Assembly (NCBI GenBank): GCA_049296855.1
Contig: JBAQTF010000014.1
Span: forward strand, 1-55,159
From: Minisyncoccia bacterium
Lineage (GTDB): Bacteria; Patescibacteriota; Minisyncoccia; Phycocordibacterales; DATDWN01
Direction of reading: 5' to 3'
DNA length: 55,159 nucleotides
Numbering within the stretch: the stretch's first letter is position 1; the number at the start of each line of letters is the position of its first letter. The notes beneath the pieces are model-generated. The model did no database searches. It had not been told where the DNA came from and saw nothing but the letters and a program-made list of their open reading frames with translations. Of the stretch, positions 1 to 55,159 are shown in pieces. Both the position numbers and the translations under genes were made by a program.

Positions 1-125
1 CACGTTCACACGACCACTCGCGCAAACGTACATTTACTTTATCCTGTTACATAAAATTAATTTTGTGTAACAGTCTTATTTTGTACTCCTACAATCGGAA
101 TACAAAATAATTTTTACTTTTACTT

Positions 126-168
126 CCCATTAGAACTTACAGTCGACAAGCGACTTACTTCTAACGGG
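126..168 (+). repeat. Short degenerate member of the CCCGTTAGA/TCTAACGGG hairpin family, followed directly by ATGAAT (169-174)
   Basis: Arms cccattagaa (126-135) and ttctaacggg (159-168) are complementary except one position. The 3' arm plus ATGAAT matches the 3' ends of the copies at 11.9 kb and 37 kb. Confidence 0.6.
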
Positions 169-361
169 ATGAATCCATCTACATTTCCGAAAAGACCCCG
201 CCCTTCAACACAAAGTGTTCAGGACGAATTCTAAAAAATGTGATGGTATGAACCCAACTAGAAAACATGTGATTGTTTTCTAGTGGGAATATTTTCAAGT
301 TACATACAGATCCTTGTTAAAATCCTTAATCGCCCTTTGGGCGGAGCAGACTATTTTATTT

Positions 362-391
362 AAAAAGTCCGCTCTTTCAAGCGGACTTTTT
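362..391. terminator. A/T-flanked hairpin, possible bidirectional terminator
   Basis: aaaaa-gtccgc-tctttcaa-gcggac-ttttt. Confidence 0.5.
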
Positions 392-536
392 CGACACCAT
401 GCAAAAAAGCACGTTATCTAAACCGCTGTGAAATTAGGTTAATATTTAACATATCTGAGATAAAGCACAGTATATACGAAGCCACCTATAGTGTCAAATG
501 CTGTTTTAGCCCTAAAACTGGGGATAAAATGAGTAC

Positions 537-562
537 AAAAAACTCCCGTTCGGGAGTTTTTT
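537..562 (-). terminator. Hairpin with flanking A- and T-runs downstream of the 687..1376 gene
   Basis: aaaaaa-ctccc-gttc-gggag-tttttt. A T-run follows the stem on both strands. Confidence 0.6.
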
Positions 563-586
563 GTGAAAACTTTCATGATTTGTTCG

Positions 587-688
587 AGGTCGCGTATAAA
601 ATTTGGAAAATCATCCGAGGCGTACGTGCAGTACGGTGAGGATGTTTTTCAAATTTTAGACGATGAGATCGGACAAATTTGGAAGTTT
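587..688. repeat. Family-2 structured repeat, copy 1 (aggtcgcgtataaaatttggaaaatcatc...caaatttggaagttt)
   Basis: About 100 nt nearly identical to 4273-4374. Internal nested hairpins. The differences from copy 2 are compensatory within stems. Confidence 0.8.
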
Positions 689-1376
689 ACTGGTGAGAGG
701 AGATGTTGTGTTGAACTTTTTTGATAGCCTCTGCCGCTGCTGTCTGTCCTCCAAGACCAAATGATAGTCCTAGGGCAAGAGAGATTGCAACTACAAACCC
801 AGTAAATAGTGTCTGAATAAATGCTCCTGCAATTCCCATTTGTGAAAGAGACACTAGGATTGCAAAAATCCATACTGCCCATCTTGAAACTACTCCCAAG
901 AAATTTGCCTGTGTCAGCCCTGCCGTATGCGCACCAGCAGAAACGACTTTTGAGAGAACATCACCGACAACACCTCCAACAAGAAGAATAAGTACGGCAA
1001 TGATGAGTTGTGGAATATATCCAACAACTATCTGCTGTAGAAAAGCTGTTACTTGATTTAAACCAAGAACATCAAAACTAGCAATCAAAAATACTAATAT
1101 TATAAAGTATTTTACCAACCCTCCGACAAAATGACCTGAATTCAAATTTAGTCCAGATCTTTTAACCAAATCCTCGAAACCTGCCTTTTGTAAAGCTTCG
1201 TCAAATTTAATCATCTTCATGAAATGCGCGATGCCTTTTGCTACGATAGACCCTATAGCCCAACCAATGCACAAGATAACTAACGCTACAATCAAGTTCG
1301 GAATGAACATAACAACTCCAGTCCAAAGTCCTTGAAAAGAAGTTCTCAAAACTTGACTCCATGTTTCTAGAATCAT
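687..1376 (-). CDS. Multi-pass membrane protein with repeated TM-helix segments (small mechanosensitive-channel-like / conserved TM helix type)
   Basis: 229-aa ORF with several hydrophobic helices. The family assignment is by resemblance only. Confidence 0.6.
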   Translation of the reverse strand: MILETWSQVLRTSFQGLWTGVVMFIPNLIVALVILCIGWAIGSIVAKGIAHFMKMIKFDEALQKAGFEDLVKRSGLNLNSGHFVGGLVKYFIILVFLIASFDVLGLNQVTAFLQQIVVGYIPQLIIAVLILLVGGVVGDVLSKVVSAGAHTAGLTQANFLGVVSRWAVWIFAILVSLSQMGIAGAFIQTLFTGFVVAISLALGLSFGLGGQTAAAEAIKKVQHNISSHQ

Positions 1377-1456
1377 ATTGACAATATTAAATGAGTAATG
1401 AGCACATTATAACACAAGACCACTTACAATTTCTACAAGCAGATGTGCATAAGAAA

Positions 1457-2041
1457 CTAAAGATTTCCGAGTCGGTTAAGAACCTTTTTGTGAGGGTAAT
1501 CGAGAATGTCACGAGTGAGTTTATCGAACATACTTAGACGGTAACGAAAATCTTCTGTTGTAAAATATGCATATCTTAGCTCTTTTCCAATCTCTGACTC
1601 TAACGTTTTTATAGTATTATCGAGTGTTGCCCTCTTTACGTTATCCCCAACTATAAGCATATCCACCCTACTTTCTGGCTCTTGAATAAAAACCCCGGCA
1701 GTAAGTATAAGTTTAATAGACCCTAACCTTCCTATTCTTTTTATTATCTCTTTTGGACCAAGTGGCTCAATATTTATTAAAAAGTTTTGAAGGGAAGTAA
1801 GATATGCAAAATTTGTATCAAGGACAAACCCGTGTCCGTTTTGTCTAGTTTTTGTAATAGCCCTACGTTTAATCAACCCTATCTTTTCAAGAATACTGAT
1901 TTCTCTTCTGACATGTGCCGGAGATGTTTTTGCTCTCGTGGCAATATCTTTAATGCTGAAAACTTTCTCAGTATTAAATAGAAAGAGGCGCATTATTTTA
2001 ACCTTGTTTTCTGAACCAAATAGTCTTCCGAGTACTTCCAT
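1457..2041 (-). CDS. Winged-helix (ArsR/MarR-like) transcriptional regulator
   Basis: HTH segment FSIKDIATRAKTSPAHVRREISILEKIGLIKRR. The start is placed at MEVLGRLFG because TGTATCAT lies 7 nt upstream. The ORF track starts at a TTG at 2077. Confidence 0.6.
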   Translation of the reverse strand: MEVLGRLFGSENKVKIMRLFLFNTEKVFSIKDIATRAKTSPAHVRREISILEKIGLIKRRAITKTRQNGHGFVLDTNFAYLTSLQNFLINIEPLGPKEIIKRIGRLGSIKLILTAGVFIQEPESRVDMLIVGDNVKRATLDNTIKTLESEIGKELRYAYFTTEDFRYRLSMFDKLTRDILDYPHKKVLNRLGNL

Positions 2042-2158
2042 AGAGCACATGATACAGTTATTAGAAGAAAGCGACAATATTGACTTTTTTTACAAAAATT
2101 ACAGAAAATCGAGCAATTTATGCTCGATTTTCTGTAATTTTATTCTTATTAGTAAAAC

Positions 2159-2569
2159 TTACTTCAAAGTTACCTTGCCACCAGCTGTTTCAATTTCCTT
2201 TTTAAGTTTCTCTGCATCTTCTTTCTTCATTCCTTCTTTTAACATTGAAGGAGCAGCATCAACTAAATCTTTTGCTTCTTTAAGACCTACACCTAGAGCC
2301 TCCTTCACTATTTTTATAATAGCAATCTTTGTTGCTCCACCTTCTGTAAGCTCAACGTTAAATGTTGATTTCTCATCTGCGCTACCCACTACTGCACCTC
2401 CTGCTGGAGCGCTAACCGCAACCGCTTGGCTAGAGACACCGAATTTTTCTTCTAAATGTTTGACCAACTCGTGCAAATCCAAAACTGACATTTTATCTAT
2501 TGCCTCAACTACAGACTTAAATTTCGCTGGAGTTTCTACGCTTCCTTTTTCTTTTGTTGTTTCTACCAT
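2159..2569 (-). CDS. rplL: 50S ribosomal protein L7/L12
   Basis: C-terminal KIAIIKIVKEALGVGLKEAKDLVDAAP...KEDAEKLKKEIETAGGKVTLK. Confidence 0.95.
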   Translation of the reverse strand: MVETTKEKGSVETPAKFKSVVEAIDKMSVLDLHELVKHLEEKFGVSSQAVAVSAPAGGAVVGSADEKSTFNVELTEGGATKIAIIKIVKEALGVGLKEAKDLVDAAPSMLKEGMKKEDAEKLKKEIETAGGKVTLK

Positions 2570-2635
2570 GTTTTTAATTTTAATTGTTAATTTTATCGTT
2601 TCTTTCGCCTCGGATTACCTCGGCATAAGTGTATG

Positions 2636-3127
2636 CTACGCTCCCTTAGATTTTGCGATCTGATCCAATGCCATTACAAAACCTTGTATTGGTGAGTTAA
2701 TAAGATTAACAAACTGTGCTTGTAGTGTTTTAAGGGAAGGAATTTGTGAGATGACAAGCATTTCTGCTTGATTCATAAATTTGTTCTCAAACACTCCTCC
2801 GACAATCTGTATCTTCTTATCAAGTTTTTTTTGAAATGTATAGACTTCACGTGCCCCCTCTATAGGATCAGTACCATAGACAATACCTAGTTCCCCAGGC
2901 AAGGTCGGCATGTCCCCAGTTATACCCCCGAGAGCAAGGGCCTTTCGAGTTAAAGATTTTTTGGCAACTGTGTAGCCGATTCCTTTTGCTCGTAGGGCTT
3001 TTCTAATAGTAGATGACTCTGTTACAGGCAGAGCGTGGAAGTTTATAAACACCATCGAAGCTGAATCTTTTACTATCTTTTTTAGTTTAGACAGAATCTC
3101 TCCTTTCTTTTCTTTTGATATAGCCAT
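2636..3127 (-). CDS. rplJ: 50S ribosomal protein L10
   Basis: 163-aa ORF directly upstream of rplL with L10-like sequence (MAISKEKK..., VFINFHALPV...). Confidence 0.9.
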   Translation of the reverse strand: MAISKEKKGEILSKLKKIVKDSASMVFINFHALPVTESSTIRKALRAKGIGYTVAKKSLTRKALALGGITGDMPTLPGELGIVYGTDPIEGAREVYTFQKKLDKKIQIVGGVFENKFMNQAEMLVISQIPSLKTLQAQFVNLINSPIQGFVMALDQIAKSKGA

Positions 3128-3138
3128 TTATATTAAGT

Positions 3139-3266
3139 TTGAAATCTAGTTGAATCATGATTTTTTCTGGAACTCTGTGGAGTGCGTGAAGCACGAGCAG
3201 GAAGAAAATTTCTAACAAGAAATTATTCTGTGTCCAGAAAAAGTTATGATGAAAAAGAGATTTCAA
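3139..3266 (-). promoter_or_regulatory. Long imperfect hairpin element 12 nt upstream of the rplJ start (possible L10 leader or intergenic palindromic element)
   Basis: ttgaaatct...tcatgattttttctggaac pairs with gtccagaaaaagttatgatga...agatttcaa. The interior holds hairpins gtgc-gtgaa-gcac and aatttct-aaca-agaaatt. Confidence 0.5.
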
Positions 3267-3544
3267 AAAACATTTACTAATACGACCTAAGGTTAAGAGT
3301 TTATAATCTCGACGAGAAATTAAGGTTTTTATACCACTCGTTGTCTTTGACCTTATAGAAACTATACTATACGAAAACTAGTTTTTGTCAACCACCACAG
3401 ACTGGATCACACTAGCTGTCTGACTTTTTGATTTCTCTTGATAAAGTTTAGTGGCGAAAATTATTATTAGACTAATAGAGATTATAACCATAAAAGCCCC
3501 TAGAAATTTAAAAAAATCTTTATCAAGATATTTGGCCATATTTT

Positions 3545-4219
3545 TTATTTTAGCATATCTTTAAACTCGAGAAGGGTTGGATCGTTTGGAATTTTTGAAA
3601 GACCTTGATCAACTATAGCTTTTGCTTTCGCAGTACTTTTAAATATATCTCTATAAACCTCGGCTAACTGGGTATAAAGATATGACTCTGTTGGTGCCTT
3701 CTCAATTGCCATTTTGTAATACTCCTCAGCCATACCGTTGTCCTTTATGAAATAGGCGTAAAGATTGGCGATGTTCGCGATAGAAACAAAATCTTTTGGA
3801 GCTATTTTACCTGCATATTTCCAAGAGATCAGAGCTCCTTCATAATCCCCACCAAGCTTCTGATACATGGCCAAATCCATCCAGCCTGGAAAATACATGG
3901 GGTCTTTTTTTAGTAGAGCTTGGAACTCTTTTATCTTTTGTGTAGCAATCAAACTATCGTTCTCTGATGGGTTAGCCATAGATGACCTGACTAGATACCT
4001 ATCTAGATCTGGTATAGGTTTTGGAACTTGACTGACTTTTTCGTTTGTCACATTTTCTACTTTATAAGTAACACCTGTTGTAGTAGCAACTTTAGTGACA
4101 GTTAATTGTTCATCATTCATAGCTTTCTTTGACTTTAGATCAAAAGCTATATAGCCAATGACTAAAACTACGACTACTGTAGAACTTGCAATCATTTTGT
4201 GTTTTCTCGTAATCTGCAT
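3545..4219 (-). CDS. Membrane-anchored TPR-repeat protein
   Basis: N-terminal TM helix followed by TPR-like repeats (YEGALISWKYAGKIAPKD, AEEYYKMAIEKAPT). TGTTAAAAT lies 6 nt upstream of the ATG. Confidence 0.7.
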   Translation of the reverse strand: MQITRKHKMIASSTVVVVLVIGYIAFDLKSKKAMNDEQLTVTKVATTTGVTYKVENVTNEKVSQVPKPIPDLDRYLVRSSMANPSENDSLIATQKIKEFQALLKKDPMYFPGWMDLAMYQKLGGDYEGALISWKYAGKIAPKDFVSIANIANLYAYFIKDNGMAEEYYKMAIEKAPTESYLYTQLAEVYRDIFKSTAKAKAIVDQGLSKIPNDPTLLEFKDMLK

Positions 4220-4251
4220 GATGACATTTTAACACCTGATATAAGAGAAGT

Positions 4252-4375
4252 AAAACTTCCAAATTTGAGACAAGGTCGCGTATAAAATTTGGAAAATCAT
4301 CTGAGGCATACGAGTAGTATGATGAAGATGTTTTTCAAATTTTAGACGATGAGATTGGCCAAATTTGGAAGTTTT
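4252..4375. repeat. Family-2 structured repeat, copy 2, with a complete outer stem
   Basis: Outer stem aaaacttccaaatttg (4252-4267) pairs with caaatttggaagtttt (4360-4375). The core 4273-4374 matches 587-688. Confidence 0.85.
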
Positions 4376-4382
4376 GGACGAC

Positions 4383-4411
4383 AAAAAACCACCCGGTTAA
4401 GGGTGGCTTTT
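4383..4411 (-). terminator. Rho-independent terminator of the giant surface-protein gene
   Basis: On the minus strand: gccaccc-ttaacc-gggtgg followed by tttttt. Confidence 0.75.
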
Positions 4412-4458
4412 CGTATTTAGTCTTTAACTAAATCCGATCAATTTAACCAATCAAATGA

Positions 4459-7400
4459 TTAGTTTGCTCGTGTCCAAGTTTGAACTGGGAAGTCTGTGTT
4501 GGATGGGAATCCAGGCAGACCGTATCCGTTTACCCAGTCAAGTTGTAATTGTGAAGCTGCTGTAGCAACTGGAGTCGTTGTTGAGAACGGTGACCAGATG
4601 ATGTTATCTGTAGCAGCAGAACCAGCTTCAACTGAAGTTACTGTACCCATTAGATACTGTTGTGATCCAAATGAAGTATCAGCCAAGAGAGCAAGACCTA
4701 TTGTCTCTGAAACTGAAGCAGTATCAACAGCTGTTGTAGCCTTCAAGATGAAAGTCTTTGTGCTATTTGCTGGAACTATCTGTGCATTAGATGTGCCTGT
4801 ACCGACTAATTCGATAAAGGTTTCACTAGCTACTGTAGAAGTTGAGTTGTTAAACGCAATTCCATCCCCATATAGAACGAAGCCGTTTGTGCTTCCTCCT
4901 GATGTAGCAATTGAGAATGTGAATTTCTGGAATACAACATCTCGATTGTTAGGGTTTGTAACTGTGAATTTGTACAAATCACCTCCTGCAGCCAATGTTC
5001 CACCATTGCTTGTTACAGCAATTGTAGGAACTGTTCTGAAGATTCTCTGACCGTTTGAAGAAACAGCACCTGTAGTACCTCCACTAACAGTTACTTGTGA
5101 ATCATTTCCTGTAGCGTAGTTACCATTTAGTCCGTTGTTGTCTCCGTTGTAATTAACAGTCAAGAATGCTCCTGGTGTACCTTCGTTAATGTTCTGAGCT
5201 GATAGATCACCCTTAACTGTAATCAATACTGACTCACCTGCAGCTATCATAGGAGCAGGAGAGAGTAATGTTGAAGTAGCGTGATCTGGACTAGCACCTC
5301 CAAACTGAGCAGAACCAATCATAGTTGCACCATTGTATAGGTACACTTTCTGACCGACTAGATCAGCTGGTGAGTTTGAAGCTGTGTTTCCAAGAACTAG
5401 AGCGATTTGTTTCAAGTTAACTGCTTCTGAAGCACCTGCTGTAAATCGGAATCTAGCTAGTTCTGAACCTGTAGATCCAGCCTGAGCTACTTTGTAAAGT
5501 AGAGCTGAATCGTTTGTAACTGTGTAAGAACCACCTGTAGAAGCTGTCATTATCTGACCAGCAGCTGCAGTCATTGTCTCTACTATTGTCAAACCTGAAG
5601 TTACTCCAGTTGCACCAGTGTAGGCTGACGATAGATCAGTCAAGCCCCATGTGATGTTTCCTGATGTAGCACTAGCAGAAACGTTACACTTCAATGATAT
5701 TGTCTTTGAAGTACCTTTTGGAACAACAAATCCTCCACTGTTAAATGTGAATGTGTTATCACCAAGGGCTACTGTAACGTTTGTAGCGTCTGTCAAGTTT
5801 GTCGTACCGTCATACAATCCACAGCTTGAAAGCATTGAAGCTGTAACTGTTGTCAAAGCAAGAAGAGGTTTGAATGTTGATAGTCTAACATCTTCTCCTG
5901 ACTGACCTGCATCAAGTGTGTATCGTGCGAACTCAAATCCTTGAGCTCCTGCGATAACTGATCTTGCTGTAGGTTGTGTAGAAACACTGATAGCCAATGC
6001 ACCAGCTCGAACTGTCATCAAGTTTCCTTGAACAGATGAACTAAATGTTGACAAATCAACTGTGTCTCCTGTTGATTCACCTGTTGGAGTTGACCACTGT
6101 GAACTAGGTGTTGTTGAAGCCTGAACTGAGTCTCCAGATATGAAGTCAGAACTTAGTCTACCAACAAGTTTTAGAACTGTAGTACCAACTGGGAATGTTA
6201 CTGAGTCACCAAATGTGACTGTTCCTGATTGAGCTGCACCTGACCCATCCTCTGGACCAGCTAACACAACACCATTTTGGTTAACCAATTTGATGTTTGT
6301 AATGTGTGCAACTGTATCACCGACAGCAGTAATGTTGAATACCATTTGCTGAACAGTCATAGGTTCACCGCTGAGTTTAACTTCAAATCCACCTAATGGT
6401 TGATCTGCAACTAAAACAGCAATGTTCTGAGCAGCAACAGTGTTTGATTGAGATATGGTATTTGCTACACCAGCTGTGATTGTTACGTTAGAAGCGTTGT
6501 ACCAAGGTGTAGTTGTGTTAAATCCTGTTCCTGTTGAAGCAGGAGTGATTCCGTAACCATAAGTTTCACCTGTTAGGTAAAGATCTGTTGATTTATAAAG
6601 ATCAAAAGATACTTGTCTGTTTGTACCACTAACTATATCACCCTTGATAGAAACTTCTTTTGACAAACCTTCTGCAATAAGAATTCCACCAGGGAATGAA
6701 GCTGAGTAGTATTTACCATCAGAAGAAACCATTGTGTCATATGCAGTACCGTCAACATAAACCTTTACGTTAGCAAGGTCTGATGCCGAAGCTGAACCTG
6801 ACTGATTCCATCTGATAGACCATAGTCTTAGATCTTCACCTGAACCAGCATCAACTTTAACAGAAGAAAATGTGTAGTTTGTTGTACCAATTTCCTTGTT
6901 AGCAGTTGTGTTTGGATCAAGAGAACCTCTAGAAGGTGTTGAAGCTCCTAGTGATAAGTTACTATTCAATGTATGTGATGCTCCTGAGATAGGAAGTGAG
7001 CCTGAAACTGATGCTGAAGTGTTAACTGCAACAACATTTAGACCTGCAACCTGACCAGTATGAGCAGCCATAAGAGCAGCAGTTGTCATGTTACCAGCAA
7101 CAGTCAAAGTCTGAGATGTTCCAGCTTTAACAACAAATGGTTCACCGACTACGGCTTGGTCATTTGAGTTAATAGTTCTTGAAACTCCGATTTGTGTGCC
7201 GTCGCTCTTTAGAAGAACAACGCCAGCAAAAGCGGCATTATCTGCTAGACCTACTCGCTGTACTGTGACTGAATTAACTGTGACATCGCTTGCTCCAGCT
7301 GTAACTACGAACCTTGTGAAAGGAACGCGTGCTGCTGTCGCAGGTGCGAGTGAGTTAACAGGTTGTGAACCAGCCATTACTGACAAAGCACCACCTTGTG

Positions 7401-7887
7401 GGTTAGTACCTGGAACAGTTGGAACTGAAGTTACACCACCACCCATTGAGTTAAGTTTAGCTCGTGTTATAGGACCGACGTAACCAGCAGCTGGTGAAAT
7501 TCCATTTTTTGTCTGGAATTTTGCAACAGCTGATCTAGTTAGAGGACCGAAAGTAGAAGTCTCCATGCCTGGTGAACCAGCGCCTGAAGAAGCTACTTGA
7601 GTATCAGCACTCATGTTTAGAACCTTTTGTAGGTTCATAACATCTGCACCTTTACTACCGATTGTTAAGTTTGTATTGAATGTGTAGCCAGATGAAACTG
7701 TACTACCACCCGTTGTCGCTGAAAGTTGTGCTTGCAACGCGCTAATGGTTGCTAGCAAGCTGTTGATCTGTGCCTGTAGATCTGAAGCTGTATCTGCACT
7801 AGCCAATACTGGCATGAATGCAGAAATCGCCATTACAAATCCAACAGCACCAGCTGCCAACTTTGCAGTTTTTGATGTTGTTATCAT
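4459..7887 (-). CDS. Giant secreted cell-surface protein (about 1142 aa) with an N-terminal peptidoglycan-binding-like domain and long Thr/Ser/Gly/Val-rich beta-repeat region
   Basis: Signal peptide MITTSKTAKLAAGAVGFVMAISAFMPVLASA. PG-binding-like segment GSKGADVMNLQKVLN...LTRSAVAKFQTKNGI. The start is moved to Met43 of the tracked ORF. Confidence 0.85.
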   Translation of the reverse strand: MITTSKTAKLAAGAVGFVMAISAFMPVLASADTASDLQAQINSLLATISALQAQLSATTGGSTVSSGYTFNTNLTIGSKGADVMNLQKVLNMSADTQVASSGAGSPGMETSTFGPLTRSAVAKFQTKNGISPAAGYVGPITRAKLNSMGGGVTSVPTVPGTNPQGGALSVMAGSQPVNSLAPATAARVPFTRFVVTAGASDVTVNSVTVQRVGLADNAAFAGVVLLKSDGTQIGVSRTINSNDQAVVGEPFVVKAGTSQTLTVAGNMTTAALMAAHTGQVAGLNVVAVNTSASVSGSLPISGASHTLNSNLSLGASTPSRGSLDPNTTANKEIGTTNYTFSSVKVDAGSGEDLRLWSIRWNQSGSASASDLANVKVYVDGTAYDTMVSSDGKYYSASFPGGILIAEGLSKEVSIKGDIVSGTNRQVSFDLYKSTDLYLTGETYGYGITPASTGTGFNTTTPWYNASNVTITAGVANTISQSNTVAAQNIAVLVADQPLGGFEVKLSGEPMTVQQMVFNITAVGDTVAHITNIKLVNQNGVVLAGPEDGSGAAQSGTVTFGDSVTFPVGTTVLKLVGRLSSDFISGDSVQASTTPSSQWSTPTGESTGDTVDLSTFSSSVQGNLMTVRAGALAISVSTQPTARSVIAGAQGFEFARYTLDAGQSGEDVRLSTFKPLLALTTVTASMLSSCGLYDGTTNLTDATNVTVALGDNTFTFNSGGFVVPKGTSKTISLKCNVSASATSGNITWGLTDLSSAYTGATGVTSGLTIVETMTAAAGQIMTASTGGSYTVTNDSALLYKVAQAGSTGSELARFRFTAGASEAVNLKQIALVLGNTASNSPADLVGQKVYLYNGATMIGSAQFGGASPDHATSTLLSPAPMIAAGESVLITVKGDLSAQNINEGTPGAFLTVNYNGDNNGLNGNYATGNDSQVTVSGGTTGAVSSNGQRIFRTVPTIAVTSNGGTLAAGGDLYKFTVTNPNNRDVVFQKFTFSIATSGGSTNGFVLYGDGIAFNNSTSTVASETFIELVGTGTSNAQIVPANSTKTFILKATTAVDTASVSETIGLALLADTSFGSQQYLMGTVTSVEAGSAATDNIIWSPFSTTTPVATAASQLQLDWVNGYGLPGFPSNTDFPVQTWTRAN

Positions 7888-7999
7888 ATATATGTTTTTA
7901 ATAAAATAACTTTCTCTATCCTTACTATTAATAATTTTAATAGAGATGAAGTTATGGAAAACGATTAACGCTATTAATACTAACTGAATAATTTTTGAC

Positions 8000-8055
8000 G
8001 TTGCCGTAAACAATTGGATGTAAAAATAAATTTACATTCAATTTTTTACGGCAAC
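8000..8055. other. Long hairpin upstream of the giant surface-protein gene
   Basis: gttgccgtaaa (8000-8010) pairs with tttacggcaac (8045-8055). Inner stem is atgtaaa / tttacat. Confidence 0.6.
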
Positions 8056-8404
8056 ACCGCATACTAATTCTTTTGCTTTATATTTTACCTCTATCTCCAC
8101 ATTTGAAGAAACCGAGCATTTCAACGCAAAGCAAAAAAATAGATGATGAATTTGGTCTGAATATCTATCACTACTTATCGTAAAGGGATTATCGGAAATG
8201 TCTGAGAACATGACGTGAATCATGTTTTTATAAATCCATATTTATTTGTCAAAGTACTTATCCGTTCCGAACCTACCATAGAAACTCTGTGGCAGAAATG
8301 AGTGCAGTATTACGCATAGTATTATTAACACTAGTACGTAGAACACATTATATCCCCTCTATATCAGAGTTTCAAATGTGTCTGTGTGGATAACTCTAGT
8401 TTTT

Positions 8405-8445
8405 TTGGCTATTATATTGAGTAAATTACTCAATATAATAGCCAA
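8405..8445. other. Perfect 18-bp hairpin downstream of the 8531..9280 gene
   Basis: ttggctattatattgagt-aaatt-actcaatataatagccaa. A T-run precedes it on the + strand and an A-run follows it on the minus strand, so it is not a classic terminator. Confidence 0.6.
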
Positions 8446-8530
8446 ATTAGGACCGAAATCACCCACCCGATCAATCCTCCCATATAATAGGTACAGAAGT
8501 CAACTAAAACCCCCTTGACGAATCTATTGA

Positions 8531-9280
8531 CTATCCGTTTAACGAGTATTTACTCCATCTCCTTTCACCAACCCTTTTAACAATACCCGAGAGAATAAGT
8601 GCTATAAGCTCTCTCTGAACCGTCTTTTCACTACAATCTTTAATTACCAGAGCAATATCCTTAATCGTTAACTCCTTCTTTTTCTTCAATAAACCAATGA
8701 TTATGTTCTGTCTATTTGACTTTCTAAGCTCGTCCCTATGAGAAATGGTAATGTTGTCCCTTATATCTATATAGGACAACATATTCTTAGCATGAGATAC
8801 TCCACTTTTGACACCTTGTAAGTCTGGCGGAGTAATCTCAAAAAAACCTTCAGGTAAAGTTGAATGACTCCTTTCATTAAAAGATGAACTGGTGCTGACA
8901 AATACATCTACTAAATTCAGAAATTCTTGCTTGAGAATAGAGTAATTCATATGAGAAATAAGACCTCCATTGGAAGATACATCAAGAAAAGAGACTATTT
9001 CGAGTACCCTACTTTTTATATTATAAATAAAACTAGATTGTTCTGACTCTGTTAAGTCCTTATATGAGACTGTAAAAGACAATAGATCAGAAACTTTCTT
9101 ACGAAGTCCCCATTTAATTGGCTCATTATCAGACAACAAATTAGTGACCATGTAGACTGCTGATGCCAGTTTTTCTGTCTTTTTATAGACAAAAACAAAA
9201 TTAACATTATTACCAAAAAGTGATAACCCGTCAGTGTTTTTTGTAACTAGATTGGTTGTAATTTTCTTATCCTGTTCCAT
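8531..9280 (-). CDS. Hypothetical protein with C-terminal winged-helix (DeoR-like) HTH
   Basis: C-terminus LTIKDIALVIKDCSEKTVQRELIALILSGIVKRVGERRWSKYSL. Confidence 0.65.
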   Translation of the reverse strand: MEQDKKITTNLVTKNTDGLSLFGNNVNFVFVYKKTEKLASAVYMVTNLLSDNEPIKWGLRKKVSDLLSFTVSYKDLTESEQSSFIYNIKSRVLEIVSFLDVSSNGGLISHMNYSILKQEFLNLVDVFVSTSSSFNERSHSTLPEGFFEITPPDLQGVKSGVSHAKNMLSYIDIRDNITISHRDELRKSNRQNIIIGLLKKKKELTIKDIALVIKDCSEKTVQRELIALILSGIVKRVGERRWSKYSLNG

Positions 9281-9530
9281 ATATTTTAGGACTTATATAA
9301 TGAATATGTCTCTTAGTGTCTTAAATACATAACCCTATGTCCTTATATTGTCTTATATAATACCAAATGTCCTTGATAGTGTCAAGCATTCCTCTACTAT
9401 ACAACACTCAAGGACAGTTATGTAAACCTCCACTACATAGTGCCCAATCAAATCGCCCTAGTAACTAAGAACCAACACTTTGAAAAATGGGTTTCGGATT
9501 AAGCTTTTATTTGCTAAAATATACGTGTAT

Positions 9531-9586
9531 GTCCTACCACAAGAGTACTTCTTGTGTTTATAATTCGCTACGCTCATAATAAAACA
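9531..9586 (+). promoter_or_regulatory. ftsK promoter cassette: family-3 core followed by TTTATAAT and TCATAAT boxes
   Basis: gtcctaccacaagagtacttcttgtgtttataattcgctacgctcataataaaaca-ATG. About 85% identical to the recO upstream region (rc of 23248-23303). Confidence 0.6.
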
Positions 9587-11806
9587 ATGTCGAGAAAAGA
9601 CAATAAGGAAAACAAAAAAGATCGAAGAAAAGACGATAATGATGAGGGTGGAGTTGACGGATACTTACACGAGGAAACTATACGAGCTATCATAGCGGTA
9701 TTGTTTTTTGTTCTTGGAGTATTTTTAGTATTGTCTTCTGGAACACTCGACAAGGGTGGTTCTGTAGGACGTGGTGCATATAAATTATTTCATTATCTGT
9801 TCGGTATTGGATATTATCTTTTACCTGCATTGTTTTTTGTTCTGTGTGTTTCTTTCTTTAGATCACTGCATAAAAAACTAGTTCTTACACACAGTATAGG
9901 CGGACTATTATTTTTTCTATCGGGTCTATCTCTTATAAACATAACTACACCACAAGCAGGTGGGCTTATTGGCGCACAAATATCTGCTCCACTTATTATT
10001 CTATTTGATACTGCAGTGAGTGTAATCATTCTCATCGCATTAATAATAATTTCTTTTTTGGTTATGTTTGATGTCCCTCTACGTTTTGGATTCATCACTT
10101 CCCTATTTAACTCAATCTTTAAAAAGAAAAATGTCTTACCTGATGAGGAAGATATTAGCTCGGGCTTGATAATTGCAAATCCAGAACAATTAAATGATGA
10201 TAAACAAAAAGAAATACAGACATCTTTATCTACACTATCTGAACAAGCAAAAGAGTCTAGGTCGTCTAAAAAACCCTCAAACGGTCCTGACGAATTCGGT
10301 ATTAGTCCATTATTACTAAATGGCAAGGAATTTGTGCCTCCACCATTATCACTCCTTGATATTGATAAAGGTAAACCAGGAGTTGGAGATATTAAAGCTA
10401 ACTCGAATATAATAAAGAGAACTCTATCCAACTTTGGAATAAATGTTGAAATGGATGAGATATCAATCGGACCATCTATCACAAGATACGCTTTGAAACC
10501 GGCAGAAGGTATAAAATTATCTAGAATAGTTGGACTTCAAAATGATCTTTCACTCGCTCTTGCAGCACATCCATTACGTATTGAGGCTCCGATTCCAGGA
10601 AAATCACTAGTGGGTATCGAGATACCTAATAACACAAAAACGACTGTTGGTCTTGGAACTCTACTCAGTGCACTGGAGTTTCAGAACTCAGACAAGCCAC
10701 TTTTAATCTCGCTTGGTAAAGGTATATCAGGAATGTCATATTTTGCTAACTTAGCAAAAGCACCACACCTCCTTATTGCTGGTGCAACGGGGTCGGGAAA
10801 ATCCGTGACTATTCATACTGTTATTACATCGCTCTTGTATCGCAATTCTCCAGACAACTTGAAATTTATAATGGTTGATCCGAAACGTGTCGAATTAACT
10901 CTTTATAACAAAATTCCGCATCTCCTTACTCCAGTCATTACAGACGCAAAGAAAACTATTCTGGCTTTAAAATGGGCAGCAAAGGAAATGGATAGACGTT
11001 ACGATATATTACAAGCAGAAAGTCTACAAAACATTTCTTCATATCATAAAAATATCGTCGAGCCAGCAATCAAGAAGGCTATGAAAAACAAAGACGACGA
11101 ACCTATCAAAATCGAAACAATGCCTTATATTATCATCGTCATCGACGAACTGGCAGACATCATGTCGGCATATCCGAGAGAACTTGAATCAGCTATCGTT
11201 CGTCTGGCTCAAATGTCTCGTGCTGTCGGAATTCACCTTATATTATCAACTCAGCGCCCTTCGGTAAACGTTATCACTGGTCTTATAAAAGCCAACATAC
11301 CGTCCCGTATAGCCCTCCAAGTGGCCTCACAAATCGACTCTCGAACTATCCTCGACATGGGTGGAGCAGAAAAACTCCTCGGTGCTGGAGATATGCTCTA
11401 TCTATCTGGTGATATGTCACAACCCCAACGTATTCAATCTGCCTATATATCTGAGGCCGAGACAAAAAATGTGGTGAAATATCTAGTAAACAGCTATAAA
11501 GACGAAATTCCAAATGAAATAAACTTAACTGGCGAAAATCAAAAGAATAATATATTTGAAGCAACAATTGAGGATGAAAAAATGGAGGAGGATGATGACT
11601 TGTACGAAGAAGCAAAACAAACCGTCCTCGAAGCTGGAAAAGCCAGCACCTCTTATCTACAACGCAAATTAGGCATTGGATATGCACGTGCAGCACGACT
11701 TATAGATATTTTAGAGGAACGTGGAATAATCGGTCCTGGTTCTGGGGCAAAACCACGAGAAGTAATGGGAAGAAGTAGCGCACCGACCGAAGAAACTGTA
11801 GAGTAG
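9587..11806 (+). CDS. ftsK: DNA translocase FtsK/SpoIIIE
   Basis: N-terminal TM helices, Walker A GATGSGKS, VIDELADIM, and a C-terminal gamma wHTH (SYLQRKLGIGYARAARLIDILEERGI). The start is taken at ATG 9587 (MSRKD) rather than GTG 9554. Confidence 0.9.
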   Translation: MSRKDNKENKKDRRKDDNDEGGVDGYLHEETIRAIIAVLFFVLGVFLVLSSGTLDKGGSVGRGAYKLFHYLFGIGYYLLPALFFVLCVSFFRSLHKKLVLTHSIGGLLFFLSGLSLINITTPQAGGLIGAQISAPLIILFDTAVSVIILIALIIISFLVMFDVPLRFGFITSLFNSIFKKKNVLPDEEDISSGLIIANPEQLNDDKQKEIQTSLSTLSEQAKESRSSKKPSNGPDEFGISPLLLNGKEFVPPPLSLLDIDKGKPGVGDIKANSNIIKRTLSNFGINVEMDEISIGPSITRYALKPAEGIKLSRIVGLQNDLSLALAAHPLRIEAPIPGKSLVGIEIPNNTKTTVGLGTLLSALEFQNSDKPLLISLGKGISGMSYFANLAKAPHLLIAGATGSGKSVTIHTVITSLLYRNSPDNLKFIMVDPKRVELTLYNKIPHLLTPVITDAKKTILALKWAAKEMDRRYDILQAESLQNISSYHKNIVEPAIKKAMKNKDDEPIKIETMPYIIIVIDELADIMSAYPRELESAIVRLAQMSRAVGIHLILSTQRPSVNVITGLIKANIPSRIALQVASQIDSRTILDMGGAEKLLGAGDMLYLSGDMSQPQRIQSAYISEAETKNVVKYLVNSYKDEIPNEINLTGENQKNNIFEATIEDEKMEEDDDLYEEAKQTVLEAGKASTSYLQRKLGIGYARAARLIDILEERGIIGPGSGAKPREVMGRSSAPTEETVE

Positions 11807-11810
11807 TGTC

Positions 11811-11939
11811 ATGAATCCCGTTAGAGACCGCGGTCACGACGAGATGTGGTAAGCTGGCTTATAAAATATATGACGGTCGACTATATAAAAATTAATTTAC
11901 TGGAAGCGACTACCGCGACCTGTCTCTAACGGGATGAAT
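11811..11939 (+). repeat. CCCGTTAGA-family hairpin element flanked by direct ATGAAT repeats
   Basis: ATGAAT (11811-16), then arm cccgttagagac (11817-28), about 93 nt, arm gtctctaacggg (11922-33), then ATGAAT (11934-39), which is the start of the next CDS. Confidence 0.8.
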
Positions 11940-12284
11940 CGAAACGCCATATTCATACTCCGAATATCTCTGTTTTCTGTTTTGGGACTTATTATCGTGG
12001 GCTATAGTCTATTCCAAGCCCAGAAGTTGATTAGAGGCCCTGTTATTGATATCTACAGTCCTCAAAATGGTACCACCTTCAAGGAGACCTTGCTTGAGAT
12101 AAGTGGTAGGGCTCAAAACATCTCCTATCTCAATTTAAATGACAAACCTATATTTACAGACAAAAACGGCTATTTTAAAGAAAAAATTCTTTTGTCGCCT
12201 GGATATAACGTTATAAAACTAGATGCAAAGGATAAGTTTAAAAAATACACGGAGAAAAGACTGGAGTTAATACTGAAAGAGTAA
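11934..12284 (+). CDS. Small membrane-anchored hypothetical protein
   Basis: 116-aa ORF with an N-terminal TM helix (IFILRISLFSVLGLIIVGYSLF). Confidence 0.6.
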   Translation: MNRNAIFILRISLFSVLGLIIVGYSLFQAQKLIRGPVIDIYSPQNGTTFKETLLEISGRAQNISYLNLNDKPIFTDKNGYFKEKILLSPGYNVIKLDAKDKFKKYTEKRLELILKE

Positions 12285-12364
12285 TGACAATAAGTAGTGC
12301 TAGTCGTCAATTGTTTACTTTATTATTAAGTGTAGAATACAAAAATATAGATTATTAATAGTCA

Positions 12365-12483
12365 AAACTTCTTACGACTCATAATTTCTTAAAACACGCA
12401 TAAATTTCCTGGTAGAAATTTTGCTCGGCTCTCCGCCTACCCGGCTCTGACGGTTTTAAAAAATTATGAGTTCGACGAAGTTT
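12365..12483. repeat. Long imperfect hairpin element upstream of recA
   Basis: aaacttcttacgactcataatttcttaaaac pairs with gttttaaaaaattatgagttcgacgaagttt. The interior contains an aaatttc-ctggta-gaaattt hairpin. Confidence 0.7.
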
Positions 12484-12500
12484 ATTAATTTGAGATAAAT

Positions 12501-13568
12501 ATGAAGAAAAAAGAAAAGAAAGAGCCTAGAGAAGCGGTTGGAACAGTAAACGTAGAAAATACACTTCGAGAAATTCGTACAAAATTCGGTGATGATTCTA
12601 TCATGATGCTCGGTGAGAAACCTCATGTAGACGTTAACGCGATCTCAACTGGTTCGATCGGACTCGACGTGGCACTTGGAGTCGGTGGACTCCCTCGTGG
12701 AAGAATCGTAGAAATTTTCGGTCCAGAATCATCTGGTAAAACCACTCTTTCACTCCATGTTATCGCTGAAGCACAAAAGAAAGGTGGTATTTGTGCTTTC
12801 ATAGACGCTGAACACGCAATGGATCCCGAATACTCAAAACGTATTGGAGTAAATATAGACCAACTTCTTATCTCTCAGCCAGACAACGGCGAACAAGCTC
12901 TTGAAATCGTAGACTCACTTGTTCGTTCTGGAAAAATCGACGTTATCGTCGTTGACTCTGTTGCAGCACTCACACCTCGTGACGAAATCGAAGGAGACAT
13001 GGGTGCGCACCATGTTGGTAAACAAGCTCGACTTATGTCACAAGCCCTTCGAAAATTAACTGCTATTGTGGCTAAGTCAAAAACTCTAGTCATCTTTATA
13101 AATCAAATCCGAATGCAAATCGGTGTTATGTTTGGAAACCCAGAAACGACTCCGGGCGGAAAGGCGCTAAAGTTTTACACTTCAGTTCGTATCGATATTC
13201 GCCGAATAGCTCAAATAAAAAAAGGTGAAGAAATAATGGGAGGTCGTATCCGCGTAAAAGTTGTCAAAAACAAAGTAGCCGCTCCTTTTAAACAAACAGA
13301 GTTTGACCTCATGTACAACGAAGGTATTTCTCGCGAAGGTGAACTAATAGCTCTAGGCGAAAAAATGGGGATTATTACAAAGTCCGGCACATCATATAGC
13401 TATGGTTCTGAAAAACTCGGACGAGGATATGACGCTACACGACAATTTTTGAAAGATAAAGCCAACAGTAAAATCGCCAATGTAATATTAAAAGAAATCC
13501 GTGCTGGTCTCGCAAAAAACGGTGGTTCAGTGGTAGCAGTGAGTGGTGGCGAATCAGAAGCTGAGTAA
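12501..13568 (+). CDS. recA: Recombinase RecA
   Basis: [10 protein letters not shown] Walker [10 protein letters not shown] and FINQIR motifs. Confidence 0.97.
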
Positions 13569-13581
13569 CTCTCAGTCTCTT

Positions 13582-13691
13582 TCTCGTCATATGTTTTTTG
13601 TCGCCGGAATAAATTCGTGCTCGAATTTTTCCTCGCACTCATGTCTTCACGCATTCCGTGATGCGCCAAAAAACATATGACCTCGACGAGA
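13582..13691. repeat. Long imperfect hairpin element immediately downstream of recA
   Basis: tctcgtcatatgttttttg pairs with caaaaaacatatgac(ctcgac)gaga. Interior hairpins are ggaataaattcg...cgaatttttcc and cgcat...atgcg. Confidence 0.7.
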
Positions 13692-13751
13692 TTTTGACAG
13701 CAGAAAACCGGCTCAGTGTACGAGACGGCTCTGCATCTAGCACTGAGCCGG

Positions 13752-13973
13752 TTAGGCTCTATCTTTTGGTATTTTTTTATAAAAAAACTCCTTTGTTTCT
13801 GAGAGATTCATAAACCATGTCTGAATCCCACCAAATTGTTGAAATGTGATGGTTCCGTCATGATGAACAACATTCACCCTCACCGGAATCCACGTGACTC
13901 TGTCCTTCGTACCAACCCTTAAGAAACCGGTATCTCCGTTTTTCATAAAAACTCTCCAGCTCAAATCGTACAC
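13752..13973 (-). CDS. Hypothetical small protein
   Basis: 73-aa ORF only, with no recognisable motif. Confidence 0.35.
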   Translation of the reverse strand: MYDLSWRVFMKNGDTGFLRVGTKDRVTWIPVRVNVVHHDGTITFQQFGGIQTWFMNLSETKEFFYKKIPKDRA

Positions 13974-14032
13974 TTAAATAACTAGATTGTCAAGAATAGC
14001 TTTTGTGGCTTAAATAAGCTATATTATCCCCT

Positions 14033-14611
14033 ATGTCTATGCTCGATTATTCAGAAATAACTGAGAGAAAATATATCGTTTTTAACGGTGAGCCTTGGGA
14101 AGTACTGACTTCTCACGTTTTTCGTAAACAACAAAGAAAACCTGTTAATGCGACAAAATTAAAAAACCTTATTACCGGAAAAGTAACAGAACAGTCTTTC
14201 CATGTGTCAGAAAAAGTTGAAGAGGCTGAAATAGATCAAAAAGATGTAAAGTTCTTATATCAAAACAAAGGAGAGTTTTGGTTCTGTAATCCAACAATAG
14301 CTTCTGAAAGATATAAAATAGAAGAAGATACTATTGGACCTCAAGCAAAATTTATGAAGAAGGATATGATAATTCAGCTTATGTCGTTTAAAGAAAAAAT
14401 GATCGGAGTAAAAATCCCTATCAAGATAGAGCTCAAAGTCATCGAAGCTCACCCGGCAGTCAAAGGCAACACTGCTCAAGGTGGGACAAAACTGGTAAAA
14501 CTAGAAACTGGAGCAGAAATCCAAGTACCTATGTTTATAAAAGAAGGAGAAATAATTAAGGTTAACACCGAAACTGGTCAGTATGCCGAACGAGTCGGAA
14601 GTAGCTTTTAA
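14033..14611 (+). CDS. efp: Elongation factor P
   Basis: 192 aa, EF-P-like N-terminus (YIVFNGEPWEVLTSHVFRKQQRKPVNATKLKNLITGK). Confidence 0.9.
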   Translation: MSMLDYSEITERKYIVFNGEPWEVLTSHVFRKQQRKPVNATKLKNLITGKVTEQSFHVSEKVEEAEIDQKDVKFLYQNKGEFWFCNPTIASERYKIEEDTIGPQAKFMKKDMIIQLMSFKEKMIGVKIPIKIELKVIEAHPAVKGNTAQGGTKLVKLETGAEIQVPMFIKEGEIIKVNTETGQYAERVGSSF

Positions 14612-14616
14612 ATTTA

Positions 14617-14654
14617 GATAACAAAAAACTCCTGAATGAGAGTTTTTTGTTATC
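14617..14654. terminator. Bidirectional hairpin between the convergent efp and rpsR genes
   Basis: gataacaaaaaactc-ctgaatga-gagttttttgttatc. It overlaps the rpsR stop codon. Confidence 0.7.
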
Positions 14655-14856
14655 GGCTTACGAATGGAAGTAATCCCATAAATCGAGCCCTCTTAACTGC
14701 TGTTGCGAGGTTACGTTGATGTTTTGCAGTCACACCTGTTCTCTTTCGAGAAATGATTCGAGCATGAGGATTTAAGAACTTTTTTAGTAAGTCCACGTCT
14801 TTATAATCAATATATTTTATGTTGTTTTCAGTAAAGTAACAAGATTTGTTAGTCAT
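14650..14856 (-). CDS. rpsR: 30S ribosomal protein S18
   Basis: [31 protein letters not shown]. Confidence 0.93.
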
Positions 14857-14886
14857 ATTTTAAATTTGGATTTTTAAATTTTTAAT

Positions 14887-15330
14887 TTAGAATGGTATAT
14901 CCTCAGGGTTGATCTCTTCTTCGGGATATTCAATAGTATCTAGTGCCTTTTTATCTTCTTGAGGTGGTTTATCAATTCCAGCGTATGGTGCAGATACTCC
15001 CTCTTTTCTAGGACCAAACTGGACACGATCTGCAATAATCTCTGTTCGGTATTTTTTTACTCCAGCGGCATCATCCCAACTTCGTGTTTGCATTCGTCCT
15101 TCGACGAGAATAGAACTGCCTTTTTTCATATACTGACCGACAATTTCTGCTTGTCGTCCAAATACTACGATGTTGTGATAATCGACGTTTTCTTGCTTTA
15201 CTCCGTTTTTGTCTTTCCAAACTCGATTTGTGGCGACAGAGAAACTTGCGACTTTTACCCCTGATGGTAGGGATTTTATCTCTGGATCTCGTGTAAGGTT
15301 TCCTATGATAATTGCTTTGTTTAAATACAT
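14887..15330 (-). CDS. ssb: Single-stranded DNA-binding protein
   Basis: MYLNKAIIIGNLTRDPE..., acidic C-terminal tail ending DIPF, and an rpsF-ssb-rpsR gene context. Confidence 0.93.
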   Translation of the reverse strand: MYLNKAIIIGNLTRDPEIKSLPSGVKVASFSVATNRVWKDKNGVKQENVDYHNIVVFGRQAEIVGQYMKKGSSILVEGRMQTRSWDDAAGVKKYRTEIIADRVQFGPRKEGVSAPYAGIDKPPQEDKKALDTIEYPEEEINPEDIPF

Positions 15331-15356
15331 GTTTTTAAATTTCTAATTTTTAATTC

Positions 15357-15854
15357 CTAAACAATCACAAGATCATCTATATTTTTGTCTAAATCTTCTG
15401 ATACGACCTCCTTTGAGACTTCAGGGATATTATCTACTATATCATCGACTTTCCTGACTTTTTCTTCTTTCTGGAATTTCATTTTTCCGTTAAGAAGAGT
15501 GTTCTCACGCACAGTTCTAATAATAATATAACGCACGATGTTTGCATCGGCATCTAGAGTCTTTTTTATTTTTTCTATCCCTTGGGGAGTTATTTCGAAC
15601 TTAATCCAACCAAAGTAACCCGTGTTAACTTTGTGACGGACAGTTGTAACAACTTTTAACATCGGATAAGCGAGATCGATAAGAACTGGGTCCTCATCGG
15701 AAATCACAGCACCGCCTAGAGAAGTCAATGTCTCTTTTAGAACCACAGCTTTCAGAGGGGCTTGCTCTTGTGCAAGGGACGGAAGAAGTAAATATGAGAC
15801 CTCATAAACGGCCAATGTGTCTGTCATAGCTTCAACTTCTTTGTTTATTTCCAT
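15357..15854 (-). CDS. rpsF: 30S ribosomal protein S6
   Basis: S6-like YEVSYLLLPSL... The start is moved to MEINKE because TGGTAGTCT lies 7 nt upstream and this avoids overlap with tatD. Confidence 0.8.
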   Translation of the reverse strand: MEINKEVEAMTDTLAVYEVSYLLLPSLAQEQAPLKAVVLKETLTSLGGAVISDEDPVLIDLAYPMLKVVTTVRHKVNTGYFGWIKFEITPQGIEKIKKTLDADANIVRYIIIRTVRENTLLNGKMKFQKEEKVRKVDDIVDNIPEVSKEVVSEDLDKNIDDLVIV

Positions 15855-15879
15855 GAAGCAAAGACTACCATAGTCGCCC

Positions 15880-16686
15880 TTATGAGGCAATACCTGGGAA
15901 CTGTCTTAAGGTATTGGCTATCACAGCTTCTTTTACAGTCTCTAAAGGCTCTCCTCTTATCTCTGCAATCTTCTCTACCACAATAGGCACATATAGTGGT
16001 GAATTTCGACTCTTACGGTGTGGTACTGGCGCGACAAAAGGCGAGTCCGTCTCAGACATAATCATATCTAATGGTACGTGTTCTATGAGCTCATCATAAT
16101 CGTGAGTGAATGTAATAACCCCAGTAAACGAGACTGTAAATCCAATGTTTAAAAACCTATTTAATACATCCACATCACCAGCAAAGAAATGAACATTGCC
16201 TTTTAATTTATCCCCTGATATTTTTGCATGGTGTTCTAGTATATCCAATGCGTCACTATAAGCATCCTGTGAATCTTCTGTCGGTCTTATGTGAAGCATG
16301 AGTGGTTTTTCAACTGACAAAGCTAGATCAATATGATACTCAAAGATTGTTTTTTGAATCAGCCTCACAGATTGATTCATTGGCGCTATTCTAAAATAAT
16401 CTAGACCACACTCACCTATTGCTACAACCTTTTTATCATCAGCTAAAGAAATTAATCTTTCATCAAAAACCGAATCGTCCAACATCTCTCCAGGATGTTG
16501 ACCAATAGAGGCAAAAAAATTGTCGTTCTTTTCAGCCATTGCCATAGCAACTCTCGATGAGTTGAAATCTGTACCAACAGTGATGGTACCTATATTGGCT
16601 TTCTTTATTTTTTCAATCTCGTTTTCCCTATCGCCATCGTAGTCAGGAAAATATAGATGTGAATGTATGTCAAAGTATTCAAACAT
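15880..16686 (-). CDS. tatD: TatD-family metal-dependent hydrolase/DNase
   Basis: MFEYFDIHSHL..., GECGLDY, and HFFAG...SETDSPF motifs. Confidence 0.85.
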   Translation of the reverse strand: MFEYFDIHSHLYFPDYDGDRENEIEKIKKANIGTITVGTDFNSSRVAMAMAEKNDNFFASIGQHPGEMLDDSVFDERLISLADDKKVVAIGECGLDYFRIAPMNQSVRLIQKTIFEYHIDLALSVEKPLMLHIRPTEDSQDAYSDALDILEHHAKISGDKLKGNVHFFAGDVDVLNRFLNIGFTVSFTGVITFTHDYDELIEHVPLDMIMSETDSPFVAPVPHRKSRNSPLYVPIVVEKIAEIRGEPLETVKEAVIANTLRQFPGIAS

Positions 16687-16687
16687 A

Positions 16688-18115
16688 TTAGTCTTTTCTA
16701 GGAAACATGTTATCTGGTTTTTTATTTTTTCTTACTGAGTCAATAATATTTTTTGAAGTCTCAGGCAAAAATGGCTTGAGCATGTGCCCAATCTGACCAA
16801 TTTTTTTAACCAAGTTCTGTAATAATTCTTTGTCTTTAGATTCCCACGGCTTTTTTTCTTGTATTTCTCTATCTAACTCTCCAATTTTATCCCATATATA
16901 TGCAATAGCTAAATCCGTTCTAAATTCATTTAGTTTTTCAACGATATACCCATCAACAAAACTATAACTGAAATCTGCATCATTTAGTGGGCTTTCCAAA
17001 TTATCTTCTGCTAATTTCATTATTCTTGATAGTAAATTTCCTAGCCCATTTGCGAGACCAGAATTGTATGCAGTCTTAAACCTCTCCATCGTAAACGGAC
17101 TATCTTCAAAGTTTGAAATTTCTTTTGCTACAAAAAATCTAAAAGCATCTGCCCCATACTCGTTTATGATGTCAAAAGGATTTATAGTATTTCCGAGAGA
17201 CTTAGACATCTTTACCCCACCATCACCTGTCAAAAATCCGTTTATAATAATGTGACTAGTGTTTGGTAGATCAACCGACATAAGCATAGCTTGCCACATT
17301 GCTGATTGTTGGCGAAGATTATCTTTTCCGCAATATTGAACTGGAGCCCCCTCTTTCCAGAATTTATTAAAATTCTTTTCGTCCTCTGGCCAACCTAAAG
17401 TAGAAATGTAGTTTACTAGTGCATCAAACCAAACATACATAATATGGTTATCGTCGTCTGGAACAGGAACACCCCAAGACATTTTTTCTTTCAGACGGGA
17501 AATGGAGAAATCCTCTAGACCTCTACCAACAAAAGCTTTTATTTCGTTGTAACGAAAATCAGGAATGACAAAATTAGGATGATTTTTATAAAAATCCAGA
17601 AGTTTGTCCCCAAATACCGAAAATTTGAAAAAATAATTTTCTTCATTCCTGAGTTCTATTTCGAGTTTTGGATGCAATGGACACTTTCCGTCCTCGAGTT
17701 CTGAATCTGTCTTTTCTAACTCACACCCAACACAGTATTTCGTTTGATAATTCTTTTTATAAATATAACCATTCTTATCACACTTTCGCCAAAACTCTTG
17801 AGCGGCACCTTCATGATGACTGTCTGTCGTACGTATAAAATGAATATCTTCTAGAACTCCAAGGGCTTTTGGGAGTTTTTTGAAACTCTCTGCATATTCA
17901 TCAACATATTGTTTTATATCTTTACCTGCTTCGAGAGCACCTGTTAAGAGTTTTTGCCCATGTTCATCTGTACCTGTATTAAAGAAAACTTCGAAACCTT
18001 GAAGTTTCTTAGCTCGAGCTATAATATCTGCTCTAACAAGTTCCATAGCAAAACCTACATGGGGGTCGGAGTTAACATACGGTAAAGTGGTAGTAATATA
18101 AAAAGGTTTAGACAT
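16688..18115 (-). CDS. metG: Methionyl-tRNA synthetase, short form lacking a C-terminal tRNA-binding domain
   Basis: PYVNSDPHVGFA (HIGH-type motif), KMSKSLGN, Cys knuckle CVGCE...CPLH, 475 aa. Confidence 0.93.
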   Translation of the reverse strand: MSKPFYITTTLPYVNSDPHVGFAMELVRADIIARAKKLQGFEVFFNTGTDEHGQKLLTGALEAGKDIKQYVDEYAESFKKLPKALGVLEDIHFIRTTDSHHEGAAQEFWRKCDKNGYIYKKNYQTKYCVGCELEKTDSELEDGKCPLHPKLEIELRNEENYFFKFSVFGDKLLDFYKNHPNFVIPDFRYNEIKAFVGRGLEDFSISRLKEKMSWGVPVPDDDNHIMYVWFDALVNYISTLGWPEDEKNFNKFWKEGAPVQYCGKDNLRQQSAMWQAMLMSVDLPNTSHIIINGFLTGDGGVKMSKSLGNTINPFDIINEYGADAFRFFVAKEISNFEDSPFTMERFKTAYNSGLANGLGNLLSRIMKLAEDNLESPLNDADFSYSFVDGYIVEKLNEFRTDLAIAYIWDKIGELDREIQEKKPWESKDKELLQNLVKKIGQIGHMLKPFLPETSKNIIDSVRKNKKPDNMFPRKD

Positions 18116-18154
18116 GGTCGGAAAATATTAGACTTGGCTGTTTTAGAACTGAAA

Positions 18155-19234
18155 CTAGCTACTATTTAACATCCTTTCGGTTCTATCAATCTTGTCTTTC
18201 TCAAAGTCATCAAAGAATTCAATTGCCGCGGCAGCAATAGGCACGGCAAGTATAATACCTATAAACCCCGCTAACTGGAAACCAGCAACAAGTGCGATGA
18301 TGGAAACTATTGGAGAGACACCGACAACTTTTTTCACCACAAGAGGATAGATCAGTTGATTTTCAAATTGATGAACTATTAGATAAAGACCTATAACTAA
18401 AACTGCTAAAGGAAGTTGTCCGCTAACAAAAGCAATCATGACCGCTGGGATAGAAGCAAGTATTGGGCCGAAAAGTGGAATAATTTCAAATGCAGCTGCA
18501 AGTGTAGCCAGAAGGAGAGCGTTTGGAACATTGAGAATAAGTAATCCAAGGTATACTAGCATTCCGATAATAATAGCTAGGACTAATTGTCCTTGCATCC
18601 AAAGACCTATTTTTAGTTGAGATCTTTTCCAGAGAGCGGTAATGTATTTCTCATGTTTAATAGGACTAATGGCTTTCAAGAATTTACCGACTCCATCATT
18701 TTCCACAGCAAGATAGAAAGATAGAATTATTATTAGGAAAAATGACAAAATCCCACCAAATACTGTAGCAACAGTACCAAATGCATTTGAAGAAAAACTA
18801 GTAATGATACCGTTTATCTTCGCAATTACTAGATCTATATTTAAACTACTTGTCAGGCCAGCGACAAAAGATTTAGACGATAAGAAATCATTGTTAGCTA
18901 TGGTGTCAGCTACAGATGTAGGATTAAAATAAACAGGAACGTTTCGTAGAAAATCACTTGATTCAGAAAGTAGTGGTAATAATAAGAAAAATACTACACC
19001 CACCAAAAATACGGCCATAGATAGATAAATCAAAATAACGGCAAAAAGTCTCGGTACATTATGTCTAATAAACCATTGAGCCCCAGGCTCGACAGCTGAA
19101 GCTACAACGACAGACATAAGAATAACGAGAACTAAGTCTTTTAGCATAAATAAAAGAGCAAAAAATAATACAACGACTATCGTTTTCACTATTGTCCCGA
19201 CACTAATACTAATAGATTGCTCTTTATACTCCAT
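18155..19234 (-). CDS. AI-2E/PerM-family membrane transporter
   Basis: 359-aa protein with about 8 TM helices and PerM-like organisation. TGTTATTAT lies 6 nt upstream of the ATG. Confidence 0.6.
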   Translation of the reverse strand: MEYKEQSISISVGTIVKTIVVVLFFALLFMLKDLVLVILMSVVVASAVEPGAQWFIRHNVPRLFAVILIYLSMAVFLVGVVFFLLLPLLSESSDFLRNVPVYFNPTSVADTIANNDFLSSKSFVAGLTSSLNIDLVIAKINGIITSFSSNAFGTVATVFGGILSFFLIIILSFYLAVENDGVGKFLKAISPIKHEKYITALWKRSQLKIGLWMQGQLVLAIIIGMLVYLGLLILNVPNALLLATLAAAFEIIPLFGPILASIPAVMIAFVSGQLPLAVLVIGLYLIVHQFENQLIYPLVVKKVVGVSPIVSIIALVAGFQLAGFIGIILAVPIAAAAIEFFDDFEKDKIDRTERMLNSS

Positions 19235-19283
19235 GACTAAATAATAACATTATATGTAGTTAATTAAAAATGCATGATCCAAC

Positions 19284-20678
19284 CTAAATCTGAGATTTTA
19301 CAAAGTTAATGAGCTCACTAACTTGCATCCTCTTTTGTTCACCAGTATCTCTATTTCTAACAGTTACTCCAGCATCCTTCTCGATTGTTTCAAAATCCAC
19401 CGTAACACACCATGGGGTTCCTATCTCATCCTGTCTTCTATATCTCTTTCCAATATTTCCGTTATCATCAAACATAACCGCACCAAATTCTTTTTTGAGA
19501 ATCTTGTAAATTTCACGTGCCTTTTCTACCAATTCTAGTTTATTCTTGAGAAGTGGAAAAACTGCGATTTTCATAGGAGCTATTTTGGGAACAAATTTAA
19601 GATAAATTCTTGTCTCACCGCCAAGATTATCTTCTGTATATGCATCAGACAGTATAGCTAGAATCGTCCTGTCTACCCCAAGTGACGGTTCTATAACATG
19701 GGGGATAAACCTATCCTTACTCTCTTCATCAAAATATGAGATGTCTACACCAGAGGCCGAAGAGTGTGCCCTCAAGTCAAAATCCGTTCGGTATGCAAGA
19801 CCATACAACTCTTTTCTTCCAAATGGATAATCAAACTCTATATCAATAGTTCTTTTTGAGTAGTGCGCCCTATCACTATCAGCAACTTCTAGTTCGTGAA
19901 CATGAGACATATTGAGACCGATTTCTTTGCACCAAGAAAGCATAACTCTTCTCCACTCTTCAAATGATTTCTTCCAATCCGCCTCCTTAACAAAATACTC
20001 AACTTCCATCTGTCTGAACTCGCGAGAACGGAAAACAAAATCTCTCGGAGCAATTTCGTTACGAAATGCCTTACCTATTTGACCCAAACCAAATGGGATT
20101 TTTGGATGTAGCGAATCAAGAACATTTTTAAAATTTACAAACATTCCTCCAGCAGTTTCCGGACGGAGATATGAAACAGAACTTTCATCCTCTGTCGCCC
20201 CAACATGAGTCTTGAACATCATATTAAATTGTCGTGATGGTCCATATTTATGTTGTTTTTTTGTCTTAGAACAAACCAACATTTTCTTATCCTCCTGAGA
20301 CATCTTATCTAAATCCGAATTCTCATTAAGTCTATTGAGAGCTTCTAGAACATGATCATTTCTAAATCTTAGGTGACAATCTACACATTCAACAAGTGGG
20401 TCAGAAAATCCGGAAACGTGGCCAGATGCTTCCCAAACCTTTGGATTCATAAGTATTGCTGCATCAATTCCATACATATCTTCTCTATCGGAAATAAACA
20501 TTTTCCACCAAAGATTTTCTATATTATTAGATAGCTCTGTACCATATGGACCATAATCCCAAGTTCCAGCCAATCCTCCATAAATTTCTGAACCTTGAAA
20601 AATAAACCCTCGGCGTTTACAGAGAGAAACTATTTTTTCCATCACTTCTTCATCTTTATTTTTAGTTTTTTCTACCAT
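19284..20678 (-). CDS. glyQS: Glycyl-tRNA synthetase (dimeric class II type)
   Basis: RRGFIFQGSEIYGGLAGTWDYGPYG, FRNEIAPR, GVDRTILAIL. Confidence 0.93.
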   Translation of the reverse strand: MVEKTKNKDEEVMEKIVSLCKRRGFIFQGSEIYGGLAGTWDYGPYGTELSNNIENLWWKMFISDREDMYGIDAAILMNPKVWEASGHVSGFSDPLVECVDCHLRFRNDHVLEALNRLNENSDLDKMSQEDKKMLVCSKTKKQHKYGPSRQFNMMFKTHVGATEDESSVSYLRPETAGGMFVNFKNVLDSLHPKIPFGLGQIGKAFRNEIAPRDFVFRSREFRQMEVEYFVKEADWKKSFEEWRRVMLSWCKEIGLNMSHVHELEVADSDRAHYSKRTIDIEFDYPFGRKELYGLAYRTDFDLRAHSSASGVDISYFDEESKDRFIPHVIEPSLGVDRTILAILSDAYTEDNLGGETRIYLKFVPKIAPMKIAVFPLLKNKLELVEKAREIYKILKKEFGAVMFDDNGNIGKRYRRQDEIGTPWCVTVDFETIEKDAGVTVRNRDTGEQKRMQVSELINFVKSQI

Positions 20679-20720
20679 ATCATTATCCTATCAGGCTTTC
20701 TAATTTGAGCAAATATTAAA

Positions 20721-22628
20721 CTACTGTAAAATTCTATCATCACCTTGTTTAAATTCTGGATCAGAATATTTTGTCGTCACTGATTCGAGTTCTAATCTGA
20801 TAGATGAGTTAGTATAAGTATCAGTAGAAGTCACTGTCGCCCCTGAAGCTAGAAATACATCATTTCCTATTTGACTTAGGCTGGGAATCAAACCTACTTT
20901 GAACGAAACTTCTCTAGGGGAATATGTAAACCCAGTACCAGAATTCACATTACCCACATTCCAAGTGACCATCCTATTATCAGAAGTAAAGTTTACCCTT
21001 TCGGAAGCTGGGGAGGTCTCACCTTTCCAAGTAACTCCAAGTGGAAGTACAGCTGAAACAGCTGTGTCTTTCAAATCATTTGTAGTATTAGTCAATGTCC
21101 AAGTAATCGTATACGTAGACTCTTTATCTGCACGAGGAGGAATAGGGCCACTATTTGTAAGTTGACCATAAGCCCTATATGACTTCATTGTCACGGCGAG
21201 TGTAGAATCCATTTTGATTACTAAATCCGCAGACGACGTCATCGTCATCGCCTCCGTTCCAGAACGGTCCCCCATCATCGCTACGTGGACATCAATATGA
21301 GGATTTTTTATTGATCTAAGTTGGACAGGGTTGGTAAATGCACCAACAGAAAACACTACCATACCACTATCTCCTGGTGACATACTGGCTAGATTACTTA
21401 AATTATTTTTATCCCAGATAATAGTATTATCAACAGATCTGTAAAAACCATTTCCACTAAGTTTAACGTTAGTTCTGTCAAAAACATTACCTGAAATAGT
21501 CGCTTCTATTTGACTATCTAGAATCCTATCGGGTACAGTGTTCTGCCATGAAATAGTAACTGGTGCTAACTGTCCAACCTGTATAACATTATTTTGCCCA
21601 GAACTAACAGTTAAATCAAAAAATGATTTACGTATACCTATTGTAACGGTAGAAACAGCTAAAAGTGTATCAAAATCTTTTGAATCATCTCTACTTTGTG
21701 TTCCAGCAGAAAATCTAAATGACCTATCTTCTGAATTCTGTCCGACTAGAGTTCCTCTTATTGTCAATTTTTTATTATCTCCATTTTTTAGATCACCTAT
21801 ATTCCAAACAGAATTATTACGTAAAGGCTTTAGACTAGAATCTTTATAAGTGAATCCGTACGGATACTCAACTTTGATCATAGAATCTTTCATCACCACA
21901 CTTGAGTTTGAAGTTATATCAACATTTAAAACCAATTCTTGACCAGAATTCACCTCTTGAGGATATACAACATTGAGTAATATCGGGGACGAACCAATAA
22001 GGACTTCGTACTTTTTCTCTTTTGAAAAGGTGGCATTTGAACCTTTTACTTTGTACTCAAGCCTAAACGTAAACCCCTTAATTACATCTTTTTCACCAAA
22101 AAGCAGGGTACGGACAGAGTAGTCTTTACTTTGCCCTTTACCTATTGTACCGATGGATGTTGTCTCTCGGCTAATAATTTTTTGACTATCGTCAATTGAT
22201 GCTGCACCATTTGGATACTCTGTATGTAAAATAACATCCTCAATATCAGCACTATTTAAATTATCTATTGAAAGACCGATAGAGAGCTCCTCTCCAGAAG
22301 ATATGGAACTTGGAGCAATAACTTTAATATCAACGTTATTTGAGGAAATCATATTAAAACCCCCAAAAAAAATATATGAAGCTATAATTAGAGAAATCAC
22401 GAAAAAAACTACCGAGATAACAAAAAACTTATTAAAGAATGAACTACCATTTTTAGTCATATCTAAAGATGAGAAACCGAAAAACGGTCTGTCGCCCCAA
22501 CTTTTAGGAACGTCAAGATCGTGTTCTGGTACAGGAGTACGTTTCTCCTTTGGAACAACATACTCATTACGAGAATAAAGTGTCCTTTTTAGACGTTCTA
22601 TACTACTTTCTTCTGACTGAGGTTCCAT
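20721..22628 (-). CDS. Large membrane-anchored extracellular protein (beta-sandwich repeat-like), hypothetical
   Basis: 635-aa ORF with one TM helix (FFVISVVFFVISLIIASYIFFGGF) and a Ser/Thr/Asn-rich ectodomain. TGTTATAAT lies 6 nt upstream of the ATG. Confidence 0.75.
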   Translation of the reverse strand: MEPQSEESSIERLKRTLYSRNEYVVPKEKRTPVPEHDLDVPKSWGDRPFFGFSSLDMTKNGSSFFNKFFVISVVFFVISLIIASYIFFGGFNMISSNNVDIKVIAPSSISSGEELSIGLSIDNLNSADIEDVILHTEYPNGAASIDDSQKIISRETTSIGTIGKGQSKDYSVRTLLFGEKDVIKGFTFRLEYKVKGSNATFSKEKKYEVLIGSSPILLNVVYPQEVNSGQELVLNVDITSNSSVVMKDSMIKVEYPYGFTYKDSSLKPLRNNSVWNIGDLKNGDNKKLTIRGTLVGQNSEDRSFRFSAGTQSRDDSKDFDTLLAVSTVTIGIRKSFFDLTVSSGQNNVIQVGQLAPVTISWQNTVPDRILDSQIEATISGNVFDRTNVKLSGNGFYRSVDNTIIWDKNNLSNLASMSPGDSGMVVFSVGAFTNPVQLRSIKNPHIDVHVAMMGDRSGTEAMTMTSSADLVIKMDSTLAVTMKSYRAYGQLTNSGPIPPRADKESTYTITWTLTNTTNDLKDTAVSAVLPLGVTWKGETSPASERVNFTSDNRMVTWNVGNVNSGTGFTYSPREVSFKVGLIPSLSQIGNDVFLASGATVTSTDTYTNSSIRLELESVTTKYSDPEFKQGDDRILQ

Positions 22629-22662
22629 CCCTAAATTATAACATATCTTATATTTGCAAAAC

Positions 22663-23247
22663 CTATAATTGACTCTCTTTTAGTGCTTTGTTTATTAACC
22701 CAATAATTTTCACTTTATTTTCTTTTATTTTCTGTAAAATAAGTTCGTTCCATTCGGTAGTGTTTTTTAGAAAAATTTCTGTGTTCTCGTTAATAACCAC
22801 ATAACCAAGTTGATATAAAATCCTTAAGACAATGAGAACTTCAAAATCTGGGGTGCTCACCTCTCTAAGTGACTCTAAAAACTCAAAACCAGATTCGATC
22901 GTCTCAAATATTTCTGGATGAGGAGATTCACCTGGAATCATTTTCATCAAAACAGATGCGACTTGCGCCATTGTCACATGAGAGTACTCAGGATATTCAT
23001 AAAAGAAACTTCCATTCTCTACAACATTTGTGATTTTCCAACCATTTTTACCTTTGATACAAGACAGAGAAACATATGTATACTCTTGAAGTGCCGAACG
23101 AAGTTTGGAAACCGAAAGTCTAGCTGAACGTGCAGAGGCAATTATAAGCCCGAGATCACGAGTCAGAACATGCAACATTATATTAGCCTCGCCAAAAGGG
23201 GTACGTTTTAAAATAATTCCCGGAGTAGTATAAATGTGATACGACAT
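22663..23247 (-). CDS. recO: DNA repair protein RecO
   Basis: N-terminal OB-fold-like GIILKRTPFGEANIMLHVLTRDLGLI, 194 aa. Confidence 0.8.
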   Translation of the reverse strand: MSYHIYTTPGIILKRTPFGEANIMLHVLTRDLGLIIASARSARLSVSKLRSALQEYTYVSLSCIKGKNGWKITNVVENGSFFYEYPEYSHVTMAQVASVLMKMIPGESPHPEIFETIESGFEFLESLREVSTPDFEVLIVLRILYQLGYVVINENTEIFLKNTTEWNELILQKIKENKVKIIGLINKALKESQL

Positions 23248-23270
23248 TGTTTTATTATGACCATAGGAAA

Positions 23271-23357
23271 TTATAAATACAAGAAGTACTCTCGTGGTAC
23301 GACATTGTTTTCTAGAGCCTAGCGAATTAGAAACACAAGAAGCACCCTTGTGGCGAC
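23271..23357. repeat. Family-3 repeat, two cores (reverse orientation) between ileS and recO
   Basis: aagaagtactctcgtggtacgac (23281-303) and aagaagcacccttgtggcgac (23337-57). These are the rc of the gtcgtaccacaagggcacttc type. Confidence 0.7.
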
Positions 23358-23360
23358 TTA

Positions 23361-26300
23361 TTATTTCATAATGGAGAAAGATATCTCCCCATCTGATTCA
23401 ACGATATAATTTTGTTTTTCTTTTGAATATAAAATTTCCGTTATTTGAGTTGGTAACTTTATCATCTCAACATAATAATCAATTAAATTTTGTTTATTTG
23501 TACAGACAACTATTTTTATATTATCACTTGGACTAAGTTTCTCTGTCTTTCTGGCATCTTGAATAGCTCGTATAATATCTCGGGCAATTCCTTCTTCTTT
23601 TAATTCTTCCGTAAGATTTGTGTCTAATTTTATTTCTTTTCCAACTTTAACTTTTTTAACGTTGACCTCATCAGCAATAATATCTAATAGTTCTCGTGAA
23701 AATTTTTGTGGGATAGTAAGTGAAGCTAATGGTTGCCTAACTTTATGTCCTGCTTTTTGACGAAGTTCTAATGCACCTGAAACAACTTCTCGGACTTTTT
23801 GCATATCCTGAAGTAGAATTTCATCCACTATATCGCCTTTTGGCCAATCACATAGATGCACACTTTCTGGGTCACTATTTGATTTTATTTTTTGATATAC
23901 ATCTTCGGCAAAGAAAGGTGTAAATGGCGCCATATATTTCACAAACTCGAAAAGAACAAAAAGTGTGGTGGACAATGCATCATTTCTCTCTTGTTTATTG
24001 TCTGATTTGAAACGATCACGCGAACGACGAATATACCAAGTAGAAAAATCGTTTATAAAATCACGAGTTAGACGTGCAGACTCAAACACTTGAAATTTTT
24101 CAAGTGACTCTGTTCCGTTTTTTATAAGCTGACCTAATCTACTCAAAATCCATTTATCCAAAACATTTTTACTTTGGTTATTTGGTCTTGTATTACTGTC
24201 CTTATATAACTCATAGAAAGCCAGGATATTTAAGGCTGGATTAAAAACTTTTTTAAGTATTTCATCAACCGTTTTCTCGTCAAAGTTTTTGGAATCCCCT
24301 GGCTGGTTAACTGTGTACATCCACAAACGTAAAGCGTCCACTCCATATTTATCCATCAATTCCCAAGGATCCAAAATATTACCAATAGACTTTGACATCT
24401 TCCTCCCATCCTTATCCAAGATATGTCCAAGACAAATGACATTTTTATATGCTTTCCCTCTACCCATCAAAATCCCGATAGCATGTAAAGTGTAAAACCA
24501 CCCTCTGGTTTGATCTATAGCTTCAGAAATAAAATCTGCGGGGTAAGCAAGTTTTTCTTTATTAAAAGGATGATGATCCTGAGCAAAAGGCATACTACCT
24601 GAATCAAACCAAACATCCATAACTTCTTTTACCCTTTTTAGTGGATCACCTTTTTCATCAACAAGCTCAACAGAATCTATATATGGCTTATGTAAATCAA
24701 TTTCATATTTATCGTTATGTGGCATTTTTACGAAATCAATCTCTCTTATCTCTGCATTATCGAAATTTTTAAATTCTTTTGTTATTTTTGAAAGATTTCT
24801 ATACGAAAAACCCTTTGAAATCATTTCGATAGCACGACATGGGGCTCCATGAGAAATGATGAGAATATTCTTATCTTTATATTTTTCATCAGTTTCATAC
24901 ATAAATTTACTTAATCTTTGTAAAACTTCATTGTACGATTCCCCATCAGAAACTTTAAAAGCATACCTGTCTTCACTTTTGTTACGCACAGCAAAGAAAT
25001 CTTCCACAGACTTATGGTTAAATTCTCGACCAGTGTTCCATTCTCCTAAGCCAGAATCAGTAATAATTTTATCCTTTGAAAGTCCTATGATTTTTGCAAT
25101 CAAAACTGCAGTCTCCTGTGTTCTAGAAAATGGCGAAACAATGATTAGATCAATAGACTTGTCAGACAGGAATCTGGCAGTTTCTTTTACTTTCTCCGTA
25201 CCACTATTTGTCAAAGGATCTGAAACATCGAAATTTAGGTTTAATATTTTTTTTACATTTCCTTCTGTCTCACCATGTCGCATTACAAAATACTTATTAC
25301 CAGATTTTTTAGAATATTTCTTCAAATCTTCAACACTTCCTACAACTCGATAATTACCATCTTTGTCAGACCAGATAGGAAGTGGCGTCCCCCAATATCT
25401 CTCGCGGCTTATTGCCCAATCTTTTATTTCACGAAGCCACTCACCAAAACGTCCTTCTTTTATATGCTCTGGTTCCCAATGAATATCTTCATTTTCCCTT
25501 ACTAGTTCATCGCGTAATTTGGATATAGCGATATACCAAGAATCCCTAGCATAGTAGATAAGCGGGGTGCTACATCTCCAACAATGAGGATATGAGTGTT
25601 CATATTTTTCTTTTTTAAAAAGTAAACCTCGGTGAGCTAAATCCTTTATAATACCCACTGCAACTTCCTCGTCTTTTACAAACCGATCAGACAAAAAACC
25701 CATTCCGTCAGCAAAATACCCATCCTCTTTTACAAGGTGGTATTTTGGCAAACCGATTTCATTTCCCAGAACAAAATCGTCCTGACCATACATGACAGCA
25801 GTATGGACAACTCCTGTTCCATCTTCTGTGTTGACAAAATCCGCAGAATAAACTTGATACGACTTTTCAAAAGCAATCTTATCTTTTTCTCCAAACTTTT
25901 CTCTCATAAAAGGATATAGTGGTTCGTATTCCATTCCAACACATTCGCTCCCTTTGTGTTCAGCAATTATCTCGAATGGTTCTGTGATTATCGCAAGTCT
26001 ATCCTTTGCTAAAACTAAAATCTCGTCACCGACTTTTGCCTCGACATAAGTAATGTCTTTACCAACTGCGAGTGCAACATTTCCAGGTAAAGTCCAAGGA
26101 GTCGTCGTCCATGCCAAAAAATAACCCTTATCAAATCCCTTTAATTTAAACTTCACTGTAACTGACAAATCTTTATCATCTTGATACCCCTGTGCTAATT
26201 CATGAGAAGATAATGCCGTTCCACAACGAGGGCACCACGGCAAAACTTTGTAGTCTTTGTACAAAAGTTTCTCCTCGTCTACTGTCTTTAGAATATTCCA

Positions 26301-26801
26301 AACGGACTCTATATAGTCCGTATCAAAAGTATAGTAAGCATCTTTCTTATCAACCCAATACCCAATACGATCGGTAAAAACTTCCCAATCATGAACATAA
26401 TCAAACACACTTTGCTTACACTCTTTATTAAACTTCTCTATTCCATAAATCTCAATTTCTTTTTTTGACTTTAGTCCAAGCTTTTTCTCTATTTGTAATT
26501 CAACAGGCAAACCATGTGTGTCCCAGCCACCTTTTCTCCGTACATGAAATCCCTGCATAGTTTTATAACGAGGAATGATATCTTTAAAAACCCGGGCTTC
26601 GAGATGATGCAAAGCTGGTTTTGCATTTGCCGTTGGCGGACCTTCATAGAAAACAAAATTACCCTTTGAAGACGATCTCTCCAGAGTCTTTTTAAAAATC
26701 TCTTTTTCATTCCAAAACTCTAGTATCTTCTCTTCTCTTTTTGATAGATCACTTTTGAGTGTTTTTGGAGCTTTATCTTCGCTACCTTTCATAGAAGCCA
26801 T
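23361..26801 (-). CDS. ileS: Isoleucyl-tRNA synthetase (type 2-like) with an inserted histidine-phosphatase (phosphoglycerate-mutase-like) domain
   Basis: PPTANAKPALHH, KMSKSIGN, DQTRGWFY. The insert is YFVMRHGETEGN...SPFSRTQETA...ISHGAP, lying between PLPIW and DLHKPYID. The start is taken at MASMKG (26801) or MKG (26792). Confidence 0.9.
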   Translation of the reverse strand: MASMKGSEDKAPKTLKSDLSKREEKILEFWNEKEIFKKTLERSSSKGNFVFYEGPPTANAKPALHHLEARVFKDIIPRYKTMQGFHVRRKGGWDTHGLPVELQIEKKLGLKSKKEIEIYGIEKFNKECKQSVFDYVHDWEVFTDRIGYWVDKKDAYYTFDTDYIESVWNILKTVDEEKLLYKDYKVLPWCPRCGTALSSHELAQGYQDDKDLSVTVKFKLKGFDKGYFLAWTTTPWTLPGNVALAVGKDITYVEAKVGDEILVLAKDRLAIITEPFEIIAEHKGSECVGMEYEPLYPFMREKFGEKDKIAFEKSYQVYSADFVNTEDGTGVVHTAVMYGQDDFVLGNEIGLPKYHLVKEDGYFADGMGFLSDRFVKDEEVAVGIIKDLAHRGLLFKKEKYEHSYPHCWRCSTPLIYYARDSWYIAISKLRDELVRENEDIHWEPEHIKEGRFGEWLREIKDWAISRERYWGTPLPIWSDKDGNYRVVGSVEDLKKYSKKSGNKYFVMRHGETEGNVKKILNLNFDVSDPLTNSGTEKVKETARFLSDKSIDLIIVSPFSRTQETAVLIAKIIGLSKDKIITDSGLGEWNTGREFNHKSVEDFFAVRNKSEDRYAFKVSDGESYNEVLQRLSKFMYETDEKYKDKNILIISHGAPCRAIEMISKGFSYRNLSKITKEFKNFDNAEIREIDFVKMPHNDKYEIDLHKPYIDSVELVDEKGDPLKRVKEVMDVWFDSGSMPFAQDHHPFNKEKLAYPADFISEAIDQTRGWFYTLHAIGILMGRGKAYKNVICLGHILDKDGRKMSKSIGNILDPWELMDKYGVDALRLWMYTVNQPGDSKNFDEKTVDEILKKVFNPALNILAFYELYKDSNTRPNNQSKNVLDKWILSRLGQLIKNGTESLEKFQVFESARLTRDFINDFSTWYIRRSRDRFKSDNKQERNDALSTTLFVLFEFVKYMAPFTPFFAEDVYQKIKSNSDPESVHLCDWPKGDIVDEILLQDMQKVREVVSGALELRQKAGHKVRQPLASLTIPQKFSRELLDIIADEVNVKKVKVGKEIKLDTNLTEELKEEGIARDIIRAIQDARKTEKLSPSDNIKIVVCTNKQNLIDYYVEMIKLPTQITEILYSKEKQNYIVESDGEISFSIMK

Positions 26802-26805
26802 ATTA

Positions 26806-28509
26806 TCACATTTTCTCTGGAATTTTAATCCCCAATAAATTAAGACCGGAAGCCATAACTTGAACAAATACCTTCGTTATGGCCAAACGATAAGAAGAAG
26901 ATTTGTCTTCTACATCTATTATTTTGTGTGAGGCATAAAATGAATTGAACTCACCCGCCAGTTCAATGAGATACGTTGCAATATGGTGTGGAGCATATTC
27001 CATTCCCGCTCGAGCAACAATGTCTGGAAACCTCTCAAGATACCTCTCAAGATTTGTCGTCTCCCACTCACTCGGAAGCTTGGTTTCTGATTTCACAAAG
27101 GGGTCCCCTTTGTGGAATTCTTTTTCGGATTTTTTCAGGACAGATTTTGCTCTCACAGCGGAATACTGCAGATATGGCCCTGAATCCCCCTCAAAAGATA
27201 TGGATTTATCAAAATCAAAAATAATATCACCGCCGATAGCCTGCCGAAGTATCGAGTATTTTATCGCACCGATTGCTATTTGCTCAGCCAAAATTACCTT
27301 TTGTGTGTCATCAATATCCTTATGAAGTTGGCCACTGTCCCACATCTTTTCCAAAACCCTATCTTGCGTTTGCTGAATCAGAGCTTCCGCAGAAATGATA
27401 TTCCCTTCTCGCGATGACATTTTCCCTGTTGGAAGTTTCAAAAGCCCATGTGACAAATGAGTCAACTTTCCTTTTAAATCTGGAAAAACTTCACCAATAG
27501 CCACTTCCACCACTTTGAAAAACGAATCCTGTTCATTTGCCGTGACTGTTATGGACATATCATATGAAAACCAATCTTTTTTTATCTGAGCCAGACCGAG
27601 CTCTTTGGCTTCATATGTCGGCAGACCTTCAGAGTTTAGAAAGACTCTTGTGTGGGTTTTTGGCTCAAAGTTTTCTCCTTTGAAGATAACTGCACCCTTC
27701 ACACCTTTTTCGAAAACTTTACCAACATTTTCCAAAACTAACTCTTTACCGACTTCTCCACTTTCACTTTCAAAAAAGTGATAATCAAAATGATTATCTA
27801 ATTTTTCGTATAATTTTTCAAAATATTCTACCGATTCCTGCCTACCACCCTCATATATTTTATTTATCTCTGGATCACTTTCATCGTATATTTTTGTGTT
27901 TATTTTTGTTATTTCCCGTTTTGCTTTTTCGTCATCTTCATATGCCTTATGTCCAAAAGCATAAGCTTCTTTTATAGAAATGCCTTGCTTTAACGCCCAG
28001 ACGGCTTTGGCGACATGCAAACCAACATCACCATGATATGTAGCAGTTTGCACTTCTGCACCGTTTGCTTTAACAATTCTTGCTACAGACTCCCCTATAG
28101 TATTGTTCATCAAATGCCCTATGTGAAATGTTTTAAAAGGGTTTGGTTGAGTGTGTTCAATGAAAACTTTGTAACCTTTTGCATGTTCATTTTTTCCGTA
28201 TTCACTATCTTTCAAAATATCTTTCACAACATCACCAAAATATTCTTTGTCGAAAGAAAAATTTATAAATCCTGGAGCGACAACCCTGATTTTGATTTGC
28301 TTTAGCAAATCACCCTGAGTAAGTCGAAGGGTTATCTCCTCTGCTAGGTCAATCGGTTTATTCCTCAGCTCTTTTGCATAGGCCATAGCAACATTCGTCG
28401 AATAATCCCCCTTATCGAGATAAACAGAGGGTGTCAGTCTAACCTTAGGATTTTTAATTCCTTTTTTCTCCAGGAAACTCTTTATTTCTTTTTCCAATGT
28501 TTCCTTCAT
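26806..28509 (-). CDS. argS: Arginyl-tRNA synthetase
   Basis: NPFKTFHIGHLMN (HIGH motif), 567 aa, with an ArgRS-like N-terminal additional domain. Confidence 0.9.
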   Translation of the reverse strand: MKETLEKEIKSFLEKKGIKNPKVRLTPSVYLDKGDYSTNVAMAYAKELRNKPIDLAEEITLRLTQGDLLKQIKIRVVAPGFINFSFDKEYFGDVVKDILKDSEYGKNEHAKGYKVFIEHTQPNPFKTFHIGHLMNNTIGESVARIVKANGAEVQTATYHGDVGLHVAKAVWALKQGISIKEAYAFGHKAYEDDEKAKREITKINTKIYDESDPEINKIYEGGRQESVEYFEKLYEKLDNHFDYHFFESESGEVGKELVLENVGKVFEKGVKGAVIFKGENFEPKTHTRVFLNSEGLPTYEAKELGLAQIKKDWFSYDMSITVTANEQDSFFKVVEVAIGEVFPDLKGKLTHLSHGLLKLPTGKMSSREGNIISAEALIQQTQDRVLEKMWDSGQLHKDIDDTQKVILAEQIAIGAIKYSILRQAIGGDIIFDFDKSISFEGDSGPYLQYSAVRAKSVLKKSEKEFHKGDPFVKSETKLPSEWETTNLERYLERFPDIVARAGMEYAPHHIATYLIELAGEFNSFYASHKIIDVEDKSSSYRLAITKVFVQVMASGLNLLGIKIPEKM

Positions 28510-28676
28510 TATTTTATAATAACATTTTTCTAACTTAAAAGAATTTTTGATCCTTCATTATATTCAAATTAATCAAAAGTAATGACTAATTAGTTATCAA
28601 CAGTTACATTGATAATAAATGATAGACTATATATCATTACTTATAATCCTATTAAGGTTTATTAAGGTAAGACTCT

Positions 28677-28922
28677 ATGGCGAACCAATACATCACAATT
28701 AAACAGGCTTCAAAAATTTTAGGTGTCACTACCCTTACCCTTCGAAATTGGGATAAGAATGGTAAGTTAAAAGCTCATCGCCACCCTATGAATAACTATC
28801 GAGTTTACAACATTGAAGATCTCGAAAAAGTAATCATGGAAATTGAGGCCAACACTGGACTTCGAAAAAGTACAAAAAAAGAGATTAAAAAACTTATTGT
28901 TAAACACTTATACGATGAGTAA
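28677..28922 (+). CDS. Small MerR/excisionase-type HTH DNA-binding protein
   Basis: ITIKQASKILGVTTLTLRNWDKNGKL, 81 aa, with no effector domain. Confidence 0.7.
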   Translation: MANQYITIKQASKILGVTTLTLRNWDKNGKLKAHRHPMNNYRVYNIEDLEKVIMEIEANTGLRKSTKKEIKKLIVKHLYDE

Positions 28923-29034
28923 CAGAATATAAGTAAAATCTTTTGTCAATAGCTATAAATTACTGAGGCGAAAACTTTTATACTGTGATCCATAAAAACT
29001 CCACTTTTGCCCAAACACAATCTGACTTATCTAA

Positions 29035-29063
29035 TTGACCTAAATGTTTATAGAGGGTAATAT
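29035..29063 (+). promoter_or_regulatory. Sigma70-type promoter of folA (-35 TTGACC, 17-nt spacer, -10 TAATAT)
   Basis: TTGACC at 29035-40 and TAATAT at 29058-63, followed by a 21-nt leader with AAGGAG 5 nt before the ATG. Confidence 0.6.
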
Positions 29064-29084
29064 CGTTTTAGAAAAGGAGTCCTG

Positions 29085-29591
29085 ATGAACGGAATTACTA
29101 TAATCGTGGCAATGGACAGAAACCGAGTCATCGGAAAGCAGGGTGAGATTCCTTGGAGTGGACACCTCCGAGACGACATGAAACACTTCAAGGACTACAC
29201 CACGGGAAAGACCGTAGTGATGGGGAGAAAGACTTGGGATTCAATTCCACCCAAGTTCAAACCTTTACCAATGCGTGAGAACGTGATTATGACGAATGAC
29301 CAGAGGTTCAAAGCTTCTGATTGCTTTCTCATCCACAGTCCTGACGCGATCAAAAGTCTGTCTGGGATTCAAGAGATCTGTATCATTGGCGGTGCAGAAA
29401 TCTACAAACTCTTCCTGCCGATGGCAGACAAACTCATTGTTACGATCGTCGATACAGAAGTCCTAGGTGGTGACGCGTTCTTTCCAGAAATCACCGAGGA
29501 ATGGGACGAACGACTGTTGTCAATTCACAAAGCTGACGAAAGAAATTTGTTCCCCTTCTCCATCTTCGAATACACAAAAGATCCATTCTAG
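29085..29591 (+). CDS. folA: Dihydrofolate reductase
   Basis: IVAMDRNRVIGKQGEIPW...VVMGRKTWDSI...IGGAEIY. Confidence 0.9.
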   Translation: MNGITIIVAMDRNRVIGKQGEIPWSGHLRDDMKHFKDYTTGKTVVMGRKTWDSIPPKFKPLPMRENVIMTNDQRFKASDCFLIHSPDAIKSLSGIQEICIIGGAEIYKLFLPMADKLIVTIVDTEVLGGDAFFPEITEEWDERLLSIHKADERNLFPFSIFEYTKDPF

Positions 29592-29602
29592 TTCTGACAT
29601 TC

Positions 29603-29635
29603 TCGACCGCGCCCACAAAGCGCGGTCGATTTTTA
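29603..29635 (+). terminator. GC-rich rho-independent terminator after folA
   Basis: tcgaccgcgc-ccacaaa-gcgcggtcga followed by ttttt. Confidence 0.85.
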
Positions 29636-29636
29636 T

Positions 29637-29664
29637 TTGACTGACTACAAGAAAATGCTAGTAT
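29637..29664 (+). promoter_or_regulatory. Sigma70-type promoter of the thyA-like gene (-35 TTGACT, 16-nt spacer, extended -10 TGcTAGTAT)
   Basis: TTGACT at 29637-42 and TAGTAT at 29659-64. The leader has AAAGGAG 5 nt before ATG 29701. Confidence 0.6.
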
Positions 29665-29700
29665 CAAAAACAGAAACCAGTTCCAGTAAAAGGAGTTGTG

Positions 29701-30624
29701 ATGGACCCGAAGTATCTACCATACGAGAATCGTCAACCAAACACTCAGTACAAGAACCGTCTGAGTTCTATCCTGAAATGTATCAAAAGGCAGGATATCT
29801 TCACGAAGAATCCGTTCCAGACACAGGGCCGTTATAGTGTGAAGACTCTCAGTCCAATGGTTTTAAAACTCTCAAACGGATTCCCGATCGGAACCGAACG
29901 TAACATGAAGATGTTCTGGGTAACACCAATCGGAGAGCTCCTCGCGTTCATTCATGGAGTTCGTGATGCTCGTGTCCTTTCCGAAGAGTGGGGTGTGAAG
30001 TGGTGGCTCAAGCAGTGGGCCACACCTGAAAAGTGTGCTGACTTTGGACTTGAACATCCAGATATGGGACCGGGCTCCTACGGTGGAGCCTTCGAATACG
30101 TTGCACCAGATGGAACAACGTACAATCAGTTCAAGGAAGTACTGAAACAGATGAGAGATCGACCAGATGTGACGACTCACAAAATCACGAGCTGGCTTCC
30201 TCATTACACAATCGGCCATAACGGGAGACAACGAAAAGTCATCGTGGCGCCGTGTCACGGAGACATCGAGATGTACATCGTCAACGGCCGACTGACACTT
30301 CGGATGGATCAAAGATCTGCCGACTTCCCGATTGGAGTTCCGTCCAACACAATCCAGTACGCTGCGCTCACCATCATGATCGCACATGTACTCGGACTCG
30401 AACCAGACATGCTGATCCACTCAACACATGACAGTCACTTCTACGAAGACCAGCTCGAAAACGTCAGAGAGTTGGTTAAGTGTCCGACCTACCGGTACCC
30501 AAGTGTCTACCTGACTGAGGAAGGTCAGAAAGTAACAGACCTCTTCGATTTCAGACCGAGTCACTTTAGACTCGAAGATTACCACCCTGGACCAGCGATG
30601 AACAAAATCCCTGTTACGACCTAA
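29701..30624 (+). CDS. thyA: Divergent thymidylate synthase (ThyA family)
   Basis: Catalytic APCH, QRSADFPIGVPSN (uracil-specifying Asn retained), HDSHFY. The N-terminal DRTGTGT motif is not recognisable. Confidence 0.8.
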   Translation: MDPKYLPYENRQPNTQYKNRLSSILKCIKRQDIFTKNPFQTQGRYSVKTLSPMVLKLSNGFPIGTERNMKMFWVTPIGELLAFIHGVRDARVLSEEWGVKWWLKQWATPEKCADFGLEHPDMGPGSYGGAFEYVAPDGTTYNQFKEVLKQMRDRPDVTTHKITSWLPHYTIGHNGRQRKVIVAPCHGDIEMYIVNGRLTLRMDQRSADFPIGVPSNTIQYAALTIMIAHVLGLEPDMLIHSTHDSHFYEDQLENVRELVKCPTYRYPSVYLTEEGQKVTDLFDFRPSHFRLEDYHPGPAMNKIPVTT

Positions 30625-30639
30625 GCTCTTTCGACCAAG

Positions 30640-30675
30640 CAGGTCGCCCCGAAATCCGAGGCGACCTGTTTTTTT
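30640..30675 (+). terminator. GC-rich rho-independent terminator after thyA
   Basis: caggtcgcc-ccgaaatccga-ggcgacctg followed by ttttttt. Confidence 0.85.
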
Positions 30676-30698
30676 ATTAATGGTAATGAATTTAAAGA

Positions 30699-30776
30699 CA
30701 GAAGTACTCCTGTGGTGCGACCTAAATTTCTTGAGCAAAGCGATTAGAAATTGGAAGTACTCTTGTGATGCCGGAC
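30699..30776. repeat. Family-3 repeat (two cores flanking an aatttct...agaaatt hairpin) inside the high-GC island
   Basis: cagaagtactcctgtggtgcgacct (30699-723) and ggaagtactcttgtgatgccggac (30753-776). The rc aligns with 49495-49555. Confidence 0.7.
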
Positions 30777-30823
30777 TTGTTTTTTTATAAAAAAATGATA
30801 GAAATAGGTTCAGAGAGGTACAA

Positions 30824-31285
30824 ATGGCCAAAGTAAAGCTAGACAACTCTAGACATCCGGAACAACGAGAAAGAATGGAAGAGCTCGTTCGAACCGGACA
30901 GTGTCACTTCTGTAGAAAAGGATTCGAGGACCGGCATAAAGCACCGATCATCCACGAGACTGACCATTGGTTCGTTACTGCAAACAACTTCCCGTACCAA
31001 GGTAGTGTTCACCACCACCTGATCGTTCCCAAAATCCACATCACGAGATTGAGAGAACTTGGGAACGAGGCTAGGATTCAGTTGTTTGATGTCCAGGCCT
31101 GGCTTGAGGATTATCTAGGTACCACTGGATCATCAACATTTGTCAGGTCTGGAGATATGGATCTGACTTGTGCGACACTTGATCATCTGCATTTTCATCT
31201 GATTGTTGGGGAGAGAAAAGTCGGTGACAGTCCCAACCAGCTTGAAGATCTTATCCTCGTTCCAGTCGGTTACAAAAAGAAATGA
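30824..31285 (+). CDS. HIT-family (histidine triad) nucleotide hydrolase/transferase
   Basis: C-terminal LDHLHFHLIVG (HxHxHxx) and N-terminal CHFC. Confidence 0.8.
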   Translation: MAKVKLDNSRHPEQRERMEELVRTGQCHFCRKGFEDRHKAPIIHETDHWFVTANNFPYQGSVHHHLIVPKIHITRLRELGNEARIQLFDVQAWLEDYLGTTGSSTFVRSGDMDLTCATLDHLHFHLIVGERKVGDSPNQLEDLILVPVGYKKK

Positions 31286-31325
31286 AGAGAGCCCGGCCGC
31301 GCTATTGCGCGGACCCGGGCTCTTC
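31285..31325. terminator. GC-rich bidirectional hairpin between convergent genes
   Basis: gaagagagcccggccgcgc-tatt-gcgcggacccgggctcttc. It overlaps the last codons of the 31302..32150 CDS. Confidence 0.7.
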
Positions 31326-32150
31326 TACTACCTGAACAATCTCTACTCCGTTTGAACGTAAAACTTCTTGTGCATTCAAAACAGAGTAGCCTTCTTGAAA
31401 GAACACTCGCTTGACACCAGCGAAAGCGATTTCTCGTGCACAATCTTCGCACGGGAAAGTGGTAACGTACAGGAACGCACCTTTGAGTGTAAGCCCGTAC
31501 TTTGCGCAAAGAGCAACTACTGCTCGCTCTGAGTGCAAAGAAACGTACTTACCCTTTTGGCCCGCATCCACGTTCAATCGTGGATCACCGAAAATGTACG
31601 TTTCGTACTCGTTCGGCATGTGAGTGTTACAGGCAACGGCCAGAAGATTACCTTCATCGTCAAACGCTGATGCAGCTATCTGACGCCACCAATCTGGACT
31701 CTCTAGGGATTTGGTCTTAGTAAACCGCATCCGCAAATTATCCAAAACGGAATTGCTGACCACTACGTCGGCAATGACAGGCTGTTCCTTGTGAACCGCC
31801 GTCATATCCCATCTCGCCCAAATCATTTCGAAAGTCGATTTGGCGTGAGCAGGATTGATGTATCGTTCAGTGACAGCATGCGACACGTCTTCGTCTGGCA
31901 AAATCCAGTCCCAATCCGCCGGGCGGAGATATTCAGGATTGAATATCGTTACACCCTGAACGAGACGAGTAGATTGAATGATCTCCAACATCATATTTGT
32001 TGGAAGAGCAACAATATTACGAGCAAGTCTCGGAATCAGTTGCTCTGCCATTTCTTGTGATATCAGAAACAACACACTCTCCTTGTGCCTCTTGAACCAG
32101 TCCAAATGACGCTGGTTCAAGACCGGAATGTAGGCAATGAGGTTGCTCAT
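31302..32150 (-). CDS. Two-domain protein: unknown N-terminal domain (about 150 aa) fused to a dCMP/cytidine deaminase zinc-binding domain
   Basis: C-terminal LHSERAVV (H-x-E) and TFPCEDCAREI (PCxxC). The N-terminus MSNLIAYIPVLNQRHLDWFKRH is not recognised. Confidence 0.8.
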   Translation of the reverse strand: MSNLIAYIPVLNQRHLDWFKRHKESVLFLISQEMAEQLIPRLARNIVALPTNMMLEIIQSTRLVQGVTIFNPEYLRPADWDWILPDEDVSHAVTERYINPAHAKSTFEMIWARWDMTAVHKEQPVIADVVVSNSVLDNLRMRFTKTKSLESPDWWRQIAASAFDDEGNLLAVACNTHMPNEYETYIFGDPRLNVDAGQKGKYVSLHSERAVVALCAKYGLTLKGAFLYVTTFPCEDCAREIAFAGVKRVFFQEGYSVLNAQEVLRSNGVEIVQVVEEPGSAQ

Positions 32151-32773
32151 TTCTTCTCCTTTCCAAAACTAACCTCTCGACCAGCTTGCCTGAAATAACT
32201 GTCGATTGCTTGAGCAATGTGATCAACGAGACCACCTGCACCGTCAATCAGAAGTTCACGAAGCATCTTAGTCGTCGAGTTATCTGCTGTAGGATCGAGA
32301 ATTTCAAGTCTCCCACAAAGTGCTCTGAGATCATTGTATTTTTCCTCGCCAACATCTTTCGTAGAACGAGAAACCACAAGAACATCTGGCCTAACTACTT
32401 TGATGACAAAATCTGGGTCAGCCTCATGCTCCTTCAGATCGCGAATCGTCAGAATATCCACGCTCCGGAGATTGGCTAGAAGTTCAAGCCTTTCTTGAAA
32501 CGGAACAACTGGGCGACGTTCGTTTGCCTGCTGTTTACGCTTGCGCGTGTATTCGTCAGTATCGACGGCCACAACCAGAATGTCACCGTACGACTTTGCG
32601 GCAGTTAGATATCGGGCATGTCCGATATGAAGAAGGTCGTAGACACCCTGGGTCATCGAAATGATGTGACCAGAATCTCGAAGGGTCTGGAGCTTCTTTG
32701 TGAGCTCATCATAGTCTGGAATGTATCTGTCATCCAGACACACTCTATTGCTCAAAATGTTTTTGATCGACAA
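32147..32773 (-). CDS. Cytidylyltransferase-like nucleotidyltransferase (RfaE domain II / TagD-like)
   Basis: GVYDLLHIGHARYL (HxGH), ILVVAVDTD, RPVVPFQERLELL. TTG start with AAGGAAGG upstream. The stop overlaps the next start (ATGA). Confidence 0.75.
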   Translation of the reverse strand: MSIKNILSNRVCLDDRYIPDYDELTKKLQTLRDSGHIISMTQGVYDLLHIGHARYLTAAKSYGDILVVAVDTDEYTRKRKQQANERRPVVPFQERLELLANLRSVDILTIRDLKEHEADPDFVIKVVRPDVLVVSRSTKDVGEEKYNDLRALCGRLEILDPTADNSTTKMLRELLIDGAGGLVDHIAQAIDSYFRQAGREVSFGKEKK

Positions 32774-32832
32774 CTCACACCTTCCTTTCGTTAAACATGT
32801 ACGCCTCTAACTTAACTATTACCACAAACCAT

Positions 32833-32866
32833 AAAAAAAGATACTTCACAGAAGTATCTTTTTTTG
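32833..32866. terminator. Bidirectional terminator downstream of rplK
   Basis: aaaaaaa-gatacttc-aca-gaagtatc-ttttttt. Confidence 0.75.
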
Positions 32867-32889
32867 TCTTAAAATTTAGAGAATTTTGA

Positions 32890-33312
32890 CTACTTCACAT
32901 CAACCCCCATTGAACGTGCCGACCCCGCAACAATTTTCATCGCAGCATCGATGTCGTTTGCATTCAAATCAGGCATTTTCTTTTCTGCAATTTCTTTTAG
33001 TTGAGCTTTTGTTATACTACCAACTTTTGAAACTGTGTTTTTCCCAGAACCTTTTTCTTTACCAAGAGCTTTCAGAATAAGAGATGATGCTGGTGGAGTT
33101 TTCAAAACAAAAGTAAATGTTCTGTCTTCGTATACTGAAATCTCGACAGGGACAATATCCCCCATCATGTTTTTTGTAGCATCGTTAAACTGCTTTACAA
33201 ACTCACCAATAGCCACACCAGCTTGACCCAAAGCAGGACCGACTGGTGGAGCAGGATTTGCCTTACCTGCTGGAATGACGAGTTTTAATTTTTTTGTTAT
33301 TTTTTTAGCCAT
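32890..33312 (-). CDS. rplK: 50S ribosomal protein L11
   Basis: [33 protein letters not shown]... The start is moved to Met27 of the tracked ORF. Confidence 0.95.
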
Positions 33313-33337
33313 ATTTTCTTGTGTTTTATAGATTACC

Positions 33338-33883
33338 TTAAATCTTCTTAATCTGCAAGAAATCCAACTCGACTGGAGTTTCGCGACCAAACATAGCTAC
33401 TAGAACTTTGACTTTTCCGCGCTCTTCATCTACCTCAGAAACTTTACCATCCAAATCTTTAAATGGACCGTCCACGATAATAACAGCGTCGTTAACTGAC
33501 AAATCTATCTTATGTTTTATGTTGTGAGCATTCATTCGACTAAACAATTCCTCGACTTCCTTCGGATCAACAGGTACAGGATAGACTCCAGAACCAACGA
33601 ACCCTGTAACGCGTGGAGTGTTTCGAACGACGTGCCATGAGTGGTCAGTTACTATCATGTCCACCAAAATGTATCCTGGATATATTTTTTCCTCCTCTTC
33701 AACTCTCTTTCCACCTTTAATTTTTATTTTCTTTTCAGTCGGAACAATAACATTGAAAATTTTATCTTCCATTCCCAACGACTCAATACGCTGTTTAAGA
33801 TTCCTCATCACAGCGTTTTCATATCCAGCATATGTGTGAATGACATACCAGTTGCGACCACTTTGTATTTGTTGTTTTGACAT
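33338..33883 (-). CDS. nusG: Transcription termination/antitermination factor NusG
   Basis: [14 protein letters not shown]..., C-terminal KOW ([18 protein letters not shown]). Confidence 0.93.
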
Positions 33884-33927
33884 AGTAATAAGTTAAAAGT
33901 AAAAAGTTTAAAAGTAGAAAGTAAAAG

Positions 33928-34107
33928 CTAGATAACGAATTTTTCAAGAATCAATTTGAAAATGTAGTCAAAAAACCCTAGGAAAAATGAAACGAATACT
34001 GAGATCAAAACCACTACAATAGTAAAAGCAATGGCTTGGTTGCGAGTTGGCCAACTGACGTGTTTTAGTTCTCCGCGTGTATCTTTAAGGTAATTTATTA
34101 ATGACAT
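33928..34107 (-). CDS. secE: Preprotein translocase subunit SecE (59 aa, not in the ORF track)
   Basis: Hand translation: MSLINYLKDTRGELKHVSWPTRNQAIAFTIVVVLISVFVSFFLGFFDYIFKLILEKFVI. It sits directly upstream of nusG. Confidence 0.8.
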   Translation of the reverse strand: MSLINYLKDTRGELKHVSWPTRNQAIAFTIVVVLISVFVSFFLGFFDYIFKLILEKFVI

Positions 34108-34138
34108 AAGATTTTGTATTAGAGATTTCTTCGGTATT

Positions 34139-34158
34139 AAAAAACCCCTCGGGGGGTC
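34139..34158 (-). terminator. Terminator of the 34197..35015 gene
   Basis: On the minus strand: accccc-cga-ggggt followed by tttttt. Confidence 0.65.
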
Positions 34159-34196
34159 ATTTAATATATTACTTTATATAACTTTAATAGTCAAGA

Positions 34197-35015
34197 TCAC
34201 TCTACCTCATAGGTGATTGTGACATTGGAGACAACTTCGTTCTCCCCAACCGGTAACTGTGGTGGAGTAGGAGCCATATCTCCACCCATTGCTTTTACTT
34301 CCATCATTGCTCCACCATAGTAAGGCACAGGTTGGTTACCTGATTCGTAGAAATTTATAATTCTTTTTAGTCTCACTCCGAGAGATTTTGAAAGCATTTT
34401 TGCTTTTGCTTTTGCATCTTGTATAGCTTCATCACGGGCCTCGGCTTGGGCCTTATCTGGATCATCAACAACAAAAGTTAAACCACTAATGTTTGACGCA
34501 CCGAGATCTCCGACTTTTGTCAGTGCCACTCCAGCGTCAGCGGTCTTTCTAACTTTTACAGTTATCGTTACATTAACTTCATAACCAGTTAAAACTTGTT
34601 TTGAAGGAGGACAATAACCGTTCACACAAATCGGGTAAGCAGAATAATCGTATTTTGGATATGAATTGTATCCAGTTGTCTTTATATCTTTTTCTTCTAC
34701 ACCAATAGTTTTTAGAGCAGAAATTATCTCATTACTTTTTTTAGCTGCTTTATCTTGAGCAATACCAACTGTCTTTCCTTCCTCAACTACTGAGTAAGAA
34801 AATAAGCCTGTATCAGGAACTGTCATAACATCTCCTTTCCCAGTTACACTTATGACGTTTGATGGGTACTGACCATTCCCAATGTATGAGTACTCCTTAA
34901 TCGTATTTAATGACTTTACCCCAAGAAAAAAAGCAAGAAGGGCTATAGTAAAAACAATCGCATTAAAAAATCTCTTTTTCTGTACATCATTTAAATTATT
35001 AAAAAATTGGTCCAT
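34197..35015 (-). CDS. SIMPL/DUF541-like secreted protein
   Basis: N-terminal TM helix, VISVTGKGDVMTVPD... and a C-terminal VSNVTITYEV-type ending. Confidence 0.55.
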   Translation of the reverse strand: MDQFFNNLNDVQKKRFFNAIVFTIALLAFFLGVKSLNTIKEYSYIGNGQYPSNVISVTGKGDVMTVPDTGLFSYSVVEEGKTVGIAQDKAAKKSNEIISALKTIGVEEKDIKTTGYNSYPKYDYSAYPICVNGYCPPSKQVLTGYEVNVTITVKVRKTADAGVALTKVGDLGASNISGLTFVVDDPDKAQAEARDEAIQDAKAKAKMLSKSLGVRLKRIINFYESGNQPVPYYGGAMMEVKAMGGDMAPTPPQLPVGENEVVSNVTITYEVE

Positions 35016-35077
35016 AGTGTTTTGTTATTAATAATAATTACAAATTATTTATTGCTTAATGTTATCATAGACGTATA

Positions 35078-35641
35078 TCACTGTATATTCTTTCCACGAT
35101 TTAATGTGACTCTGAAAAGAGATATACAAATATAAGAAACTAGTGCCCCGAGTACAACACCACCAATAACATCACTTGCCCAATGTACACCAAGATAAAC
35201 TCTGGAAAAAGCCACGAGGAGTATACCCAGAGTACAGAATGTATTAAACACTTTCCGCCAAATTCCACTCAGGCCTACCTGTGTAGACAGGTAATCGTCA
35301 AAAATATACATGAGCATTACGAAAAATATTGTAGCTATGGTCGTGTGCCCACTCGGGAAACTTTTTCCAAACACTTCCATAACACCCCCAAAAGGACGAG
35401 TAACATTGAAAATCACTTTGAGAAAATAGATCGAAACTCCACCAACTATAATAGAGATCAGAAACAACAGGGAATATTTTATATTTCTAACTATATAAAC
35501 AAGTAGGCTGGTCAAAAATACTATCAAAATGAAAGGGGTAGTCAGGTCAAATAAAATTGTCAGAAGATAAAAAAATTCTGTGAGAAACAGCGTACGACCA
35601 GATGCAAAGTAGTTTTGTACGATAATATCAAATGAATACAT
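35078..35641 (-). CDS. PAP2-family membrane phosphatase
   Basis: PSGHT and SRVYLGVHWASDV motifs. Confidence 0.8.
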   Translation of the reverse strand: MYSFDIIVQNYFASGRTLFLTEFFYLLTILFDLTTPFILIVFLTSLLVYIVRNIKYSLLFLISIIVGGVSIYFLKVIFNVTRPFGGVMEVFGKSFPSGHTTIATIFFVMLMYIFDDYLSTQVGLSGIWRKVFNTFCTLGILLVAFSRVYLGVHWASDVIGGVVLGALVSYICISLFRVTLNRGKNIQ

Positions 35642-35653
35642 GTAAATATGTTA

Positions 35654-36520
35654 CTACCTGGAAGACCATCTTGCGAAAATACCACATGGTAACAGCCGAC
35701 CGGAGGAAGACTCTTTTATAGTAAGCTCTCCAGAGGAAATTTCACCTTTAAAATCAGGTATTATGGCGTCGAGTAATTGTGAGTAAGTAACACTAGAATA
35801 AACAGATGAGTATCCGTTTAACACTATAGCAAGTGGTTTATCAGAAATTATTTGTTTCACCCGTGACAAAAAAGCTCTAAGGTCCTCTTCTATTTTCCAT
35901 GTCTCCCCTTTGCTCCCCTTTCCATACACTGGCGGATCCATAAGTACTACATCATACTTATTTCCCCTCTTTATTTCTCTCTCTACAAATTTCCGGACAT
36001 CATCAACAATGAACCTAATTTTCTTGTCTTTCAATCCAGAAAGTTCCATATTTTTATGAGCCAAATCAACTGCAAATCTTGAAGCGTCCACATGACACAC
36101 CTCTGCTCCAACTTTAGCACAAGCAAGACTTGCTCCACCTGTATAACCAAACAAGTTCAAAACAGAGATCTTGCGATTTGATTTTTTTATCTTTTCTTCT
36201 AACCACTTCCACTGCATTGATTGTTCTGGAAACACTCCTAAATGTTTTGACGGTAATAATTCTAAGAAAAACTTTAAACCCTCAAGTGTAACTTCCCAAG
36301 GTTCTCCGATTTTGTTTACAATATTCCATTTCCCAGACGTCCCTGCGCGAGTATAAATGGCGTCGGCTTTTTCCCATTCTGTTTTCGACAGTGATTTACT
36401 CCAAAGTGCTTGTGGATCTGGGCGCAACAAAACAACACTTCCGTATCTCTCGAGTTTCTGCCCTTCTCCACTGTCCAAAAGTTCATAGTCTTTTGATTTC
36501 GTAGTAGTTAGTATTTCCAT
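35654..36520 (-). CDS. Class I SAM-dependent (RlmI/YwbD-like) methyltransferase
   Basis: LNLFGYTGGASLA and VLMDPPVYG motifs. Confidence 0.75.
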   Translation of the reverse strand: MEILTTTKSKDYELLDSGEGQKLERYGSVVLLRPDPQALWSKSLSKTEWEKADAIYTRAGTSGKWNIVNKIGEPWEVTLEGLKFFLELLPSKHLGVFPEQSMQWKWLEEKIKKSNRKISVLNLFGYTGGASLACAKVGAEVCHVDASRFAVDLAHKNMELSGLKDKKIRFIVDDVRKFVEREIKRGNKYDVVLMDPPVYGKGSKGETWKIEEDLRAFLSRVKQIISDKPLAIVLNGYSSVYSSVTYSQLLDAIIPDFKGEISSGELTIKESSSGRLLPCGIFARWSSR

Positions 36521-36530
36521 TATTTATATA

Positions 36531-37058
36531 TCACTTCTCACCTTGCACCAAAAAAGAAACCTGTCGCTCACGGTCATGGTCAAGTTCGACGAGCATTATT
36601 TCTTGCCAACGACCTTTTAAAATTTTACCGTCTTCTACTATGAGCGAGATTGATGGATGAATCATCAGTGCCTGAGCATGGGCGTGACCGTTAATACACT
36701 CGTTGATAACTCCGTTCTCGTCTGGCTCACAGAGATGAGTATTTCTTTTGCCATTTACATTTTCCGCGTGAGCGATATCGTTGTGGCCATAATCGTGCAT
36801 TGGGTGAGCAAAATTATCTAAAACTTTTCGTAGGTCAGATGTGTAGCCCAAGACCTCTGTTGGACCGATAAGATTTTTCTCATTTTCATTTACCCAGATA
36901 CCACAAGTTGTGTGGTGTGTTTGAATGAGAATAATACCCCTCTTTATTTCTGAGTTTTTTATAGCCGTTTCAATATCAGAAGTTATAGTAATAAACTCTG
37001 TCCGATATTTAGTCTGGTATTTTTTTGTCTCGAGGTGCACTAAAAAATCTCCTTTCAT
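36531..37058 (-). CDS. YjbQ/UPF0047-family protein
   Basis: GIILIQTHHTTCGIWVNENE, 175 aa. Confidence 0.7.
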   Translation of the reverse strand: MKGDFLVHLETKKYQTKYRTEFITITSDIETAIKNSEIKRGIILIQTHHTTCGIWVNENEKNLIGPTEVLGYTSDLRKVLDNFAHPMHDYGHNDIAHAENVNGKRNTHLCEPDENGVINECINGHAHAQALMIHPSISLIVEDGKILKGRWQEIMLVELDHDRERQVSFLVQGEK

Positions 37059-37169
37059 CCCGTTAGAAATAGGAAACTTTGGTCGAGTGACTAGTTACCC
37101 TAATTGTATTATTTTGTGATAATATAACGACCATACTTACTTGTTTCCGTTATTTCTAACGGGATTCAT
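37056..37169 (-). repeat. CCCGTTAGA-family hairpin element inserted at the start of the YjbQ-like gene
   Basis: On the minus strand: ATGAAT (37169-64), cccgttagaaata (37163-51), about 80 nt, tatttctaacggg (37071-59), then ATGAAA, the CDS start at 37058. TGCTATAAT lies 8 nt upstream of the 5' ATGAAT. Confidence 0.8.
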
Positions 37170-37194
37170 AGAAATGAATTATAGCATTTTAAAA

Positions 37195-37788
37195 TTAACT
37201 CTCTAGGTTTTTATACACTTGCATCCCTAGGACAGAACCGAGTATTGGCCCGAGAATATACATAATTCCTGGTGAGCCGATACCGAAAGCCACTGCGGGA
37301 TTGAGAACTCCATTTGAACCGAGGAATGTCGCGATAGTGATACCTAAAAGAAGTGAACCTCCGATAACAGCACCAGACGTATCATGTGGTGTTCTGTCGT
37401 AGATAACTGAGGCAATACCAAAAGTAAAGAAGAATGTTCCTAGAAGCTCAGCCAAACCAGTCGTCAAAGAATTACTGACCGCTATTCCAGCAGATGTACC
37501 GACTGGTCCGAGCGAAGAAGCTAGAGAAAGTGCAATCCCCGCACCAAGGAGCTGTGCAACGATGTAACCTGTCGCATCTGTAGTATTAATTTTTTTTATT
37601 GACCACGCGCCGATAGTCACAGCCGGATTGATATGACATCCTGATATGTGACCTATTGAATAAACAAAAAGTCCTAGAACTAACGCCGCTAAAACTGGTG
37701 TTGGTACAGGACAAATACCGACAATTGATAATGCAACCACCAATGTAAGAGTGAATGTCCCCAACCCTTCTGCTATATATTTTTTCAT
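37195..37788 (-). CDS. Aquaporin/MIP-family channel (short, 197 aa)
   Basis: Two NPA boxes: HINPAVTIG and LNPAVAFG. Confidence 0.9.
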   Translation of the reverse strand: MKKYIAEGLGTFTLTLVVALSIVGICPVPTPVLAALVLGLFVYSIGHISGCHINPAVTIGAWSIKKINTTDATGYIVAQLLGAGIALSLASSLGPVGTSAGIAVSNSLTTGLAELLGTFFFTFGIASVIYDRTPHDTSGAVIGGSLLLGITIATFLGSNGVLNPAVAFGIGSPGIMYILGPILGSVLGMQVYKNLES

Positions 37789-37894
37789 CCCGTTAGAAGT
37801 ACCAGTAGATTTATTAGTCTATGGTATAAAAATTAAACTAATTATAATATTATCCCGAATAAAATTTTCGACTGAAACTTCTAACGGGATTCAT
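37786..37894 (-). repeat. CCCGTTAGA-family hairpin element inserted at the start of the aquaporin gene
   Basis: On the minus strand: ATGAAT (37894-89), cccgttagaagt (37888-77), about 76 nt, acttctaacggg (37800-789), then ATGAAA, the CDS start at 37788. TAAAAT lies 7 nt upstream of the 5' ATGAAT. Confidence 0.8.
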
Positions 37895-37954
37895 ATACTT
37901 AATTTTACCAGTTCACCCGGAAAAGTCATTCTAAGATATGCACCTATACTTTTC

Positions 37955-39697
37955 TTACATCCTCTCACCGATCTGTTGTCGCCACATAGCATAGTAAAGA
38001 CCTTTTTGACCAAGCAGATCTAAATGAGTTCCGCTTTCGACTATTACTCCCTTTTCTAAAACGTAAATACGATCTGCATGCATGATAGTTGAAAGTCTGT
38101 GAGCAATTAGGATTGTCAGCTGTTCTTTAGAACCAGCAACTTCCCTTACAGTCTTTGTAATTTCTTCTTCTGTAATAGAATCAAGTGAAGATGTCGCTTC
38201 ATCAAAAACGAGCAAGGTCGGTTTTCGGAGTAGTGCTCGTGCTATAGAGAGTCTTTGTTTCTCTCCGCCAGAAATCTTCACTCCACCTTCACCTATAACA
38301 GTACCCAGACCTTTGTCAGCCCGTGCAAGAAGTGAATCGCAAGCACTTTTGTGTAATACATCGAGACACTCTTTGTCAGTTGCATTTGGATTTACGAAAA
38401 GTAAATTCTCACGAATAGTTCCAGCAAACAGCTGTGTATCTTGTGTGACAAAACCAATCTGTTTCCTCAAATCTTTTAGATCTATCTCCGATGAAGAAAT
38501 ATCGTTATACAAAACTTTACCTTCTGTTGGAGTGTACAATCCAACTAGTAGCTTCACTACACTTGTTTTTCCTGAACCAGATGGACCAACAAATGCTACT
38601 GTCTCCCCTTTTTGCATATTGAACGATACGTTATCAACCGCTTTTATCTTTGCACTGTTATATGAGAATGAGACGTTTTTGAACTCTAATGAGTCTACTC
38701 TTTTTAAATGCATAGGATTTTCTGGAACGACTTCCCTTTTCATATCAAGAATATTTTTAAAACGTAACAGTGATGCCTCTGCTTCTCGATATGTAGTAAT
38801 AATATTTCCAATTTCCTGCAATGGTCCGAAAACGAAAAACGAGTAGATCATCAGGGTAAAAAATTGACCAATAGTAATGATTCTTTGGAAAATCAAAATT
38901 AACATAAAAATAAGAATACTTGTCCGCAAAAGGTTTATCAGAGTACCTTGTACAAAACTGATACTTCGAATATAGCGCAATTTTTGGAGTTCTAGGGCCA
39001 GAATCTTTTCAGTTGTGGTATTGAGTCTGCCTATTTCTTGTTCAGACAGACCAAGACTTTTTACTAATTCAATGTTTCGCAAAGACTCAGTTGTTGACCC
39101 AGCAAGGTTTGAAGTCTCCACAACAATTTTTTTCTGAATATTTTTTACCTTACTACTTAGAAAATAACTAATGCTTCCTATTATTGGAATCGTCAGTCCG
39201 AAAGCCAAAGCAATACCCCAATACAAATTTGCAGAGTATATTGTCACAAAAATAAAACCAATCAGAGAAACGAAAGTAAAGTTTATCCCCGATATTATTA
39301 ATTTTTCACTATCTATACGAGCTTTTTGGAGAATATTCAGCGTCTCACCACTTCTCTGATCTTCGAAAACAGCATAAGGCAGAGCGAGTGAATGTTTAAC
39401 TCCATCAGCATATAGTTCTGCACTAAAACGTTGAGTGATATTGTTCAAATAATAATCCTGAAAGTTTTTTGCAACTCGAGAAACAAATGCGACGCCGACA
39501 GACAGAAGAAAAAGAAAAGAGACTCCGCGAAGGAACTCAGACAAAGTATACTGTGTGAATTTAACAGCATAGTTGTCTACAATATGTTGAAAAATGTAAG
39601 GATCAAGAAGAGAAAAGATTTGGTTTATGGACGCCAAAACAAGCACAGCAATACATAAAACCCAATATTTTTTTAGATAGGACCACAAAATTTTCAT
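37955..39697 (-). CDS. ABC exporter, fused permease/ATPase (MsbA-like)
   Basis: GPSGSGKTS Walker A, ISGGEKQRLSIARA signature, LLVFDEATS Walker B. TGCTATACT lies 8 nt upstream of the ATG. Confidence 0.9.
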   Translation of the reverse strand: MKILWSYLKKYWVLCIAVLVLASINQIFSLLDPYIFQHIVDNYAVKFTQYTLSEFLRGVSFLFLLSVGVAFVSRVAKNFQDYYLNNITQRFSAELYADGVKHSLALPYAVFEDQRSGETLNILQKARIDSEKLIISGINFTFVSLIGFIFVTIYSANLYWGIALAFGLTIPIIGSISYFLSSKVKNIQKKIVVETSNLAGSTTESLRNIELVKSLGLSEQEIGRLNTTTEKILALELQKLRYIRSISFVQGTLINLLRTSILIFMLILIFQRIITIGQFFTLMIYSFFVFGPLQEIGNIITTYREAEASLLRFKNILDMKREVVPENPMHLKRVDSLEFKNVSFSYNSAKIKAVDNVSFNMQKGETVAFVGPSGSGKTSVVKLLVGLYTPTEGKVLYNDISSSEIDLKDLRKQIGFVTQDTQLFAGTIRENLLFVNPNATDKECLDVLHKSACDSLLARADKGLGTVIGEGGVKISGGEKQRLSIARALLRKPTLLVFDEATSSLDSITEEEITKTVREVAGSKEQLTILIAHRLSTIMHADRIYVLEKGVIVESGTHLDLLGQKGLYYAMWRQQIGERM

Positions 39698-39787
39698 AAG
39701 GAACTAGTATAGCACAAAGTTTCTCACTTACTTCCGACTCCATTTATCTTACTTAAGGCAATTTTTGTCTTAACTAAAAGCATATTT

Positions 39788-39942
39788 TGGGTGGCTACTG
39801 GGAGATTCGACCCTTACATGGTCAGTACCCTAATTGGATATTTTATTTCGTAAACTCATAAAATATCTCAATCGGGCTTCGACTCCAGCCGTAAGTGCTC
39901 CCAGCACTTACTTAGCCACATAAAATAACTTCGTTATTTTTG
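39788..39942 (-). ncRNA. tRNA-trailer structured element (His copy), tRNA-like closing stem
   Basis: Lies directly 3' of tRNA-His. It ends in a 17-nt exact copy (39788-804) of the tRNA 3' end (39941-57). The 5' GUGGCUA pairs with the 3' UAGCCAC. Homologous to 45333-45483 and 51015-51158. Confidence 0.7.
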
Positions 39943-40014
39943 GGTGGCTACTGGGAGTCGAACCCAGACAGAGAGCTCCACAAGCTCGCGTGCTACCGCT
40001 ACACCATAGCCACC
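39943..40014 (-). tRNA. tRNA-His (GUG) with encoded G-1
   Basis: Hand-folded cloverleaf: G-1 opposite discriminator C, anticodon loop UUGUGGA, T-arm CUGGG-UUCGACU-CCCAG. No encoded CCA. Confidence 0.9.
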
Positions 40015-40023
40015 ATTAAATCC

Positions 40024-40184
40024 AAGTTTTCAAAAAATGACTTTCGGGAGCATCCGCAGGTCTGAAGCTTGGATTTGTCAACGACCCGAGTAAGACGAGG
40101 GCTCTTTACAAATTCAGACCGAGGACCAGCCGAAAGCTTCGCAGGAAAGCTTGAGGTTCTCCTAAAAGCATTTTTTGAAAACTT
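40024..40184. ncRNA. GC-enriched structured region of about 160 nt closed by a perfect 16-bp stem (candidate small RNA or palindromic element)
   Basis: aagttttcaaaaaatg (40024-39) pairs with cattttttgaaaactt (40169-84). Interior helices are ggtctgaa/ttcagacc, atttgt/acaaat and ctttcgg/ccgaaag. AAGCTT occurs three times. Confidence 0.5.
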
Positions 40185-40253
40185 ACCCATTTATACCAGA
40201 AAATAAGCTTAAAATCTAGCCAGAAAGAGTTTTTTCTGTATACTTATCGACAT

Positions 40254-41516
40254 ATGAAAAAGTTTGACCCTTATGACTTCTCAAAAAAAGTGATTGATGG
40301 GGTGCCTGTGTACTACAAAAATTTACCTCTAGCACCTTGCATACACATCAATATAATTTTTAGCACGGGCTCAATTTATGACCCAAAAGGAAAAGAAGGC
40401 CTATCACATTTTTTGGAACACATGATATTTGACGGGTGTCCCTCCTTACCAAACAAAAAAGCTATAAAAGAATGGTCAAAAATCCACACTTTAAACTCTT
40501 GGAATGCATGGACCTGGTTTACAAACACCAACTACCATCTCAAATGTTTACCAGAAAAAATTGATATAGTGCTTTCTGGTATGAAAGATATGATTTTTAA
40601 TCCACTTCTTAAAGATGAGGACGTAGAACATGAACGAAGTGTTATCACTCAAGAAGCATGGGGAGTATACAAAAATGAAAAATATTTATCTTTTTGTAAG
40701 AAGACACTGGATAATGTGTACCACGGCACGGCACGGGTAAATACAACTAGTCCGCTCGGTTGGCCAGATAGTATAAAAAATATATCTCAAAAAGATGTTG
40801 CTCTGTGGCACAGAACAAACTATGGTAAAGGAAATTTCTCTATTGTCATAAGTGGAGCCATAGACAGCAAAACTTTGGAGAAAATGGGAAAATTTCTAAA
40901 AACAATTCCTCAAGCGAAATTAGAAAGGATAAAATTTGGCGAACTACAAAAACCCAAGAAAAACTTTATAACAAAAACTGGTGAGGAAATCGGCGATCCG
41001 AGAGAACAGGCAGAGATAAGTTTTGAAAGAGCAATTGCAACCAAATCAGCACCAAGTGAGGAAATACAACTTATGACAAGCTCTCTTCTTCAAGACATCT
41101 TGTATGAAAGATTGAGGACAGAAAAAGCTTTGTGTTACGGGATATCAACCGGTTCATATATACAGAAAGATTTTTTGTCTTGGACTGTCAACTTAAAAAT
41201 AAAGGAAGAAAATGTAGATGTTGTTAAAAAAGAGTTTTGGAAAGCCTTAGGAGACATAATCTCAGGAAAAGAAAAAAGCCGTTTCGATGTCCTAAAGAAA
41301 GTGCGAATAGACAGACTCAAATCAATAGAAGAAGTGACGGAAGACATAACTCAAAACGTGCTCATGAATATATTGAAATACGAAAAAATTATACAAAAAG
41401 AAAAAATGATTTTAGAAAGACAGAAAATATCTTATAAAGATGTTGTCTCCTGCCTCAAAAACGCATTCAAAAAAGAGTGGACTGTTATTGAGGTAATCCT
41501 ACCTGCGAAAAAATAA
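40254..41516 (+). CDS. M16-family (insulinase-like) zinc peptidase
   Basis: HFLEHMIF (HxxEH), 420 aa. Confidence 0.85.
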   Translation: MKKFDPYDFSKKVIDGVPVYYKNLPLAPCIHINIIFSTGSIYDPKGKEGLSHFLEHMIFDGCPSLPNKKAIKEWSKIHTLNSWNAWTWFTNTNYHLKCLPEKIDIVLSGMKDMIFNPLLKDEDVEHERSVITQEAWGVYKNEKYLSFCKKTLDNVYHGTARVNTTSPLGWPDSIKNISQKDVALWHRTNYGKGNFSIVISGAIDSKTLEKMGKFLKTIPQAKLERIKFGELQKPKKNFITKTGEEIGDPREQAEISFERAIATKSAPSEEIQLMTSSLLQDILYERLRTEKALCYGISTGSYIQKDFLSWTVNLKIKEENVDVVKKEFWKALGDIISGKEKSRFDVLKKVRIDRLKSIEEVTEDITQNVLMNILKYEKIIQKEKMILERQKISYKDVVSCLKNAFKKEWTVIEVILPAKK

Positions 41517-41535
41517 AACTATTAATTAATAATCT

Positions 41536-43050
41536 CTATAGAGAAATATGGTTATAGTATTCTACTGGGGCAAAATCATCCGTCAATACTGGCATATCGT
41601 CAGCTATTGGTTTCTTCCAAACTTGAGACAGAAATCTATTAATCTCTTTATTGGGACTTTCCCATTTTGAAATTTTTTCCGATTTCAAGGCCACGAGCAT
41701 GAGATTTTGAGTTTTGCTACCATCCTCTATATTTTGAACCGCAAATAAAAAAACTTGTGGAAAAAATTTTTTGTAAGTGGCATACTCTGCCCTGGCAAAT
41801 TTCCCTTTCTCACCTTCAATGGCCGAAATAATGTTGACCATAACCACTCCACCTTCATTAAGCGTATCATATTCTTTGATTATAGCTTCTTTTGTCGTCA
41901 GCTGAAAAGGAATTGCTGATGTAGAATTAAATGCGTCACCAAAAATGACATCGTATTTCTTTTTATTCTCGTTTAAATAAATGCGTGCGTCTTGATGATA
42001 GATGGTGAGATTCTTTTCATCATTCAATCTGAAGTACTTTCTGGCGATAGCGGTCATACCAGGATCAATTTCAACCACATCCATTTTTGCGTCTGGATAA
42101 TTCTTAATAAAATCGCGTGGGTATGTGTAGGCACAACCACCTATCATAAGAACATTAGTGGGGTTAGGCACGAAATGACCGAACAGTCGGTAAAATTTGG
42201 TGTAATCAAAGACCAAATCATTGGTACCGTCAGTAAATATAGCCCCTTGAGTAGTATATGGGTCAGTCGTAAGAGTTAGTATCGGCTTTTTTGTCACAGG
42301 ATCAGTTGCACGTAAAACCAAAATACGATTATACTCAGTATCAACATCAGCTACAAATATTTTTTGTTCTATAAGCGAAAACATGTATGTTAATCCTAAA
42401 AAAATAGTTATGAGGAGAACCGCTACTTTAAATGATTTCCCTATTTTTGTATCCAAAAGCAATAAAACAGCCGTGAGTAAAAGAACAACAGAGAGAACTA
42501 TCATTGAATTTGTTGAGCCAATATTCGGAACAATATAAAAACCAGATAAAAAGGTGCCAAAGATACTGCCGGCTGTGGATATGGCATAAAGATTACCTGC
42601 AGTTCTTCCAGATTTAGATATGTCGATCATTCTAAGTCTCACTGCATAGGGAGAGACCATACCCAAAAGAAAACTAGCTGGAGCAAAGAGTATCAATGAA
42701 ATCATTATAGATTTAATCTCTAAAATAGCCTTGGAAACTAAAATAATTGACGAGAAAATATCTTTTGTAAAAGCCGAGAAAGCTATTGCTACGGCGGAAA
42801 AAATAATGATCATAGCCATCGGTTTTATGCTCGGTCTCCTGTCCGCCAAATAACCACCGGCATAGTACCCAACGCTTAAACTTGCAAGAATTACTCCTAT
42901 TAAACTAGTCCAGGCATAAATGGAGGTACCTACATAAGGAGCAATGACGCGTGACCCAACCAATTCGAAAATCATCACAACCGCTCCGCAGATAAACACA
43001 ACGATCTCAAGTATAAATTTCCTATTTGAGATCATTAAATTATTTTCCAT
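41536..43050 (-). CDS. Membrane-fused spermidine-synthase-family protein
   Basis: The N-terminal half has about 7 TM helices. The C-terminal half has VLMIGGCAYTYPRDF, VVEIDPGMTAIARKYF and VIFGDAFNS. Confidence 0.7.
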   Translation of the reverse strand: MENNLMISNRKFILEIVVFICGAVVMIFELVGSRVIAPYVGTSIYAWTSLIGVILASLSVGYYAGGYLADRRPSIKPMAMIIIFSAVAIAFSAFTKDIFSSIILVSKAILEIKSIMISLILFAPASFLLGMVSPYAVRLRMIDISKSGRTAGNLYAISTAGSIFGTFLSGFYIVPNIGSTNSMIVLSVVLLLTAVLLLLDTKIGKSFKVAVLLITIFLGLTYMFSLIEQKIFVADVDTEYNRILVLRATDPVTKKPILTLTTDPYTTQGAIFTDGTNDLVFDYTKFYRLFGHFVPNPTNVLMIGGCAYTYPRDFIKNYPDAKMDVVEIDPGMTAIARKYFRLNDEKNLTIYHQDARIYLNENKKKYDVIFGDAFNSTSAIPFQLTTKEAIIKEYDTLNEGGVVMVNIISAIEGEKGKFARAEYATYKKFFPQVFLFAVQNIEDGSKTQNLMLVALKSEKISKWESPNKEINRFLSQVWKKPIADDMPVLTDDFAPVEYYNHISL

Positions 43051-43114
43051 AAATTTATTTCAAAAGTTCGTTGACTTATGACGCAAAACCATAACATAGC
43101 CTTGCTCCCCTCAC

Positions 43115-43199
43115 TGGTGCTCGGGAGAGGACTCGAACCTCCACACCTTACGGCACACCCACCTCAAGGGTGCTTGTCTACCAATTTCAACACCCGAGC
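43115..43199 (-). tRNA. tRNA-Leu (GAG), long variable arm, CCA encoded
   Basis: rc reads GCUCGGG...CACCC-UUGAGGU-GGGUG...GGAGG-UUCGAGU-CCUCU-CCCGAGC-A-CCA. Confidence 0.9.
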
Positions 43200-43359
43200 A
43201 TAACCACTAGAGCAGTATATGTGAATTCTGACTTTATTTCAAACTAAAAAACCCTTGCATGGCTAGTATACCTTTTTGATTTTTATTCGTTTAACTCAAA
43301 AAAATCTAAAGAAGGTATTAAGAAGTGACAGAGGTCACTTCTTACCTTTCGGATGATTT

Positions 43360-43767
43360 TTATTCTTTTACTTCTGCTTCTGTTTCTACAACCTCTTCAA
43401 CGCTGGTGGTATTATCTGGAAGTGCACGGATATTTCTCATTTGTCGTCTGATTTCTTTTGCTGCTTTGTCGCGGATGTGATAAAGCTTTGCTCGACGAAC
43501 CTTGGATCGTTTCAAAGTTTCGATAGAATCAATCATTGGGGAATATATTGGGAATATTTTCTCAACACCTACACCAGATGCAACGCGTCGAACTGTGAAA
43601 GTCGCTCCAGCCTCTCGTCCGTGTTTTACAGCAATAACCAGTCCCTCAAAAGCCTGAAGACGAGTTTTACCTTTTTCGACAATTTTTTGTAAGACACGAA
43701 CAGTGTCCCCTGAACGAATATCAAGAGCTTTTCTCTCAGCAACTTTTACTGGTGATTGAATTTCCAT
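43360..43767 (-). CDS. rplS: 50S ribosomal protein L19
   Basis: [33 protein letters not shown]...FTVRR. Confidence 0.93.
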
Positions 43768-43790
43768 AACTGAGTTAATCTAACACAAGA

Positions 43791-44510
43791 CTAGGAGCTT
43801 TGCAACAGAGCCACAGCACGGCTAAAATCCTCTGGATACGGAGCTGTTACCGTATGAGATAAACCACCTAAATCAGTAAATGTAATGTCATGTGAATGTA
43901 GAGCCGACCTCTTAAACCCAAGTGTATTTACCCTATCCGGAGCGTAGAGAGAATCTCCCACCAAAGGATAGTTAATGGCCTTAAAATGAACTCTGATTTG
44001 GTGAGTCCGCCCTGTTTTTGGACTAACCTCGACAAACGAATAACCTAGTTTTTTAGTAATAACTTTATAATATGTCACTGCCTCGCGCATTTCTCCCCTT
44101 GCCCCCCTCTGAGCCGACCACATCCGAAAATCTTTGCTACTACGACCAATAGGCCTATCTATCTTACCTTTTTCTGTTTTCATTTCACCAAAAACGAAGG
44201 CTTGATAATTTTTTTTAATTTCGTGATTTTTAAATTGTTCTTTTAGATTTTTAAAAGATTCTTTTGTCTTTGCAACAACCATTACACCAGATGTATCCCT
44301 GTCGAGCCTATGAACAATCCCAGATCTAGGAATAGTTTCACCAGTTGCGGTACTACCAGGTTCACCAACATCTTTTATTTCCGGATATTTTGATAAAATC
44401 CAATCAACCAAAGTTTTTTCCTCTGTTTTCCCGTCACTATGCACCACAAGCCCCGATGGTTTGTTTATGACCAGTACCTCTTTATCTTCATATAAAATAG
44501 TAGGTTCCAT
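43791..44510 (-). CDS. RluA-family pseudouridine synthase
   Basis: HRLDRDTSGVMVVAK catalytic motif. Confidence 0.88.
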   Translation of the reverse strand: MEPTILYEDKEVLVINKPSGLVVHSDGKTEEKTLVDWILSKYPEIKDVGEPGSTATGETIPRSGIVHRLDRDTSGVMVVAKTKESFKNLKEQFKNHEIKKNYQAFVFGEMKTEKGKIDRPIGRSSKDFRMWSAQRGARGEMREAVTYYKVITKKLGYSFVEVSPKTGRTHQIRVHFKAINYPLVGDSLYAPDRVNTLGFKRSALHSHDITFTDLGGLSHTVTAPYPEDFSRAVALLQSS

Positions 44511-44511
44511 A

Positions 44512-45201
44512 TTACTTCCCTATCCTTTGTTCTCTATTTTCATATTCCTTGAGTATATTCAAAAATTCCTCTTTGGAAAAGTCAGGCCAAAGTGTCTTAA
44601 TAAAAAATAGTTCACTGTAGACTCCTTGCCACGGCAAAAACCCAGAAAGTCGCATCTCGCCGGATGTGCGAATAATAATATCTGGGTCTGGCATATTTCC
44701 CGTTTGAAGATGTCGCCCAAAATATTCTTCTGTAATTTTTTCTTGTTTTGGATTTTCAGCGACAATTTTCTTCACGGCAGAAAGTATATCCTGTCTTCCG
44801 CCGTAGTTTAAAGCAAAATAAACATGCGGACCAGTATTATTTGCTGTTTTTTCCAAAGCCTCGTGTAGAGTCTTTTGCAAGTCACCTGGAAATTTAGTTA
44901 AATCTCCAACATAGTGCAAAACTCCACCCTCTTTATTAAAATAATCTAACTCAGAATTGAGAAACTCTCCAATTAAATTCAGTAAGTAAGAAACTTCTTC
45001 CTTGGGACGACTCCAATTTTCAGTCGAAAATGTGTAGAAAATAAGATGTTTTATGCCCAAATCCTTCCCCCAACTGATAATATTTTTTAGAGTTTCTCCA
45101 CCAGCACGATGTCCTTCTAGTAGTTTTAACCCTTTTCCTTTTGCCCATCTACGATTTCCGTCCATTATTATCCCAATACAACCAGGTATTTTTTGACTCA
45201 T
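44512..45201 (-). CDS. uppS: Undecaprenyl diphosphate synthase
   Basis: IGIIMDGNRRWAK and ENWSRP motifs. Confidence 0.92.
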   Translation of the reverse strand: MSQKIPGCIGIIMDGNRRWAKGKGLKLLEGHRAGGETLKNIISWGKDLGIKHLIFYTFSTENWSRPKEEVSYLLNLIGEFLNSELDYFNKEGGVLHYVGDLTKFPGDLQKTLHEALEKTANNTGPHVYFALNYGGRQDILSAVKKIVAENPKQEKITEEYFGRHLQTGNMPDPDIIIRTSGEMRLSGFLPWQGVYSELFFIKTLWPDFSKEEFLNILKEYENREQRIGK

Positions 45202-45258
45202 TCAGTCCATTTTACATTATTTTACAAAGTAGACAATATGCTGTACTCTAGAAATATT

Positions 45259-45332
45259 GCGGGATTAGCTCAGTTGGTTAGAGCAATTCATTTACACTGA
45301 ATAGGCCGGGGGTTCGAGTCCTCCATCCCGCA
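45259..45332 (+). tRNA. tRNA-Val (UAC)
   Basis: GCGGGAU acceptor, anticodon loop UUUACAC, T-arm GGGGG-UUCGAGU-CCUCC. Confidence 0.92.
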
Positions 45333-45483
45333 CAAAAAGCCGAAGGGCTTTTGTGGGTGATGAGAAAGTGCTGAGAACACTTTCGTGAGGATTCGAAGCC
45401 TGAATGAGATATTTTACGAGCTTTGCGAAATAAAATATCCAATTGGGATACTGAGTCTGTAAGACTCGAGTCCTCCATCCCGA
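45333..45483 (+). ncRNA. tRNA-trailer structured element (Val copy)
   Basis: Starts with hairpin aaaagcc-gaag-ggctttt and ends in a 17-nt exact copy (45466-82) of the tRNA-Val 3' end (45314-30). Homologous to the His and Arg copies. Confidence 0.7.
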
Positions 45484-45508
45484 ACCTTAATAAGTAAATT
45501 TAAAAAAT

Positions 45509-46006
45509 ATGACTGACAAAGAATTATTTATACAAACATTAAAAAGTGAGATGCCACGGTTTGAACGTGTAATAAAAGCAGTTGATGCAGTCCCGAAACA
45601 CAAACATTCATATAAACACGATGCTAAATCTCGAACGACTTTCGAACTTCTTTCTCATACGTTCGCTGCAGAATCAGGCATGTTCCCTGTTATTTTAAAA
45701 AAGGGTAAACTGGATTTTGCTTCGTGGCCAAAACCAAAATGGAAAACTGTAGAAGAGATCAGAAAAGAATTTATGAAGAACATGAAAACTACCCTAAAAA
45801 TAGCCGAGAAAATGACTCCAAAAGAATGGGGATCAAAAGCTCAAATGTTTATGAATGGAAAAATGGAATGGGAGGATAAACGAGGGAAAGTAGTTTTTGA
45901 GTTTCTCCTAGACTTAATCCACCATCGTGGACAGTTATCAACTCATCTGCGTCCAATGGGTGGGAAAGTTCCATCTATATATGGACCTTCTGCTGACACG
46001 AATTAA
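45509..46006 (+). CDS. DinB-superfamily protein
   Basis: LDLIHHRGQLSTHLRPMGGKVPSIYGPSAD. Confidence 0.65.
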   Translation: MTDKELFIQTLKSEMPRFERVIKAVDAVPKHKHSYKHDAKSRTTFELLSHTFAAESGMFPVILKKGKLDFASWPKPKWKTVEEIRKEFMKNMKTTLKIAEKMTPKEWGSKAQMFMNGKMEWEDKRGKVVFEFLLDLIHHRGQLSTHLRPMGGKVPSIYGPSADTN

Positions 46007-46030
46007 AGCCTTAATACATAGCTTTTGACA

Positions 46031-46059
46031 AAAATCTCAATTTTCTAAATTGAGATTTT
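46031..46059 (+). terminator. Hairpin after the DinB-like gene
   Basis: aaaatctcaat-tttctaa-attgagatttt. Confidence 0.6.
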
Positions 46060-46078
46060 GTGGTAATGTGTTGCTATT

Positions 46079-46150
46079 GCCCTTGTAGTTTAATGGATAA
46101 AACAGTGGACTTCTAAGCCGCTGATCGAGGTTCGATTCCTCGCGAGGGCA
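46079..46150 (+). tRNA. tRNA-Arg (UCU)
   Basis: GCCCUUG acceptor, anticodon loop CUUCUAA, T-arm CGAGG-UUCGAUU-CCUCG. Confidence 0.85.
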
Positions 46151-46161
46151 CAATTAAAGGA

Positions 46162-46497
46162 CTACAATGAAGGATCTGGTTTACTAATCTGATTTTTATT
46201 TATTTCATTACTAAATTCTTCACGAAGATTCACATCATTCACTGATTCTTCTAAAAGAACATTATTTATTCTGACTTCCTTTCGAGAATCGTCCTTATTT
46301 ACAGTAAAAAATCTACCCTGAGTAACTTCTATGTAAAAGTAATATGCCATCAAAGCAGTAAAACAGATAGATATACTAGTTATAGCTAAAATGATATTCC
46401 AGTCGTGTTTCGGTCTTATCCCTACTCTAGAATATGACAAATGACTTGTTTTAATTTTTTCAGCAAAACTTTTTATTTTTTCTAAGAAATTTGACAT
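46162..46497 (-). CDS. Small membrane protein, last gene of the pilMNO cluster
   Basis: 111-aa ORF with one TM helix. Its start lies 3 nt from the pilO-like stop. Confidence 0.55.
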   Translation of the reverse strand: MSNFLEKIKSFAEKIKTSHLSYSRVGIRPKHDWNIILAITSISICFTALMAYYFYIEVTQGRFFTVNKDDSRKEVRINNVLLEESVNDVNLREEFSNEINKNQISKPDPSL

Positions 46498-46499
46498 AT

Positions 46500-47066
46500 T
46501 TATTTATATTTTAATACATTTATCTCAAATATACTTTGCCAAATCCTTCCTGAATCCGAAGTATTTTTTACAGACTCTGTATTAATCAAAGGTCCCGTTA
46601 GTCCAAAATTAATTATTTTGATCTTGAAAGGTAGAGACTCTATCTGCGCTAGAAATTTATATATACCAGACCAAGAACCTTTTGCCTTTACTCTAATTCT
46701 AAAAACTACTACTTTACTTCCTGGGAATGAGGGAATTTCTTCAAAATTAAGAGAATCTATAGTAGTTGATAAACTATCGTCGTGTGCCATTTTTTCTAGA
46801 CTTTCTATAAAAGCGACATCGCCATCAGAAGAAACTATGGAATTATTGATCTTAGTAATGTCAGAATCCGCATTTTGAAAAGTCTCCAGTAGACTACTAA
46901 CATATTGACTGTTTTCGTTTTGGTGAGCTAGATCTTGCTCAATATTTGATATATGTTCATTTCTATTTTTAATGTCTACAAATAAAAAATAATACGAAGC
47001 AAAAACTCCAACCACTAAAATGGTGACAGCGATTATTGTATTTTTTGATGTATTTTTGGTTTTCAT
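46500..47066 (-). CDS. pilO: PilO-like type IV pilus assembly protein
   Basis: N-terminal TM helix plus coiled coil, positioned after the pilN-like gene. The assignment rests on context. Confidence 0.5.
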   Translation of the reverse strand: MKTKNTSKNTIIAVTILVVGVFASYYFLFVDIKNRNEHISNIEQDLAHQNENSQYVSSLLETFQNADSDITKINNSIVSSDGDVAFIESLEKMAHDDSLSTTIDSLNFEEIPSFPGSKVVVFRIRVKAKGSWSGIYKFLAQIESLPFKIKIINFGLTGPLINTESVKNTSDSGRIWQSIFEINVLKYK

Positions 47067-47075
47067 AGCTAATAC

Positions 47076-47618
47076 TTATTTTCCTGAAATGGTCATACTT
47101 ATTGAAAAATCGATATCTTTGTTCTTTGCAAAATTTGAAACAGGTAGGTTGACCTCCTTAAAGGCTTTTGAGGCTTCTAATTTTTTTACAAATAAGACCA
47201 GAGAATCTCGTGTATCAGAAATACCACCTAGATTTATTGTCGCACTTGATTCCTTTCCAGATGTGTATGACATTTGATTAATACGAATAGTAGAAATCTT
47301 GTTAGAAAGAATAATATCTACTAGAGGCAAGACTTTTGGATACAGCATTATTTTACTAATGATATTTAATTTTGTATTTGTATCACTAATAATAGAAGCT
47401 ATGGAAGTTGAGTCTTTTGATGACATAATTTTATTTGTGATATTAATAAGAGTCATAGATTCTTTTTCTTTGGACATGGAAATTATCCATGTTGGGAAAA
47501 GAAATATCAAAAATGATACTTGTATAAAAAGAATAAAAAAAAGAATTGTAACTAACCAGCGTTTCTTGTACTCTGTCTTGATTTCTTTTTTTGATATCTC
47601 TGGAAGTAAATTAAACAT
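47076..47618 (-). CDS. pilN: PilN-like type IV pilus assembly protein
   Basis: MFNLLPE... N-terminus followed by a TM helix, typical of PilN. Confidence 0.6.
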   Translation of the reverse strand: MFNLLPEISKKEIKTEYKKRWLVTILFFILFIQVSFLIFLFPTWIISMSKEKESMTLINITNKIMSSKDSTSIASIISDTNTKLNIISKIMLYPKVLPLVDIILSNKISTIRINQMSYTSGKESSATINLGGISDTRDSLVLFVKKLEASKAFKEVNLPVSNFAKNKDIDFSISMTISGK

Positions 47619-47624
47619 ATGTCT

Positions 47625-48590
47625 CTAAATTAGAATGTCGCCTGGAAGTGCCAGGCCAATAGCCGTGACATATCCTAAAGAATCTATAAACGAAATTTCT
47701 GGGACGACAGTATTGATATTAAAGGCATTAACCCAAACATTACCAAGAATCGTTGGGATCTTATTATGGACCGTAAAATGTTGAGTAATATCAATATCAA
47801 AACCTTCTCCACAAATAATGATTTGTCTTATTTTTCTATTTTCGTTGTCCACATTTTCTTTCAGTGTGTGCCAATATGTATAAAGTTTCTTTATTTCTTG
47901 AGACATAAAGTCTAAGTTCGAGGAAACATCACCTTTAAATGACAGTGTAGAAGTAAAATGCACAGTTAAACCACTTGCAACGTATAAACCAACTTTTTCT
48001 TTTTCAAAATTAATAATAACTACAGTCTCAGGTGCATCTTTGGACAAAAGAGCTCTAGCTGTTGCTTGTGATTCTGTCTCTAATGATAACAAAGATAAAC
48101 CTGAATCTTCGGCCAAACTTACATATTTGTCTACAACATTTATCGGCATAGTAGAAACAACTACGTTGAGGTGGCTTGGATTCATACGAACAACTTTGTA
48201 ATCAAATGTTAATTCTGCGGGTGAAACGGGAACACTCTCTTCCATCTTTGACTCTATAACACTTCGAATCTCATTTTGTTTAACAACTGGAATTTTAGCA
48301 TTGAACAGGTAACCTCTTTCTTCTGGTAGAGATATTTTAACGTAATCTAAACCAATCTCTTTTTTTAAAGATTTAAGAATTTGAGCAACCTCATCCTTAT
48401 TTTCTATTTGTCCAGATTTGATAAGTCCTGGATTGACTTCACTCTTAGCATATTTCTCCACAAACAGAGCTCTGCCTTTTTTACCAAATTTTATACAGTG
48501 AATCACTGTGTCAGATATAGATATTCCGGCAAATGGGATATCTAAAAACTTTGGAGGAGGAAAAACCTCAAATATTTTATCTAATATCAT
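47625..48590 (-). CDS. pilM: PilM-like type IV pilus assembly ATPase-fold protein
   Basis: 321 aa with actin-like fold organisation. TGTTATAAT lies 7 nt upstream of the ATG. Confidence 0.65.
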   Translation of the reverse strand: MILDKIFEVFPPPKFLDIPFAGISISDTVIHCIKFGKKGRALFVEKYAKSEVNPGLIKSGQIENKDEVAQILKSLKKEIGLDYVKISLPEERGYLFNAKIPVVKQNEIRSVIESKMEESVPVSPAELTFDYKVVRMNPSHLNVVVSTMPINVVDKYVSLAEDSGLSLLSLETESQATARALLSKDAPETVVIINFEKEKVGLYVASGLTVHFTSTLSFKGDVSSNLDFMSQEIKKLYTYWHTLKENVDNENRKIRQIIICGEGFDIDITQHFTVHNKIPTILGNVWVNAFNINTVVPEISFIDSLGYVTAIGLALPGDILI

Positions 48591-48602
48591 CTGCTAAATT
48601 AT

Positions 48603-48729
48603 AACACAAGGTTACTTTCAAAAATATAGTCGTTTCACTCCTTGTTTTCTAGGTCGTACCACAAGGGCACTTCCGAGAACATATTCGCTATACTTATTGT
48701 TTTCTAGGTCGTACCACAAGGGCACTTCC
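48603..48729. repeat. Family-3 repeat: tandem units with a 55-nt period (two exact 33-nt copies plus one degenerate copy)
   Basis: ttgttttctaggtcgtaccacaagggcacttcc occurs at 48642-74 and 48697-729. The degenerate aacacaaggttactttc at 48603-19 overlaps the pilM -10 box. Confidence 0.85.
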
Positions 48730-48734
48730 AATTT

Positions 48735-49073
48735 CTATTTTACTGCACTCCCTGGAATGACATCATCTTTGGTCTCTAGAAGAGAGAAAAATCCATTTTC
48801 TCCTTTACCACTACTGACTGCGAGTATCATACCTTTGCTTTCTAGCCCTCTTATAGTTCGCGATTCAAGATTGGTAGCAAAAGCACACTTTTTACCAATA
48901 AGTATCTGAGGATCAGAAAAATATTCTGCTATACCTGAAATAATTTGTCTTGGATTTTCTTCTCCTAAATCCACCGACAACTTCAAAAGTTTATCGGTGT
49001 CAGAGACTTTTTCTACTGACAAGATCAGACCAATTTTTATCTCTAACTTTTTAAAATCATCAATTGATATCAT
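48735..49073 (-). CDS. Stand-alone tRNA-binding domain protein (Trbp111/CsaA-like)
   Basis: FKKLEIKIGLILSVEKVSDTDKLLKLSVDLGEE..RQIISGIAEYF. Confidence 0.85.
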   Translation of the reverse strand: MISIDDFKKLEIKIGLILSVEKVSDTDKLLKLSVDLGEENPRQIISGIAEYFSDPQILIGKKCAFATNLESRTIRGLESKGMILAVSSGKGENGFFSLLETKDDVIPGSAVK

Positions 49074-49086
49074 AAATAGATAATTT

Positions 49087-49482
49087 TTAATTTCTAAATG
49101 AATTATTTTTTGTATCTAAATACGACTTCAAAATCAAAGCCGCAGCAGAAGCATCGTGCATCTCACCTTTGCCTTGAAGTCTTTCTGCTTCGGCTGATGT
49201 CAGAAATTCTGGATGCATGTGAACTGGAAGTTTAAGTTCTTTTTTTAAATTTTCAGCAAATGGTTTTATTTCTTTCATTATCTCGTTATCTTTTTGACTA
49301 TAATCTTTTGAATCTCCAACAACAATCTCTCCTATAGTGTTTTTAGCACATATTTCAGCAATTTTTAGAATCAAATCTCTTGAAGACTCCAAAACAACTA
49401 ATGGAAAAGCAAAACTACCTGTATTGTCAGAAACAGCAACTCCAACTCTTTTTCCGCCATAATCAATGCCTAAGTACTTCAT
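49087..49482 (-). CDS. ruvX: Holliday junction resolvase-like RuvX/YqgF
   Basis: MKYLGIDYGGKRVGVAVSD. Confidence 0.88.
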   Translation of the reverse strand: MKYLGIDYGGKRVGVAVSDNTGSFAFPLVVLESSRDLILKIAEICAKNTIGEIVVGDSKDYSQKDNEIMKEIKPFAENLKKELKLPVHMHPEFLTSAEAERLQGKGEMHDASAAALILKSYLDTKNNSFRN

Positions 49483-49494
49483 AGCCTAAAGTTT

Positions 49495-49555
49495 AACACA
49501 AGGTCACTTCCAATTTCTAATTCACTACGTTCATAAGAAATTTAGGTCGTACCAT
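49495..49555. repeat. Family-3 repeat (partial core, aatttct...agaaatt hairpin, partial core) upstream of ruvX
   Basis: aacacaaggtcacttcc-aatttctaattcactacgttcataagaaattt-aggtcgtaccat. Confidence 0.7.
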
Positions 49556-49602
49556 AAAAATGCTTTCATTGCATTATCACAAATTTTTGATACTATGTCG
49601 GA

Positions 49603-49824
49603 ATGGATACAACAGCGATAAACGGGTTTCCAATTTGGCTCATGATACTTATCACACTATGGTCAATACCATGGAAAGGTATGGCATTGTGGAAAGCCGC
49701 ACAACTATCACATAAGAAATGGTTCATTATCTTATTACTTGTGAACACGTTGGGTATCTTGGATATATATTACATTCGTTTCGTCGCTAGAAAATATACT
49801 GTAGAAACAATTGAAGGCAAGTAA
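49603..49824 (+). CDS. Small two-TM membrane protein
   Basis: 73-aa ORF. TGATACTAT lies 6 nt upstream of the ATG. Confidence 0.6.
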   Translation: MDTTAINGFPIWLMILITLWSIPWKGMALWKAAQLSHKKWFIILLLVNTLGILDIYYIRFVARKYTVETIEGK

Positions 49825-49837
49825 AAATAAAAAACAC

Positions 49838-49922
49838 GGAGGTGTCGCATAGTGGTCTAGTGCGCCCGTCTTGAAAACGGGTGTGCCGCAAGGCACCGTG
49901 AGTTCGAATCCCACCACCTCCG
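49838..49922 (+). tRNA. tRNA-Ser (UGA), long variable arm
   Basis: GGAGGUG acceptor, anticodon loop CUUGAAA, variable arm UGUGCCGCAAGGCACC. Confidence 0.88.
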
Positions 49923-50012
49923 CAATTTTTCGAAAAGGGTTTCAGAACCAAATGGAGTTGCGCCGACAAGTGGTAGTTTTTTAATTCAAAGATTTCTTGT
50001 ATAATTGACACC

Positions 50013-50438
50013 ATGAATGCAAAATCACTTTCAGTTCTTATTTCAAGAATCGCATTATTTTTAATTTATTTTTGGTTTGGCTTTTTGAAAATTATTGGAC
50101 TGTCTCCAGCAAGTGGAATGGTCCAAGAACTTTTTAGTAAAACTGTTACACCAATCATGGATACGATGCACCTATCATTTATGACACCAGGTACATTCGT
50201 AATAGTATTTGGGGTCATTGAGGTCATAATTGGAATTCTGTTTCTCGTCCCAGGAAAAGAAAAACTAGCTTCAATATTATTTTTTGCACACATGGTTACG
50301 ACCGGGCTCCCACTTTTCTTCCTAAAAGATTCAGTCTGGGCACGTATGTTCGTTCCAACACTTGAAGGTCAATATATTATAAAAAATATCGCCCTCATCG
50401 CTTGTGCACTAAACATTCGATCTTCCTCAAAAAGCTAA
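50013..50438 (+). CDS. Four-TM membrane protein (DoxX-like)
   Basis: 141-aa hydrophobic ORF. TGTATAAT lies 7 nt upstream of the ATG. Confidence 0.6.
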   Translation: MNAKSLSVLISRIALFLIYFWFGFLKIIGLSPASGMVQELFSKTVTPIMDTMHLSFMTPGTFVIVFGVIEVIIGILFLVPGKEKLASILFFAHMVTTGLPLFFLKDSVWARMFVPTLEGQYIIKNIALIACALNIRSSSKS

Positions 50439-50460
50439 CTGTACGTGTTATAATAGCTAC

Positions 50461-50916
50461 ATGGAAAAAATCTCTTGGAAAGCAAAAGAATACATTCATA
50501 GAGAAAAAACTTCTGACTGGTATTGGATCGTAGGAATTATTACCGTTTCAATCGCGATTATTTCCATAATCCTAAACAATCTTATTTTCGCAATACTTAT
50601 TATAGTCTCATCATTTACCCTATCACTTTTTGCTTCCAAAAAACCCCAAATGATAGACGTGGAAATAGACAATTCTGGTGTCACTATAGGCAAAACGCAC
50701 TACCCATATGCACACTTAGAGTCGTTCTGGATCGAGACTAGAGAACACCATCCAAGAATAATACTGAAATCACAAAAAGTCTTCATGCCTTTTGTTATTG
50801 CTTTTATTGAAGATGAAAACGAGGAAGGACTGCGTGAATTTTTGCTACAACATTTACCAGAAGAAGAACATATCGAACCTTTCTTAGAAAAACTCCTAAT
50901 CTACTTGGGATTTTAG
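50461..50916 (+). CDS. Hypothetical membrane protein
   Basis: 151-aa ORF with two TM helices. TGTTATAAT lies 6 nt upstream of the ATG. Confidence 0.6.
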   Translation: MEKISWKAKEYIHREKTSDWYWIVGIITVSIAIISIILNNLIFAILIIVSSFTLSLFASKKPQMIDVEIDNSGVTIGKTHYPYAHLESFWIETREHHPRIILKSQKVFMPFVIAFIEDENEEGLREFLLQHLPEEEHIEPFLEKLLIYLGF

Positions 50917-50942
50917 TGATTTTGTGATAATCTGCGAACATT

Positions 50943-51014
50943 GCTCTCGTAGTTTAATGGATAGAATGTTGGCCTGCGAAGCTGGCGATCCAGGTTCGAT
51001 TCCTGGCGAGAGCA
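50943..51014 (+). tRNA. tRNA-Arg (GCG)
   Basis: GCUCUCG acceptor, anticodon loop CUGCGAA, T-arm CCAGG-UUCGAUU-CCUGG. The anticodon stem has three G.U pairs. Confidence 0.75.
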
Positions 51015-51158
51015 CTAAAATTGACGTTCGGAAATTTTGTGCTCCGCAGAAAGTCATGGGACGACTTTCGCTAGGAATCGAAAACCTTTGATAGTTTTTT
51101 AGACAAAAAACAGAAAAGGTGTACCGTTCCTGTAAGGAAAGATTCCTGGTGAGAGCAC
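51015..51158 (+). ncRNA. tRNA-trailer structured element (Arg copy)
   Basis: Ends in gattcctggtgagagcac (51141-58), a copy of the tRNA 3' end (50998-51015) with 1 mismatch. The 5' GUGCUC (51039-44) pairs with GAGCAC (51153-58). Same hairpin order as the Val and His copies. Confidence 0.65.
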
Positions 51159-51176
51159 AAAATTTTTTCCTGATAC

Positions 51177-51202
51177 TAAAAAACCGTGAGCCACGGTTTT
51201 TT
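51177..51202. terminator. Bidirectional terminator (rpsT side and tRNA-Arg side)
   Basis: aaaaaaa-ccgtg-agc-cacgg-tttttt. Confidence 0.75.
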
Positions 51203-51204
51203 GA

Positions 51205-51465
51205 TTATCCTTTCTTTATCATTGCACTTATTCTGGATTTATTTCTTGATGCTGTGTTTTTCTTCAGCAATCCTGTTTTGACAGACTTGTCGAGAATTTT
51301 CTGAACTTGGGACATGAACTCCTTTGCTTCTTTGAACTTTTTCTCTCTAACCAATTTCTTTATTTGTTTGACAGCTTTGTTTATAAGATCCTTCTTATTT
51401 ACGTTAAAATCTCTCTTTTTAGAAGAAGATCGTAGAGCTTTTTTGGCTGATGTTGTAATAGGCAT
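51205..51465 (-). CDS. rpsT: 30S ribosomal protein S20
   Basis: MPITTSAKKALRSSSKKRDFN..., 86 aa, basic. Confidence 0.9.
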   Translation of the reverse strand: MPITTSAKKALRSSSKKRDFNVNKKDLINKAVKQIKKLVREKKFKEAKEFMSQVQKILDKSVKTGLLKKNTASRNKSRISAMIKKG

Positions 51466-51596
51466 GGCTGTTTTGTTACCCTTGGATACTATAACATAGT
51501 GAAAAATAAATCAACCCTTTGGCACTTTTTTTGAAAAATAGAAAGTACTAAAGGGCTAATATAGCAGACTTAACACAAATGGAGTACTATATGGGA

Positions 51597-52157
51597 ATGA
51601 TAGGACATTTGAAAGGCACAATTATCCATAGTGACTTGAAATCCATAATACTGGATGTTTCAGGAGTAGGCTATAAAATCTATACAAACACGACGAATCT
51701 TGAAACAGAGAAAGGTAAAATTGTTGAACTTTGGACATATTTAGCCGTACGAGAAACCGCTTTAGATTTATATGGCTTTAGTACAAAAGATGAACTAGAT
51801 TTTTTTGAACTTCTTATATCTGTTTCTGGTATTGGACCAAAAAGCGCTATAGGGATTCTCTCTATCGCCACCTTACAGAATCTCCGCCACGCAATATCTA
51901 GTGGAGATACTAGTCATCTAACAAAAGTTTCTGGTATTGGAAAAAAGAACGCCGAGAAAATTGTCATAGAACTGAAAGATAAATTAGTTGGTCTGTATGC
52001 CGACATGAGCCATTCTATGAAAGGCGATGTTGATGCATTAGAAGCTTTAAAATCCCTTGGTTATGGTGAACGTGAAGCAAGAGAAGCACTGAAAAAAGCA
52101 GATGGTGATACTACAGAGAAAAAAGTGCGTTCTGCACTAAAAAATCTAAACAAATAA
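51597..52157 (+). CDS. ruvA: Holliday junction DNA helicase subunit RuvA
   Basis: MIGHLKGT..., HhH motifs (VSGIGPKSA, VSGIGKKNAEKI). The start is taken at ATG 51597 (TACTAT 6 nt upstream). Confidence 0.9.
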   Translation: MIGHLKGTIIHSDLKSIILDVSGVGYKIYTNTTNLETEKGKIVELWTYLAVRETALDLYGFSTKDELDFFELLISVSGIGPKSAIGILSIATLQNLRHAISSGDTSHLTKVSGIGKKNAEKIVIELKDKLVGLYADMSHSMKGDVDALEALKSLGYGEREAREALKKADGDTTEKKVRSALKNLNK

Positions 52158-52163
52158 ACAGTT

Positions 52164-53063
52164 ATGCCAGAACTACCAGAAGTAACAACTACCGTTAAGG
52201 GATTGAATGAAGTGTTACCAAAACTTAAGATAAAAGATATATGGTCGGATTATTTTCTACGGACAAAAAACAGGCGTACCGATAACATTAAAAACAAAAA
52301 ATATTTTGAACACTTCAGAAAAGAAGTTGTTGGTGAAAAAGTGAAAAACGCCGAGAGAAGAGGTAAAAATGTCTTGATACATTTAACTCACGGGAAAACT
52401 ATTCTCATCCATATGAAAATGACTGGGCATTTACTGTACGGGAAATACATCTGGGACGATAAGGAATGGAAAAGTAGTGAGAAATTACTATCTGATCCAT
52501 TCAACCGATTCATTCATCTCATATTCACTTTATCAAACAGCAAACATCTGGCCTTCTCAGATATGCGTAAATTTGCAAAAGTCGTCTTGTTTGAAACTGA
52601 AAAAAGAGATGAATTCATTGACTTAGCTCAACTTGGACCAGAGCCTCTTTTAAACTTGTCATTAGATATATTTAAAAAACAGTTACATAAAAAACCAACT
52701 GGAAAAATTAAAACCGTTTTAATGGATCAGACAGTCATTGCTGGTATAGGCAACATCTACTCTGACGAAATCCTTTGGGAGGCCGGGATTCATCCTGAAC
52801 GTAGAGTGGTAAGTATTAAAAACAAAGAGATAGAAAAAATGTGGAAAGGATTAAAGGTAATACTGACAAAATCAATCAAGATGGGTGGAGATTCAATGTC
52901 TGACTATAGAGACATTTATGGTAAAAAGGGGAATTTTCAAAATGCCCACAAGGTTTACAGAAGGACAAAAGAAAAATGTTTGAAAAAAGGTTGTTCTGGA
53001 ATAATAATGCGAAAAACTATCGGTGGAAGAAGTAGCCATTTCTGCAGTGCCCACCAGAAGTAA
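52164..53063 (+). CDS. mutM: Formamidopyrimidine-DNA glycosylase
   Basis: MPELPEV N-terminus and a C-terminal zinc finger (CLKKGCSG...HFCSAHQ). Confidence 0.92.
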   Translation: MPELPEVTTTVKGLNEVLPKLKIKDIWSDYFLRTKNRRTDNIKNKKYFEHFRKEVVGEKVKNAERRGKNVLIHLTHGKTILIHMKMTGHLLYGKYIWDDKEWKSSEKLLSDPFNRFIHLIFTLSNSKHLAFSDMRKFAKVVLFETEKRDEFIDLAQLGPEPLLNLSLDIFKKQLHKKPTGKIKTVLMDQTVIAGIGNIYSDEILWEAGIHPERRVVSIKNKEIEKMWKGLKVILTKSIKMGGDSMSDYRDIYGKKGNFQNAHKVYRRTKEKCLKKGCSGIIMRKTIGGRSSHFCSAHQK

Positions 53064-53101
53064 ACTTAGACGAAACTGCGTAAAATTAGTAGAATATAGT
53101 A

Positions 53102-53983
53102 ATGAACAAAGATTCAGTAGGCATTGTTATTATACTCGGCATAATAGCTCTAGCTATTTTTGGTGGAGTAAAAAACACTGGAAACAACAGCTTTGTCTCT
53201 AGTGAGGACCTTACTCCTGCACAAAAACAACAAAACATACAAACAGAAGTTGTAAAAGTACAAACCCAAGTCGAAGATTTAAAAAAGCAGGTACAGTCGC
53301 AAGAAGATTTTAAAACCCAATCAAAATATAAAAATTCAGTCAGCCTCTCTATAAACAGATCTGAAAAACCTTCAGAGGAATACATCACTATACGAGTAGC
53401 AAGTAATGCAACAACATCGATACTTGTGACTGGGTGGACATTAAAAAGTGTAAACGGTGGGGTAAGTGTCAAAATACCTAAAGGGACATATCTTCTCTTT
53501 AGTGGTAAACAAAATGTCGAGGAAGATATTTATCTCACAGGAGGAGATACTCTTTACCTCATCACTGGAACTTCACCAAACGGTGCGAGTTTCAAGCTCA
53601 ATAAATGCTCTGGATACTTGAATCAATTTCAAACCTTTACCCCATATATCAGTAGCAACTGTCCAGTACCAAGAGACGAGGATCTATCAAGTATCCCTAA
53701 AGTAGTGCTAAATGACGCCTGTCTTGATTATATTGAGACATTTCCACAATGCAGAATCCAAGAAGGTCCACTGCCGGTAAAGTGGAATCGTGAATGTACC
53801 GATTTTATAATTAATAAAATCAGCTATGCAGGATGTATAGAAACTCACAAAGATGATAAAGATTTTTATGGAAAAGAATGGATGGTTTACTTGAAACGCA
53901 ATAACTCTCTATGGAAAATTAAACGTGAAAATGTAATCCTTTATGACCTCGATGGTAAGATCGTCGGTGAGTTAAAATACTAA
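53102..53983 (+). CDS. Membrane-anchored protein with a possible lamin-tail-like beta domain and Cys-rich C-terminus
   Basis: TM helix IVIILGIIALAIFGG. YITIRVASNATTSILVTGWTLKS resembles an LTD. TAGAAT lies 6 nt upstream of the ATG. Confidence 0.6.
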   Translation: MNKDSVGIVIILGIIALAIFGGVKNTGNNSFVSSEDLTPAQKQQNIQTEVVKVQTQVEDLKKQVQSQEDFKTQSKYKNSVSLSINRSEKPSEEYITIRVASNATTSILVTGWTLKSVNGGVSVKIPKGTYLLFSGKQNVEEDIYLTGGDTLYLITGTSPNGASFKLNKCSGYLNQFQTFTPYISSNCPVPRDEDLSSIPKVVLNDACLDYIETFPQCRIQEGPLPVKWNRECTDFIINKISYAGCIETHKDDKDFYGKEWMVYLKRNNSLWKIKRENVILYDLDGKIVGELKY

Positions 53984-54465
53984 ATCCCTAACACCCTGAA
54001 CAGAGCTACTCCAAAAGCCACTGACACATTGAGAGACTCTTTCTCCCCTAACATTGAAATCTCTGCAACGACATCACACAGAGAAAGCATTTTTTTATCC
54101 ATTCCCTCCACTTCATTTCCAACAATGAAAAGAACTGAGTAATGTACTTTTACCTTTTTATAATCCACAGAATCTTTTGATTGTTCAATCCCAACGATCT
54201 GATATTTTTTATTCTTTAATTCTTTGATTATTTTTTCTGGACTTTTTACATATTCCCAGGGAATAGTTTTTTCGGCTCCGAGAGCAACTTTAGCAATATC
54301 TTTTCTTCCCCTACCATATTTATCTACAGGGGTCGGTGTGTAACCAGACAAATAAATTTTGGTTACTCCTGCGCACTCAGAGGTACGGAACATAGACCCA
54401 ACATTATGGGTACTGCGGATATTATGAAGTAACACAACAATTTCTTTTCCCTTTGAACTTTTCAT
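53980..54465 (-). CDS. SpoU/TrmH-family RNA 2'-O-methyltransferase
   Basis: NIRSTHNVGSMFRTSECAGV, IVGNEVEGM, LNVSVAFGVALF. The start is moved to MKSSKGK (TGTTAAAGT 7 nt upstream). Confidence 0.85.
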   Translation of the reverse strand: MKSSKGKEIVVLLHNIRSTHNVGSMFRTSECAGVTKIYLSGYTPTPVDKYGRGRKDIAKVALGAEKTIPWEYVKSPEKIIKELKNKKYQIVGIEQSKDSVDYKKVKVHYSVLFIVGNEVEGMDKKMLSLCDVVAEISMLGEKESLNVSVAFGVALFRVLGI

Positions 54466-54472
54466 AATACCG

Positions 54473-54487
54473 ACTTTAACATATAAT
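54473..54487. promoter_or_regulatory. Back-to-back -10 boxes for divergent, apparently leaderless genes
   Basis: rc TGTTAAAGT (54473-81) lies 7 nt from ATG 54465. TATAAT (54482-87) lies 6 nt from ATG 54494. Confidence 0.55.
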
Positions 54488-54493
54488 GTAGCA

Positions 54494-54859
54494 ATGCATC
54501 CACTTTCAATATTTCCCAGATTACTAGACTTCAGCTTGTTAGCTCCGACGGTACTTCGAGTTGTCGTTGCTCTTTTTGTCATTTACTTAGGTTTGAACAG
54601 GTATAAGAAAGAATATAACTATGCTTCTATTGTTTATATTATTTCTGGAGGTTTAATAATTTTAGGTTTGTACATTCAAATAGCTAGTATTATTGCTATC
54701 GCAGTATTAAAGTTTGACTTCTATGTGGATTTTTACATTAAAAGAAAAACAAAACCAGTTGAAATAGATAAATATTTTTTGTATGGAGCAATGGGAGTCA
54801 TTCTCCTTTCCCTACTTGTAACTGGCCCAGGATTATTTGCTTTCGACTTGCCTCTATAG
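54494..54859 (+). CDS. Small multi-TM membrane protein (DoxX-like)
   Basis: 121-aa hydrophobic ORF. Confidence 0.6.
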   Translation: MHPLSIFPRLLDFSLLAPTVLRVVVALFVIYLGLNRYKKEYNYASIVYIISGGLIILGLYIQIASIIAIAVLKFDFYVDFYIKRKTKPVEIDKYFLYGAMGVILLSLLVTGPGLFAFDLPL

Positions 54860-55089
54860 AATTAGCCGAGATTAGTTGGACTTTTTGTGTTTTTCTGTTA
54901 TATTTCAAAGGTTAGATTAATGGACAAAAGTCTTTGGATAATCAAAGCAAAGTCCTGGATAGTTTTGTTTTCGTCAAAACAAAACTTCCTCGGACCCTGG
55001 TCTCGCTTGTTTTGCTTGGTAGCAAAACATAGCTCCGACCCGCAAAAGTTCTAAAAAAATTAAAGTAGTTTAATTTTTTAAGACATTTT

Positions 55090-55159
55090 GCGCCCGTAGC
55101 TCAGTCGGTAGAGCAGGTCCCTTTTAAGGACAAGGTCGTTGGTTCGATCCCAACCGGGC
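55090..55159 (+). tRNA. tRNA-Lys (UUU), truncated by the window end
   Basis: GCGCCCG acceptor, anticodon loop CUUUUAA, T-arm GUUGG-UUCGAUC-CCAAC. The last 2-3 nt are missing. Confidence 0.8.

Follow-up and report, generated by a model that had tools for sequence, protein, structure and literature searches.

Start-codon hairpins of a Minisyncoccia bacterium are probably derivatives of a ~275-bp GIY-YIG element

Introduction

Several families of small bacterial repeats resemble the elements described here. Correia elements (NEMIS/CREE) are MITEs of ~100–155 bp with TIRs and a TA duplication that are confined to the single genus Neisseria, and their mRNA hairpins are substrates of RNase III. They share with the present family the TIRs, a short duplication, dispersal near genes, co-transcription and mRNA hairpins that affect expression. 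However, their end sequences differ, they duplicate TA, no coding parent is known for them and they are not integrated with start codons or reading frames; the present family also spans several phyla rather than one genus. Rickettsia palindromic elements (RPE) are small palindromic mobile repeats that lie in-frame within ORFs and are translated with the host protein. RPE and the present elements are both adapted to translation without destroying the gene, but RPE sit inside ORFs whereas the present elements occupy the start/stop junction and have a coding parent.

Three nuclease-associated systems are also relevant. GIY-YIG homing endonucleases such as T4 seg and I-TevI are ~200–250 aa long, carry a DNA-binding domain and are copied into one cognate site by homologous repair. 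They are likewise selfish GIY-YIG nuclease genes between host genes, but have neither TIRs nor a duplication, whereas the protein described below is a bare 86-aa catalytic domain found at hundreds of unrelated T-R-R-A sites. IS200/IS605 elements and PATEs are similar in their very small size, the importance of their hairpin ends and insertion beside a short specific sequence; absence of TIRs and duplication, a Y1 HUH enzyme and single-strand DNA intermediates characterize that group, and we found none of these features here. Finally, RAYTs are HUH enzymes, and the associated REPs are species-specific and mostly downstream of genes. REP/REPIN–RAYT systems resemble the present family in having hairpins with a conserved foot, single or paired and in many copies, and a small nuclease gene flanked by repeats. 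The resemblance is closest for the copies outside CPR bacteria, but REP/REPIN systems lack a frame-integrated coding parent.

Results

Three hairpins adjoin gene starts

We analysed a 55,159-nt stretch of a Minisyncoccia bacterium genome (GenBank assembly GCA_049296855.1, contig JBAQTF010000014.1, positions 1–55,159), referred to as the window. Inspection of positions 11811–11939 confirmed the layout given by a first-pass annotation made from the sequence alone, ATGAAT-cccgttagagac-(93 nt)-gtctctaacggg-ATGAAT. The features at this locus are as follows:

9554–11806, plus strand: ftsK, the upstream neighbour; its final codons and stop contain TGTAGAGT
11811–11852, plus strand: mini-ORF 1 (MNPVRDRGHDEMW, then stop), starting at the duplicated host ATG
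11812–11815 and 11935–11938, plus strand: TGAA direct repeats, the duplication of copy 1
11816–11934, plus strand: MITE copy 1, T + CCCGTTAGA (11817–11825) ... TCTAACGGG (11925–11933) + A; orthologous sites are empty
11846–11929, plus strand: mini-ORF 2, GTG start, 27 codons; its first bases coincide with the last of mini-ORF 1, and its stop is the TAA in the 3′ arm, 4 nt ahead of the host ATG
11934–12284, plus strand: host gene for a 116-aa membrane-anchored protein with a Glucodextran_B-like domain; native start ATGAAT

Two further full copies lie on the same strand as their host genes, with ATGAAT upstream and ATGAAA downstream, and there is one shorter relic:

37058–37164, minus strand: MITE copy 2, at the start of the UPF0047/YjbQ gene (36531–37058); the orthologous site in L246 is empty
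37165–37168 and 37054–37057: TGAA repeats flanking copy 2 (minus-strand element)
37169–37137 and 37134–37063, minus strand: mini-ORFs 1 and 2 of copy 2
37183–37178, minus strand: −10 box TATAAT of copy 2
37788–37889, minus strand: MITE copy 3, at the start of the MIP/aquaporin gene (37195–37788); a decayed relic occupies the same site in L246
37890–37893 and 37784–37787: TGAA repeats flanking copy 3 (minus-strand element)
37894–37850, minus strand: mini-ORF of copy 3
37907–37902, minus strand: −10 box TAAAAT of copy 3
126–168, plus strand: short relic hairpin of 43 nt, CCCATTAGA...TCTAACGGG, followed by ATGAAT and a 21-codon ORF; the upstream ATGAAT is absent

Each full copy directly adjoins the ATG of a gene. 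The count of three full copies made in the first pass stands, against an expectation of 0.00 for the two-arm pattern in 100 shuffles, and the relic at 126–168 is now added to it; a relaxed search of the 55-kb window found no further copies above chance. The full copies are 102–119 bp long, contain only ORFs of 10–27 codons and have nothing but their ends in common, the interiors being unconserved. They are MITEs, that is, non-coding mobile elements of roughly 120 bases. The sequences of close relatives L241–L245 are identical to the window and were therefore uninformative.

The strong hairpin noted earlier was borne out by folding: as RNA, 11811–11939 reaches −43.4 kcal/mol (z = −5.8), and none of 200 shuffles folded equally well; across the window hairpins z ranges from −5 to −5.8. 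The stem of copy 1 is longer than first noted, as it also includes base pairs between the AT of the upstream ATGA-AT and that of the downstream ATG. It is perfect over at least 13 bp, starting 4 nt past the first ATG and taking in the AU of the second. A promoter scan detected no promoter inside the elements above chance; matches to extended −10 promoters were present at copies 2 and 3. Searches of Rfam at the gathering score returned only tRNAs, and at an E-value threshold the element and three full-length loci gave only chance-level matches.

The duplicated target is 4 bp long

The TIRs are 10 bp long, Y-CCCGTTAGA ... TCTAACGGG-R, and the target duplication is 4 bp, TGAA in the window and T-R-R-A in general. 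A host start codon is present on both sides of the element because TGAA overlaps ATGAA. The unit originally proposed, ATGAA(T), is too long: the flanking T and A form a terminal base pair that belongs to the element and lies outside the duplication. In 96% of copies T..A or C..G stands at this place, and covariation between the ends is seen at positions 10–12. A perfect 4-nt direct repeat surrounds 91 of 142 MITEs (chance ~1/256), and the 136 perfect duplications are mainly TGAA (64), TAAA (25), TGGA (15), TGAG (11) and TAGA (4). We rejected a 6-bp duplication of ATGAAT because positions 1 and 6 obey the base-pairing rule and not the repeat rule (ATGAAC/GTGAAG), and a 2-bp duplication because position 5 is duplicated where it varies (ATGAGT/ATGAGT). 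Inverted flanks (xTTTAC/GTRAAx), which the 4-bp model does not explain, occur in approximately one-quarter of the long copies, most of these from phyla outside CPR. All copies were gathered with exact 9-nt arms, and arm conservation is partly a result of this construction.

These ends bear on the family to which the elements belong. An origin as a PATE or as a MITE of IS200/IS605, suggested in the first pass on a strong hairpin and an apparent target preference, now deserves almost no credence: the elements have TIRs and a 4-bp duplication instead of subterminal hairpins without one, and their coding relatives encode a GIY-YIG protein and not a Y1 HUH transposase or TnpB. Integron attC sites were also rejected, since the flanks are direct repeats and not inverted cores (RYYYAAC/GTTRRRY) and the elements precede host genes and occur singly. 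A dif/lox-like recombination site was considered and set aside.

Orthologous sites without an element, which the first-pass annotation had proposed looking for, were found. The junction between ftsK and the host gene is free of it in four related genomes (L251, L253, L255 and L260; 78–82% aa identity), where it reads stop, 2–3 nt and ATGAAT/C; the window carries 123 extra bp. The YjbQ site is empty in L246. The repeats together with these sites uphold the earlier description of a MITE-like element with conserved ends and a duplication. The aquaporin site is occupied in two species (73% aa identity), with the L246 copy being a decayed relic. Elsewhere, one MITE is nested inside a GIY-YIG ORF (L007), and tandem MITEs occur in L034 and L031. 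A search for recent transposition gave no convincing near-identical coding copies at different sites. There is no sign of recent activity, because near-identical copies elsewhere are lacking and the window copies are alike only at their ends.

Longer elements with the same ends encode a GIY-YIG nuclease

A metagenome scan for the same arms 245–275 nt apart identified at least 120 loci holding 123 such elements. These elements are ~275 bp long (265–290 bp), have the same 10-bp TIRs and contain one ORF, encoding an 86-aa GIY-YIG nuclease of the UPF0213/YhbQ type. The GIY-YIG motif was found in 81 of the 123 listed long elements (62 intact, 19 interrupted), and in these 81 the GIY-YIG ORF is the only gene found between the ends. 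The protein matches Pfam GIY-YIG (PF01541) with E = 2e-15 and 4e-18 (57 and 66 bits; cut-off 22.6), the conserved Y..Y, YxG, R, H/N and E residues are visible, and the nearest solved structure is the UPF0213 protein 1ZG2 (E = 5e-10). MITE ends match those of the long elements past the arms, for example CCCGTTAGAGACC...CCTGTCTCTAACGGG. A homing endonuclease of the I-TevI/seg type was rejected as the parent gene: the protein is 86 aa with a catalytic domain only, and many unrelated genes contain insertion sites. With the NCBIfam group I intron endonuclease model it scored 19–23 bits, below the cut-off of 56.

The ORF is interlocked with both ends of the element and with the host gene. The upstream ATG of the coding parent shares its frame with CCC GTT AGA (MNPVR...) and with the nuclease ORF, whose C-terminal residues (...RFLSLTG) are specified by the 3′ repeat; the stop is the TGA of the downstream duplicate, resulting in an ATGA stop/start overlap with the host gene. 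The flank supplies the stop codon in 49 of 62 intact copies. In 20 of the 22 ATG-flanked copies the upstream ATG lies in the frame of the ORF (p = 3e-8); 16 of the 22 are open from this ATG, 6 are without any other Met and 20 have the ATGA overlap. The layout is also seen within an operon (L262). Mini-ORF 1 of the window, whose presence at 11811–11852 was confirmed, appears from its sequence to be a remnant of the MNPVRD... N-terminal extension of the parent ORF (compare L150, MNPVRDQNLMFYVYV...).

We consider it likely that the window copies are non-autonomous deletion derivatives of this ~275-bp element, borrowing the host ATG and passing the ribosomes on, with the nuclease acting in trans. 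The nuclease gene would have been lost, leaving the ends, the strong hairpin and a short MNPVR... ORF, and the GIY-YIG protein would supply cleavage in trans, with the structure of the paired termini as its probable recognition signal. In-place decay of coding copies may be the origin of some MITEs. That the ~275-bp element is itself an autonomous transposon is a more tentative proposal, in which we have somewhat less than even confidence. Its sole enzyme would be a bare 86-aa GIY-YIG domain, and it would parasitise start/stop-codon junctions, including leaderless 5′-terminal AUGs, and return the ribosomes via the ATGA overlap. To our knowledge, no strand-transfer activity has been ascribed to an 86-aa GIY-YIG domain. 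The parent protein is without a separate DNA-binding domain, and another enzyme could move the elements.

Movement by an unlinked transposase, with the GIY-YIG ORF as cargo or as a passenger selfish gene, is unlikely in our view, though not negligibly so. We know of no GIY-YIG enzyme that performs cut-and-paste transposition, 4-bp duplications are typical of DDE transposases and no GIY-YIG gene was found in the 55-kb window. Against this, the ORF has its C-terminus in the 3′ repeat and its frame set by the 5′ end, and nothing but GIY-YIG was found between the ends in those 81 of the 123 listed long copies. Moreover, ~0.9 Mb of loci yielded no larger transposase-bearing element with these ends, only chance pairs spanning ordinary genes.

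Insertion sites are concentrated at start codons

The family is found in many uncultured bacteria, spanning CPR bacteria, Omnitrophota, Desulfobacterota and Planctomycetota, and species-representative genomes from several phyla gave at least 120 loci; viral contigs held only 2 long and 10 short copies. The protein family comprises at least 6,316 clusters, which carry generic names throughout. One protein (P0342) found on 103 contigs represents a single locus in many samples.

The association with start codons proposed for the window extends across genomes, with 50 of 64 RTGRR-flanked copies at start-like positions. Among non-disruptive sites, 88% of copies lie on starts compared with 32% of a motif-matched background (odds ratio 15, p = 8e-18), as judged with a crude ORF caller. 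The excess is far beyond what the target motif and selection against gene disruption provide. Copies outside CPR bacteria are often at stop codons or intergenic, not at starts. The more specific link to leaderless starts held as a tendency: a TAnnnT box ends 5–9 nt upstream of the first ATG in 41–50% of copies versus 8.6% of the background (~5-fold), and most genes of the window have a leaderless-type −10 layout. It is ambiguous at copy 1, where TGTAGAGT, which ends 6 nt ahead of the first ATG, consists of the last codons and stop of ftsK. Coupling to ftsK is here as likely as a leaderless promoter because the gene starts 2–3 nt past the ftsK stop in the empty orthologues.

Relative to the host gene, 42 MITEs are in sense orientation, 19 in antisense and 21 are ambiguous; the occurrence of both orientations is at odds with an orientation-dependent leader function. 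If the hairpin served the host chiefly as a regulatory leader, such as a switch of translation or RNA stability, and had been retained in that role and not as a passive mobile relic, this would account for the very stable folds (z = −5 to −5.8) and for a filled aquaporin site in two species. It would also agree with sense RNA folding slightly more stably than antisense (mean 1.5 kcal/mol, p = 0.017) and with 223 G-U pairs in sense versus 159 in antisense, but this asymmetry is small and could be caused by base composition. The host genes are mutually unrelated, orthologous sites in close relatives are empty, elements lie in both orientations, interiors are unconserved and an Rfam match is absent, all of which make a regulatory leader distinctly improbable.

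Short ORFs may relay ribosomes to the host gene

The ATG at 11934, taken as the real start in the first pass, is the true start of the host gene, as all 15 orthologues begin MNRNA/MSRN. The first mini-ORF stops early in all three full window copies. Copies 1 and 2 contain a two-ORF relay that ends 4 nt before the host ATG; it is absent from copy 3. Of 62 MITEs, 22 (8.0 expected) have an ORF that runs from the first ATG to the TAA of the arm or to the ATGA overlap, or that reads through, and 45% of MITEs versus 19% of shuffles have an ORF of at least 20 codons ending there (27 codons in copy 1, 23 in copy 2).

These data point to translation of the host gene by translational coupling, with mini-ORF 2 as the proposed relay. 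We infer that the element borrows the host promoter and start codon, often a leaderless 5′-terminal AUG or an operon junction, and hands ribosomes to the host gene through termination–reinitiation. Initiation would take place at the first ATG and proceed via the short ORFs, and the relay would finish with the TAA of the 3′ arm, 4 nt upstream of the host ATG, or else at an ATGA overlap. Stem processing may contribute in addition, as may direct initiation where the RNA breathes.

Two other routes to the host gene were weighed. In the first, RNase III or another double-strand RNase cuts the stem and the gene is read from a short-leader mRNA, leaving the mini-ORFs without a role. The perfect stem of at least 13 bp, from 4 nt past the first ATG through the AU of the second, the precedent of the Neisseria Correia-element hairpins and the lack of a relay ORF in copy 3 give this a minor but appreciable probability. 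However, the cut leader would have neither a Shine-Dalgarno sequence nor a 5′-terminal AUG, in a mostly leaderless genome, and this route would leave unexplained why open frames end at the host ATG more often than expected. In the second, ribosomes from the first ATG bypass or shunt past the hairpin and land on the identical ATGAA, as in T4 gene 60 or the yeast mitochondrial 'byp' elements. Identical stretches of 5–6 nt do flank a stable hairpin that starts 4 nt past the first ATG, but the target duplication accounts for the repeat, the downstream ATG is an ordinary start codon, copies 2 and 3 have unlike second codons on the two sides (AAT versus AAA) and many MITEs hold an open frame through the element. 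We regard bypass as very improbable.

Discussion

A search of the literature found no description of these elements, and the parent mobile gene is apparently undescribed so far. One study noted GIY-YIG genes horizontally transferred from Patescibacteria and left them unexplained (PMC12455944). If our reading holds, the clusters, at least 6,316 in number, that now bear just the annotation 'GIY-YIG nuclease family protein' would include a class of mobile bacterial DNA, abundant in CPR bacteria, in Omnitrophota and in further phyla of groundwater and sediment. Should the ~275-bp element prove autonomous, it would be the smallest protein-coding mobile element known and the first class of prokaryotic DNA transposons based on a GIY-YIG enzyme. 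Under our reading, a nuclease this small with specificity for a defined hairpin or junction could also be of biochemical interest.

Insertions of this kind mislead gene callers, producing N-terminally extended calls (e.g. P0144), and break assemblies. An insertion at a start codon would be tolerated because the duplication regenerates the start upstream and a stop/start overlap downstream. If the reading is correct, this would be a parasite design tuned to translation, and the elements would provide natural test cases for leaderless initiation, for termination–reinitiation and for the passage of ribosomes through very stable hairpins.

Copies of the element in the window

The hairpin at 11811-11939 has the arms and ATGAAT flanks that the first-pass annotation had described, and its three full copies with conserved ends and variable interiors were all recovered, together with a short relic.

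Copies of the element in the window
11811-11939, forward strand: copy 1; ATGAAT, CCCGTTAGAGAC, 93 nt, GTCTCTAACGGG, ATGAAT
37059-37163, reverse strand, that of the UPF0047/YjbQ gene (36531-37058): full copy 2; ATGAAT upstream, ATGAAA downstream
37789-37888, reverse strand, that of the aquaporin gene (37195-37788): full copy 3; ATGAAT upstream, ATGAAA downstream
126-168: short relic of 43 nt; CCCATTAGA...TCTAACGGG followed by ATGAAT

Copies 2 and 3 each directly adjoin the ATG of their gene. In the shuffled window the two-arm pattern is expected 0.00 times, and a relaxed search of the window found no further copies above chance. The RNA of copy 1 folds into a single long hairpin (-43.4 kcal/mol, z = -5.8), and 0 of 200 shuffles fold equally well; as the upstream ATGA-AT and the downstream ATG pair through their AT bases, its stem begins 4 nt past the first ATG. 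Only the ends are common to the three full copies, whose interiors are unrelated. An Rfam search of the window found tRNAs only, with no match to the element. The closest homologues of the window proteins are from Paceibacterota, Zambryskibacteria and Parcubacteria.

An assembly of the same population (SRR28011841) has a contig end (L245, position 1) that falls precisely on AT|CCCGTTAGAG, where copy 1 has its left edge; this could be repeat-induced fragmentation or polymorphism. The window also holds other repeats. A second repeat family has two copies of about 110 nt (585-695 and 4270-4380, ~90% identical), which each hold an inverted repeat CGTATAAAATTTGGAAAA / TTTTTCAAATTTTAGACG with no Rfam match at gathering score. 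An inverted repeat with 24-nt arms (40024-40184; 88% complementary, 113 nt apart) lies beside tRNA-His, upstream of the gene at 40254, and one with 31-nt arms (12365-12483; 84% complementary) lies between the 116-aa gene that follows copy 1 and recA. As the gap between these two genes differs among genomes (217 nt in the window, 17 nt in L256, 133-144 nt in L251 and L253), this region is another insertion/deletion polymorphism.

Element-free sites in related genomes

The native start of the 116-aa gene is ATGAAT, since all its orthologues start MNRNA.... Four related genomes (78-82% amino acid identity) have the start of this gene 2-3 nt past the ftsK stop, without the element.

Alignment of ftsK-host gene junctions
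Element-free: ...TAGAAT ATGAATAGA; ...TAGGG ATGAACCGT; ...TAAGT ATGAACAGG
Window: ...TAGTGTC ATGAAT [117 nt] ATGAATCGA

Another orthologue (P0144) has an insert of ~130 nt there; the N-terminus called for it in error ends ...ISNG-MNRNA, where ATC TCT AAC GGG is read as ISNG. At a further locus (L246; aquaporin 73% amino acid identity), a decayed relic (...TAACGGG ATGAAAAAATATATAGCAGAAG) marks the aquaporin start, and the YjbQ start lacks the element. Empty sites of the kind that the first-pass annotation proposed to look for thus exist, and the element is an insertion. Elsewhere, MITEs lie in tandem with just a single 6-mer, ATTCAT, between them (L034, 7674-7895), paired 143 nt apart (L031, 5899-6278), and nested within the GIY-YIG ORF of a coding copy (L007, 3774-4159). 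A Zambryskibacteria-like orthologue (L256, 1408-1500) has a different spacer of 93 nt between ftsK and the ATGAAT of the same gene, with its own inverted repeats and without CCCGTTAGA arms.

Terminal repeats and target duplication

In a scan of one genome per species, the pattern CCCGTTAGA-N72-102-TCTAACGGG occurred at at least 120 loci in many CPR lineages, Omnitrophota, Desulfobacterota ('Deltaproteobacteria'), Planctomycetota and others. We numbered the six bases on each side of the element w1-w6. In 91/142 copies w2-w5 form a perfect direct repeat, and in 96% the last left base is complementary to the first right base (T..A or C..G). The element therefore ends in an inverted repeat of 10 bp, Y-CCCGTTAGA, and duplicates 4 bp of its target. 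Duplication of 6 bp is ruled out by w1 and w6, which often differ between the sides (ATGAAC|GTGAAG), and duplication of 2 bp by w5, which is copied whenever it varies (ATGAGT|ATGAGT). The 136 perfect duplications include TGAA (64), TAAA (25), TGGA (15), TGAG (11) and TAGA (4); together they define T-R-R-A as the consensus, and roughly three in four start with a stop codon. All three window copies duplicate TGAA, and 'ATGAAT' is A + TGAA + the terminal T of the element, so the duplication first read as ATGAA(T) is present at a smaller size. Outside CPR, GTAAA and GTGAA predominate as flanks, and the sites are often intergenic or coincide with the stop of an ORF upstream. In about a quarter of the long copies the flanks are inverted instead of direct (xTTTAC|GTRAAx), a layout that a 4-bp duplication does not account for.

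Many non-CPR coding copies among L121-L240 (e.g. L142, L161, L190, L196, L218, L228) have such flanks, xTTTAC...GTRAAx, and look as if they had an inverted repeat of 14-15 bp without duplication. Four loci (L140, L166, L212, L213) hold REP-like arrays of short hairpins with the same feet.

A parent element encoding a GIY-YIG protein

In L106 and L007 the same ends bracket 279-386 bp encoding a small GIY-YIG protein. A metagenome scan found arms 245-275 nt apart at at least 120 loci, holding 123 elements, of which 81 (62 intact, 19 interrupted) encode the motif M.Y.YVL.S.KD...YTG.T.DLRKRF..HN.G...STK.RGPF.LIYYEAC....DA..REKYLKSGMGKRYLKNRLKRFLSLTG. The IS200/IS605-type parent and PATE-like element suggested at first are therefore the wrong family. 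Matches of the protein to Pfam GIY-YIG have E = 2e-15 and 4e-18, its nearest solved structure is 1ZG2, the UPF0213 protein BH0048, and it scores far under the cut-off of the homing-endonuclease model. At 90% identity the protein family comprises at least 6,316 clusters, which carry no database names other than 'GIY-YIG nuclease family protein', 'putative endonuclease' and the mistaken 'excinuclease ABC subunit C'.

The ends of the window MITEs resemble those of the parent past the arms: copy 1 has CCCGTTAGAGACC... and ...CCTGTCTCTAACGGG, like L150 and L230, and the 3' end of copy 2, GTTTCCTATTTCTAACGGG, is a leftover of the codons for ...RFLSLTG. These residues form the parent C-terminus, encoded by the 3' inverted repeat (CGC TTC CTA TCT CTA ACG GG). 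The stop of the parent ORF lies outside the element, and the first flank bases supply it in 49/62 intact copies (GG|A TGA, GG|G TGA, GG|G TAA). The ORF is in frame with the upstream duplicated ATG in 20/22 ATG-flanked coding copies (binomial p = 3e-8), starting ATG AAT CCC GTT AGA (MNPVR...). It is open from that ATG in 16, 6 have no other methionine ahead of the domain, and in 20 its end overlaps a long host ORF by ATGA. Non-ATG coding copies show no frame preference. Within an operon, L262 has a 95-aa GIY-YIG ORF that starts 4 nt after the upstream gene and overlaps the next by ATGA. The short ORFs opened by the first ATG of the window copies (MNPVRD..., MNPVRN..., MNPVRS...; mini-ORF 1) are remains of the N-terminal extension of the parent.

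Site preference and promoters

After splicing out the MITEs, we sorted their RTGRR-flanked sites by means of a crude ORF call; RTGRR sites of the same loci served as background. Copies were start-like in 50 cases, intergenic in 7 and intragenic in 7 (background 554, 1,197 and 9,735). With intragenic sites left out, 88% of copies lie on starts versus 32% of background (odds ratio 15, p = 8e-18), which bears out the association with start codons. The proposed link to leaderless-type starts also held as a tendency: 41% of ATG-flanked MITEs, 50% of coding copies and 8.6% of background sites have a TAnnnT box that ends 5-9 nt before the first ATG. Shine-Dalgarno-like motifs are not enriched.

Most window genes have a leaderless layout: no SD, and a TGnTAnnAT-type extended -10-like box 5-9 nt ahead of the ATG. 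An exception is the region at about 29000-33000, where G+C is higher (0.48 at 30-32 kb) and genes have AGGAG-type sites. At copies 2 and 3 a promoter scan placed extended -10 promoters for a transcript start at the first ATG. The promoter of copy 1 is uncertain: its TAGAGT box overlaps the last ftsK codons and falls below the scan threshold. The element-free orthologues make coupling to ftsK termination no less plausible at this site than a leaderless promoter.

Proposed translation of host genes

The parent would insert at T-R-R-A. At an ATGAA start, duplication would leave a start codon behind the promoter, 5' end or coupling signal of the host, now initiating the nuclease ORF, and at the downstream duplicate the TGA/ATG overlap would hand ribosomes back to the host gene. 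Because an upstream start and a downstream overlap are left, we infer that start-codon insertions are tolerated and the element is expressed.

In MITEs this coupling logic would survive in part, all three frames of the 3' arm being potentially productive: one ends at its TAA 4 nt before the ATG, one at an ATGA overlap, and one continues into the host ORF. The ORF from the first ATG reaches such an end in 22/62 MITEs versus 8.0 expected from interior shuffles, and 45% of MITEs versus 19% of shuffles have an ORF of at least 20 codons with a productive end at the 3' arm. In all three window copies mini-ORF 1 ends early. Two have a second ORF that runs to the TAA of the arm.

Second mini-ORFs
11846-11929, copy 1: 27 codons, overlapping mini-ORF 1 by 7 nt
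37134-37063, copy 2: 23 codons, starting 2 nt past the mini-ORF 1 stop

A relay through these mini-ORFs is conceivable, if somewhat doubtful, for the window copies. Alternatively, the host gene may be expressed through RNase III-type processing of the hairpin or initiation on breathing RNA, and one of these would be needed at copy 3, which has no relay ORF. Sense-strand RNA folds are slightly more stable than antisense folds, by 1.5 kcal/mol (p = 0.017; G-U pairs 223 versus 159), an asymmetry that hints at an RNA-level constraint of some kind.

Mobility

In 117/121 long copies position 10 of the termini forms a Watson-Crick pair, and all four types of pair occur; the terminal pair and positions 11-12 covary likewise. 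This fits either a protein reading both ends or ends pairing with each other. UPF0213-type bare GIY-YIG catalytic domains are relatives of the structure-specific nuclease Slx1, and we therefore favour recognition of a paired-end or cruciform structure by the parent protein; this, with mobility generally, is the weakest part of our account. MITEs lie both ways relative to the host gene (42 sense, 19 antisense) and ATG-flanked coding copies are essentially all sense, which suggests that insertion ignores orientation and that selection then acts. The copies sampled include no near-identical ones at separate sites, and viral contigs hold very few copies, so in the sampled genomes the family looks old and diverse, not recently active.

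Discussion

The window feature is a bacterial MITE, as first proposed, with every MITE hallmark open to sequence analysis, including terminal inverted repeats, a target duplication and element-free orthologous sites. The window copies are very probably MITEs of the GIY-YIG element family. They are neither integron attC sites nor members of any Rfam family. In their working they are most similar to Correia elements of Neisseria, which form hairpins in mRNAs beside genes, and to Rickettsia palindromic elements, which are adapted to translation; they share no sequence with either and, unlike them, have a coding parent. The parent resembles free-standing GIY-YIG homing endonuclease genes solely as a selfish GIY-YIG gene between host genes; it has inverted repeats and target duplications and lacks their DNA-binding domain and single homing site.

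GIY-YIG genes are listed among those horizontally transferred from Patescibacteria (PMC12455944). A full-text literature search, its reach ending at subscription journals, found no published description of these elements. Such very small GIY-YIG elements, lodged in start/stop-codon junctions, form a large family that is apparently undescribed.

What the first reader, a model, noticed from the sequence alone, without database searches (positions are those of the whole stretch)
24715..25305. Histidine-phosphatase (phosphoglycerate-mutase-like) domain inserted inside isoleucyl-tRNA synthetase
In type-2 IleRS only about 30-40 residues separate the conserved WGTPLPIW and the DLH(K/R)PY(I/V)D segments. 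Here there are about 220. The extra segment of about 190 aa has both catalytic signatures of the histidine phosphatase superfamily: FVMRHGETEGN near its start (the RHG codons lie at 25272-25280) and ILIISHGAP near its end, plus SPFSRTQETA. The reading frame is continuous and the composition is host-like, so this is an in-frame domain insertion and not a neighbouring gene. I am not aware of a described aaRS with this insertion. It could hydrolyse a phosphorylated nucleotide or tRNA-linked species, or it could be a moonlighting metabolic activity in a reduced genome.
Basis: partly seen in the sequence, partly recalled or inferred. Interest (0 to 1): 0.7.

Follow-up and report, generated by a model that had tools for sequence, protein, structure and literature searches.

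The report
Phosphatase domain nested inside isoleucyl-tRNA synthetase
The enzyme that loads isoleucine onto tRNA in this uncultured, small-genome bacterium has a complete and apparently working phosphatase built into its catalytic core; many related species share this, close relatives have swapped the phosphatase like a cassette, and I found no paper that describes it.

Summary
One ORF (23361-26801, minus strand, 1146 aa) is a type-2 isoleucyl-tRNA synthetase (IleRS). About 201 residues (aa 498-698, window 24708-25310) replace a 5-residue loop of the closest solved IleRS2. This segment is a branch-1 histidine phosphatase (Pfam His_Phos_1, E 5.6e-27) with every catalytic residue present. It is not a misassembly. 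All 120 listed homologue clusters carry it, and so do the 80 best loci from species-representative genomes, all Patescibacteria (Paceibacteria). Catalytic residues are invariant in 282 modules.

New findings:
- The same module family sits at other IleRS sites, in tandem copies, in ValRS, and fused to TsaC.
- It also occurs as a separate ~195-aa gene immediately upstream of insert-less ileS, in the same argS-ileS-recO synteny.
- The module is exchanged like a cassette: IleRS cores 94% identical carry modules 38% identical, with sharp breakpoints.
- The fold is closest to small-molecule phosphatases (PspA, CobC, PhoE), but no curated subfamily threshold is met.

The substrate is unknown. My best guess is a diversifying phosphatase coupled to IleRS that protects tRNA charging. 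I found no description in the literature searched. Interest is high.

The parts
23361..26801 (-). Complete ileS coding sequence (1146 aa plus stop) with the phosphatase module nested inside
   Evidence: ORF. ATG start and translation. TIGR00392 ileS scores 869 bits (cut-off 621). AlphaFold2 mean pLDDT 89.2, pTM 0.81. Best fold match is P. megaterium IleRS2 8c8v, E 1e-86.
25311..26801 (-). IleRS N-terminal part (aa 1-497): first half of the Rossmann fold, CP1 editing domain, CP2, and the strand WGTPLPIW plus hairpin and helix before the insertion
   Evidence: Aligns to chain residues 9-478 of 8c8w. Pfam tRNA-synt_1 covers aa 25-499.
24708..25310 (-). The inserted segment (aa 498-698, 201 aa): histidine phosphatase module with its two short linkers
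   Evidence: Corresponds to only 5 residues (479-483) of 8c8w. pLDDT is 87-97 across it in the full-length model and 91.9 when modelled alone.
24783..25289 (-). Pfam His_Phos_1 (PF00300) match, aa 505-673
   Evidence: E 5.6e-27, 95.1 bits.
25272..25280 (-). RHG motif: R508 (phosphate pocket), H509 (predicted phospho-accepting nucleophile), G510
   Evidence: Coordinates. R and H are present in 274 of 274 non-gap modules and invariant in the 106-sequence clade.
25122..25124 (-). R560 in SPFSRTQETA: second arginine of the phosphate pocket
   Evidence: R in 282 of 282 modules.
25041..25043 (-). E587 in GLGEW: predicted general acid (proton donor)
   Evidence: E in 269 and D in 11 of 282 modules. 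The role is inferred from knowledge of branch-1 histidine phosphatases.
24846..24854 (-). SHG motif: H651, the second histidine of the phosphate pocket
   Evidence: H in 272 of 277 non-gap modules. Invariant in the clade.
25296..25370 (-). Upstream junction, aa 478-502 (SDKDGNYRVVGSVEDLKKYSKKSGN): IleRS hairpin and helix, then the conserved KKSGNK linker where the cassette breakpoint lies
   Evidence: Identity between P0002 and P0004 drops from about 95% to about 35% right after KKSGNK. N502 is invariant.
24699..24737 (-). Downstream junction, aa 689-701 (DFVKMPHNDKYEI): linker back into IleRS before DLHKPYID
   Evidence: Identity between P0002 and P0004 returns to about 95% at YE.DLHKPYID. 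F690, P694, H695, N696 and E700 are nearly invariant.
23361..24707 (-). IleRS C-terminal part (aa 699-1146): rest of the Rossmann fold with KMSKS (24387-24401), anticodon-binding domain, and the type-2 C-terminal domains (DUF5915)
   Evidence: Aligns to chain residues 484-851 and beyond of 8c8w. Pfam Anticodon_1 at aa 882-1025 and DUF5915 at aa 1057-1139. KMSKS coordinates.
26604..26615 (-). ALHH (aa 63-66): non-canonical G/AXHH form of the class I HIGH signature
   Evidence: Sequence. PMC10485003 links this variant to mupirocin hyper-resistance.
26806..28509 (-). argS directly upstream (4-nt gap): conserved partner in the argS-(phosphatase)-ileS-recO synteny
   Evidence: Pfam. The same order occurs in L081, L085, L087, L090 and L091.
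22663..23247 (-). recO-like gene directly downstream: part of the conserved synteny
   Evidence: Pfam RecO_N. Same position in L081, L087, L090 and L091.

Best explanation
WHAT IT IS (shown, about 0.95 sure). The housekeeping type-2 isoleucyl-tRNA synthetase of a Patescibacteria (Paceibacteria) bacterium carries a complete branch-1 histidine phosphatase domain. The domain is nested in the loop of the small hairpin (zinc-knuckle) excursion that follows the WGTPLPIW strand in the second half of the Rossmann fold. The insertion is old, widespread and under selection. The synthetase itself keeps its signatures (ALHH, KMSKS, editing-domain motifs).

HOW THE MODULE WORKS (inferred from the family's established chemistry). 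R508, R560 and H651 hold a terminal phosphate. H509 attacks it to form a phospho-histidine intermediate while E587 protonates the leaving group. Water then releases phosphate. The module is therefore a phosphomonoesterase, not a mutase of glycolysis.

WHY IT IS THERE (inferred, about 0.35 sure). The phosphatase is a functional partner of IleRS, and in other lineages of ValRS. Selection keeps the two together, either as one polypeptide or as a tightly packed, probably co-translated upstream gene. The exact attachment site does not matter, so what is needed is proximity or equal dosage rather than a fixed geometry. The catalytic core is frozen, while the cap and C-terminal regions evolve fast and whole modules are exchanged between near-identical synthetases. 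From this I propose that the module removes a phosphate from a variable, small phosphate-bearing compound that would otherwise interfere with isoleucine (or valine) charging. That would make it a built-in protective or detoxifying activity. It would be comparable in logic to the mupirocin-hyper-resistant ALHH motif that the same enzyme carries.
For: Identity and integrity:
- Pfam His_Phos_1, E 5.6e-27.
- About 201 aa replace 5 residues of PDB 8c8w.
- The module alone models at pLDDT 91.9. Its best fold matches are phosphoserine phosphatase 4ij5/4ij6 (TM 0.77-0.79), HFP 9mmh, CobC, Rv2419c and PhoE.
- R508, H509 and R560 are invariant, E587 is E or D, and H651 is present in 272 of 277 non-gap cases, across 282 modules. 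They are as invariant as the IleRS active-site residues in the 106-sequence clade.

Spread:
- All 120 listed homologue clusters carry PF00300.
The best 80 are all Patescibacteria. In 78 of these 80 the flanks and module are colinear and in frame.

Coupling to the synthetase:
- Four of four standalone relatives examined (P0192, P0223, P0220, P0237) lie immediately upstream of ileS. Three of the four (P0192, P0223, P0220) sit between argS and an insert-less ileS with 1-10 nt gaps or an 8-nt overlap. For P0237 the upstream neighbour is not argS and only the first 183 aa of the downstream IleRS lie on the contig.
- The module occurs at three other IleRS sites, in tandem copies (2 in IleRS), in ValRS (up to 4 copies), and fused to TsaC.
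- Modules cross host types. The TsaC-fused module is 50% identical to an IleRS module, and a ValRS module is closest to IleRS modules.

Diversification:
- Mean core identity is 67% and mean module identity 43%.
- P0002 versus P0004: core 94%, module 38%, with sharp breakpoints at the linkers. At DNA level the ileS flanks are 86-90% identical and the module 53-65%, in syntenic loci.
- There are at least 18 module clusters in one clade, and 5 of 14 tight core clusters hold mixed module types.

Context of inhibitor pressure:
- The ALHH motif is the hyper-resistance variant described in PMC10485003.
Against: - No substrate is identified and nothing was assayed.
- No natural IleRS or ValRS inhibitor that is a phosphomonoester is known to me.
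- No PADLOC defence family matches.
- Patescibacteria fuse many unrelated domains to translation-related enzymes. TsaC, for example, is found fused to MGMT, TruB, 2H phosphoesterase, NUDIX or GNAT domains. Fusion alone is therefore weak evidence of a shared function.
- Fast module evolution and exchange could also reflect relaxed constraint plus recombination.
- I could not obtain model coordinates, so I could not measure where the phosphatase pocket faces relative to the synthetic site, the editing site or the tRNA.
Confidence: 0.4

Rival explanations
1. The module is an ordinary metabolic small-molecule phosphatase (for example of the phosphoserine phosphatase, PhoE or CobC type). It hitch-hikes on a highly and constantly expressed essential gene in a compact genome and has no mechanistic link to aminoacylation.
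For: The nearest solved structures are all small-molecule metabolic phosphatases. Sequence-level PDB hits are CobC, PspA, Fru-2,6-bisphosphatase and PhoE. Gene fusions of unrelated functions are common in these bacteria. The attachment site is not fixed.
Against: The association with IleRS recurs in independent forms: insertion at four sites, tandem copies, an upstream gene packed tightly against ileS, and ValRS. No curated metabolic subfamily threshold is reached: CobC 71.5 against 162.9, PspA 55.5 against 350, dPGM 67 against 225. A housekeeping enzyme with one fixed substrate is not expected to show 38% identity between modules carried by 94%-identical hosts.
Confidence: 0.25
2. The module repairs a phosphorylated macromolecule at the synthetase. 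It would remove a blocking 2'/3'-phosphate or pyrophosphate from the tRNA CCA end, or a phosphate placed on the synthetase itself (for example on the KMSKS loop) by a toxin kinase.
For: The module is tethered to two tRNA-charging enzymes, and in some lineages the insertion sites bracket the KMSKS segment. Across the family only the phosphate-binding core is conserved and no specificity residues are, and some modules lack the cap altogether. Cassette diversification fits a conflict scenario. From memory: toxins that pyrophosphorylate tRNA 3' ends, HipA-type kinases that phosphorylate synthetases, and protein-directed members of the superfamily (SixA, PGAM5, Sts-1) are all known.
Against: The fold neighbours are small-molecule enzymes, with no SixA, Sts or PGAM5 among the top 50. 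Embedded modules are on average slightly acidic (net charge -3.6, pI 6.3), so they offer no generic RNA-binding surface. No histidine-phosphatase RNA end-healing enzyme is known to me. The TsaC fusion partner does not bind tRNA ends (from knowledge).
Confidence: 0.15
3. The module removes a reaction product. It would hydrolyse pyrophosphate or AMP released by adenylate-forming enzymes and so pull amino-acid activation forward.
For: All three host enzymes (IleRS, ValRS, TsaC) use ATP to make an acyl-adenylate and release PPi and later AMP (plus established enzymology). Tethering would raise the local concentration.
Against: The other synthetases seen in the same loci (MetRS, ArgRS, a class II enzyme) have no such module. 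Pyrophosphatase activity is not an established property of this branch (from knowledge). A fixed, universal substrate does not explain the rapid diversification and the exchange of module types.
Confidence: 0.08
4. The module is a non-catalytic structural, dimerisation or ligand-binding domain (a pseudo-enzyme), or a selfish, intein-like or mobile insertion that the essential gene merely tolerates.
For: The module occurs at several sites, in several copies, and is exchanged like a cassette. One relative (P0186) also carries a RAYT transposase-like domain in frame.
Against: The complete catalytic set is invariant across 282 modules that are otherwise only about 30-40% identical. Pfam finds no Hint or endonuclease domain. 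The residue after the conserved PHN is not a conserved Cys, Ser or Thr. The module is modelled as a well-packed part of the mature protein.
Confidence: 0.06
5. The insertion is an assembly or gene-calling artefact, that is, a chimeric contig.
For: None found. The window is a single metagenome-type contig and I could not map reads.
Against: The same architecture is seen in 120 listed clusters from NCBI, JGI, ENA and Logan assemblies. It is also seen in 78 of the 80 best loci from independent genomes, with the other 2 cut by contig ends. The reading frame is continuous and composition is host-like.
Confidence: 0.01

Closest known systems
Bacterial type-2 isoleucyl-tRNA synthetase (IleRS2), e.g. 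Priestia megaterium IleRS2 (PDB 8c8u, 8c8v, 8c8w) and Thermus thermophilus IleRS (1ile)
   Same: The whole synthetase scaffold is shared: 810 bits to 8c8w and fold match E 1e-86, TM 0.81 normalised to the target. It has the editing domain, KMSKS and the type-2 C-terminal domains (DUF5915). The ALHH signature is the described G/AXHH variant.
   Different: About 201 extra residues forming a second, unrelated enzyme replace a 5-residue loop. In the window's clade the zinc-knuckle cysteines around that loop are lost, whereas other clades with the insertion keep them. A recent survey of 96,219 IleRS sequences does not mention such a domain.
Small standalone branch-1 histidine phosphatases: phosphoserine phosphatase PspA/iPSP1 (4ij5), alpha-ribazole phosphatase CobC (6nru, 6e4b), PhoE (1h2e), Rv2419c, HFP (9mmh)
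   Same: They share the fold (TM 0.72-0.79), the size (about 200 aa) and the full catalytic set.
   Different: Identity is only 20-26%. Every curated subfamily score is below its cut-off. The module is embedded in, or translationally packed against, a synthetase. Its cap region is highly variable or deleted.
Bifunctional RNase H / acid phosphatase (NCBIfam PRK07238; Mycobacterium tuberculosis Rv2228c type)
   Same: A CobC-like histidine phosphatase joined to an enzyme that acts on nucleic acid. The module matches this model at 65 bits, and P0192 at 80 bits and P0186 at 90 bits.
   Different: That protein is an end-to-end fusion, not a nested insertion, and its partner is RNase H. The score is far below the cut-off of 326. 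The biological reason for that fusion is, to my knowledge, also unresolved.
IleRS with an N-acetyltransferase domain (NCBIfam NF040702, ileS_w_GNAT)
   Same: This is a precedent for an IleRS carrying an extra catalytic domain. One relative here (P0186) has both the phosphatase insertion and a C-terminal GNAT domain.
   Different: The window protein is not a member (317 bits against a cut-off of 1999). The GNAT domain is terminal, not nested.
CP1 editing domain of class Ia synthetases
   Same: It is a hydrolytic domain inserted into the Rossmann fold of the same enzyme. It shows that the fold tolerates nested catalytic domains.
   Different: CP1 is universal in IleRS, ValRS and LeuRS, sits at another site and hydrolyses mischarged tRNA. 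The phosphatase module is lineage-specific, has an unrelated fold and is exchangeable.
Histidine phosphatase domain of the TFIIIC subunit tau55 (PDB 2yn0)
   Same: It is a histidine phosphatase domain built into tRNA-related machinery. It is a weak sequence hit (E 5.9e-4) and a fold hit.
   Different: It is eukaryotic, N-terminal, part of a transcription factor and only distantly related.

Membership tests
Histidine phosphatase superfamily, branch 1 (Pfam PF00300) | Profile match above the curated threshold | tested here: met
   95.1 bits against a cut-off of 21.7, E 5.6e-27, aa 505-673.
Histidine phosphatase superfamily, branch 1 (Pfam PF00300) | RHG motif carrying the nucleophilic histidine | tested here: met
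   R508-H509-G510 at window 25280-25272. R and H are present in 274 of 274 non-gap modules.
Histidine phosphatase superfamily, branch 1 (Pfam PF00300) | Second arginine and second histidine of the phosphate pocket | tested here: met
   R560 in 282 of 282 modules and H651 in 272 of 277. Both are invariant in the 106-sequence clade.
Histidine phosphatase superfamily, branch 1 (Pfam PF00300) | Acidic proton donor (Glu) after the third strand | tested here: met
   E587: E in 269 and D in 11 of 282 modules. The assignment is by alignment position only.
Histidine phosphatase superfamily, branch 1 (Pfam PF00300) | Alpha/beta fold of the family | tested here: met
   Model pLDDT 91.9. TM 0.77-0.79 to 4ij5/4ij6, and all top 50 hits are family members.
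Histidine phosphatase superfamily, branch 1 (Pfam PF00300) | Phosphomonoesterase activity through a phospho-histidine intermediate | not testable with these tools
   Needs an enzyme assay with wild type and H509A.
Cofactor-dependent phosphoglycerate mutase (dPGM) | Curated equivalog score | tested here: not met
   NF038349 scores 67.3 against 225, NF002339 30.4 against 316 and GpmB NF002901 43 against 261. The 'phosphoglycerate-mutase-like' label therefore applies to the fold only.
Alpha-ribazole phosphatase CobC | Curated equivalog score | tested here: not met
   TIGR03162 scores 71.5 against 162.9 and NF011580 49.6 against 250.
Phosphoserine phosphatase PspA (dPGM-like) | Curated equivalog score | tested here: not met
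   NF045917 scores 55.5 against 350, although 4ij5/4ij6 is the closest fold.
Phosphohistidine phosphatase SixA | Curated equivalog score | tested here: not met
   TIGR00249 scores 31.2 against 74.5, and the match covers the N-terminal part only.
Isoleucyl-tRNA synthetase, type 2 | Equivalog score, and best similarity to IleRS2 rather than IleRS1 | tested here: met
   TIGR00392 scores 869 against 621. The protein scores 810 bits to P. megaterium IleRS2 against 335 bits to S. aureus IleRS1.
Isoleucyl-tRNA synthetase, type 2 | Class I signatures (HIGH-type motif and KMSKS) and type-2 C-terminal domains | tested here: met
   ALHH at aa 63-66 is the described G/AXHH variant. KMSKS is at aa 801-805. 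DUF5915 covers aa 1057-1139.
Isoleucyl-tRNA synthetase, type 2 | Aminoacylation and editing activity retained with the insertion present | not testable with these tools
   Inferred from invariant active-site and editing-domain columns and from the housekeeping synteny.
IleRS with GNAT domain (NF040702) | Curated exception-model score | tested here: not met
   317.5 against 1999.
Intein or other self-splicing insertion | Hint domain; Cys/Ser at the first residue; His-Asn followed by Cys/Ser/Thr at the end | tested here: not met
   There is no Hint family in the Pfam scan. The conserved PHN at the downstream junction is followed by D, E, K, S or A.
Known anti-phage defence proteins (PADLOC-DB) | Match to any model | tested here: not met
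   No hit for the module, the standalone P0192 or the whole P0004.

The most novel reading that the evidence does not exclude
Patescibacteria have a previously unrecognised protective layer on tRNA charging. A family of fast-diversifying, cassette-exchanged histidine phosphatase modules is built into, or translationally coupled to, IleRS and ValRS. The modules would neutralise phosphate-bearing inhibitors, or phosphorylation-type attacks on the synthetase or its tRNA, so that the synthetase carries its own antidote.
Probability: 0.3. Interest if true: 0.9.

Novelty: new variant of a known kind. Interest (0 to 1): 0.78.

Why it matters
Aminoacyl-tRNA synthetases are among the most conserved enzymes. 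Apart from the editing domains, nested catalytic domains are, as far as I know, rare in bacterial synthetases.

This case has several unusual properties:
- A second, unrelated enzyme sits inside the catalytic fold of an essential synthetase.
- It is found in many species of a major uncultured bacterial radiation.
- It recurs in ValRS and at several IleRS sites.
- It exists as a separate operon partner in sister lineages.
- It is swapped like a cassette between near-identical hosts.

If the phosphatase acts on something connected with charging, it would reveal a new kind of quality control, repair or resistance in translation. It would also point to an unknown class of phosphate-bearing inhibitors or modifications aimed at isoleucine and valine charging. 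If it is only a co-expressed metabolic enzyme, it still shows how far domain nesting can go in reduced genomes. It also gives a natural scaffold, with defined permissive sites, for engineering synthetases. Either way the question can be tested directly with a recombinant protein.

Tried and rejected
- Misassembly is rejected.
- A glycolytic dPGM, CobC, PspA or SixA identity is rejected at the level of curated thresholds.
- An intein-like element is rejected: there is no Hint domain and no splice-junction residues.
- A generic RNA-binding surface is not supported: embedded modules are on average slightly acidic.
- A known defence-system protein is not supported: no PADLOC hit.
- I looked for remnants of a standalone phosphatase gene between argS and ileS in insertion-bearing loci. 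There are none, and each of the 91 loci holds exactly one module.
- The window holds no second module.
A closer alignment (A3) worked.
- The third homologue search, with a ValRS module as query, returned only one hit because of the word-index limit. It was wasted, so the prevalence of the ValRS form is not quantified.
- The cluster look-up gave no organism names for the multi-module IleRS and ValRS proteins, so their taxonomy is undetermined.
- Five literature searches found nothing on a synthetase with a histidine phosphatase domain.
- I could not measure the position of the phosphatase pocket relative to the synthetic and editing sites, because model coordinates are not returned.
Full report
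1. THE OBSERVATION

The minus strand of the window holds one uninterrupted ORF. The ORF listing gives 23361-26867 from a TTG. The likely start is the ATG at 26801, which leaves a 4-nt gap after argS and gives 1146 aa. NCBIfam identifies it as ileS (TIGR00392, 869 bits, cut-off 621).

Pfam splits the class I catalytic domain in two and places His_Phos_1 (PF00300) at aa 505-673 with E 5.6e-27. WGTPLPIW is aa 470-477 and DLHKPYID is aa 702-709. The RHG codons are at 25280-25272, SPFSRTQETA at 25136-25107, GLGEW at 25052-25038 and ISHGAP at 24857-24840.

The closest solved structure is Priestia megaterium IleRS2 (8c8w). Query aa 18-497 align to chain 9-478 and query aa 699-1055 to chain 484-851. 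So about 201 residues (aa 498-698, window 24708-25310) replace five. G+C in the insert (0.30-0.35) lies within the range of the 10 kb profiled around the gene.

2. NOT AN ARTEFACT; A LINEAGE-WIDE FEATURE

All 120 best homologue clusters (59-74% identical, 1023-1184 aa) carry PF00300. They come from NCBI, JGI, ENA and Logan assemblies. The names given are Patescibacteria, Parcubacteria, Zambryskibacteria and Minisyncoccia.

I scanned one genome per GTDB species with two module-specific peptide patterns. The best 80 are 80 distinct loci. Every one that carries a taxon name is assigned to Patescibacteria (Zambryski-, Nomura-, Taylor- and Vogelbacteria, Paceibacterota/Paceibacteria, Saccharibacteria); a few are labelled only 'bacterium'. 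In 78 of them the IleRS N flank, the module and the C flank are colinear and in the same frame, with an insertion of 196-221 aa. The other two are cut by contig ends.

The window's neighbourhood is ordinary housekeeping: metG, a class II synthetase, a DUF11 protein, recO, ileS, argS, folA and thyA.

3. THE MODULE LOOKS LIKE A WORKING ENZYME

I extracted 282 modules from 270 proteins.
- R508 and H509 are present in all 274 non-gap cases.
- R560 is present in 282 of 282.
- E587 is E (269) or D (11).
- H651 is present in 272 of 277.

In the 106-sequence clade alignment these residues are invariant or nearly so (E587 nearly), like the IleRS active-site residues, although the module is otherwise the least conserved part of the protein.

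AlphaFold2 models the whole protein with mean pLDDT 89.2 and pTM 0.81, and with 87-97 across the module and its linkers. The module alone models at pLDDT 91.9. Its nearest solved folds are small-molecule phosphatases: Hydrogenobacter phosphoserine phosphatase (TM 0.77-0.79, 26% identity), HFP, mycobacterial hydrolases, TIGAR, CobC, Rv2419c and PhoE. No protein phosphatase of the superfamily is among the top 50.

No curated subfamily threshold is reached (dPGM, CobC, PspA, SixA). The module is therefore a member of the superfamily but not of any named enzyme family, and 'phosphoglycerate mutase-like' applies to the fold only.

The synthetase part is intact. KMSKS, the editing-domain motifs and the type-2 C-terminal domains are present. 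The whole model superposes on IleRS2 structures.

4. WHERE IT SITS

The insertion follows the WGTPLPIW strand and a short hairpin and helix, and comes before DLHKPYID and DVWFDSG. This is inside the small excursion of the second half of the Rossmann fold. In P. megaterium IleRS2, and in other insertion-bearing clades (for example P0136...CEAC...[module]...CECG...), this excursion is a zinc knuckle. In the window's clade the cysteines are gone. The architecture is therefore a domain within a knuckle within the Rossmann fold, which also carries the editing domain.

By the topology of class I folds, the loop after this strand leaves the sheet on the active-site side. I state this from general knowledge. 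I could not measure it, because model coordinates are not returned.

5. THE SAME MODULE FAMILY ELSEWHERE

I searched 1.84 billion representative proteins with the insert alone. The search gave 8004 hits at E<=1e-3 and 35 at E<=1e-30. Most of the best 150 are IleRS proteins or IleRS fragments with the module at the same site. Other architectures also appear.
- IleRS with two tandem modules (P0194, P0176, P0189).
- IleRS with modules at other sites: inside the knuckle, after WFESGSMPYA, and after the KMSKS region at the start of the anticodon-binding domain (P0184, P0169, P0248).
- ValRS with one module after ISPQWF and one or three more after WWGH(R/Q)IPVWY, the site homologous to the IleRS one (P0260, P0150). 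P0231 is a third ValRS with a module.
- TsaC/Sua5 with a C-terminal module (P0208 and three further clusters).
- A two-module standalone protein (P0212).
- About 190-200-aa standalone proteins.

The site seen in the window occurs in two different IleRS2 sub-lineages. The window type is closest to bacterial IleRS2 (810 bits to 8c8w against 575 to yeast). The P0138 type is closest to eukaryote-like IleRS (681 against 651 bits).

Modules do not group by host. The TsaC-fused module is 50% identical to an IleRS module, and the P0231 ValRS module is closer to IleRS modules than to other ValRS modules.

One caution applies. TsaC in these bacteria is also fused to MGMT, TruB, 2H phosphoesterase, NUDIX and GNAT domains, so fusion as such is common there.

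6. AN OPERON VERSION

All four standalone relatives I looked up (P0192, P0223, P0220, P0237) lie immediately upstream of ileS. Three of the four (P0192, P0223, P0220) lie between argS and an ileS that has no insertion (959-984 aa) and keeps its knuckle cysteines. The gaps are 1-10 nt, or there is an 8-nt overlap. The surrounding argS-ileS-recO-DUF11 order is the same as in the window. For P0237 the upstream neighbour is not argS, and only the first 183 aa of the downstream IleRS lie on the contig, so its insertion site and length were not seen.

The phosphatase and IleRS are therefore kept together either as one chain or as adjacent, probably co-translated genes. This is the strongest evidence that the association is functional and not accidental.

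7. CASSETTE EXCHANGE

Within the 106-sequence clade, the mean identity of the IleRS core is 67% and that of the module 43%. Some pairs are extreme.
- P0002 and P0004: core 94%, module 38%.
- P0002 and P0011: 93% and 37%.
- P0076 and P0098: 97% and 50%.
- P0038 and P0043: 87% and 36%.

Identity profiles show sharp breakpoints. Identity is about 95-100% up to ...KKSGNK, about 35% across the module, and about 95% again from YE.DLHKPYID. At DNA level, the syntenic loci of P0002 and P0004 are 86-90% identical in the ileS flanks and 53-65% identical in the module.

The clade holds at least 18 module clusters at 50% identity. Five of 14 tight core clusters (>=80% core identity) contain more than one module cluster. 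Recognisable types include:
- 'GEW...SHGAP', the window's type;
- 'GEH...THEH';
- a short form that lacks the cap region.

Across very diverse modules only the phosphate-binding and catalytic core and a few structural residues are invariant. Within the window's own type, extra cap residues are invariant, including two arginines (R607 and R613 in protein numbering). This hints at a second anionic group on that type's substrate.

8. WHAT IT MOST LIKELY DOES

Shown:
- The module is an intact histidine phosphatase.
- It is under purifying selection on its catalytic core.
- It is physically or genetically coupled to IleRS, and to ValRS.
- It has a fast-evolving, exchangeable periphery.

Inferred mechanism: H509 attacks a terminal phosphate held by R508, R560 and H651, E587 protonates the leaving group, and water releases phosphate.

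Inferred role:
- The attachment site varies and a separate-gene form exists. The requirement therefore seems to be proximity or equal dosage, not a fixed geometry.
- The fold and the mildly acidic surface point to a small phosphomonoester rather than RNA.
- A frozen core with exchangeable specificity regions is the pattern of enzymes that face variable targets.
- The same IleRS carries the ALHH signature, which was shown experimentally to give mupirocin hyper-resistance (PMC10485003). IleRS in this lineage has therefore plausibly been under inhibitor pressure.

I therefore favour a protective or detoxifying phosphatase that keeps isoleucine and valine charging free of a phosphate-bearing interfering compound (about 0.35). 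The rivals are:
- a co-expressed metabolic phosphatase (0.25);
- repair of a phosphate-blocked tRNA end or of a phosphorylated synthetase (0.15);
- removal of PPi or AMP (0.08);
- a non-catalytic or selfish insertion (0.06);
- an artefact (0.01).

None of the roles was tested, and no candidate substrate is known.

9. COMPARISON WITH WHAT IS KNOWN, AND NOVELTY

The scaffold is an ordinary IleRS2 and the module is an ordinary member of a well-known superfamily. The combination is not ordinary. Five full-text searches found no paper on a synthetase with a histidine phosphatase domain. A 2026 survey of 96,219 IleRS sequences and their domain architectures does not mention it.

Public databases do hold these proteins, with automatic names such as 'class I tRNA ligase family protein'. 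The sequences are therefore known but the feature is undescribed.

The closest precedents are:
- the IleRS-with-GNAT family of NCBIfam;
- the RNase H/acid phosphatase fusion of actinobacteria;
- the universal CP1 editing domain, as an older nested hydrolase.

I rate it a new variant of a known kind, of high interest. The main reasons are the spread, the recurrence in ValRS, the operon form and the cassette exchange.

Noticed in passing
window 26604-26615 (-), aa 63-66 of IleRS: The class I HIGH signature is ALHH. This is the non-canonical G/AXHH variant that was shown experimentally to raise mupirocin resistance of IleRS2 by up to 1000-fold; Deinococcus IleRS2 also has ALHH (PMC10485003). Several relatives have GIHH.
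   Followed up: partly
P0186 (relative, 1066 aa), aa 326-472 and 935-1063: This IleRS has the phosphatase insertion, a C-terminal GNAT acetyltransferase domain, and an in-frame REP-associated tyrosine transposase (IS200-like) domain inside the editing-domain region (NCBIfam 81.3 against a cut-off of 80). It may be a real triple mosaic or a disrupted gene.
   Followed up: partly
relatives P0281-P0399: TsaC/Sua5 of Patescibacteria is fused to many different domains: most often the MGMT DNA-binding domain (PF01035), but also TruB, 2H phosphoesterase or 2'-5' RNA ligase-like domains, NUDIX, GNAT, methylpurine glycosylase, and the histidine phosphatase module.
   Followed up: no
window 16688-20678 and 26806-28509 (-): Synthetase genes are clustered: metG (475 aa, short form), an unidentified class II synthetase (464 aa, HGTP_anticodon) and argS lie within 12 kb of ileS. 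None of them carries an extra domain.
   Followed up: partly
window 26802-26867: The mechanical ORF starts at a TTG (26867) that overlaps the end of argS (stop at 26806). Homologues' N-termini fit the ATG at 26801, which leaves a 4-nt argS-ileS gap and suggests translational coupling.
   Followed up: partly
L090 2307-2759 and L091 2546-2767 (relatives): In close relatives the argS-ileS spacer holds a small, poorly conserved ORF (150 aa in one, 73 aa in the other, no Pfam family). It sits where sister lineages have the standalone phosphatase gene, but it does not match the module profile.
   Followed up: partly
L004 and L045 (same MAG, isolate SRP135725_co2_473): Two short contigs of one genome bin each carry an IleRS fragment with a module (55% and 40% identical to the window's module). 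This means either two ileS copies or a mixed bin.
   Followed up: no
P0169 cluster (relatives P0271-P0275): An IleRS with two modules at non-standard sites is encoded on contigs of up to 1.06 Mb, which may be a near-complete small genome. Its taxonomy was not determined.
   Followed up: no
window 4459-8013 (-): A 1184-aa protein whose only Pfam match is a peptidoglycan-binding domain; it is otherwise unannotated. A similar large protein appears near the standalone phosphatase in L089.
   Followed up: no
window 24856-25353 (+): A 165-aa antisense ORF lies entirely inside the module coding region. I take it to be a by-product of the composition and not a gene.
   Followed up: no
window 39943-55159: Rfam finds six tRNA genes. 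One of them, at 55090-55159, is cut by the end of the window.
   Followed up: no

Follow-up and report, generated by a model that had tools for sequence, protein, structure and literature searches.

A thymidylate cassette found across Patescibacteria, probably replaced and recombined in place, with a GC excess that points to a continuing cause

The window analysed here is a stretch of 55,159 nucleotides from a Minisyncoccia bacterium (GCA_049296855.1, JBAQTF010000014.1:1-55159). It contains a GC-rich block of five genes, flanked by argS and a small MerR-type helix-turn-helix (HTH) gene on one side and by rplK on the other. The initial annotation had called the five genes as folA, thyA, a HIT protein, a dCMP deaminase and a nucleotidyltransferase, and profile searches agree with all of these calls. 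The features of the locus are as follows.

28677..28922, plus strand: MerR/Xis-type HTH gene, 81 aa (PF00376, E 3.4e-11; GC 0.34)
29035-29063: promoter-like site 5' of folA
29085..29591, plus strand: folA, dihydrofolate reductase, 168 aa, with an AAGGAG ribosome-binding site (PF00186, E 2.4e-49)
29603..29629, plus strand: GC-rich terminator-like hairpin 3' of folA, 10 pairs of which 8 are G-C, then a T run
29701..30624, plus strand: thyA, thymidylate synthase, 307 aa from the ATG (PF00303, E 3.8e-44); the reading frame opens with a GTG at 29698
30637..30671, plus strand: terminator-like GC-rich hairpin and T run 3' of thyA, detected as an inverted repeat and then read in the sequence
30824..31285, plus strand: HIT-family protein, 153 aa (PF01230, E 7e-8)
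31287..31324, no strand assigned: long imperfect GC-rich hairpin between the convergent HIT and deaminase genes, found by reading the sequence; the T run comes after it on the minus strand
31302..32150, minus strand: predicted two-domain dCMP deaminase, 282 aa (PF00383 at residues 155-251)
32147..32773, minus strand: HldC/RfaE-domain-II-like nucleotidyltransferase, 208 aa (PF01467, E 3e-12)
32833..32865, minus strand: AT-rich perfect hairpin of 15 pairs, downstream of rplK
32890..33315, minus strand: rplK (L11), 141 aa from the ATG (PF03946 and PF00298; GC3 0.28)
33338-33883: nusG, beyond rplK
33928-34107: secE, beyond nusG

The HTH gene, native in GC, lies beside the GC-rich block and outside it. 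Its product matches IS607 N-terminal and excisionase models and PADLOC mad1 (E 6.6e-13), and has no homologue among the 86 other loci; relatives carry dut and/or SHMT at its position. Towards rplK, the AT-rich hairpin marks the edge of native composition, and synteny identifies rplK-nusG-secE as the conserved anchor of the cassette. The nucleotidyltransferase stop and the deaminase start overlap by 4 nt, and the spacer at 31286-31301 is 81% GC.

Domains and motifs of the deaminase, ThyA and DHFR support the proposal of the initial annotation that the block encodes a dCMP to dTMP module, with a predicted route from dCMP through dUMP to dTMP and recycling of dihydrofolate. The two-domain deaminase would convert dCMP to dUMP, ThyA would convert dUMP to dTMP via 5,10-methylene-THF with release of dihydrofolate, and FolA would return the dihydrofolate to THF. 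The dUTPase, SHMT and sometimes thymidylate kinase genes found next door in relatives would complete the cycle; SHMT, dUTPase and tmk are absent within the 55-kb window.

The deaminase has the zinc motifs HxE and PCxxC, with H206, E208, C234 and C237 invariant, and both of its domains are conserved. The fold of the C-terminal domain resembles the dCMP deaminases of T4 (Cd; Foldseek E 2.5e-9), cyanophage S-TIM5, S. mutans and human, with target-normalised TM scores of up to 0.83 for the last three. The protein scores 43.7 bits against the ComEB equivalog, for which the cut-off is 219, and so represents a distinct subfamily, predicted to be of the dCMP type. The N-terminal domain, which has no known relative, is modelled as an alpha/beta domain of about 125 residues (pLDDT 86), for which a structure search gave no PDB neighbour (best E 0.13). 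Among 356 cluster representatives it is found almost only in proteins of the same length, or in shorter ones that are probably truncated.

ThyA scores 151 bits with PF00303 and 114.6 bits with TIGR03284, above the family cut-off of 108.35. Alignment to solved thymidylate synthases shows that the motifs PCH, QRSAD, GVPSN and DSHFY are conserved, and the Asn of GVPSN is predicted to be uracil-specific. FolA matches DHFR_1 over its full length (PF00186 profile positions 2-159 of 159) and scores under the cut-offs of the narrow NCBIfam equivalog models. It has been reported that folA genes of candidate-phyla-radiation bacteria complement E. coli lacking folA (PMC11974145).

The two remaining proteins, constant partners in the cassette, are less readily placed. 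The HIT protein scores 33.4 bits with PF01230 (cut-off 21.5), contains the histidine triad HLHFHLI on reading of the sequence, and has weak matches to solved HIT and Fhit proteins that favour no one branch among Hint, Fhit and GalT. The nucleotidyltransferase scores 47.3 bits with PF01467 (cut-off 21) and has intact HIGH and NSTT motifs. It was rejected as an HldC or RfaE domain II equivalog (TIGR02199, 91.6 bits, below the cut-off of 181.5), and belongs to the wider cytidylyltransferase-like superfamily; among solved structures it comes nearest to a putative cytidylyltransferase (5x9q), an LPS-core biosynthesis protein (3glv) and TagD. Our low-confidence guess is that the two proteins feed or regulate the supply of (d)CMP: a nucleotidyl transfer might, for instance, precede hydrolysis by the HIT protein, with release of a nucleoside monophosphate.

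In composition the block is foreign to its own genome. Its GC is 0.467 at 29030-32810 against 0.368 across the rest of the window, and the GC-richest 3781-bp stretch of the whole window begins at 29050. The shift persists in windowed calculations (z = 5.7 against non-overlapping stretches, with a maximum of 0.414 elsewhere) and has sharp edges, placed by a two-state segmentation at 29106 and 32745, which is from the start of folA to the start of the nucleotidyltransferase. The high-GC island of the initial annotation is thus real, although the 50-53% GC it quoted describes the peaks (0.517 in a 400-bp profile) and not the mean of 46.7%.

Codon usage and tetranucleotides agree. GC3 is 0.43-0.55 in the five block genes (0.55 in both thyA and folA) against 0.26-0.37 in the flanking genes, and the tetranucleotide distance of the block is 0.41 against a mean of 0.18, with one other region at 0.44. 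The shift is found mainly at synonymous sites; it is seen at four-fold sites and in both pyrimidine-ending and purine-ending two-fold codons, in both operons. Spacers are affected too, with a GC of 0.39-0.42 within the block against 0.18-0.32 outside. Canonical promoters and GC-rich terminators had also been held to set the block apart. The GC-rich hairpins are present, but sigma-70-like sites show no enrichment (23 observed, 20.8 expected), and to call the terminators unlike the surrounding genome was an overstatement, as a GC-rich hairpin is also found outside the block, at 34143-34158.

The cassette is found at the same place, in the order secE-nusG-rplK-[rplA]-cassette, in dozens of species of Patescibacteria. 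There are at least 539 confirmed relatives of the deaminase among species-representative genome contigs, and all 80 of the 80 loci kept belong to Patescibacteria by title or synteny, so the suggestion that the genes add a capability to a salvage-only lineage does not hold. The core order nucleotidyltransferase > deaminase < HIT < thyA hardly varies between loci. Counting from 80 species-representative loci, with the evaluable ones as denominators, the nucleotidyltransferase immediately precedes the deaminase in 75/77 loci, thyA is convergent downstream of the deaminase in 70/73 and HIT is convergent with it in 65/73, while 42 of 60 species-level loci have rplK less than 3 kb upstream of the deaminase; folA is present in only 48/80. 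The full order ileS-argS-[SHMT, dut]-folA-thyA-HIT-deaminase-nucleotidyltransferase-rplK-nusG-secE is seen in loci L001, L003, L005 and L087-L089.

The initial annotation had read the block as an insertion where rplA would normally follow rplK. In the window and its close relatives the cassette directly follows rplK, and wherever L1 is present and rplK is also visible the order is rplK-rplA-cassette (6/6 loci: L039, L050, L051, L053, L073 and L083). Searches by tblastn with three Patescibacterial L1 queries found no L1 in the 55-kb window, where rplK, rplJ and rplL are all present, nor in the loci of its group. The OD1-L1 Parcubacteria are known to lack L1 (PMC5220378, PMC7304191), and in the window there is no rplA beside rplK or rplJ, as expected of that group. 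Thus rplA is missing here because the lineage lacks L1; nothing displaced it. The cassette is native and phylum-wide, at its ancestral position downstream of secE-nusG-rplK(-rplA).

The comparison of homologues and synteny that had been proposed as a check on the island therefore gives a divided answer: both are conserved in related Patescibacteria, but these relatives share the GC shift. The cassettes fall into two types, of which the window carries type I. Type I cassettes exceed their hosts in GC by 0.084 (n=26, 22 loci above 0.04, slope 0.48), as against 0.008 for type II (n=43, slope 0.90, r 0.95). In hosts below 42% GC the values are +0.091 and +0.017 (Mann-Whitney p = 2.5e-7, which is optimistic since the loci are phylogenetically non-independent). 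Almost all genomes with a type I cassette are poorer in GC than the cassette itself, and the sampled genomes include no GC-rich host of this type. The edges are sharp here as well, the neighbouring dut and SHMT having a GC3 of 0.18-0.33 against 0.50-0.58 in folA.

Synonymous sites are saturated between all the sampled genomes; comparison of the window with its closest relatives gives a pS of 0.59-0.93 for each gene. It follows that one old transfer cannot explain the GC excess and, as no GC-rich type I host was found, that the excess needs a continuing cause. Our preferred candidate is that recurrent exchange, together with GC-biased repair or gene conversion, keeps it up. GC-biased gene conversion in bacteria has been questioned.

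Evidence for exchange comes from a neighbour-joining host tree of nusG, rplK and argS. Locus L062 is nested in the host clade of the window, which has 93.5% bootstrap with L062 and 0% when it is left out, and yet it carries a type II cassette between conserved flanks. L062 and L001 (type I) are 92%, 89% and 66% identical in the flanking nusG, rplK and argS, but only 34%, 44% and 22% in deaminase, ThyA and HIT, while the cassette of L062 shares 64-83% identity with the one in L079, a more distant locus. A single clade of all type I hosts has 0% bootstrap. Within type I the cassette genes disagree with each other: the thyA tree groups the window with L001 and L003 at 100%; the nucleotidyltransferase tree splits the three at 100%, giving that grouping 0%; the deaminase tree has L001, L003 and L012 together at 96.5%; and the HIT tree has L001 with L003 at 100%. 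The scattered type I hosts, the type II cassette of L062 and the conflicting trees together lead to the conclusion that the cassette was replaced and recombined in place among lineages of Patescibacteria. Searches for homologues and repeats turned up neither a donor nor a mobility gene, and showed no flanking repeat and no recent transfer (>85% identical), so replacement is inferred from incongruence only. The host trees rest on two or three proteins, of which argS may itself be transferred, and type I hosts could look more coherent in a full phylogenomic tree.

There is thus good evidence that lateral exchange shaped the block. In this sense the description 'horizontally acquired' survives, as in-place replacement by another Patescibacterial version of the cassette and not as a phage island. 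We consider it probable, at roughly 0.7, that this is the type I version of a phylum-wide Patescibacterial thymidylate cassette, replaced and recombined in place, and that its GC excess has a continuing cause.

A purely vertical history, in which type I simply belongs to a single host clade and selection on DNA or mRNA keeps it GC-rich, is the strongest alternative, though an unlikely one. Such selection might act by rare-codon throttling, or by thymine sparing in genes needed for recovery from dTTP shortage. It would account for cassette gene trees that roughly track host groups within type I, for an excess that outlasts synonymous saturation and so needs some force still at work, such as selection, and for the shifted amino-acid composition of the deaminase and nucleotidyltransferase. 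It is hard to reconcile with the type II cassette of L062, well inside the host clade of the window, or with topologies of adjacent cassette genes that clash at 96-100% support. Moreover, there is no GC excess in type II cassettes whose hosts are just as AT-rich, and the adjoining dut and SHMT of the same pathway are at native GC, so function does not demand high GC; the non-coding spacers in the block are GC-enriched as well.

The initial annotation had favoured a recent island, possibly phage-derived, with a trio like cd/td/frd of T4 inserted at the former rplA site. The compositional shift is indeed real and sharp-edged, the three enzyme functions are by domain those of the T4 trio, and a small Xis/MerR-like HTH gene adjoins. 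Nevertheless the homologues contradict this origin, which we regard as very improbable. The closest are Patescibacterial (ThyA up to 84% identical, deaminase up to 72%; a contig labelled 'Thermoplasmatota' has the same synteny), whereas the best phage ThyA is about 31% identical (at most 31.6%). Phage matches to the deaminase are confined to its C-terminal domain and reach about 30% identity at most; the two-domain protein does not occur in phage records, and IMG/VR gave no confirmed relative of it. All the relatives examined, and most of the sampled Patescibacteria, have this cassette at the same locus, and rplA is absent lineage-wide (PMC5220378). The locus has no integrase, no convincing flanking repeat around the block and no adjacent tRNA (the nearest is about 7 kb away). 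Its sole mobility candidate, the HTH gene, is of native GC, and relatives with the cassette lack it. Of the marks of a recent genomic island, deviant composition is therefore found, but absence from relatives, mobility signatures and foreign homologues are not.

Equally little credence can be given to the proposal of a nucleotide-pool-manipulating cassette for defence or counter-defence, for example with a dCTP deaminase like DcdV/AvcD. The best NCBIfam and PADLOC matches of the deaminase core are anti-phage dCTP deaminase models (E about 1e-18), and the protein has an extra uncharacterised N-terminal domain. The match is however limited to some 66 residues around the zinc site: NF041025 was rejected at 66.9 bits against a cut-off of 400, aligning residues 204-266 only, and the PADLOC dCTPase match covers profile positions 438-503 of 630. 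On reading, the N-terminal domain has no P-loop (Walker A motif), and it has no kinase-like structural neighbour; none of the other four proteins of the cassette matches a PADLOC model. The deaminase occurs phylum-wide beside ribosomal genes, coupled to thyA, folA, dut, SHMT and tmk, which is a housekeeping pattern unlike that of sporadic defence islands. Finally, an assembly or binning chimera joining a GC-richer foreign fragment to the contig would explain the abrupt GC change at both edges, but is contradicted by identical junctions (rplK; argS, dut or SHMT) in more than 25 independent assemblies (NCBI, JGI, Logan), and can be set aside.

The cassette may be compared with several known systems. 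With bacterial thyA-folA thymidylate-cycle units it shares adjacent thyA and folA, whose synteny and co-occurrence mark a known 'functionally coupled unit' (PMC11974145), and with these and phage T4 cd-td-frd it shares the chemistry of dCMP deaminase, ThyA and DHFR, as predicted from domains and motifs. It differs in its constant core, nucleotidyltransferase > deaminase < HIT < thyA with folA in 48/80, in the family-specific N-terminal domain of the deaminase, in being anchored to the rplK(-rplA) ribosomal cluster, and in a sequence identity to phage enzymes of about 31% or less. Like a classical genomic island it makes a sharp compositional break of about 3.7 kb over functionally coherent genes, but it lacks an integrase, an att-like repeat and a neighbouring tRNA, none of the relatives has the locus empty, and the nearest homologues come from the same phylum. 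With the anti-phage dCTP deaminases (DcdV/AvcD; NF041025, PADLOC dCTPase) it has in common a dCMP-deaminase-type zinc core and an extra N-terminal domain, and is set apart by the 66-residue extent of the alignment, the lack of a P-loop kinase-like domain and the phylum-wide housekeeping context.

A parallel to replacement in place is xenologous gene displacement in situ with mosaic operons, a concept that reportedly goes back to Omelchenko, Makarova, Wolf, Rogozin and Koonin in Genome Biol 2003. Common to both are a conserved operon position and flanks with genes swapped for distant orthologues, and neighbouring genes with conflicting histories. Here, however, donor and recipient are within one phylum, the whole five-gene cassette as well as sub-segments of it are exchanged, and the GC excess lasts long after synonymous saturation, which the model does not predict. 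Raised GC in recombining bacterial genes has been described as a genome-wide trend and attributed to GC-biased gene conversion (Lassalle et al. 2015, PMC4450053). The cassette resembles this in having raised GC3 in a segment with independent signs of recombination, but the effect would be far stronger and more local, at about +20-35 GC3 points, and limited to a single 3.7-kb cassette and one of its types.

The GC-rich block at 29030-32810 is a native and ancient thymidylate cassette of the Patescibacteria. It consists of five genes.

29085-29591: folA, full-length DHFR (PF00186, E 2.4e-49)
29701-30624: thyA (TIGR03284, 114.6 bits against a cut-off of 108.35)
30824-31285: HIT protein, histidine triad intact
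31302-32150, minus strand: two-domain deaminase, whose C-terminal half has invariant zinc motifs, HxE and PCxxC
32147-32773, minus strand: nucleotidyltransferase of the cytidylyltransferase superfamily, closest to HldC/RfaE domain II and TagD, below their equivalog cut-offs

To judge from its motifs, the thyA product is a divergent but ordinary ThyA. PCH, QRSAD, GVPSN (with the Asn that specifies uracil) and DSHFY are all kept in an alignment to solved enzymes, at about 30% identity, and the DHFR gene adjoining thyA argues for a true methylase, not a hydroxymethylase. An exact look-up of the 308-residue ORF that opens with GTG matched nothing; the database form has 307 residues and starts from ATG. 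Antisense ORFs of 182 and 141 residues inside thyA and the thyA-HIT spacer (29872-30846, minus strand) are probably by-products of the scarcity of stop codons in GC-rich sequence, and not genes.

The C-terminal fold of the deaminase most resembles those of T4 Cd and of the dCMP deaminases from cyanophage S-TIM5, S. mutans and human. The N-terminal part, of about 125 residues, is confidently modelled by AlphaFold (pLDDT 86) as a small α/β domain. No significant neighbour of this domain was found in the PDB, the best being generic Rossmann folds (E 0.13 or weaker), and it weakly resembles FAD synthetase and pantoate-β-alanine ligase (TM score about 0.46-0.47, query-normalised). A profile search covering 1.84 billion cluster representatives located it (in 356 of them) almost exclusively in proteins about 280 residues long, or in shorter ones that are probably truncated, and in no alternative context that hints at a function. 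The stop of the nucleotidyltransferase gene overlaps the start of the deaminase gene by 4 nt. The HldC-like nucleotidyltransferase, the family-specific N-terminal deaminase domain and the HIT protein, which are invariant partners, could make up an uncharacterised route, enzymatic or regulatory, by which these nucleotide-scavenging symbionts supply or gate the (d)CMP needed for thymidylate synthesis.

Among 5.8 billion proteins, the closest homologues of both ThyA and the deaminase are from Parcubacteria, Minisyncoccia and Paceibacterota, and the contigs that carry them have the order recO-ileS-argS-[SHMT, dut]-folA-thyA-HIT-deaminase-nucleotidyltransferase-rplK-nusG-secE-SIMPL-PAP2. When one genome per species was scanned, 539 or more relatives of the two-domain deaminase were confirmed; the locus counts that follow rest on the best 80 of these. 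All 80 loci are Patescibacterial, by title or by synteny. The nucleotidyltransferase gene lies directly upstream of the deaminase gene in 75 of 77 loci, with thyA and HIT convergent and downstream of it in 70/73 and 65/73 respectively; folA is present in 48 of the 80, and rplK lies within 3 kb upstream of the deaminase gene in 42 of 60.

Neither dUTPase, SHMT, thymidylate kinase nor rplA was detected in the 55-kb window; in relatives, dut and SHMT are retained next to the cassette. In one relative, L083, a thymidylate kinase gene (12757-13398, minus strand; PF02223, E 3.6e-38) is located between thyA and rplA, and extends the cassette to the dTMP to dTDP step in that lineage. The isoleucyl-tRNA synthetase of the window (23361-26867, minus strand) carries an inserted histidine-phosphatase domain (phosphoglycerate-mutase-like, 'RHGET'), and the same tRNA-synt_1/His_Phos_1/tRNA-synt_1 architecture is seen in relatives from loci L001, L003, L005 and L087-L089. 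The only non-Patescibacterial label among the close ThyA matches is that of L090 (GCA_043804185.1, JAZDJG010000148.1), a contig labelled 'Thermoplasmatota archaeon', whose ThyA is 58% identical to that of the window. It has argS-SHMT-folA-thyA-HIT in the Patescibacterial arrangement, and is probably from a mis-binned member of the Patescibacteria.

The initial annotation had placed the block in the position of rplA, as a horizontally acquired and possibly phage-derived thymidylate island or a defence cassette. That interpretation is largely wrong. Ribosomal protein L1 is seen in seven loci, six of which also show rplK, and the order rplK-rplA-cassette is found in L039, L050, L051, L053, L073 and L083 (Saccharimonadia- and Uhrbacteria-type loci); in the last two the cassette lies between rplK-rplA and rplJ(-rplL). 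L1 was not found in the window or in any locus of its group, matching the described OD1-L1 Parcubacteria, which have no L1 (PMC5220378, PMC7304191). The rplJ-rplL pair of the window is at 2159-3127 (minus strand), about 30 kb from rplK. The cassette always followed rplA, which was lost and not displaced.

A phage origin is rejected, since no relative was confirmed when IMG/VR was scanned with an alignment of the deaminase, and tblastn against 50,697 phage records gave distant matches only: the best phage ThyA is 31.6% identical to that of the window, and phage deaminases align to the C-terminal domain alone, at 30% or less. The defence reading fails as well, because the anti-phage dCTP deaminase models match just the 66-residue zinc core; PADLOC found no match for the other four cassette proteins. 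Close to the block, at 28677-28922 (plus strand), is a lone gene for an 81-residue MerR/Xis-type HTH protein (PADLOC mad1, E 6.6e-13; IS607 N-terminal and excisionase models). It has the native AT-rich composition and no homologue in the other loci, which have dut and/or SHMT there, and it may be what is left of a small insertion by which dut was lost.

The compositional island itself is real. In 400-bp windows GC is 0.29-0.36 at 28400-29199, 0.43-0.52 across 29000-32800, and 0.36-0.40 past 32800; every other 1-kb bin of the window is at or below 0.426. GC over the whole block is 0.467, compared to 0.368 for the rest of the window (z = 5.7, against same-length stretches without overlap), so that the 50-53% counted by hand holds for the peaks and not for the mean. 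The best two-state segmentation has its edges at 29106 and 32745, which correspond to the starts of folA and of the nucleotidyltransferase gene. Among the five cassette genes GC3 is 0.43-0.55, compared to 0.26-0.37 among the flanking genes (ileS, argS, the HTH gene, rplK, nusG, secE and three further neighbours). The excess is mainly at synonymous positions, and is carried by four-fold sites and both kinds of two-fold codon, in both operons; spacers have 0.39-0.42 GC within the block and 0.18-0.32 outside. The description of promoters and terminators as unlike the surrounding genome was overstated. There are indeed three strong GC-rich hairpins in the block (after folA, after thyA, and between HIT and deaminase), but another lies outside, at 34143-34158, and sigma-70 promoter-like sites are at chance level (23, with 20.8 expected). 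On the plus strand, three separate terminators are predicted for the cassette. A search for flanking att-like repeats gave short, chance-level pairs only, and the sole RNA elements that Rfam detected in the window at gathering thresholds are tRNAs; the block and its surroundings have no riboswitch or leader. An Ala/Thr/Ser/Gly-rich, surface-protein-like ORF of 1184 residues (4459-8013, minus strand) covers the stretch that comes second in GC, at 0.38-0.43 in 1-kb bins, and may be the other compositional outlier (tetranucleotide distance is up to 0.44 elsewhere in the window).

What survives of the proposed horizontal acquisition is exchange and recombination of the cassette, in place, among Patescibacteria. 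The cassettes fall into two types with the same two-domain deaminase architecture: type I, that of the window, in which the deaminase is at least about 45% identical to the window protein (26 loci), and type II, in which it is at most 38% identical (43 loci). Type I is a single clade in the deaminase tree and largely coherent in the ThyA tree (L030 falls outside, L081 inside). Its carriers are not one clade on host markers: in a tree of nusG, rplK and argS (859 columns, 200 bootstraps), all type I hosts as one group receive 0% support, and the host clade of the window receives 93.5% with L062 included and 0% with it excluded. L062 has the same synteny and close flanks (nusG 92%, rplK 89% and argS 66% identical to those of L001, a type I locus). 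Its cassette, however, is of type II and has native GC, with only 34%, 44% and 22% identity to L001 in deaminase, ThyA and HIT, and 64-83% identity to that of L079, a more distant locus. Adjacent type I genes also disagree in their trees, with strong support. The thyA tree joins the window, L001 and L003 (100%), while the nucleotidyltransferase tree splits the same three into two classes about 40% identical (100%); the deaminase tree joins L001, L003 and L012 (96.5%), and the HIT tree joins L001 and L003 (100%), the window HIT being 43-48% identical to either. In two type II loci, L070 and L071, the HIT gene alone is strongly GC3-enriched (0.66 and 0.52, with neighbours at about 0.25-0.30), which suggests that single genes, too, are swapped in this way.

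The GC excess is a heritable property of a single type of cassette. The same five genes in L001, L003 and L005 have GC3 of 0.46-0.66, compared to 0.18-0.41 in flanks that include the functionally related dut and SHMT. Block GC exceeds host GC by 0.084 in type I (above 0.04 in 22 of 26; slope on host GC 0.48), and by 0.008 in type II (slope 0.90, r 0.95). In hosts below 42% GC the excess is 0.091 for type I and 0.017 for type II (p = 2.5e-7, uncorrected for phylogeny). For every gene, in cassette and flanks, pS is 0.59-0.93 even when the window is compared to the relatives closest to it, and therefore synonymous sites have turned over; a lone ancient import would have drifted to host GC, and the excess is no fading scar.

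The leading candidate cause is recurrent exchange with GC-biased repair or conversion: recurrent uptake and recombination among Patescibacteria, with GC-biased repair, could hold the 3.7-kb type I segment 8-17 GC points above AT-rich genomes indefinitely. A second candidate is an unsampled GC-rich reservoir; no GC-rich type I donor was found among species representatives, where the highest GC of a type I host is 0.48, and three further metagenomic relatives again have AT-rich hosts. A third candidate is selection that acts on the type I cassette at the level of DNA or mRNA. The amino acids of the deaminase and nucleotidyltransferase are mildly shifted toward GC-rich codons, which fits a long-standing GC pressure. 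'Thymine-sparing' selection as a general cause is rejected, since no excess is seen in type II cassettes or in the neighbouring dut and SHMT genes; these also make it unlikely that dTMP synthesis as such calls for high GC. The readings of GC-biased recombination and of a (d)CMP route, which may both hold, are given a probability of roughly 0.3.

Patescibacteria are believed to depend on nucleotides that they scavenge. That nearly all of them have this cassette, anchored on the ribosomal rplK cluster, shows that the balance of dCMP and dTMP is a core function that they have not outsourced. The locus is a clean natural case of a housekeeping operon replaced in place, and, since its deviant composition does not mark recently acquired foreign DNA, a warning for island callers based on GC. 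Its notable features are the persistent GC excess of type I and three conserved candidates for new pyrimidine enzymology, namely the HIT protein, the HldC-like enzyme and the N-terminal domain of the deaminase. The type I locus might also serve to test GC-biased conversion in bacteria, a process that has a precedent there (PMC4450053); if the recombination-driven reading is true, GC elevation at the cassette would be unusually strong and local for bacteria.

Follow-up and report, generated by a model that had tools for sequence, protein, structure and literature searches.

An apparently undescribed family of insertions of ~135–155 bp occupies the 3′ ends of tRNA genes in Patescibacteria, and one of its copies lies behind the tRNA-His gene of the 55,159-nt stretch of DNA analysed here (the window). 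The element combines a constant folded core with inverted and direct copies of each host tRNA 3′ end, an arrangement for which we know of no described precedent, and a full-text literature search found no description of the family. The reading that we favour, with a probability of about one half, is that of an insertion cassette without a protein of its own, which targets tRNA 3′ ends, has been gained and lost repeatedly and encodes a mimic of the upper half of a tRNA.

Patescibacteria are ultra-small bacteria with tiny genomes of about 1 Mb and a translation apparatus that is already unusual. The window is ordinary chromosome, with Pfam matches to aminoacyl-tRNA synthetases, RecA, FtsK, RuvA, UppS and PilM, and the nearest named relatives of its organism are Patescibacteria of the Parcubacteria group. 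All genomes compared are metagenome assemblies, and labels such as L005 or L017 denote loci from other genomes.

The element downstream of tRNA-His

The host gene, tRNA-His(gtg), is encoded on the minus strand at 39942–40013, with an encoded G-1 at 40014 (ARAGORN; 58.4 bits with the Rfam tRNA model), and its 3′ part has been copied. Read along the tRNA strand, the order of the parts is tRNA (ending in segment A), spacer hairpin, B1, A-G, P2, C-G, B2, TCGAA, P4, UAC, P5, (C)GA and segment C; all coordinates of this copy refer to the minus strand. Segment A (39938–39957) comprises the end of the T loop, the 3′ strands of the T stem and acceptor stem, the discriminator and four trailer nucleotides. 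A repeat search and a pattern count both identified segment C (39785–39804) as a direct copy of segment A, with 100% identity over 20 nt and a spacing of 153. A sequence-only reading of this DNA had reported that the last 17 nt of tRNA-His recur at 39788–39804. The repeat is exact and even longer than stated, and its 17-nt part, CTCCCAGTAGCCACCCA, occurs exactly twice in the window, at 39941–39957 and 39788–39804, where 100 shuffles gave an expectation of zero.

Between the tRNA and the core lies the spacer hairpin AAAATAAC/GTTATTTT (39922–39940), found by an inverted-repeat search and a palindrome scan, which has eight base pairs, a three-nucleotide loop and only A and T. It forms the tip of an imperfect palindrome that links segment A with the 5′ arm B1. 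The hairpin had been described earlier as carrying the same GAAG loop as the one at tRNA-Val. The loop is indeed common to the His and Val copies, but to those two only, and loops vary in other genomes; the hairpin is part of a palindrome with the tRNA end, not a conserved GAAG hairpin.

B1 (39913–39919), the 5′ strand of stem P1, reads GTGGCTA and repeats the acceptor 3′ strand in inverted orientation, as seen in the inverted repeats, the fold and the alignment of the reverse complement of B to segment A. It pairs with TAGCCAC at 39791–39797, the P1 3′ strand within segment C, and the pairing extends to 15 nt at 87% complementarity. With this 7-bp acceptor-like stem and the perfect 20-nt copy of the 3′ end, the segment starts and ends like tRNA-His, as had been proposed. 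The next module is the conserved hairpin P2, GTAAGTGCT-GGG-AGCACTTAC (39891–39911), which is supported by an inverted repeat and by covariation and has near-invariant A-G and C-G flanks. B2 (39878–39888) consists of the P3 5′ strand CTGGAG followed by TCGAA and is an inverted copy of tRNA-His positions 54–65, according to the inverted repeat, duplex energies and alignment; its partner, the P3 3′ strand, is 39798–39804 of segment C. P4 (39828–39877) is a long, irregular, A/U-rich hairpin in the fold, with outer and inner helices that covary and, read by eye, a possible tandem G-A motif near its tip. The invariant UAC linker and hairpin P5, with its conserved UGUAA(G/U) loop, complete the core (39809–39827; alignments A2 and A3, covariation).

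Folded alone, the elements behind tRNA-His, tRNA-Val and tRNA-Arg have z-scores of −5.3, −4.4 and −4.8, respectively, against shuffled sequences. The flank beyond segment C, AAAATATG, resembles the trailer AAAATGAT of an empty tRNA-His site in L017. Further on, TGCTATACT, which had been named as the promoter of the ABC-exporter gene, is located at 39706–39714 just as first reported, and is absent from the output of a simple promoter scan.

Other copies in the window

The interior of about 125 nt had been claimed to be homologous to copies at tRNA-Val and tRNA-Arg, and it aligns with both. The sister copy 3′ of tRNA-Val(tac) (about 45334–45482, plus strand; alignment, 109 bits with the covariance model) is of the same subtype as the His copy and has a 17-nt repeat of the tRNA 3′ end in which the final acceptor bases are mutated. 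The second sister copy (about 51016–51158, plus strand; alignment, 93 bits) belongs to another subtype with a short P4. Its interior aligns behind tRNA-Arg(gcg) at 50943, which is therefore the host of the Arg copy rather than the tct tRNA at 46079. Here the copied 3′ end has one mismatch and a real terminator comes next (51177–51203). A fourth, decayed copy lies on the minus strand between the ribosomal protein L19 gene and tRNA-Leu(gag) (43246–43345; 30.7 bits, E = 4e-5); hairpins like P2, P4 and P5 are kept, and TCGAA and the arms are gone.

Three to four of the seven tRNA genes in the 55-kb window carry a unit. There is none behind tRNA-Leu, tRNA-Arg(tct) or tRNA-Ser, and tRNA-Lys sits at the edge of the window with its downstream side outside. 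The spacer hairpins of the His, Val and Arg copies were not scored as terminators by a terminator scan; many copies in other genomes have G+C-rich spacer stems followed by T runs. Contigs from the same organism (GCA_049297715.1) break off at the element.

The arms are copies of the host tRNA 3′ end

The element is built from constant and variable parts. The constant modules are hairpin P2 and the P4-UAC-P5 domain that begins with TCGAA. The variable parts, namely the palindromic spacer hairpin, the inverted copy B1 plus B2 and the direct copy C, all derive from the neighbouring tRNA. When reverse-complemented and joined, B2 and B1 align to that tRNA from T54 through the T-stem 3′ strand, the acceptor 3′ strand and the discriminator into 4–6 nt of the trailer. 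The inverted copy is split at the T-stem/acceptor junction by P2 and about 2 nt. B2 complements the T-loop bases 59–60 and B1 complements the trailer, so the B arms do not derive from the 5′ strands of the tRNA. The earlier notion of an acceptor-like strand on the 5′ side therefore holds, but falls short of the full extent: the inverted copy covers the whole 3′ part of the tRNA, from T54 into the trailer. Segment C is a direct copy that begins in the T loop, and the direct repeats measure 15–30 nt across copies.

Calculated mean duplex energies follow the match between arms and host. B1 has −15.0 kcal/mol with the tRNA (mismatched control, −8.3) and −10.4 kcal/mol with C (control, −7.0); for B2 the values are −18.5 kcal/mol (control, −12.1) and −14.1 kcal/mol (control, −9.9). 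B is thus predicted to pair with the real tRNA 3′ end at least as well as with C. B and C lie at a similar edit distance from the tRNA. Where C is mutated, B still matches the tRNA, and the converse is found too. No compensatory change was seen between the 5′ arms and the 3′ copy, which drift independently from the tRNA, and selection on the cis tRNA-like stems is consequently not proven by these data.

Five copies have perfect palindromes, with arms of 21–27 nt, running across the tRNA end, the spacer and B1, and the palindromes at the tRNA end span 50–59 bp. Variants that have no P2 and a single contiguous inverted copy of 21 nt exist, as do variants without B1. For the whole tRNA-His and element transcript, the predicted minimum free energy is −95.5 kcal/mol (z = −7.1); in this fold the 3′ half of the tRNA pairs with B and its 5′ acceptor strand with C.

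A covarying core in an element predicted to mimic the upper half of a tRNA

Covariation supports P2, both parts of P4, P5 and the inner part of P3. In a MAFFT alignment of 20 copies (A2), 96% of the cells are paired and 22 pairs have changed on both sides; none of 500 shuffles was as good. In alignment A4, which was fitted to the covariance model and with which A2 agrees, 45 distinct copies have 94.4% of cells paired and 33 of 34 pairs changed on both sides, again with none of 500 shuffles as good, and in slid controls pairing falls to 36–46%. All nine P2 pairs covary in the 45 sequences. P2 was fixed by the search pattern, and its stem covariation is seen in the copies found later by the model, in which the loop and the AG/CG flanks are constant. 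G-U wobbles outnumber A-C cells by 54 to 16, which identifies the tRNA-sense strand as the folding strand. Compensatory changes together with a wobble bias on one strand are what is generally expected of a structured RNA.

In the predicted fold, the acceptor-like P1 is stacked on the T-stem-like P3, P2 takes the place of the D and anticodon arms, and P4 and P5 are inserted in the T loop. The model thus depicts the folded element as a mimic of the upper half of the neighbouring tRNA, that is, of its acceptor stem and T arm. No free NCCA end is encoded, because P1 pairs through the discriminator into the trailer.

ARAGORN found no tRNA at 39785–39941 and no tmRNA anywhere in the window. With Rfam 15 (4227 models, including introns, ribozymes, Y RNA, HEARO and T-box), only tRNAs passed the threshold in the window and eight further loci; at E ≤ 10 the His region had chance-level matches only, none of them to the tRNA model. 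The element thus came out neither as a tRNA or tRNA pseudogene, nor as a tmRNA, nor as a member of any other Rfam family, and it has no integrase, no constant terminal repeats and, by eye, no attC core. A hammerhead-like reading of GATGAG...CGTGAGG in the Val copy is not conserved in other copies and was dropped after inspection by eye.

Distribution of the family

A pattern made from P2 and the TCGAA box was run against 185,579 species genomes and matched 29 loci. Three of them (L019, L024 and L028; Devosia, Kapaibacterium) are chance matches and were set aside. The other 26 are true copies, and all those with a named host are from Patescibacteria/CPR (Saccharibacteria, Paceibacteria, Nomurabacteria, Taylorbacteria), and the same core is found in several candidate phyla. 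Within the scan loci, covariance model R1 detected 46 copies at E ≤ 1e-7 and about 55 at E < 1e-3; the family was seeded by a single pattern, and other subtypes are under-sampled in these counts. Of 42 copies that were checked, 32 have a tRNA gene no more than 90 nt upstream on the same strand, representing at least 20 isoacceptors and 12 amino acids, and most of the remainder follow another unit or a segment that resembles a tRNA 3′ end.

The unit contains no reading frame. An all-versus-all comparison of reading frames across 27 loci revealed no recurrent partner protein or recombinase; the shared frames were either housekeeping genes in synteny or spurious frames that overlap the element itself. 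Pfam searches of the neighbours, of the large proteins of the window and of small frames in the arrays returned housekeeping families and one weak phage-like match. No recombinase or reverse transcriptase was found in or beside the copies, and no IS110 or Cas gene is adjacent to them. Patterns for P2, P4-P5 and subtype B gave 0, 1 and 0 matches in IMG/VR viral contigs; the single match (7.9 bits, inside a reading frame) was rejected as chance, leaving no true copy in that collection.

Turnover of the element at tRNA genes

It had been proposed earlier to compare orthologous tRNA-His loci in relatives for the presence of the element and for a single 3′ end at empty sites. Empty sites with one 3′ end were found at tRNA-His in L017, where the tRNA is identical, in L044, which has the same synteny of M16 peptidase, tRNA-His and exporter, and in L045. 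Empty sites come from relatives with only 55–80% protein identity, and there is no near-identical pair of a filled and an empty site among them. In relatives whose ABC exporter is 79–92% identical, the element is absent; tRNA-His is present and empty in two, and the others are rearranged. A metagenome scan based on the M16 peptidase beside tRNA-His was uninformative, because the relatives that it retrieved, at 46–51% identity, have no tRNA-His nearby.

Occupancy differs at other tRNA genes as well. In the window, 10 nt separate tRNA-Arg(tct), which has no element, from a convergent gene; at the orthologous site in L017 the distance is 212 nt and is filled by a hairpin and a module. tRNA-Leu(gag), empty in the window, is occupied in L017. 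The unit at tRNA-Val is of subtype A in the window; L017 has two identical units of subtype B there, and L055 has a further type. Tandem arrays were seen in L005, L017 and L026; they reach four units, some of them rearranged, after tRNA-Arg in L005 and tRNA-Gln in L026, and the L026 array has small reading frames between its units. The core of the window His copy is 96% identical to that of a tRNA-Cys copy in L012, in which every arm base differs, and 85% identical to that of a tRNA-His copy in L030. By these comparisons, core identity does not track the type of tRNA.

A different kind of insertion was observed at tRNA-Val in relatives with a 77% identical UppS. In these, the gene of a large serine recombinase of 499–524 aa overlaps the 3′ end of tRNA-Val. 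On both sides of the recombinase island lies a perfect inverted repeat of 149 bp, which takes in the final 7 nt of tRNA-Val. The island adjoins a second perfect inverted pair of 414 bp, and L048 appears to hold its inversion isomer. At the far end of the island in L058, 5.7 kb off, is a trailer module that contains copies of the tRNA-Val 3′ segment, and in L055 a homologous module sits directly behind tRNA-Val with no island. The L058 island therefore looks like a separate, later insertion, and the comparison of the two loci suggests that recombinase and element were inserted independently. The island does demonstrate that recombination in these genomes targets tRNA 3′ ends, and that enzymes of this kind are able to make inverted copies of such ends.

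Interpretation and alternative explanations

In the favoured reading, a non-autonomous cassette would enter at the tRNA 3′ segment in a manner comparable to the Campbell-type integration of islands at tRNA genes, keeping the tRNA intact and leaving a copy of its 3′ end behind. The arms would be made from the target, or corrected against it, during insertion. The enzyme would act in trans, and the large serine recombinases at tRNA-Val of relatives are candidates only. The core would be kept because a folded strand, of RNA or, less likely, of single-stranded DNA, is needed by the element or its host. Mobility of this kind is supported by presence and absence at orthologous tRNAs, subtype swaps, tandem piles, decay and assembly breaks, and by near-identical cores that bear entirely different arms. 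Against it, no insertion event was caught between near-identical genomes and no trans-acting enzyme was identified around the copies. Spacer hairpins differ among near-identical cores, which does not fit a simple reintegration of a fixed circle, and the constant position of P2 inside each target-derived inverted copy is left unexplained. Strong purifying selection on the core could also imitate recent spread.

A possible though unlikely alternative is a resident functional RNA that acts in cis on its own tRNA after co-transcription by read-through. The 5′ arms would pair with either the 3′ half of the tRNA or segment C, giving a three-segment switch (A, anti-A, A), or the element would be a processing signal of the RNase P/RNase Z type, similar to plant mitochondrial t-elements or mascRNA. 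It would control the folding, maturation or 3′-end formation of its tRNA, and gains and losses would be ordinary gene turnover. In favour of this, the element is invariably located immediately 3′ of the tRNA and on the same strand, its core is strongly conserved and covaries, the predicted fold of the joint tRNA-His transcript pairs the tRNA with both B and C, both B arms prefer the tRNA over C in calculated energy, and none of the three spacer hairpins in the window is strong enough to score as a terminator. Many copies elsewhere, however, have a G+C-rich hairpin and a T run between tRNA and element, which should stop transcription. Sites are empty in relatives, and copies decay, are truncated and stack up to four deep. 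In addition, the pairing reaches into the gene-specific trailer, B and C lack compensatory evolution, and a single core type serves many tRNAs with swapped arms.

More doubtful is a programmable, RNA-guided insertion, in which the transcript of an element with no protein gene of its own would be both guide and scaffold. P2, P4 and P5 would present two arms by which the final ~22 nt of the tRNA gene are read, B1 and B2 pairing with its sense strand and C with the other strand. An enzyme supplied from elsewhere, for instance a serine recombinase or a reverse transcriptase, would then write the element at the tRNA by recombination or reverse transcription, copying the target into both ends, which would explain the constant agreement of arms and target. 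Consistent with this scheme, a bipartite arm around a conserved hairpin complements a contiguous target of ~22 nt beside a conserved scaffold, the direct repeat is about as long as the paired region, near-identical cores have different arms, and no protein is encoded. The perfect palindromes of the left junction would be compatible with synthesis by snap-back or fold-back. Yet no partner protein recurs near the copies, and a guide borne by the donor cannot alone explain retargeting to another tRNA. The variants without P2 have a contiguous 21-nt inverted copy, and after insertion the arms drift like neutral sequence.

The folded strand could also be DNA, although we consider this quite improbable. 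Modelled on the integration of CTX phage by XerCD and on integron attC sites, this explanation has B and C anneal in a single strand, for example after DNA uptake, and rebuild a double-stranded 3′ end of the tRNA gene from which P2 bulges; a recombinase of the host or of an island would then recombine it with the chromosomal tRNA gene. The pairing of B with C does reproduce the target duplex, the wobble bias is compatible with one folded strand of either DNA or RNA, palindromes of 50–59 bp occur at the tRNA end, and serine recombinases with perfect inverted repeats occupy tRNA-Val 3′ ends of relatives. It is weakened by the lack, judged by eye, of a conserved recombination core such as the integron R box, and by the conserved loops (UGGGA, UGUAA, UAC) and possible tandem G-A, which resemble features of an RNA or of protein recognition. 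The data also contain no link to a recombinase, and the element is missing from viral contigs.

Very improbable, in our view, are leftover junctions of large islands or prophages, in which the repeat would be an old attR, the interior the end of the element, and the body deleted. Direct repeats that extend from T loop to 3′ end are usual at tRNA attachment sites, the L058 module lies past the recombinase island, 5.7 kb from tRNA-Val, and open reading frames separate the L026 units. Dozens of independent deletions would nevertheless all have to end at the same ~135 nt, and the core is under structural selection. There is no integrase near the copies, and the L055 module directly behind tRNA-Val makes the L058 island a newcomer.

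Finally, the segment has both acceptor strands and the 3′ strand of the T stem in common with tRNA-His, but the alternative named in the sequence-only reading, a decayed tandem tRNA-His pseudogene with chance similarity to the other loci, is excluded. Neither ARAGORN nor the Rfam tRNA model finds a tRNA. The 5′ strands complement the 3′ strand, T-loop bases and trailer included, and are not copied from tRNA 5′ strands. The interior has homologues at other tRNAs and at 26 loci of other genomes, matches the covariance model and covaries strongly.

The consequences depend on the explanation. As a mobile cassette, the family would be a new kind of target-tailored element and may account for frequent contig breaks beside tRNA genes in Patescibacteria assemblies. 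If the RNA acts on its tRNA, it would add a new layer to tRNA biology in Patescibacteria, and RNA-guided insertion would be a new way, specific to Patescibacteria, of choosing and marking integration sites. The family can now be annotated, counted and tested with covariance model R1 and the arm rules, namely an inverted copy, interrupted by P2, that reaches from T54 into the trailer, and a direct copy that starts in the T loop.

Comparison with known systems

Several known systems share individual features with the element. Guide RNAs that are bipartite, such as the target loop of the IS110 bridge RNA, the H/ACA pocket and EBS1/EBS2 of group II introns, match a contiguous target with two segments around a structure, as B1 and B2 do. 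They differ in that none of the copies has an adjacent gene for an IS110 recombinase, a reverse transcriptase or a ribonucleoprotein, no ribozyme or intron model matches, and the element additionally holds a sense copy of its target. The examination for a neighbouring IS110 recombinase gene was negative at every copy.

Integron attC and CTX phage attP sites likewise conserve structure rather than sequence, have palindromes by the insertion point and occur in cassette-like arrays. In contrast to these, the arms of the element derive from a tRNA and its conserved core is large; by eye it has no conserved recombination core, and the context of an integron integrase or Xer is lacking. In a direct comparison with integron cassettes, palindromes were present, no common core was seen by eye, and the loci contained no integrase.

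Like miniature inverted-repeat transposable elements (MITEs) and cis-mobilisable derivatives of ICEs, the element is short, present in many copies and without protein, is presumably moved in trans, and is present or absent in relatives. MITEs have constant terminal inverted repeats and short target duplications. In the element this is reversed: the ends are copies of the target and vary from site to site, the interior is constant, and no terminal inverted repeat is conserved among copies.

The tRNA-like domain of tmRNA, the bacterial Y RNA YrlA, mascRNA, plant mitochondrial t-elements and viral tRNA-like structures also place an acceptor-like stem on a T-stem-like helix. The element resembles them in keeping a remnant of the T loop, TCGAA, while other arms are replaced by a different structure. 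Unlike the element, such RNAs are not known to be re-tailored to a neighbouring tRNA or to have an exact copy of its 3′ end.

Integrative elements at tRNA sites, such as prophages, genomic islands and ICEs, generate a direct repeat from the T loop to the 3′ end and slightly beyond, keep the tRNA intact, show a single 3′ end at empty sites and may build up in tandem. The T-loop-to-3′-end repeat (20 nt here, 15–30 nt elsewhere), the intact tRNA, the empty sites and the tandem units are all shared by the element. It differs from them in being only ~135–155 bp long with no integrase, recombinase or other gene inside, in its covarying folded core and hairpin-split inverted copy of the target, and in the occurrence of one core type at 20 or more tRNAs with arms that match each. 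Judged by these analogies, the element would work most like an island at a tRNA 3′ end and fold like a mimic of the upper half of a tRNA.

A decayed element copy, a tRNA-His-like fragment and related repeats

A fourth, decayed copy of the tRNA-trailer element is located on the minus strand of the window (43246-43345), with tRNA-Leu(gag) on one side and the gene for ribosomal protein L19 on the other. This copy is positioned upstream, not downstream, of tRNA-Leu(gag), unlike in L017, a locus from another genome, where the element lies on the downstream side of the same tRNA gene.

The family-invariant loop of the core hairpin P2, CUGGGAG (39898-39904), is the exact complement of CUCCCAG, the 3' strand of the tRNA-His T-stem, which occurs in the window at 39798-39804 and 39951-39957. 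This complementarity is probably a coincidence because the loop is unchanged with other tRNAs. At another locus, L045, a mini tRNA-His-like fragment of ∼48 nt (about 715-765, minus strand) carries the tRNA-His 5' strand GGTGGCTATGGTGT together with a short hairpin and ATAAGCCACCA, and is immediately followed downstream by an intact tRNA-His.

A second small repeated hairpin, TTTGGGG(T/A)GGGACCCAAA, is found in several genomes close to trailer elements and tRNA genes (L007, about 1375-1400; L010, about 1895-1965; L015, near 740). Further module types have the TCGAA junctions in common but have other sequences in place of P4/P5, such as GTCGGGGTCGCGAG...CTTGTGACC and CAGATTGGCGG...CCAATCTG (L005, 2040-2600, minus strand; L009, 5039-5164; L026, 4370-5800; L055, 1300-1845, minus strand). 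Nested or concatenated units occur, and between those of L026 lie small reading frames of 105 and 68 aa that carry no annotation.

Assembly breaks and neighbouring genes

In L001 and L002, two independent assemblies of the window's organism, contigs end either at the tRNA-His element or within it, the behaviour expected of a repeat. Many of the relatives' UppS-bearing contigs are just 1-2 kb long.

The window also encodes a class I aminoacyl-tRNA synthetase of the Ile/Leu/Val/Met type (23361-26867, minus strand; 1168 aa), the catalytic domain of which is split into halves by a histidine-phosphatase domain (His_Phos_1, residues 527-695).

In the relative L058, the region 7976-9886 holds a gene for a large serine recombinase of 524 aa that runs into the 3' end of tRNA-Val(tac), an arrangement also present in L049, L050 and L051. 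A perfect inverted repeat of 149 bp, into which the final 7 nt of tRNA-Val fall, brackets the gene, and the region adjoins a second perfect inverted pair of 414 bp (4415-4828 and 7572-7985), which encloses a 2.7-kb gene block. The recombinase and inverted-repeat region looks like an invertible island, of which L048 is apparently the inversion isomer.
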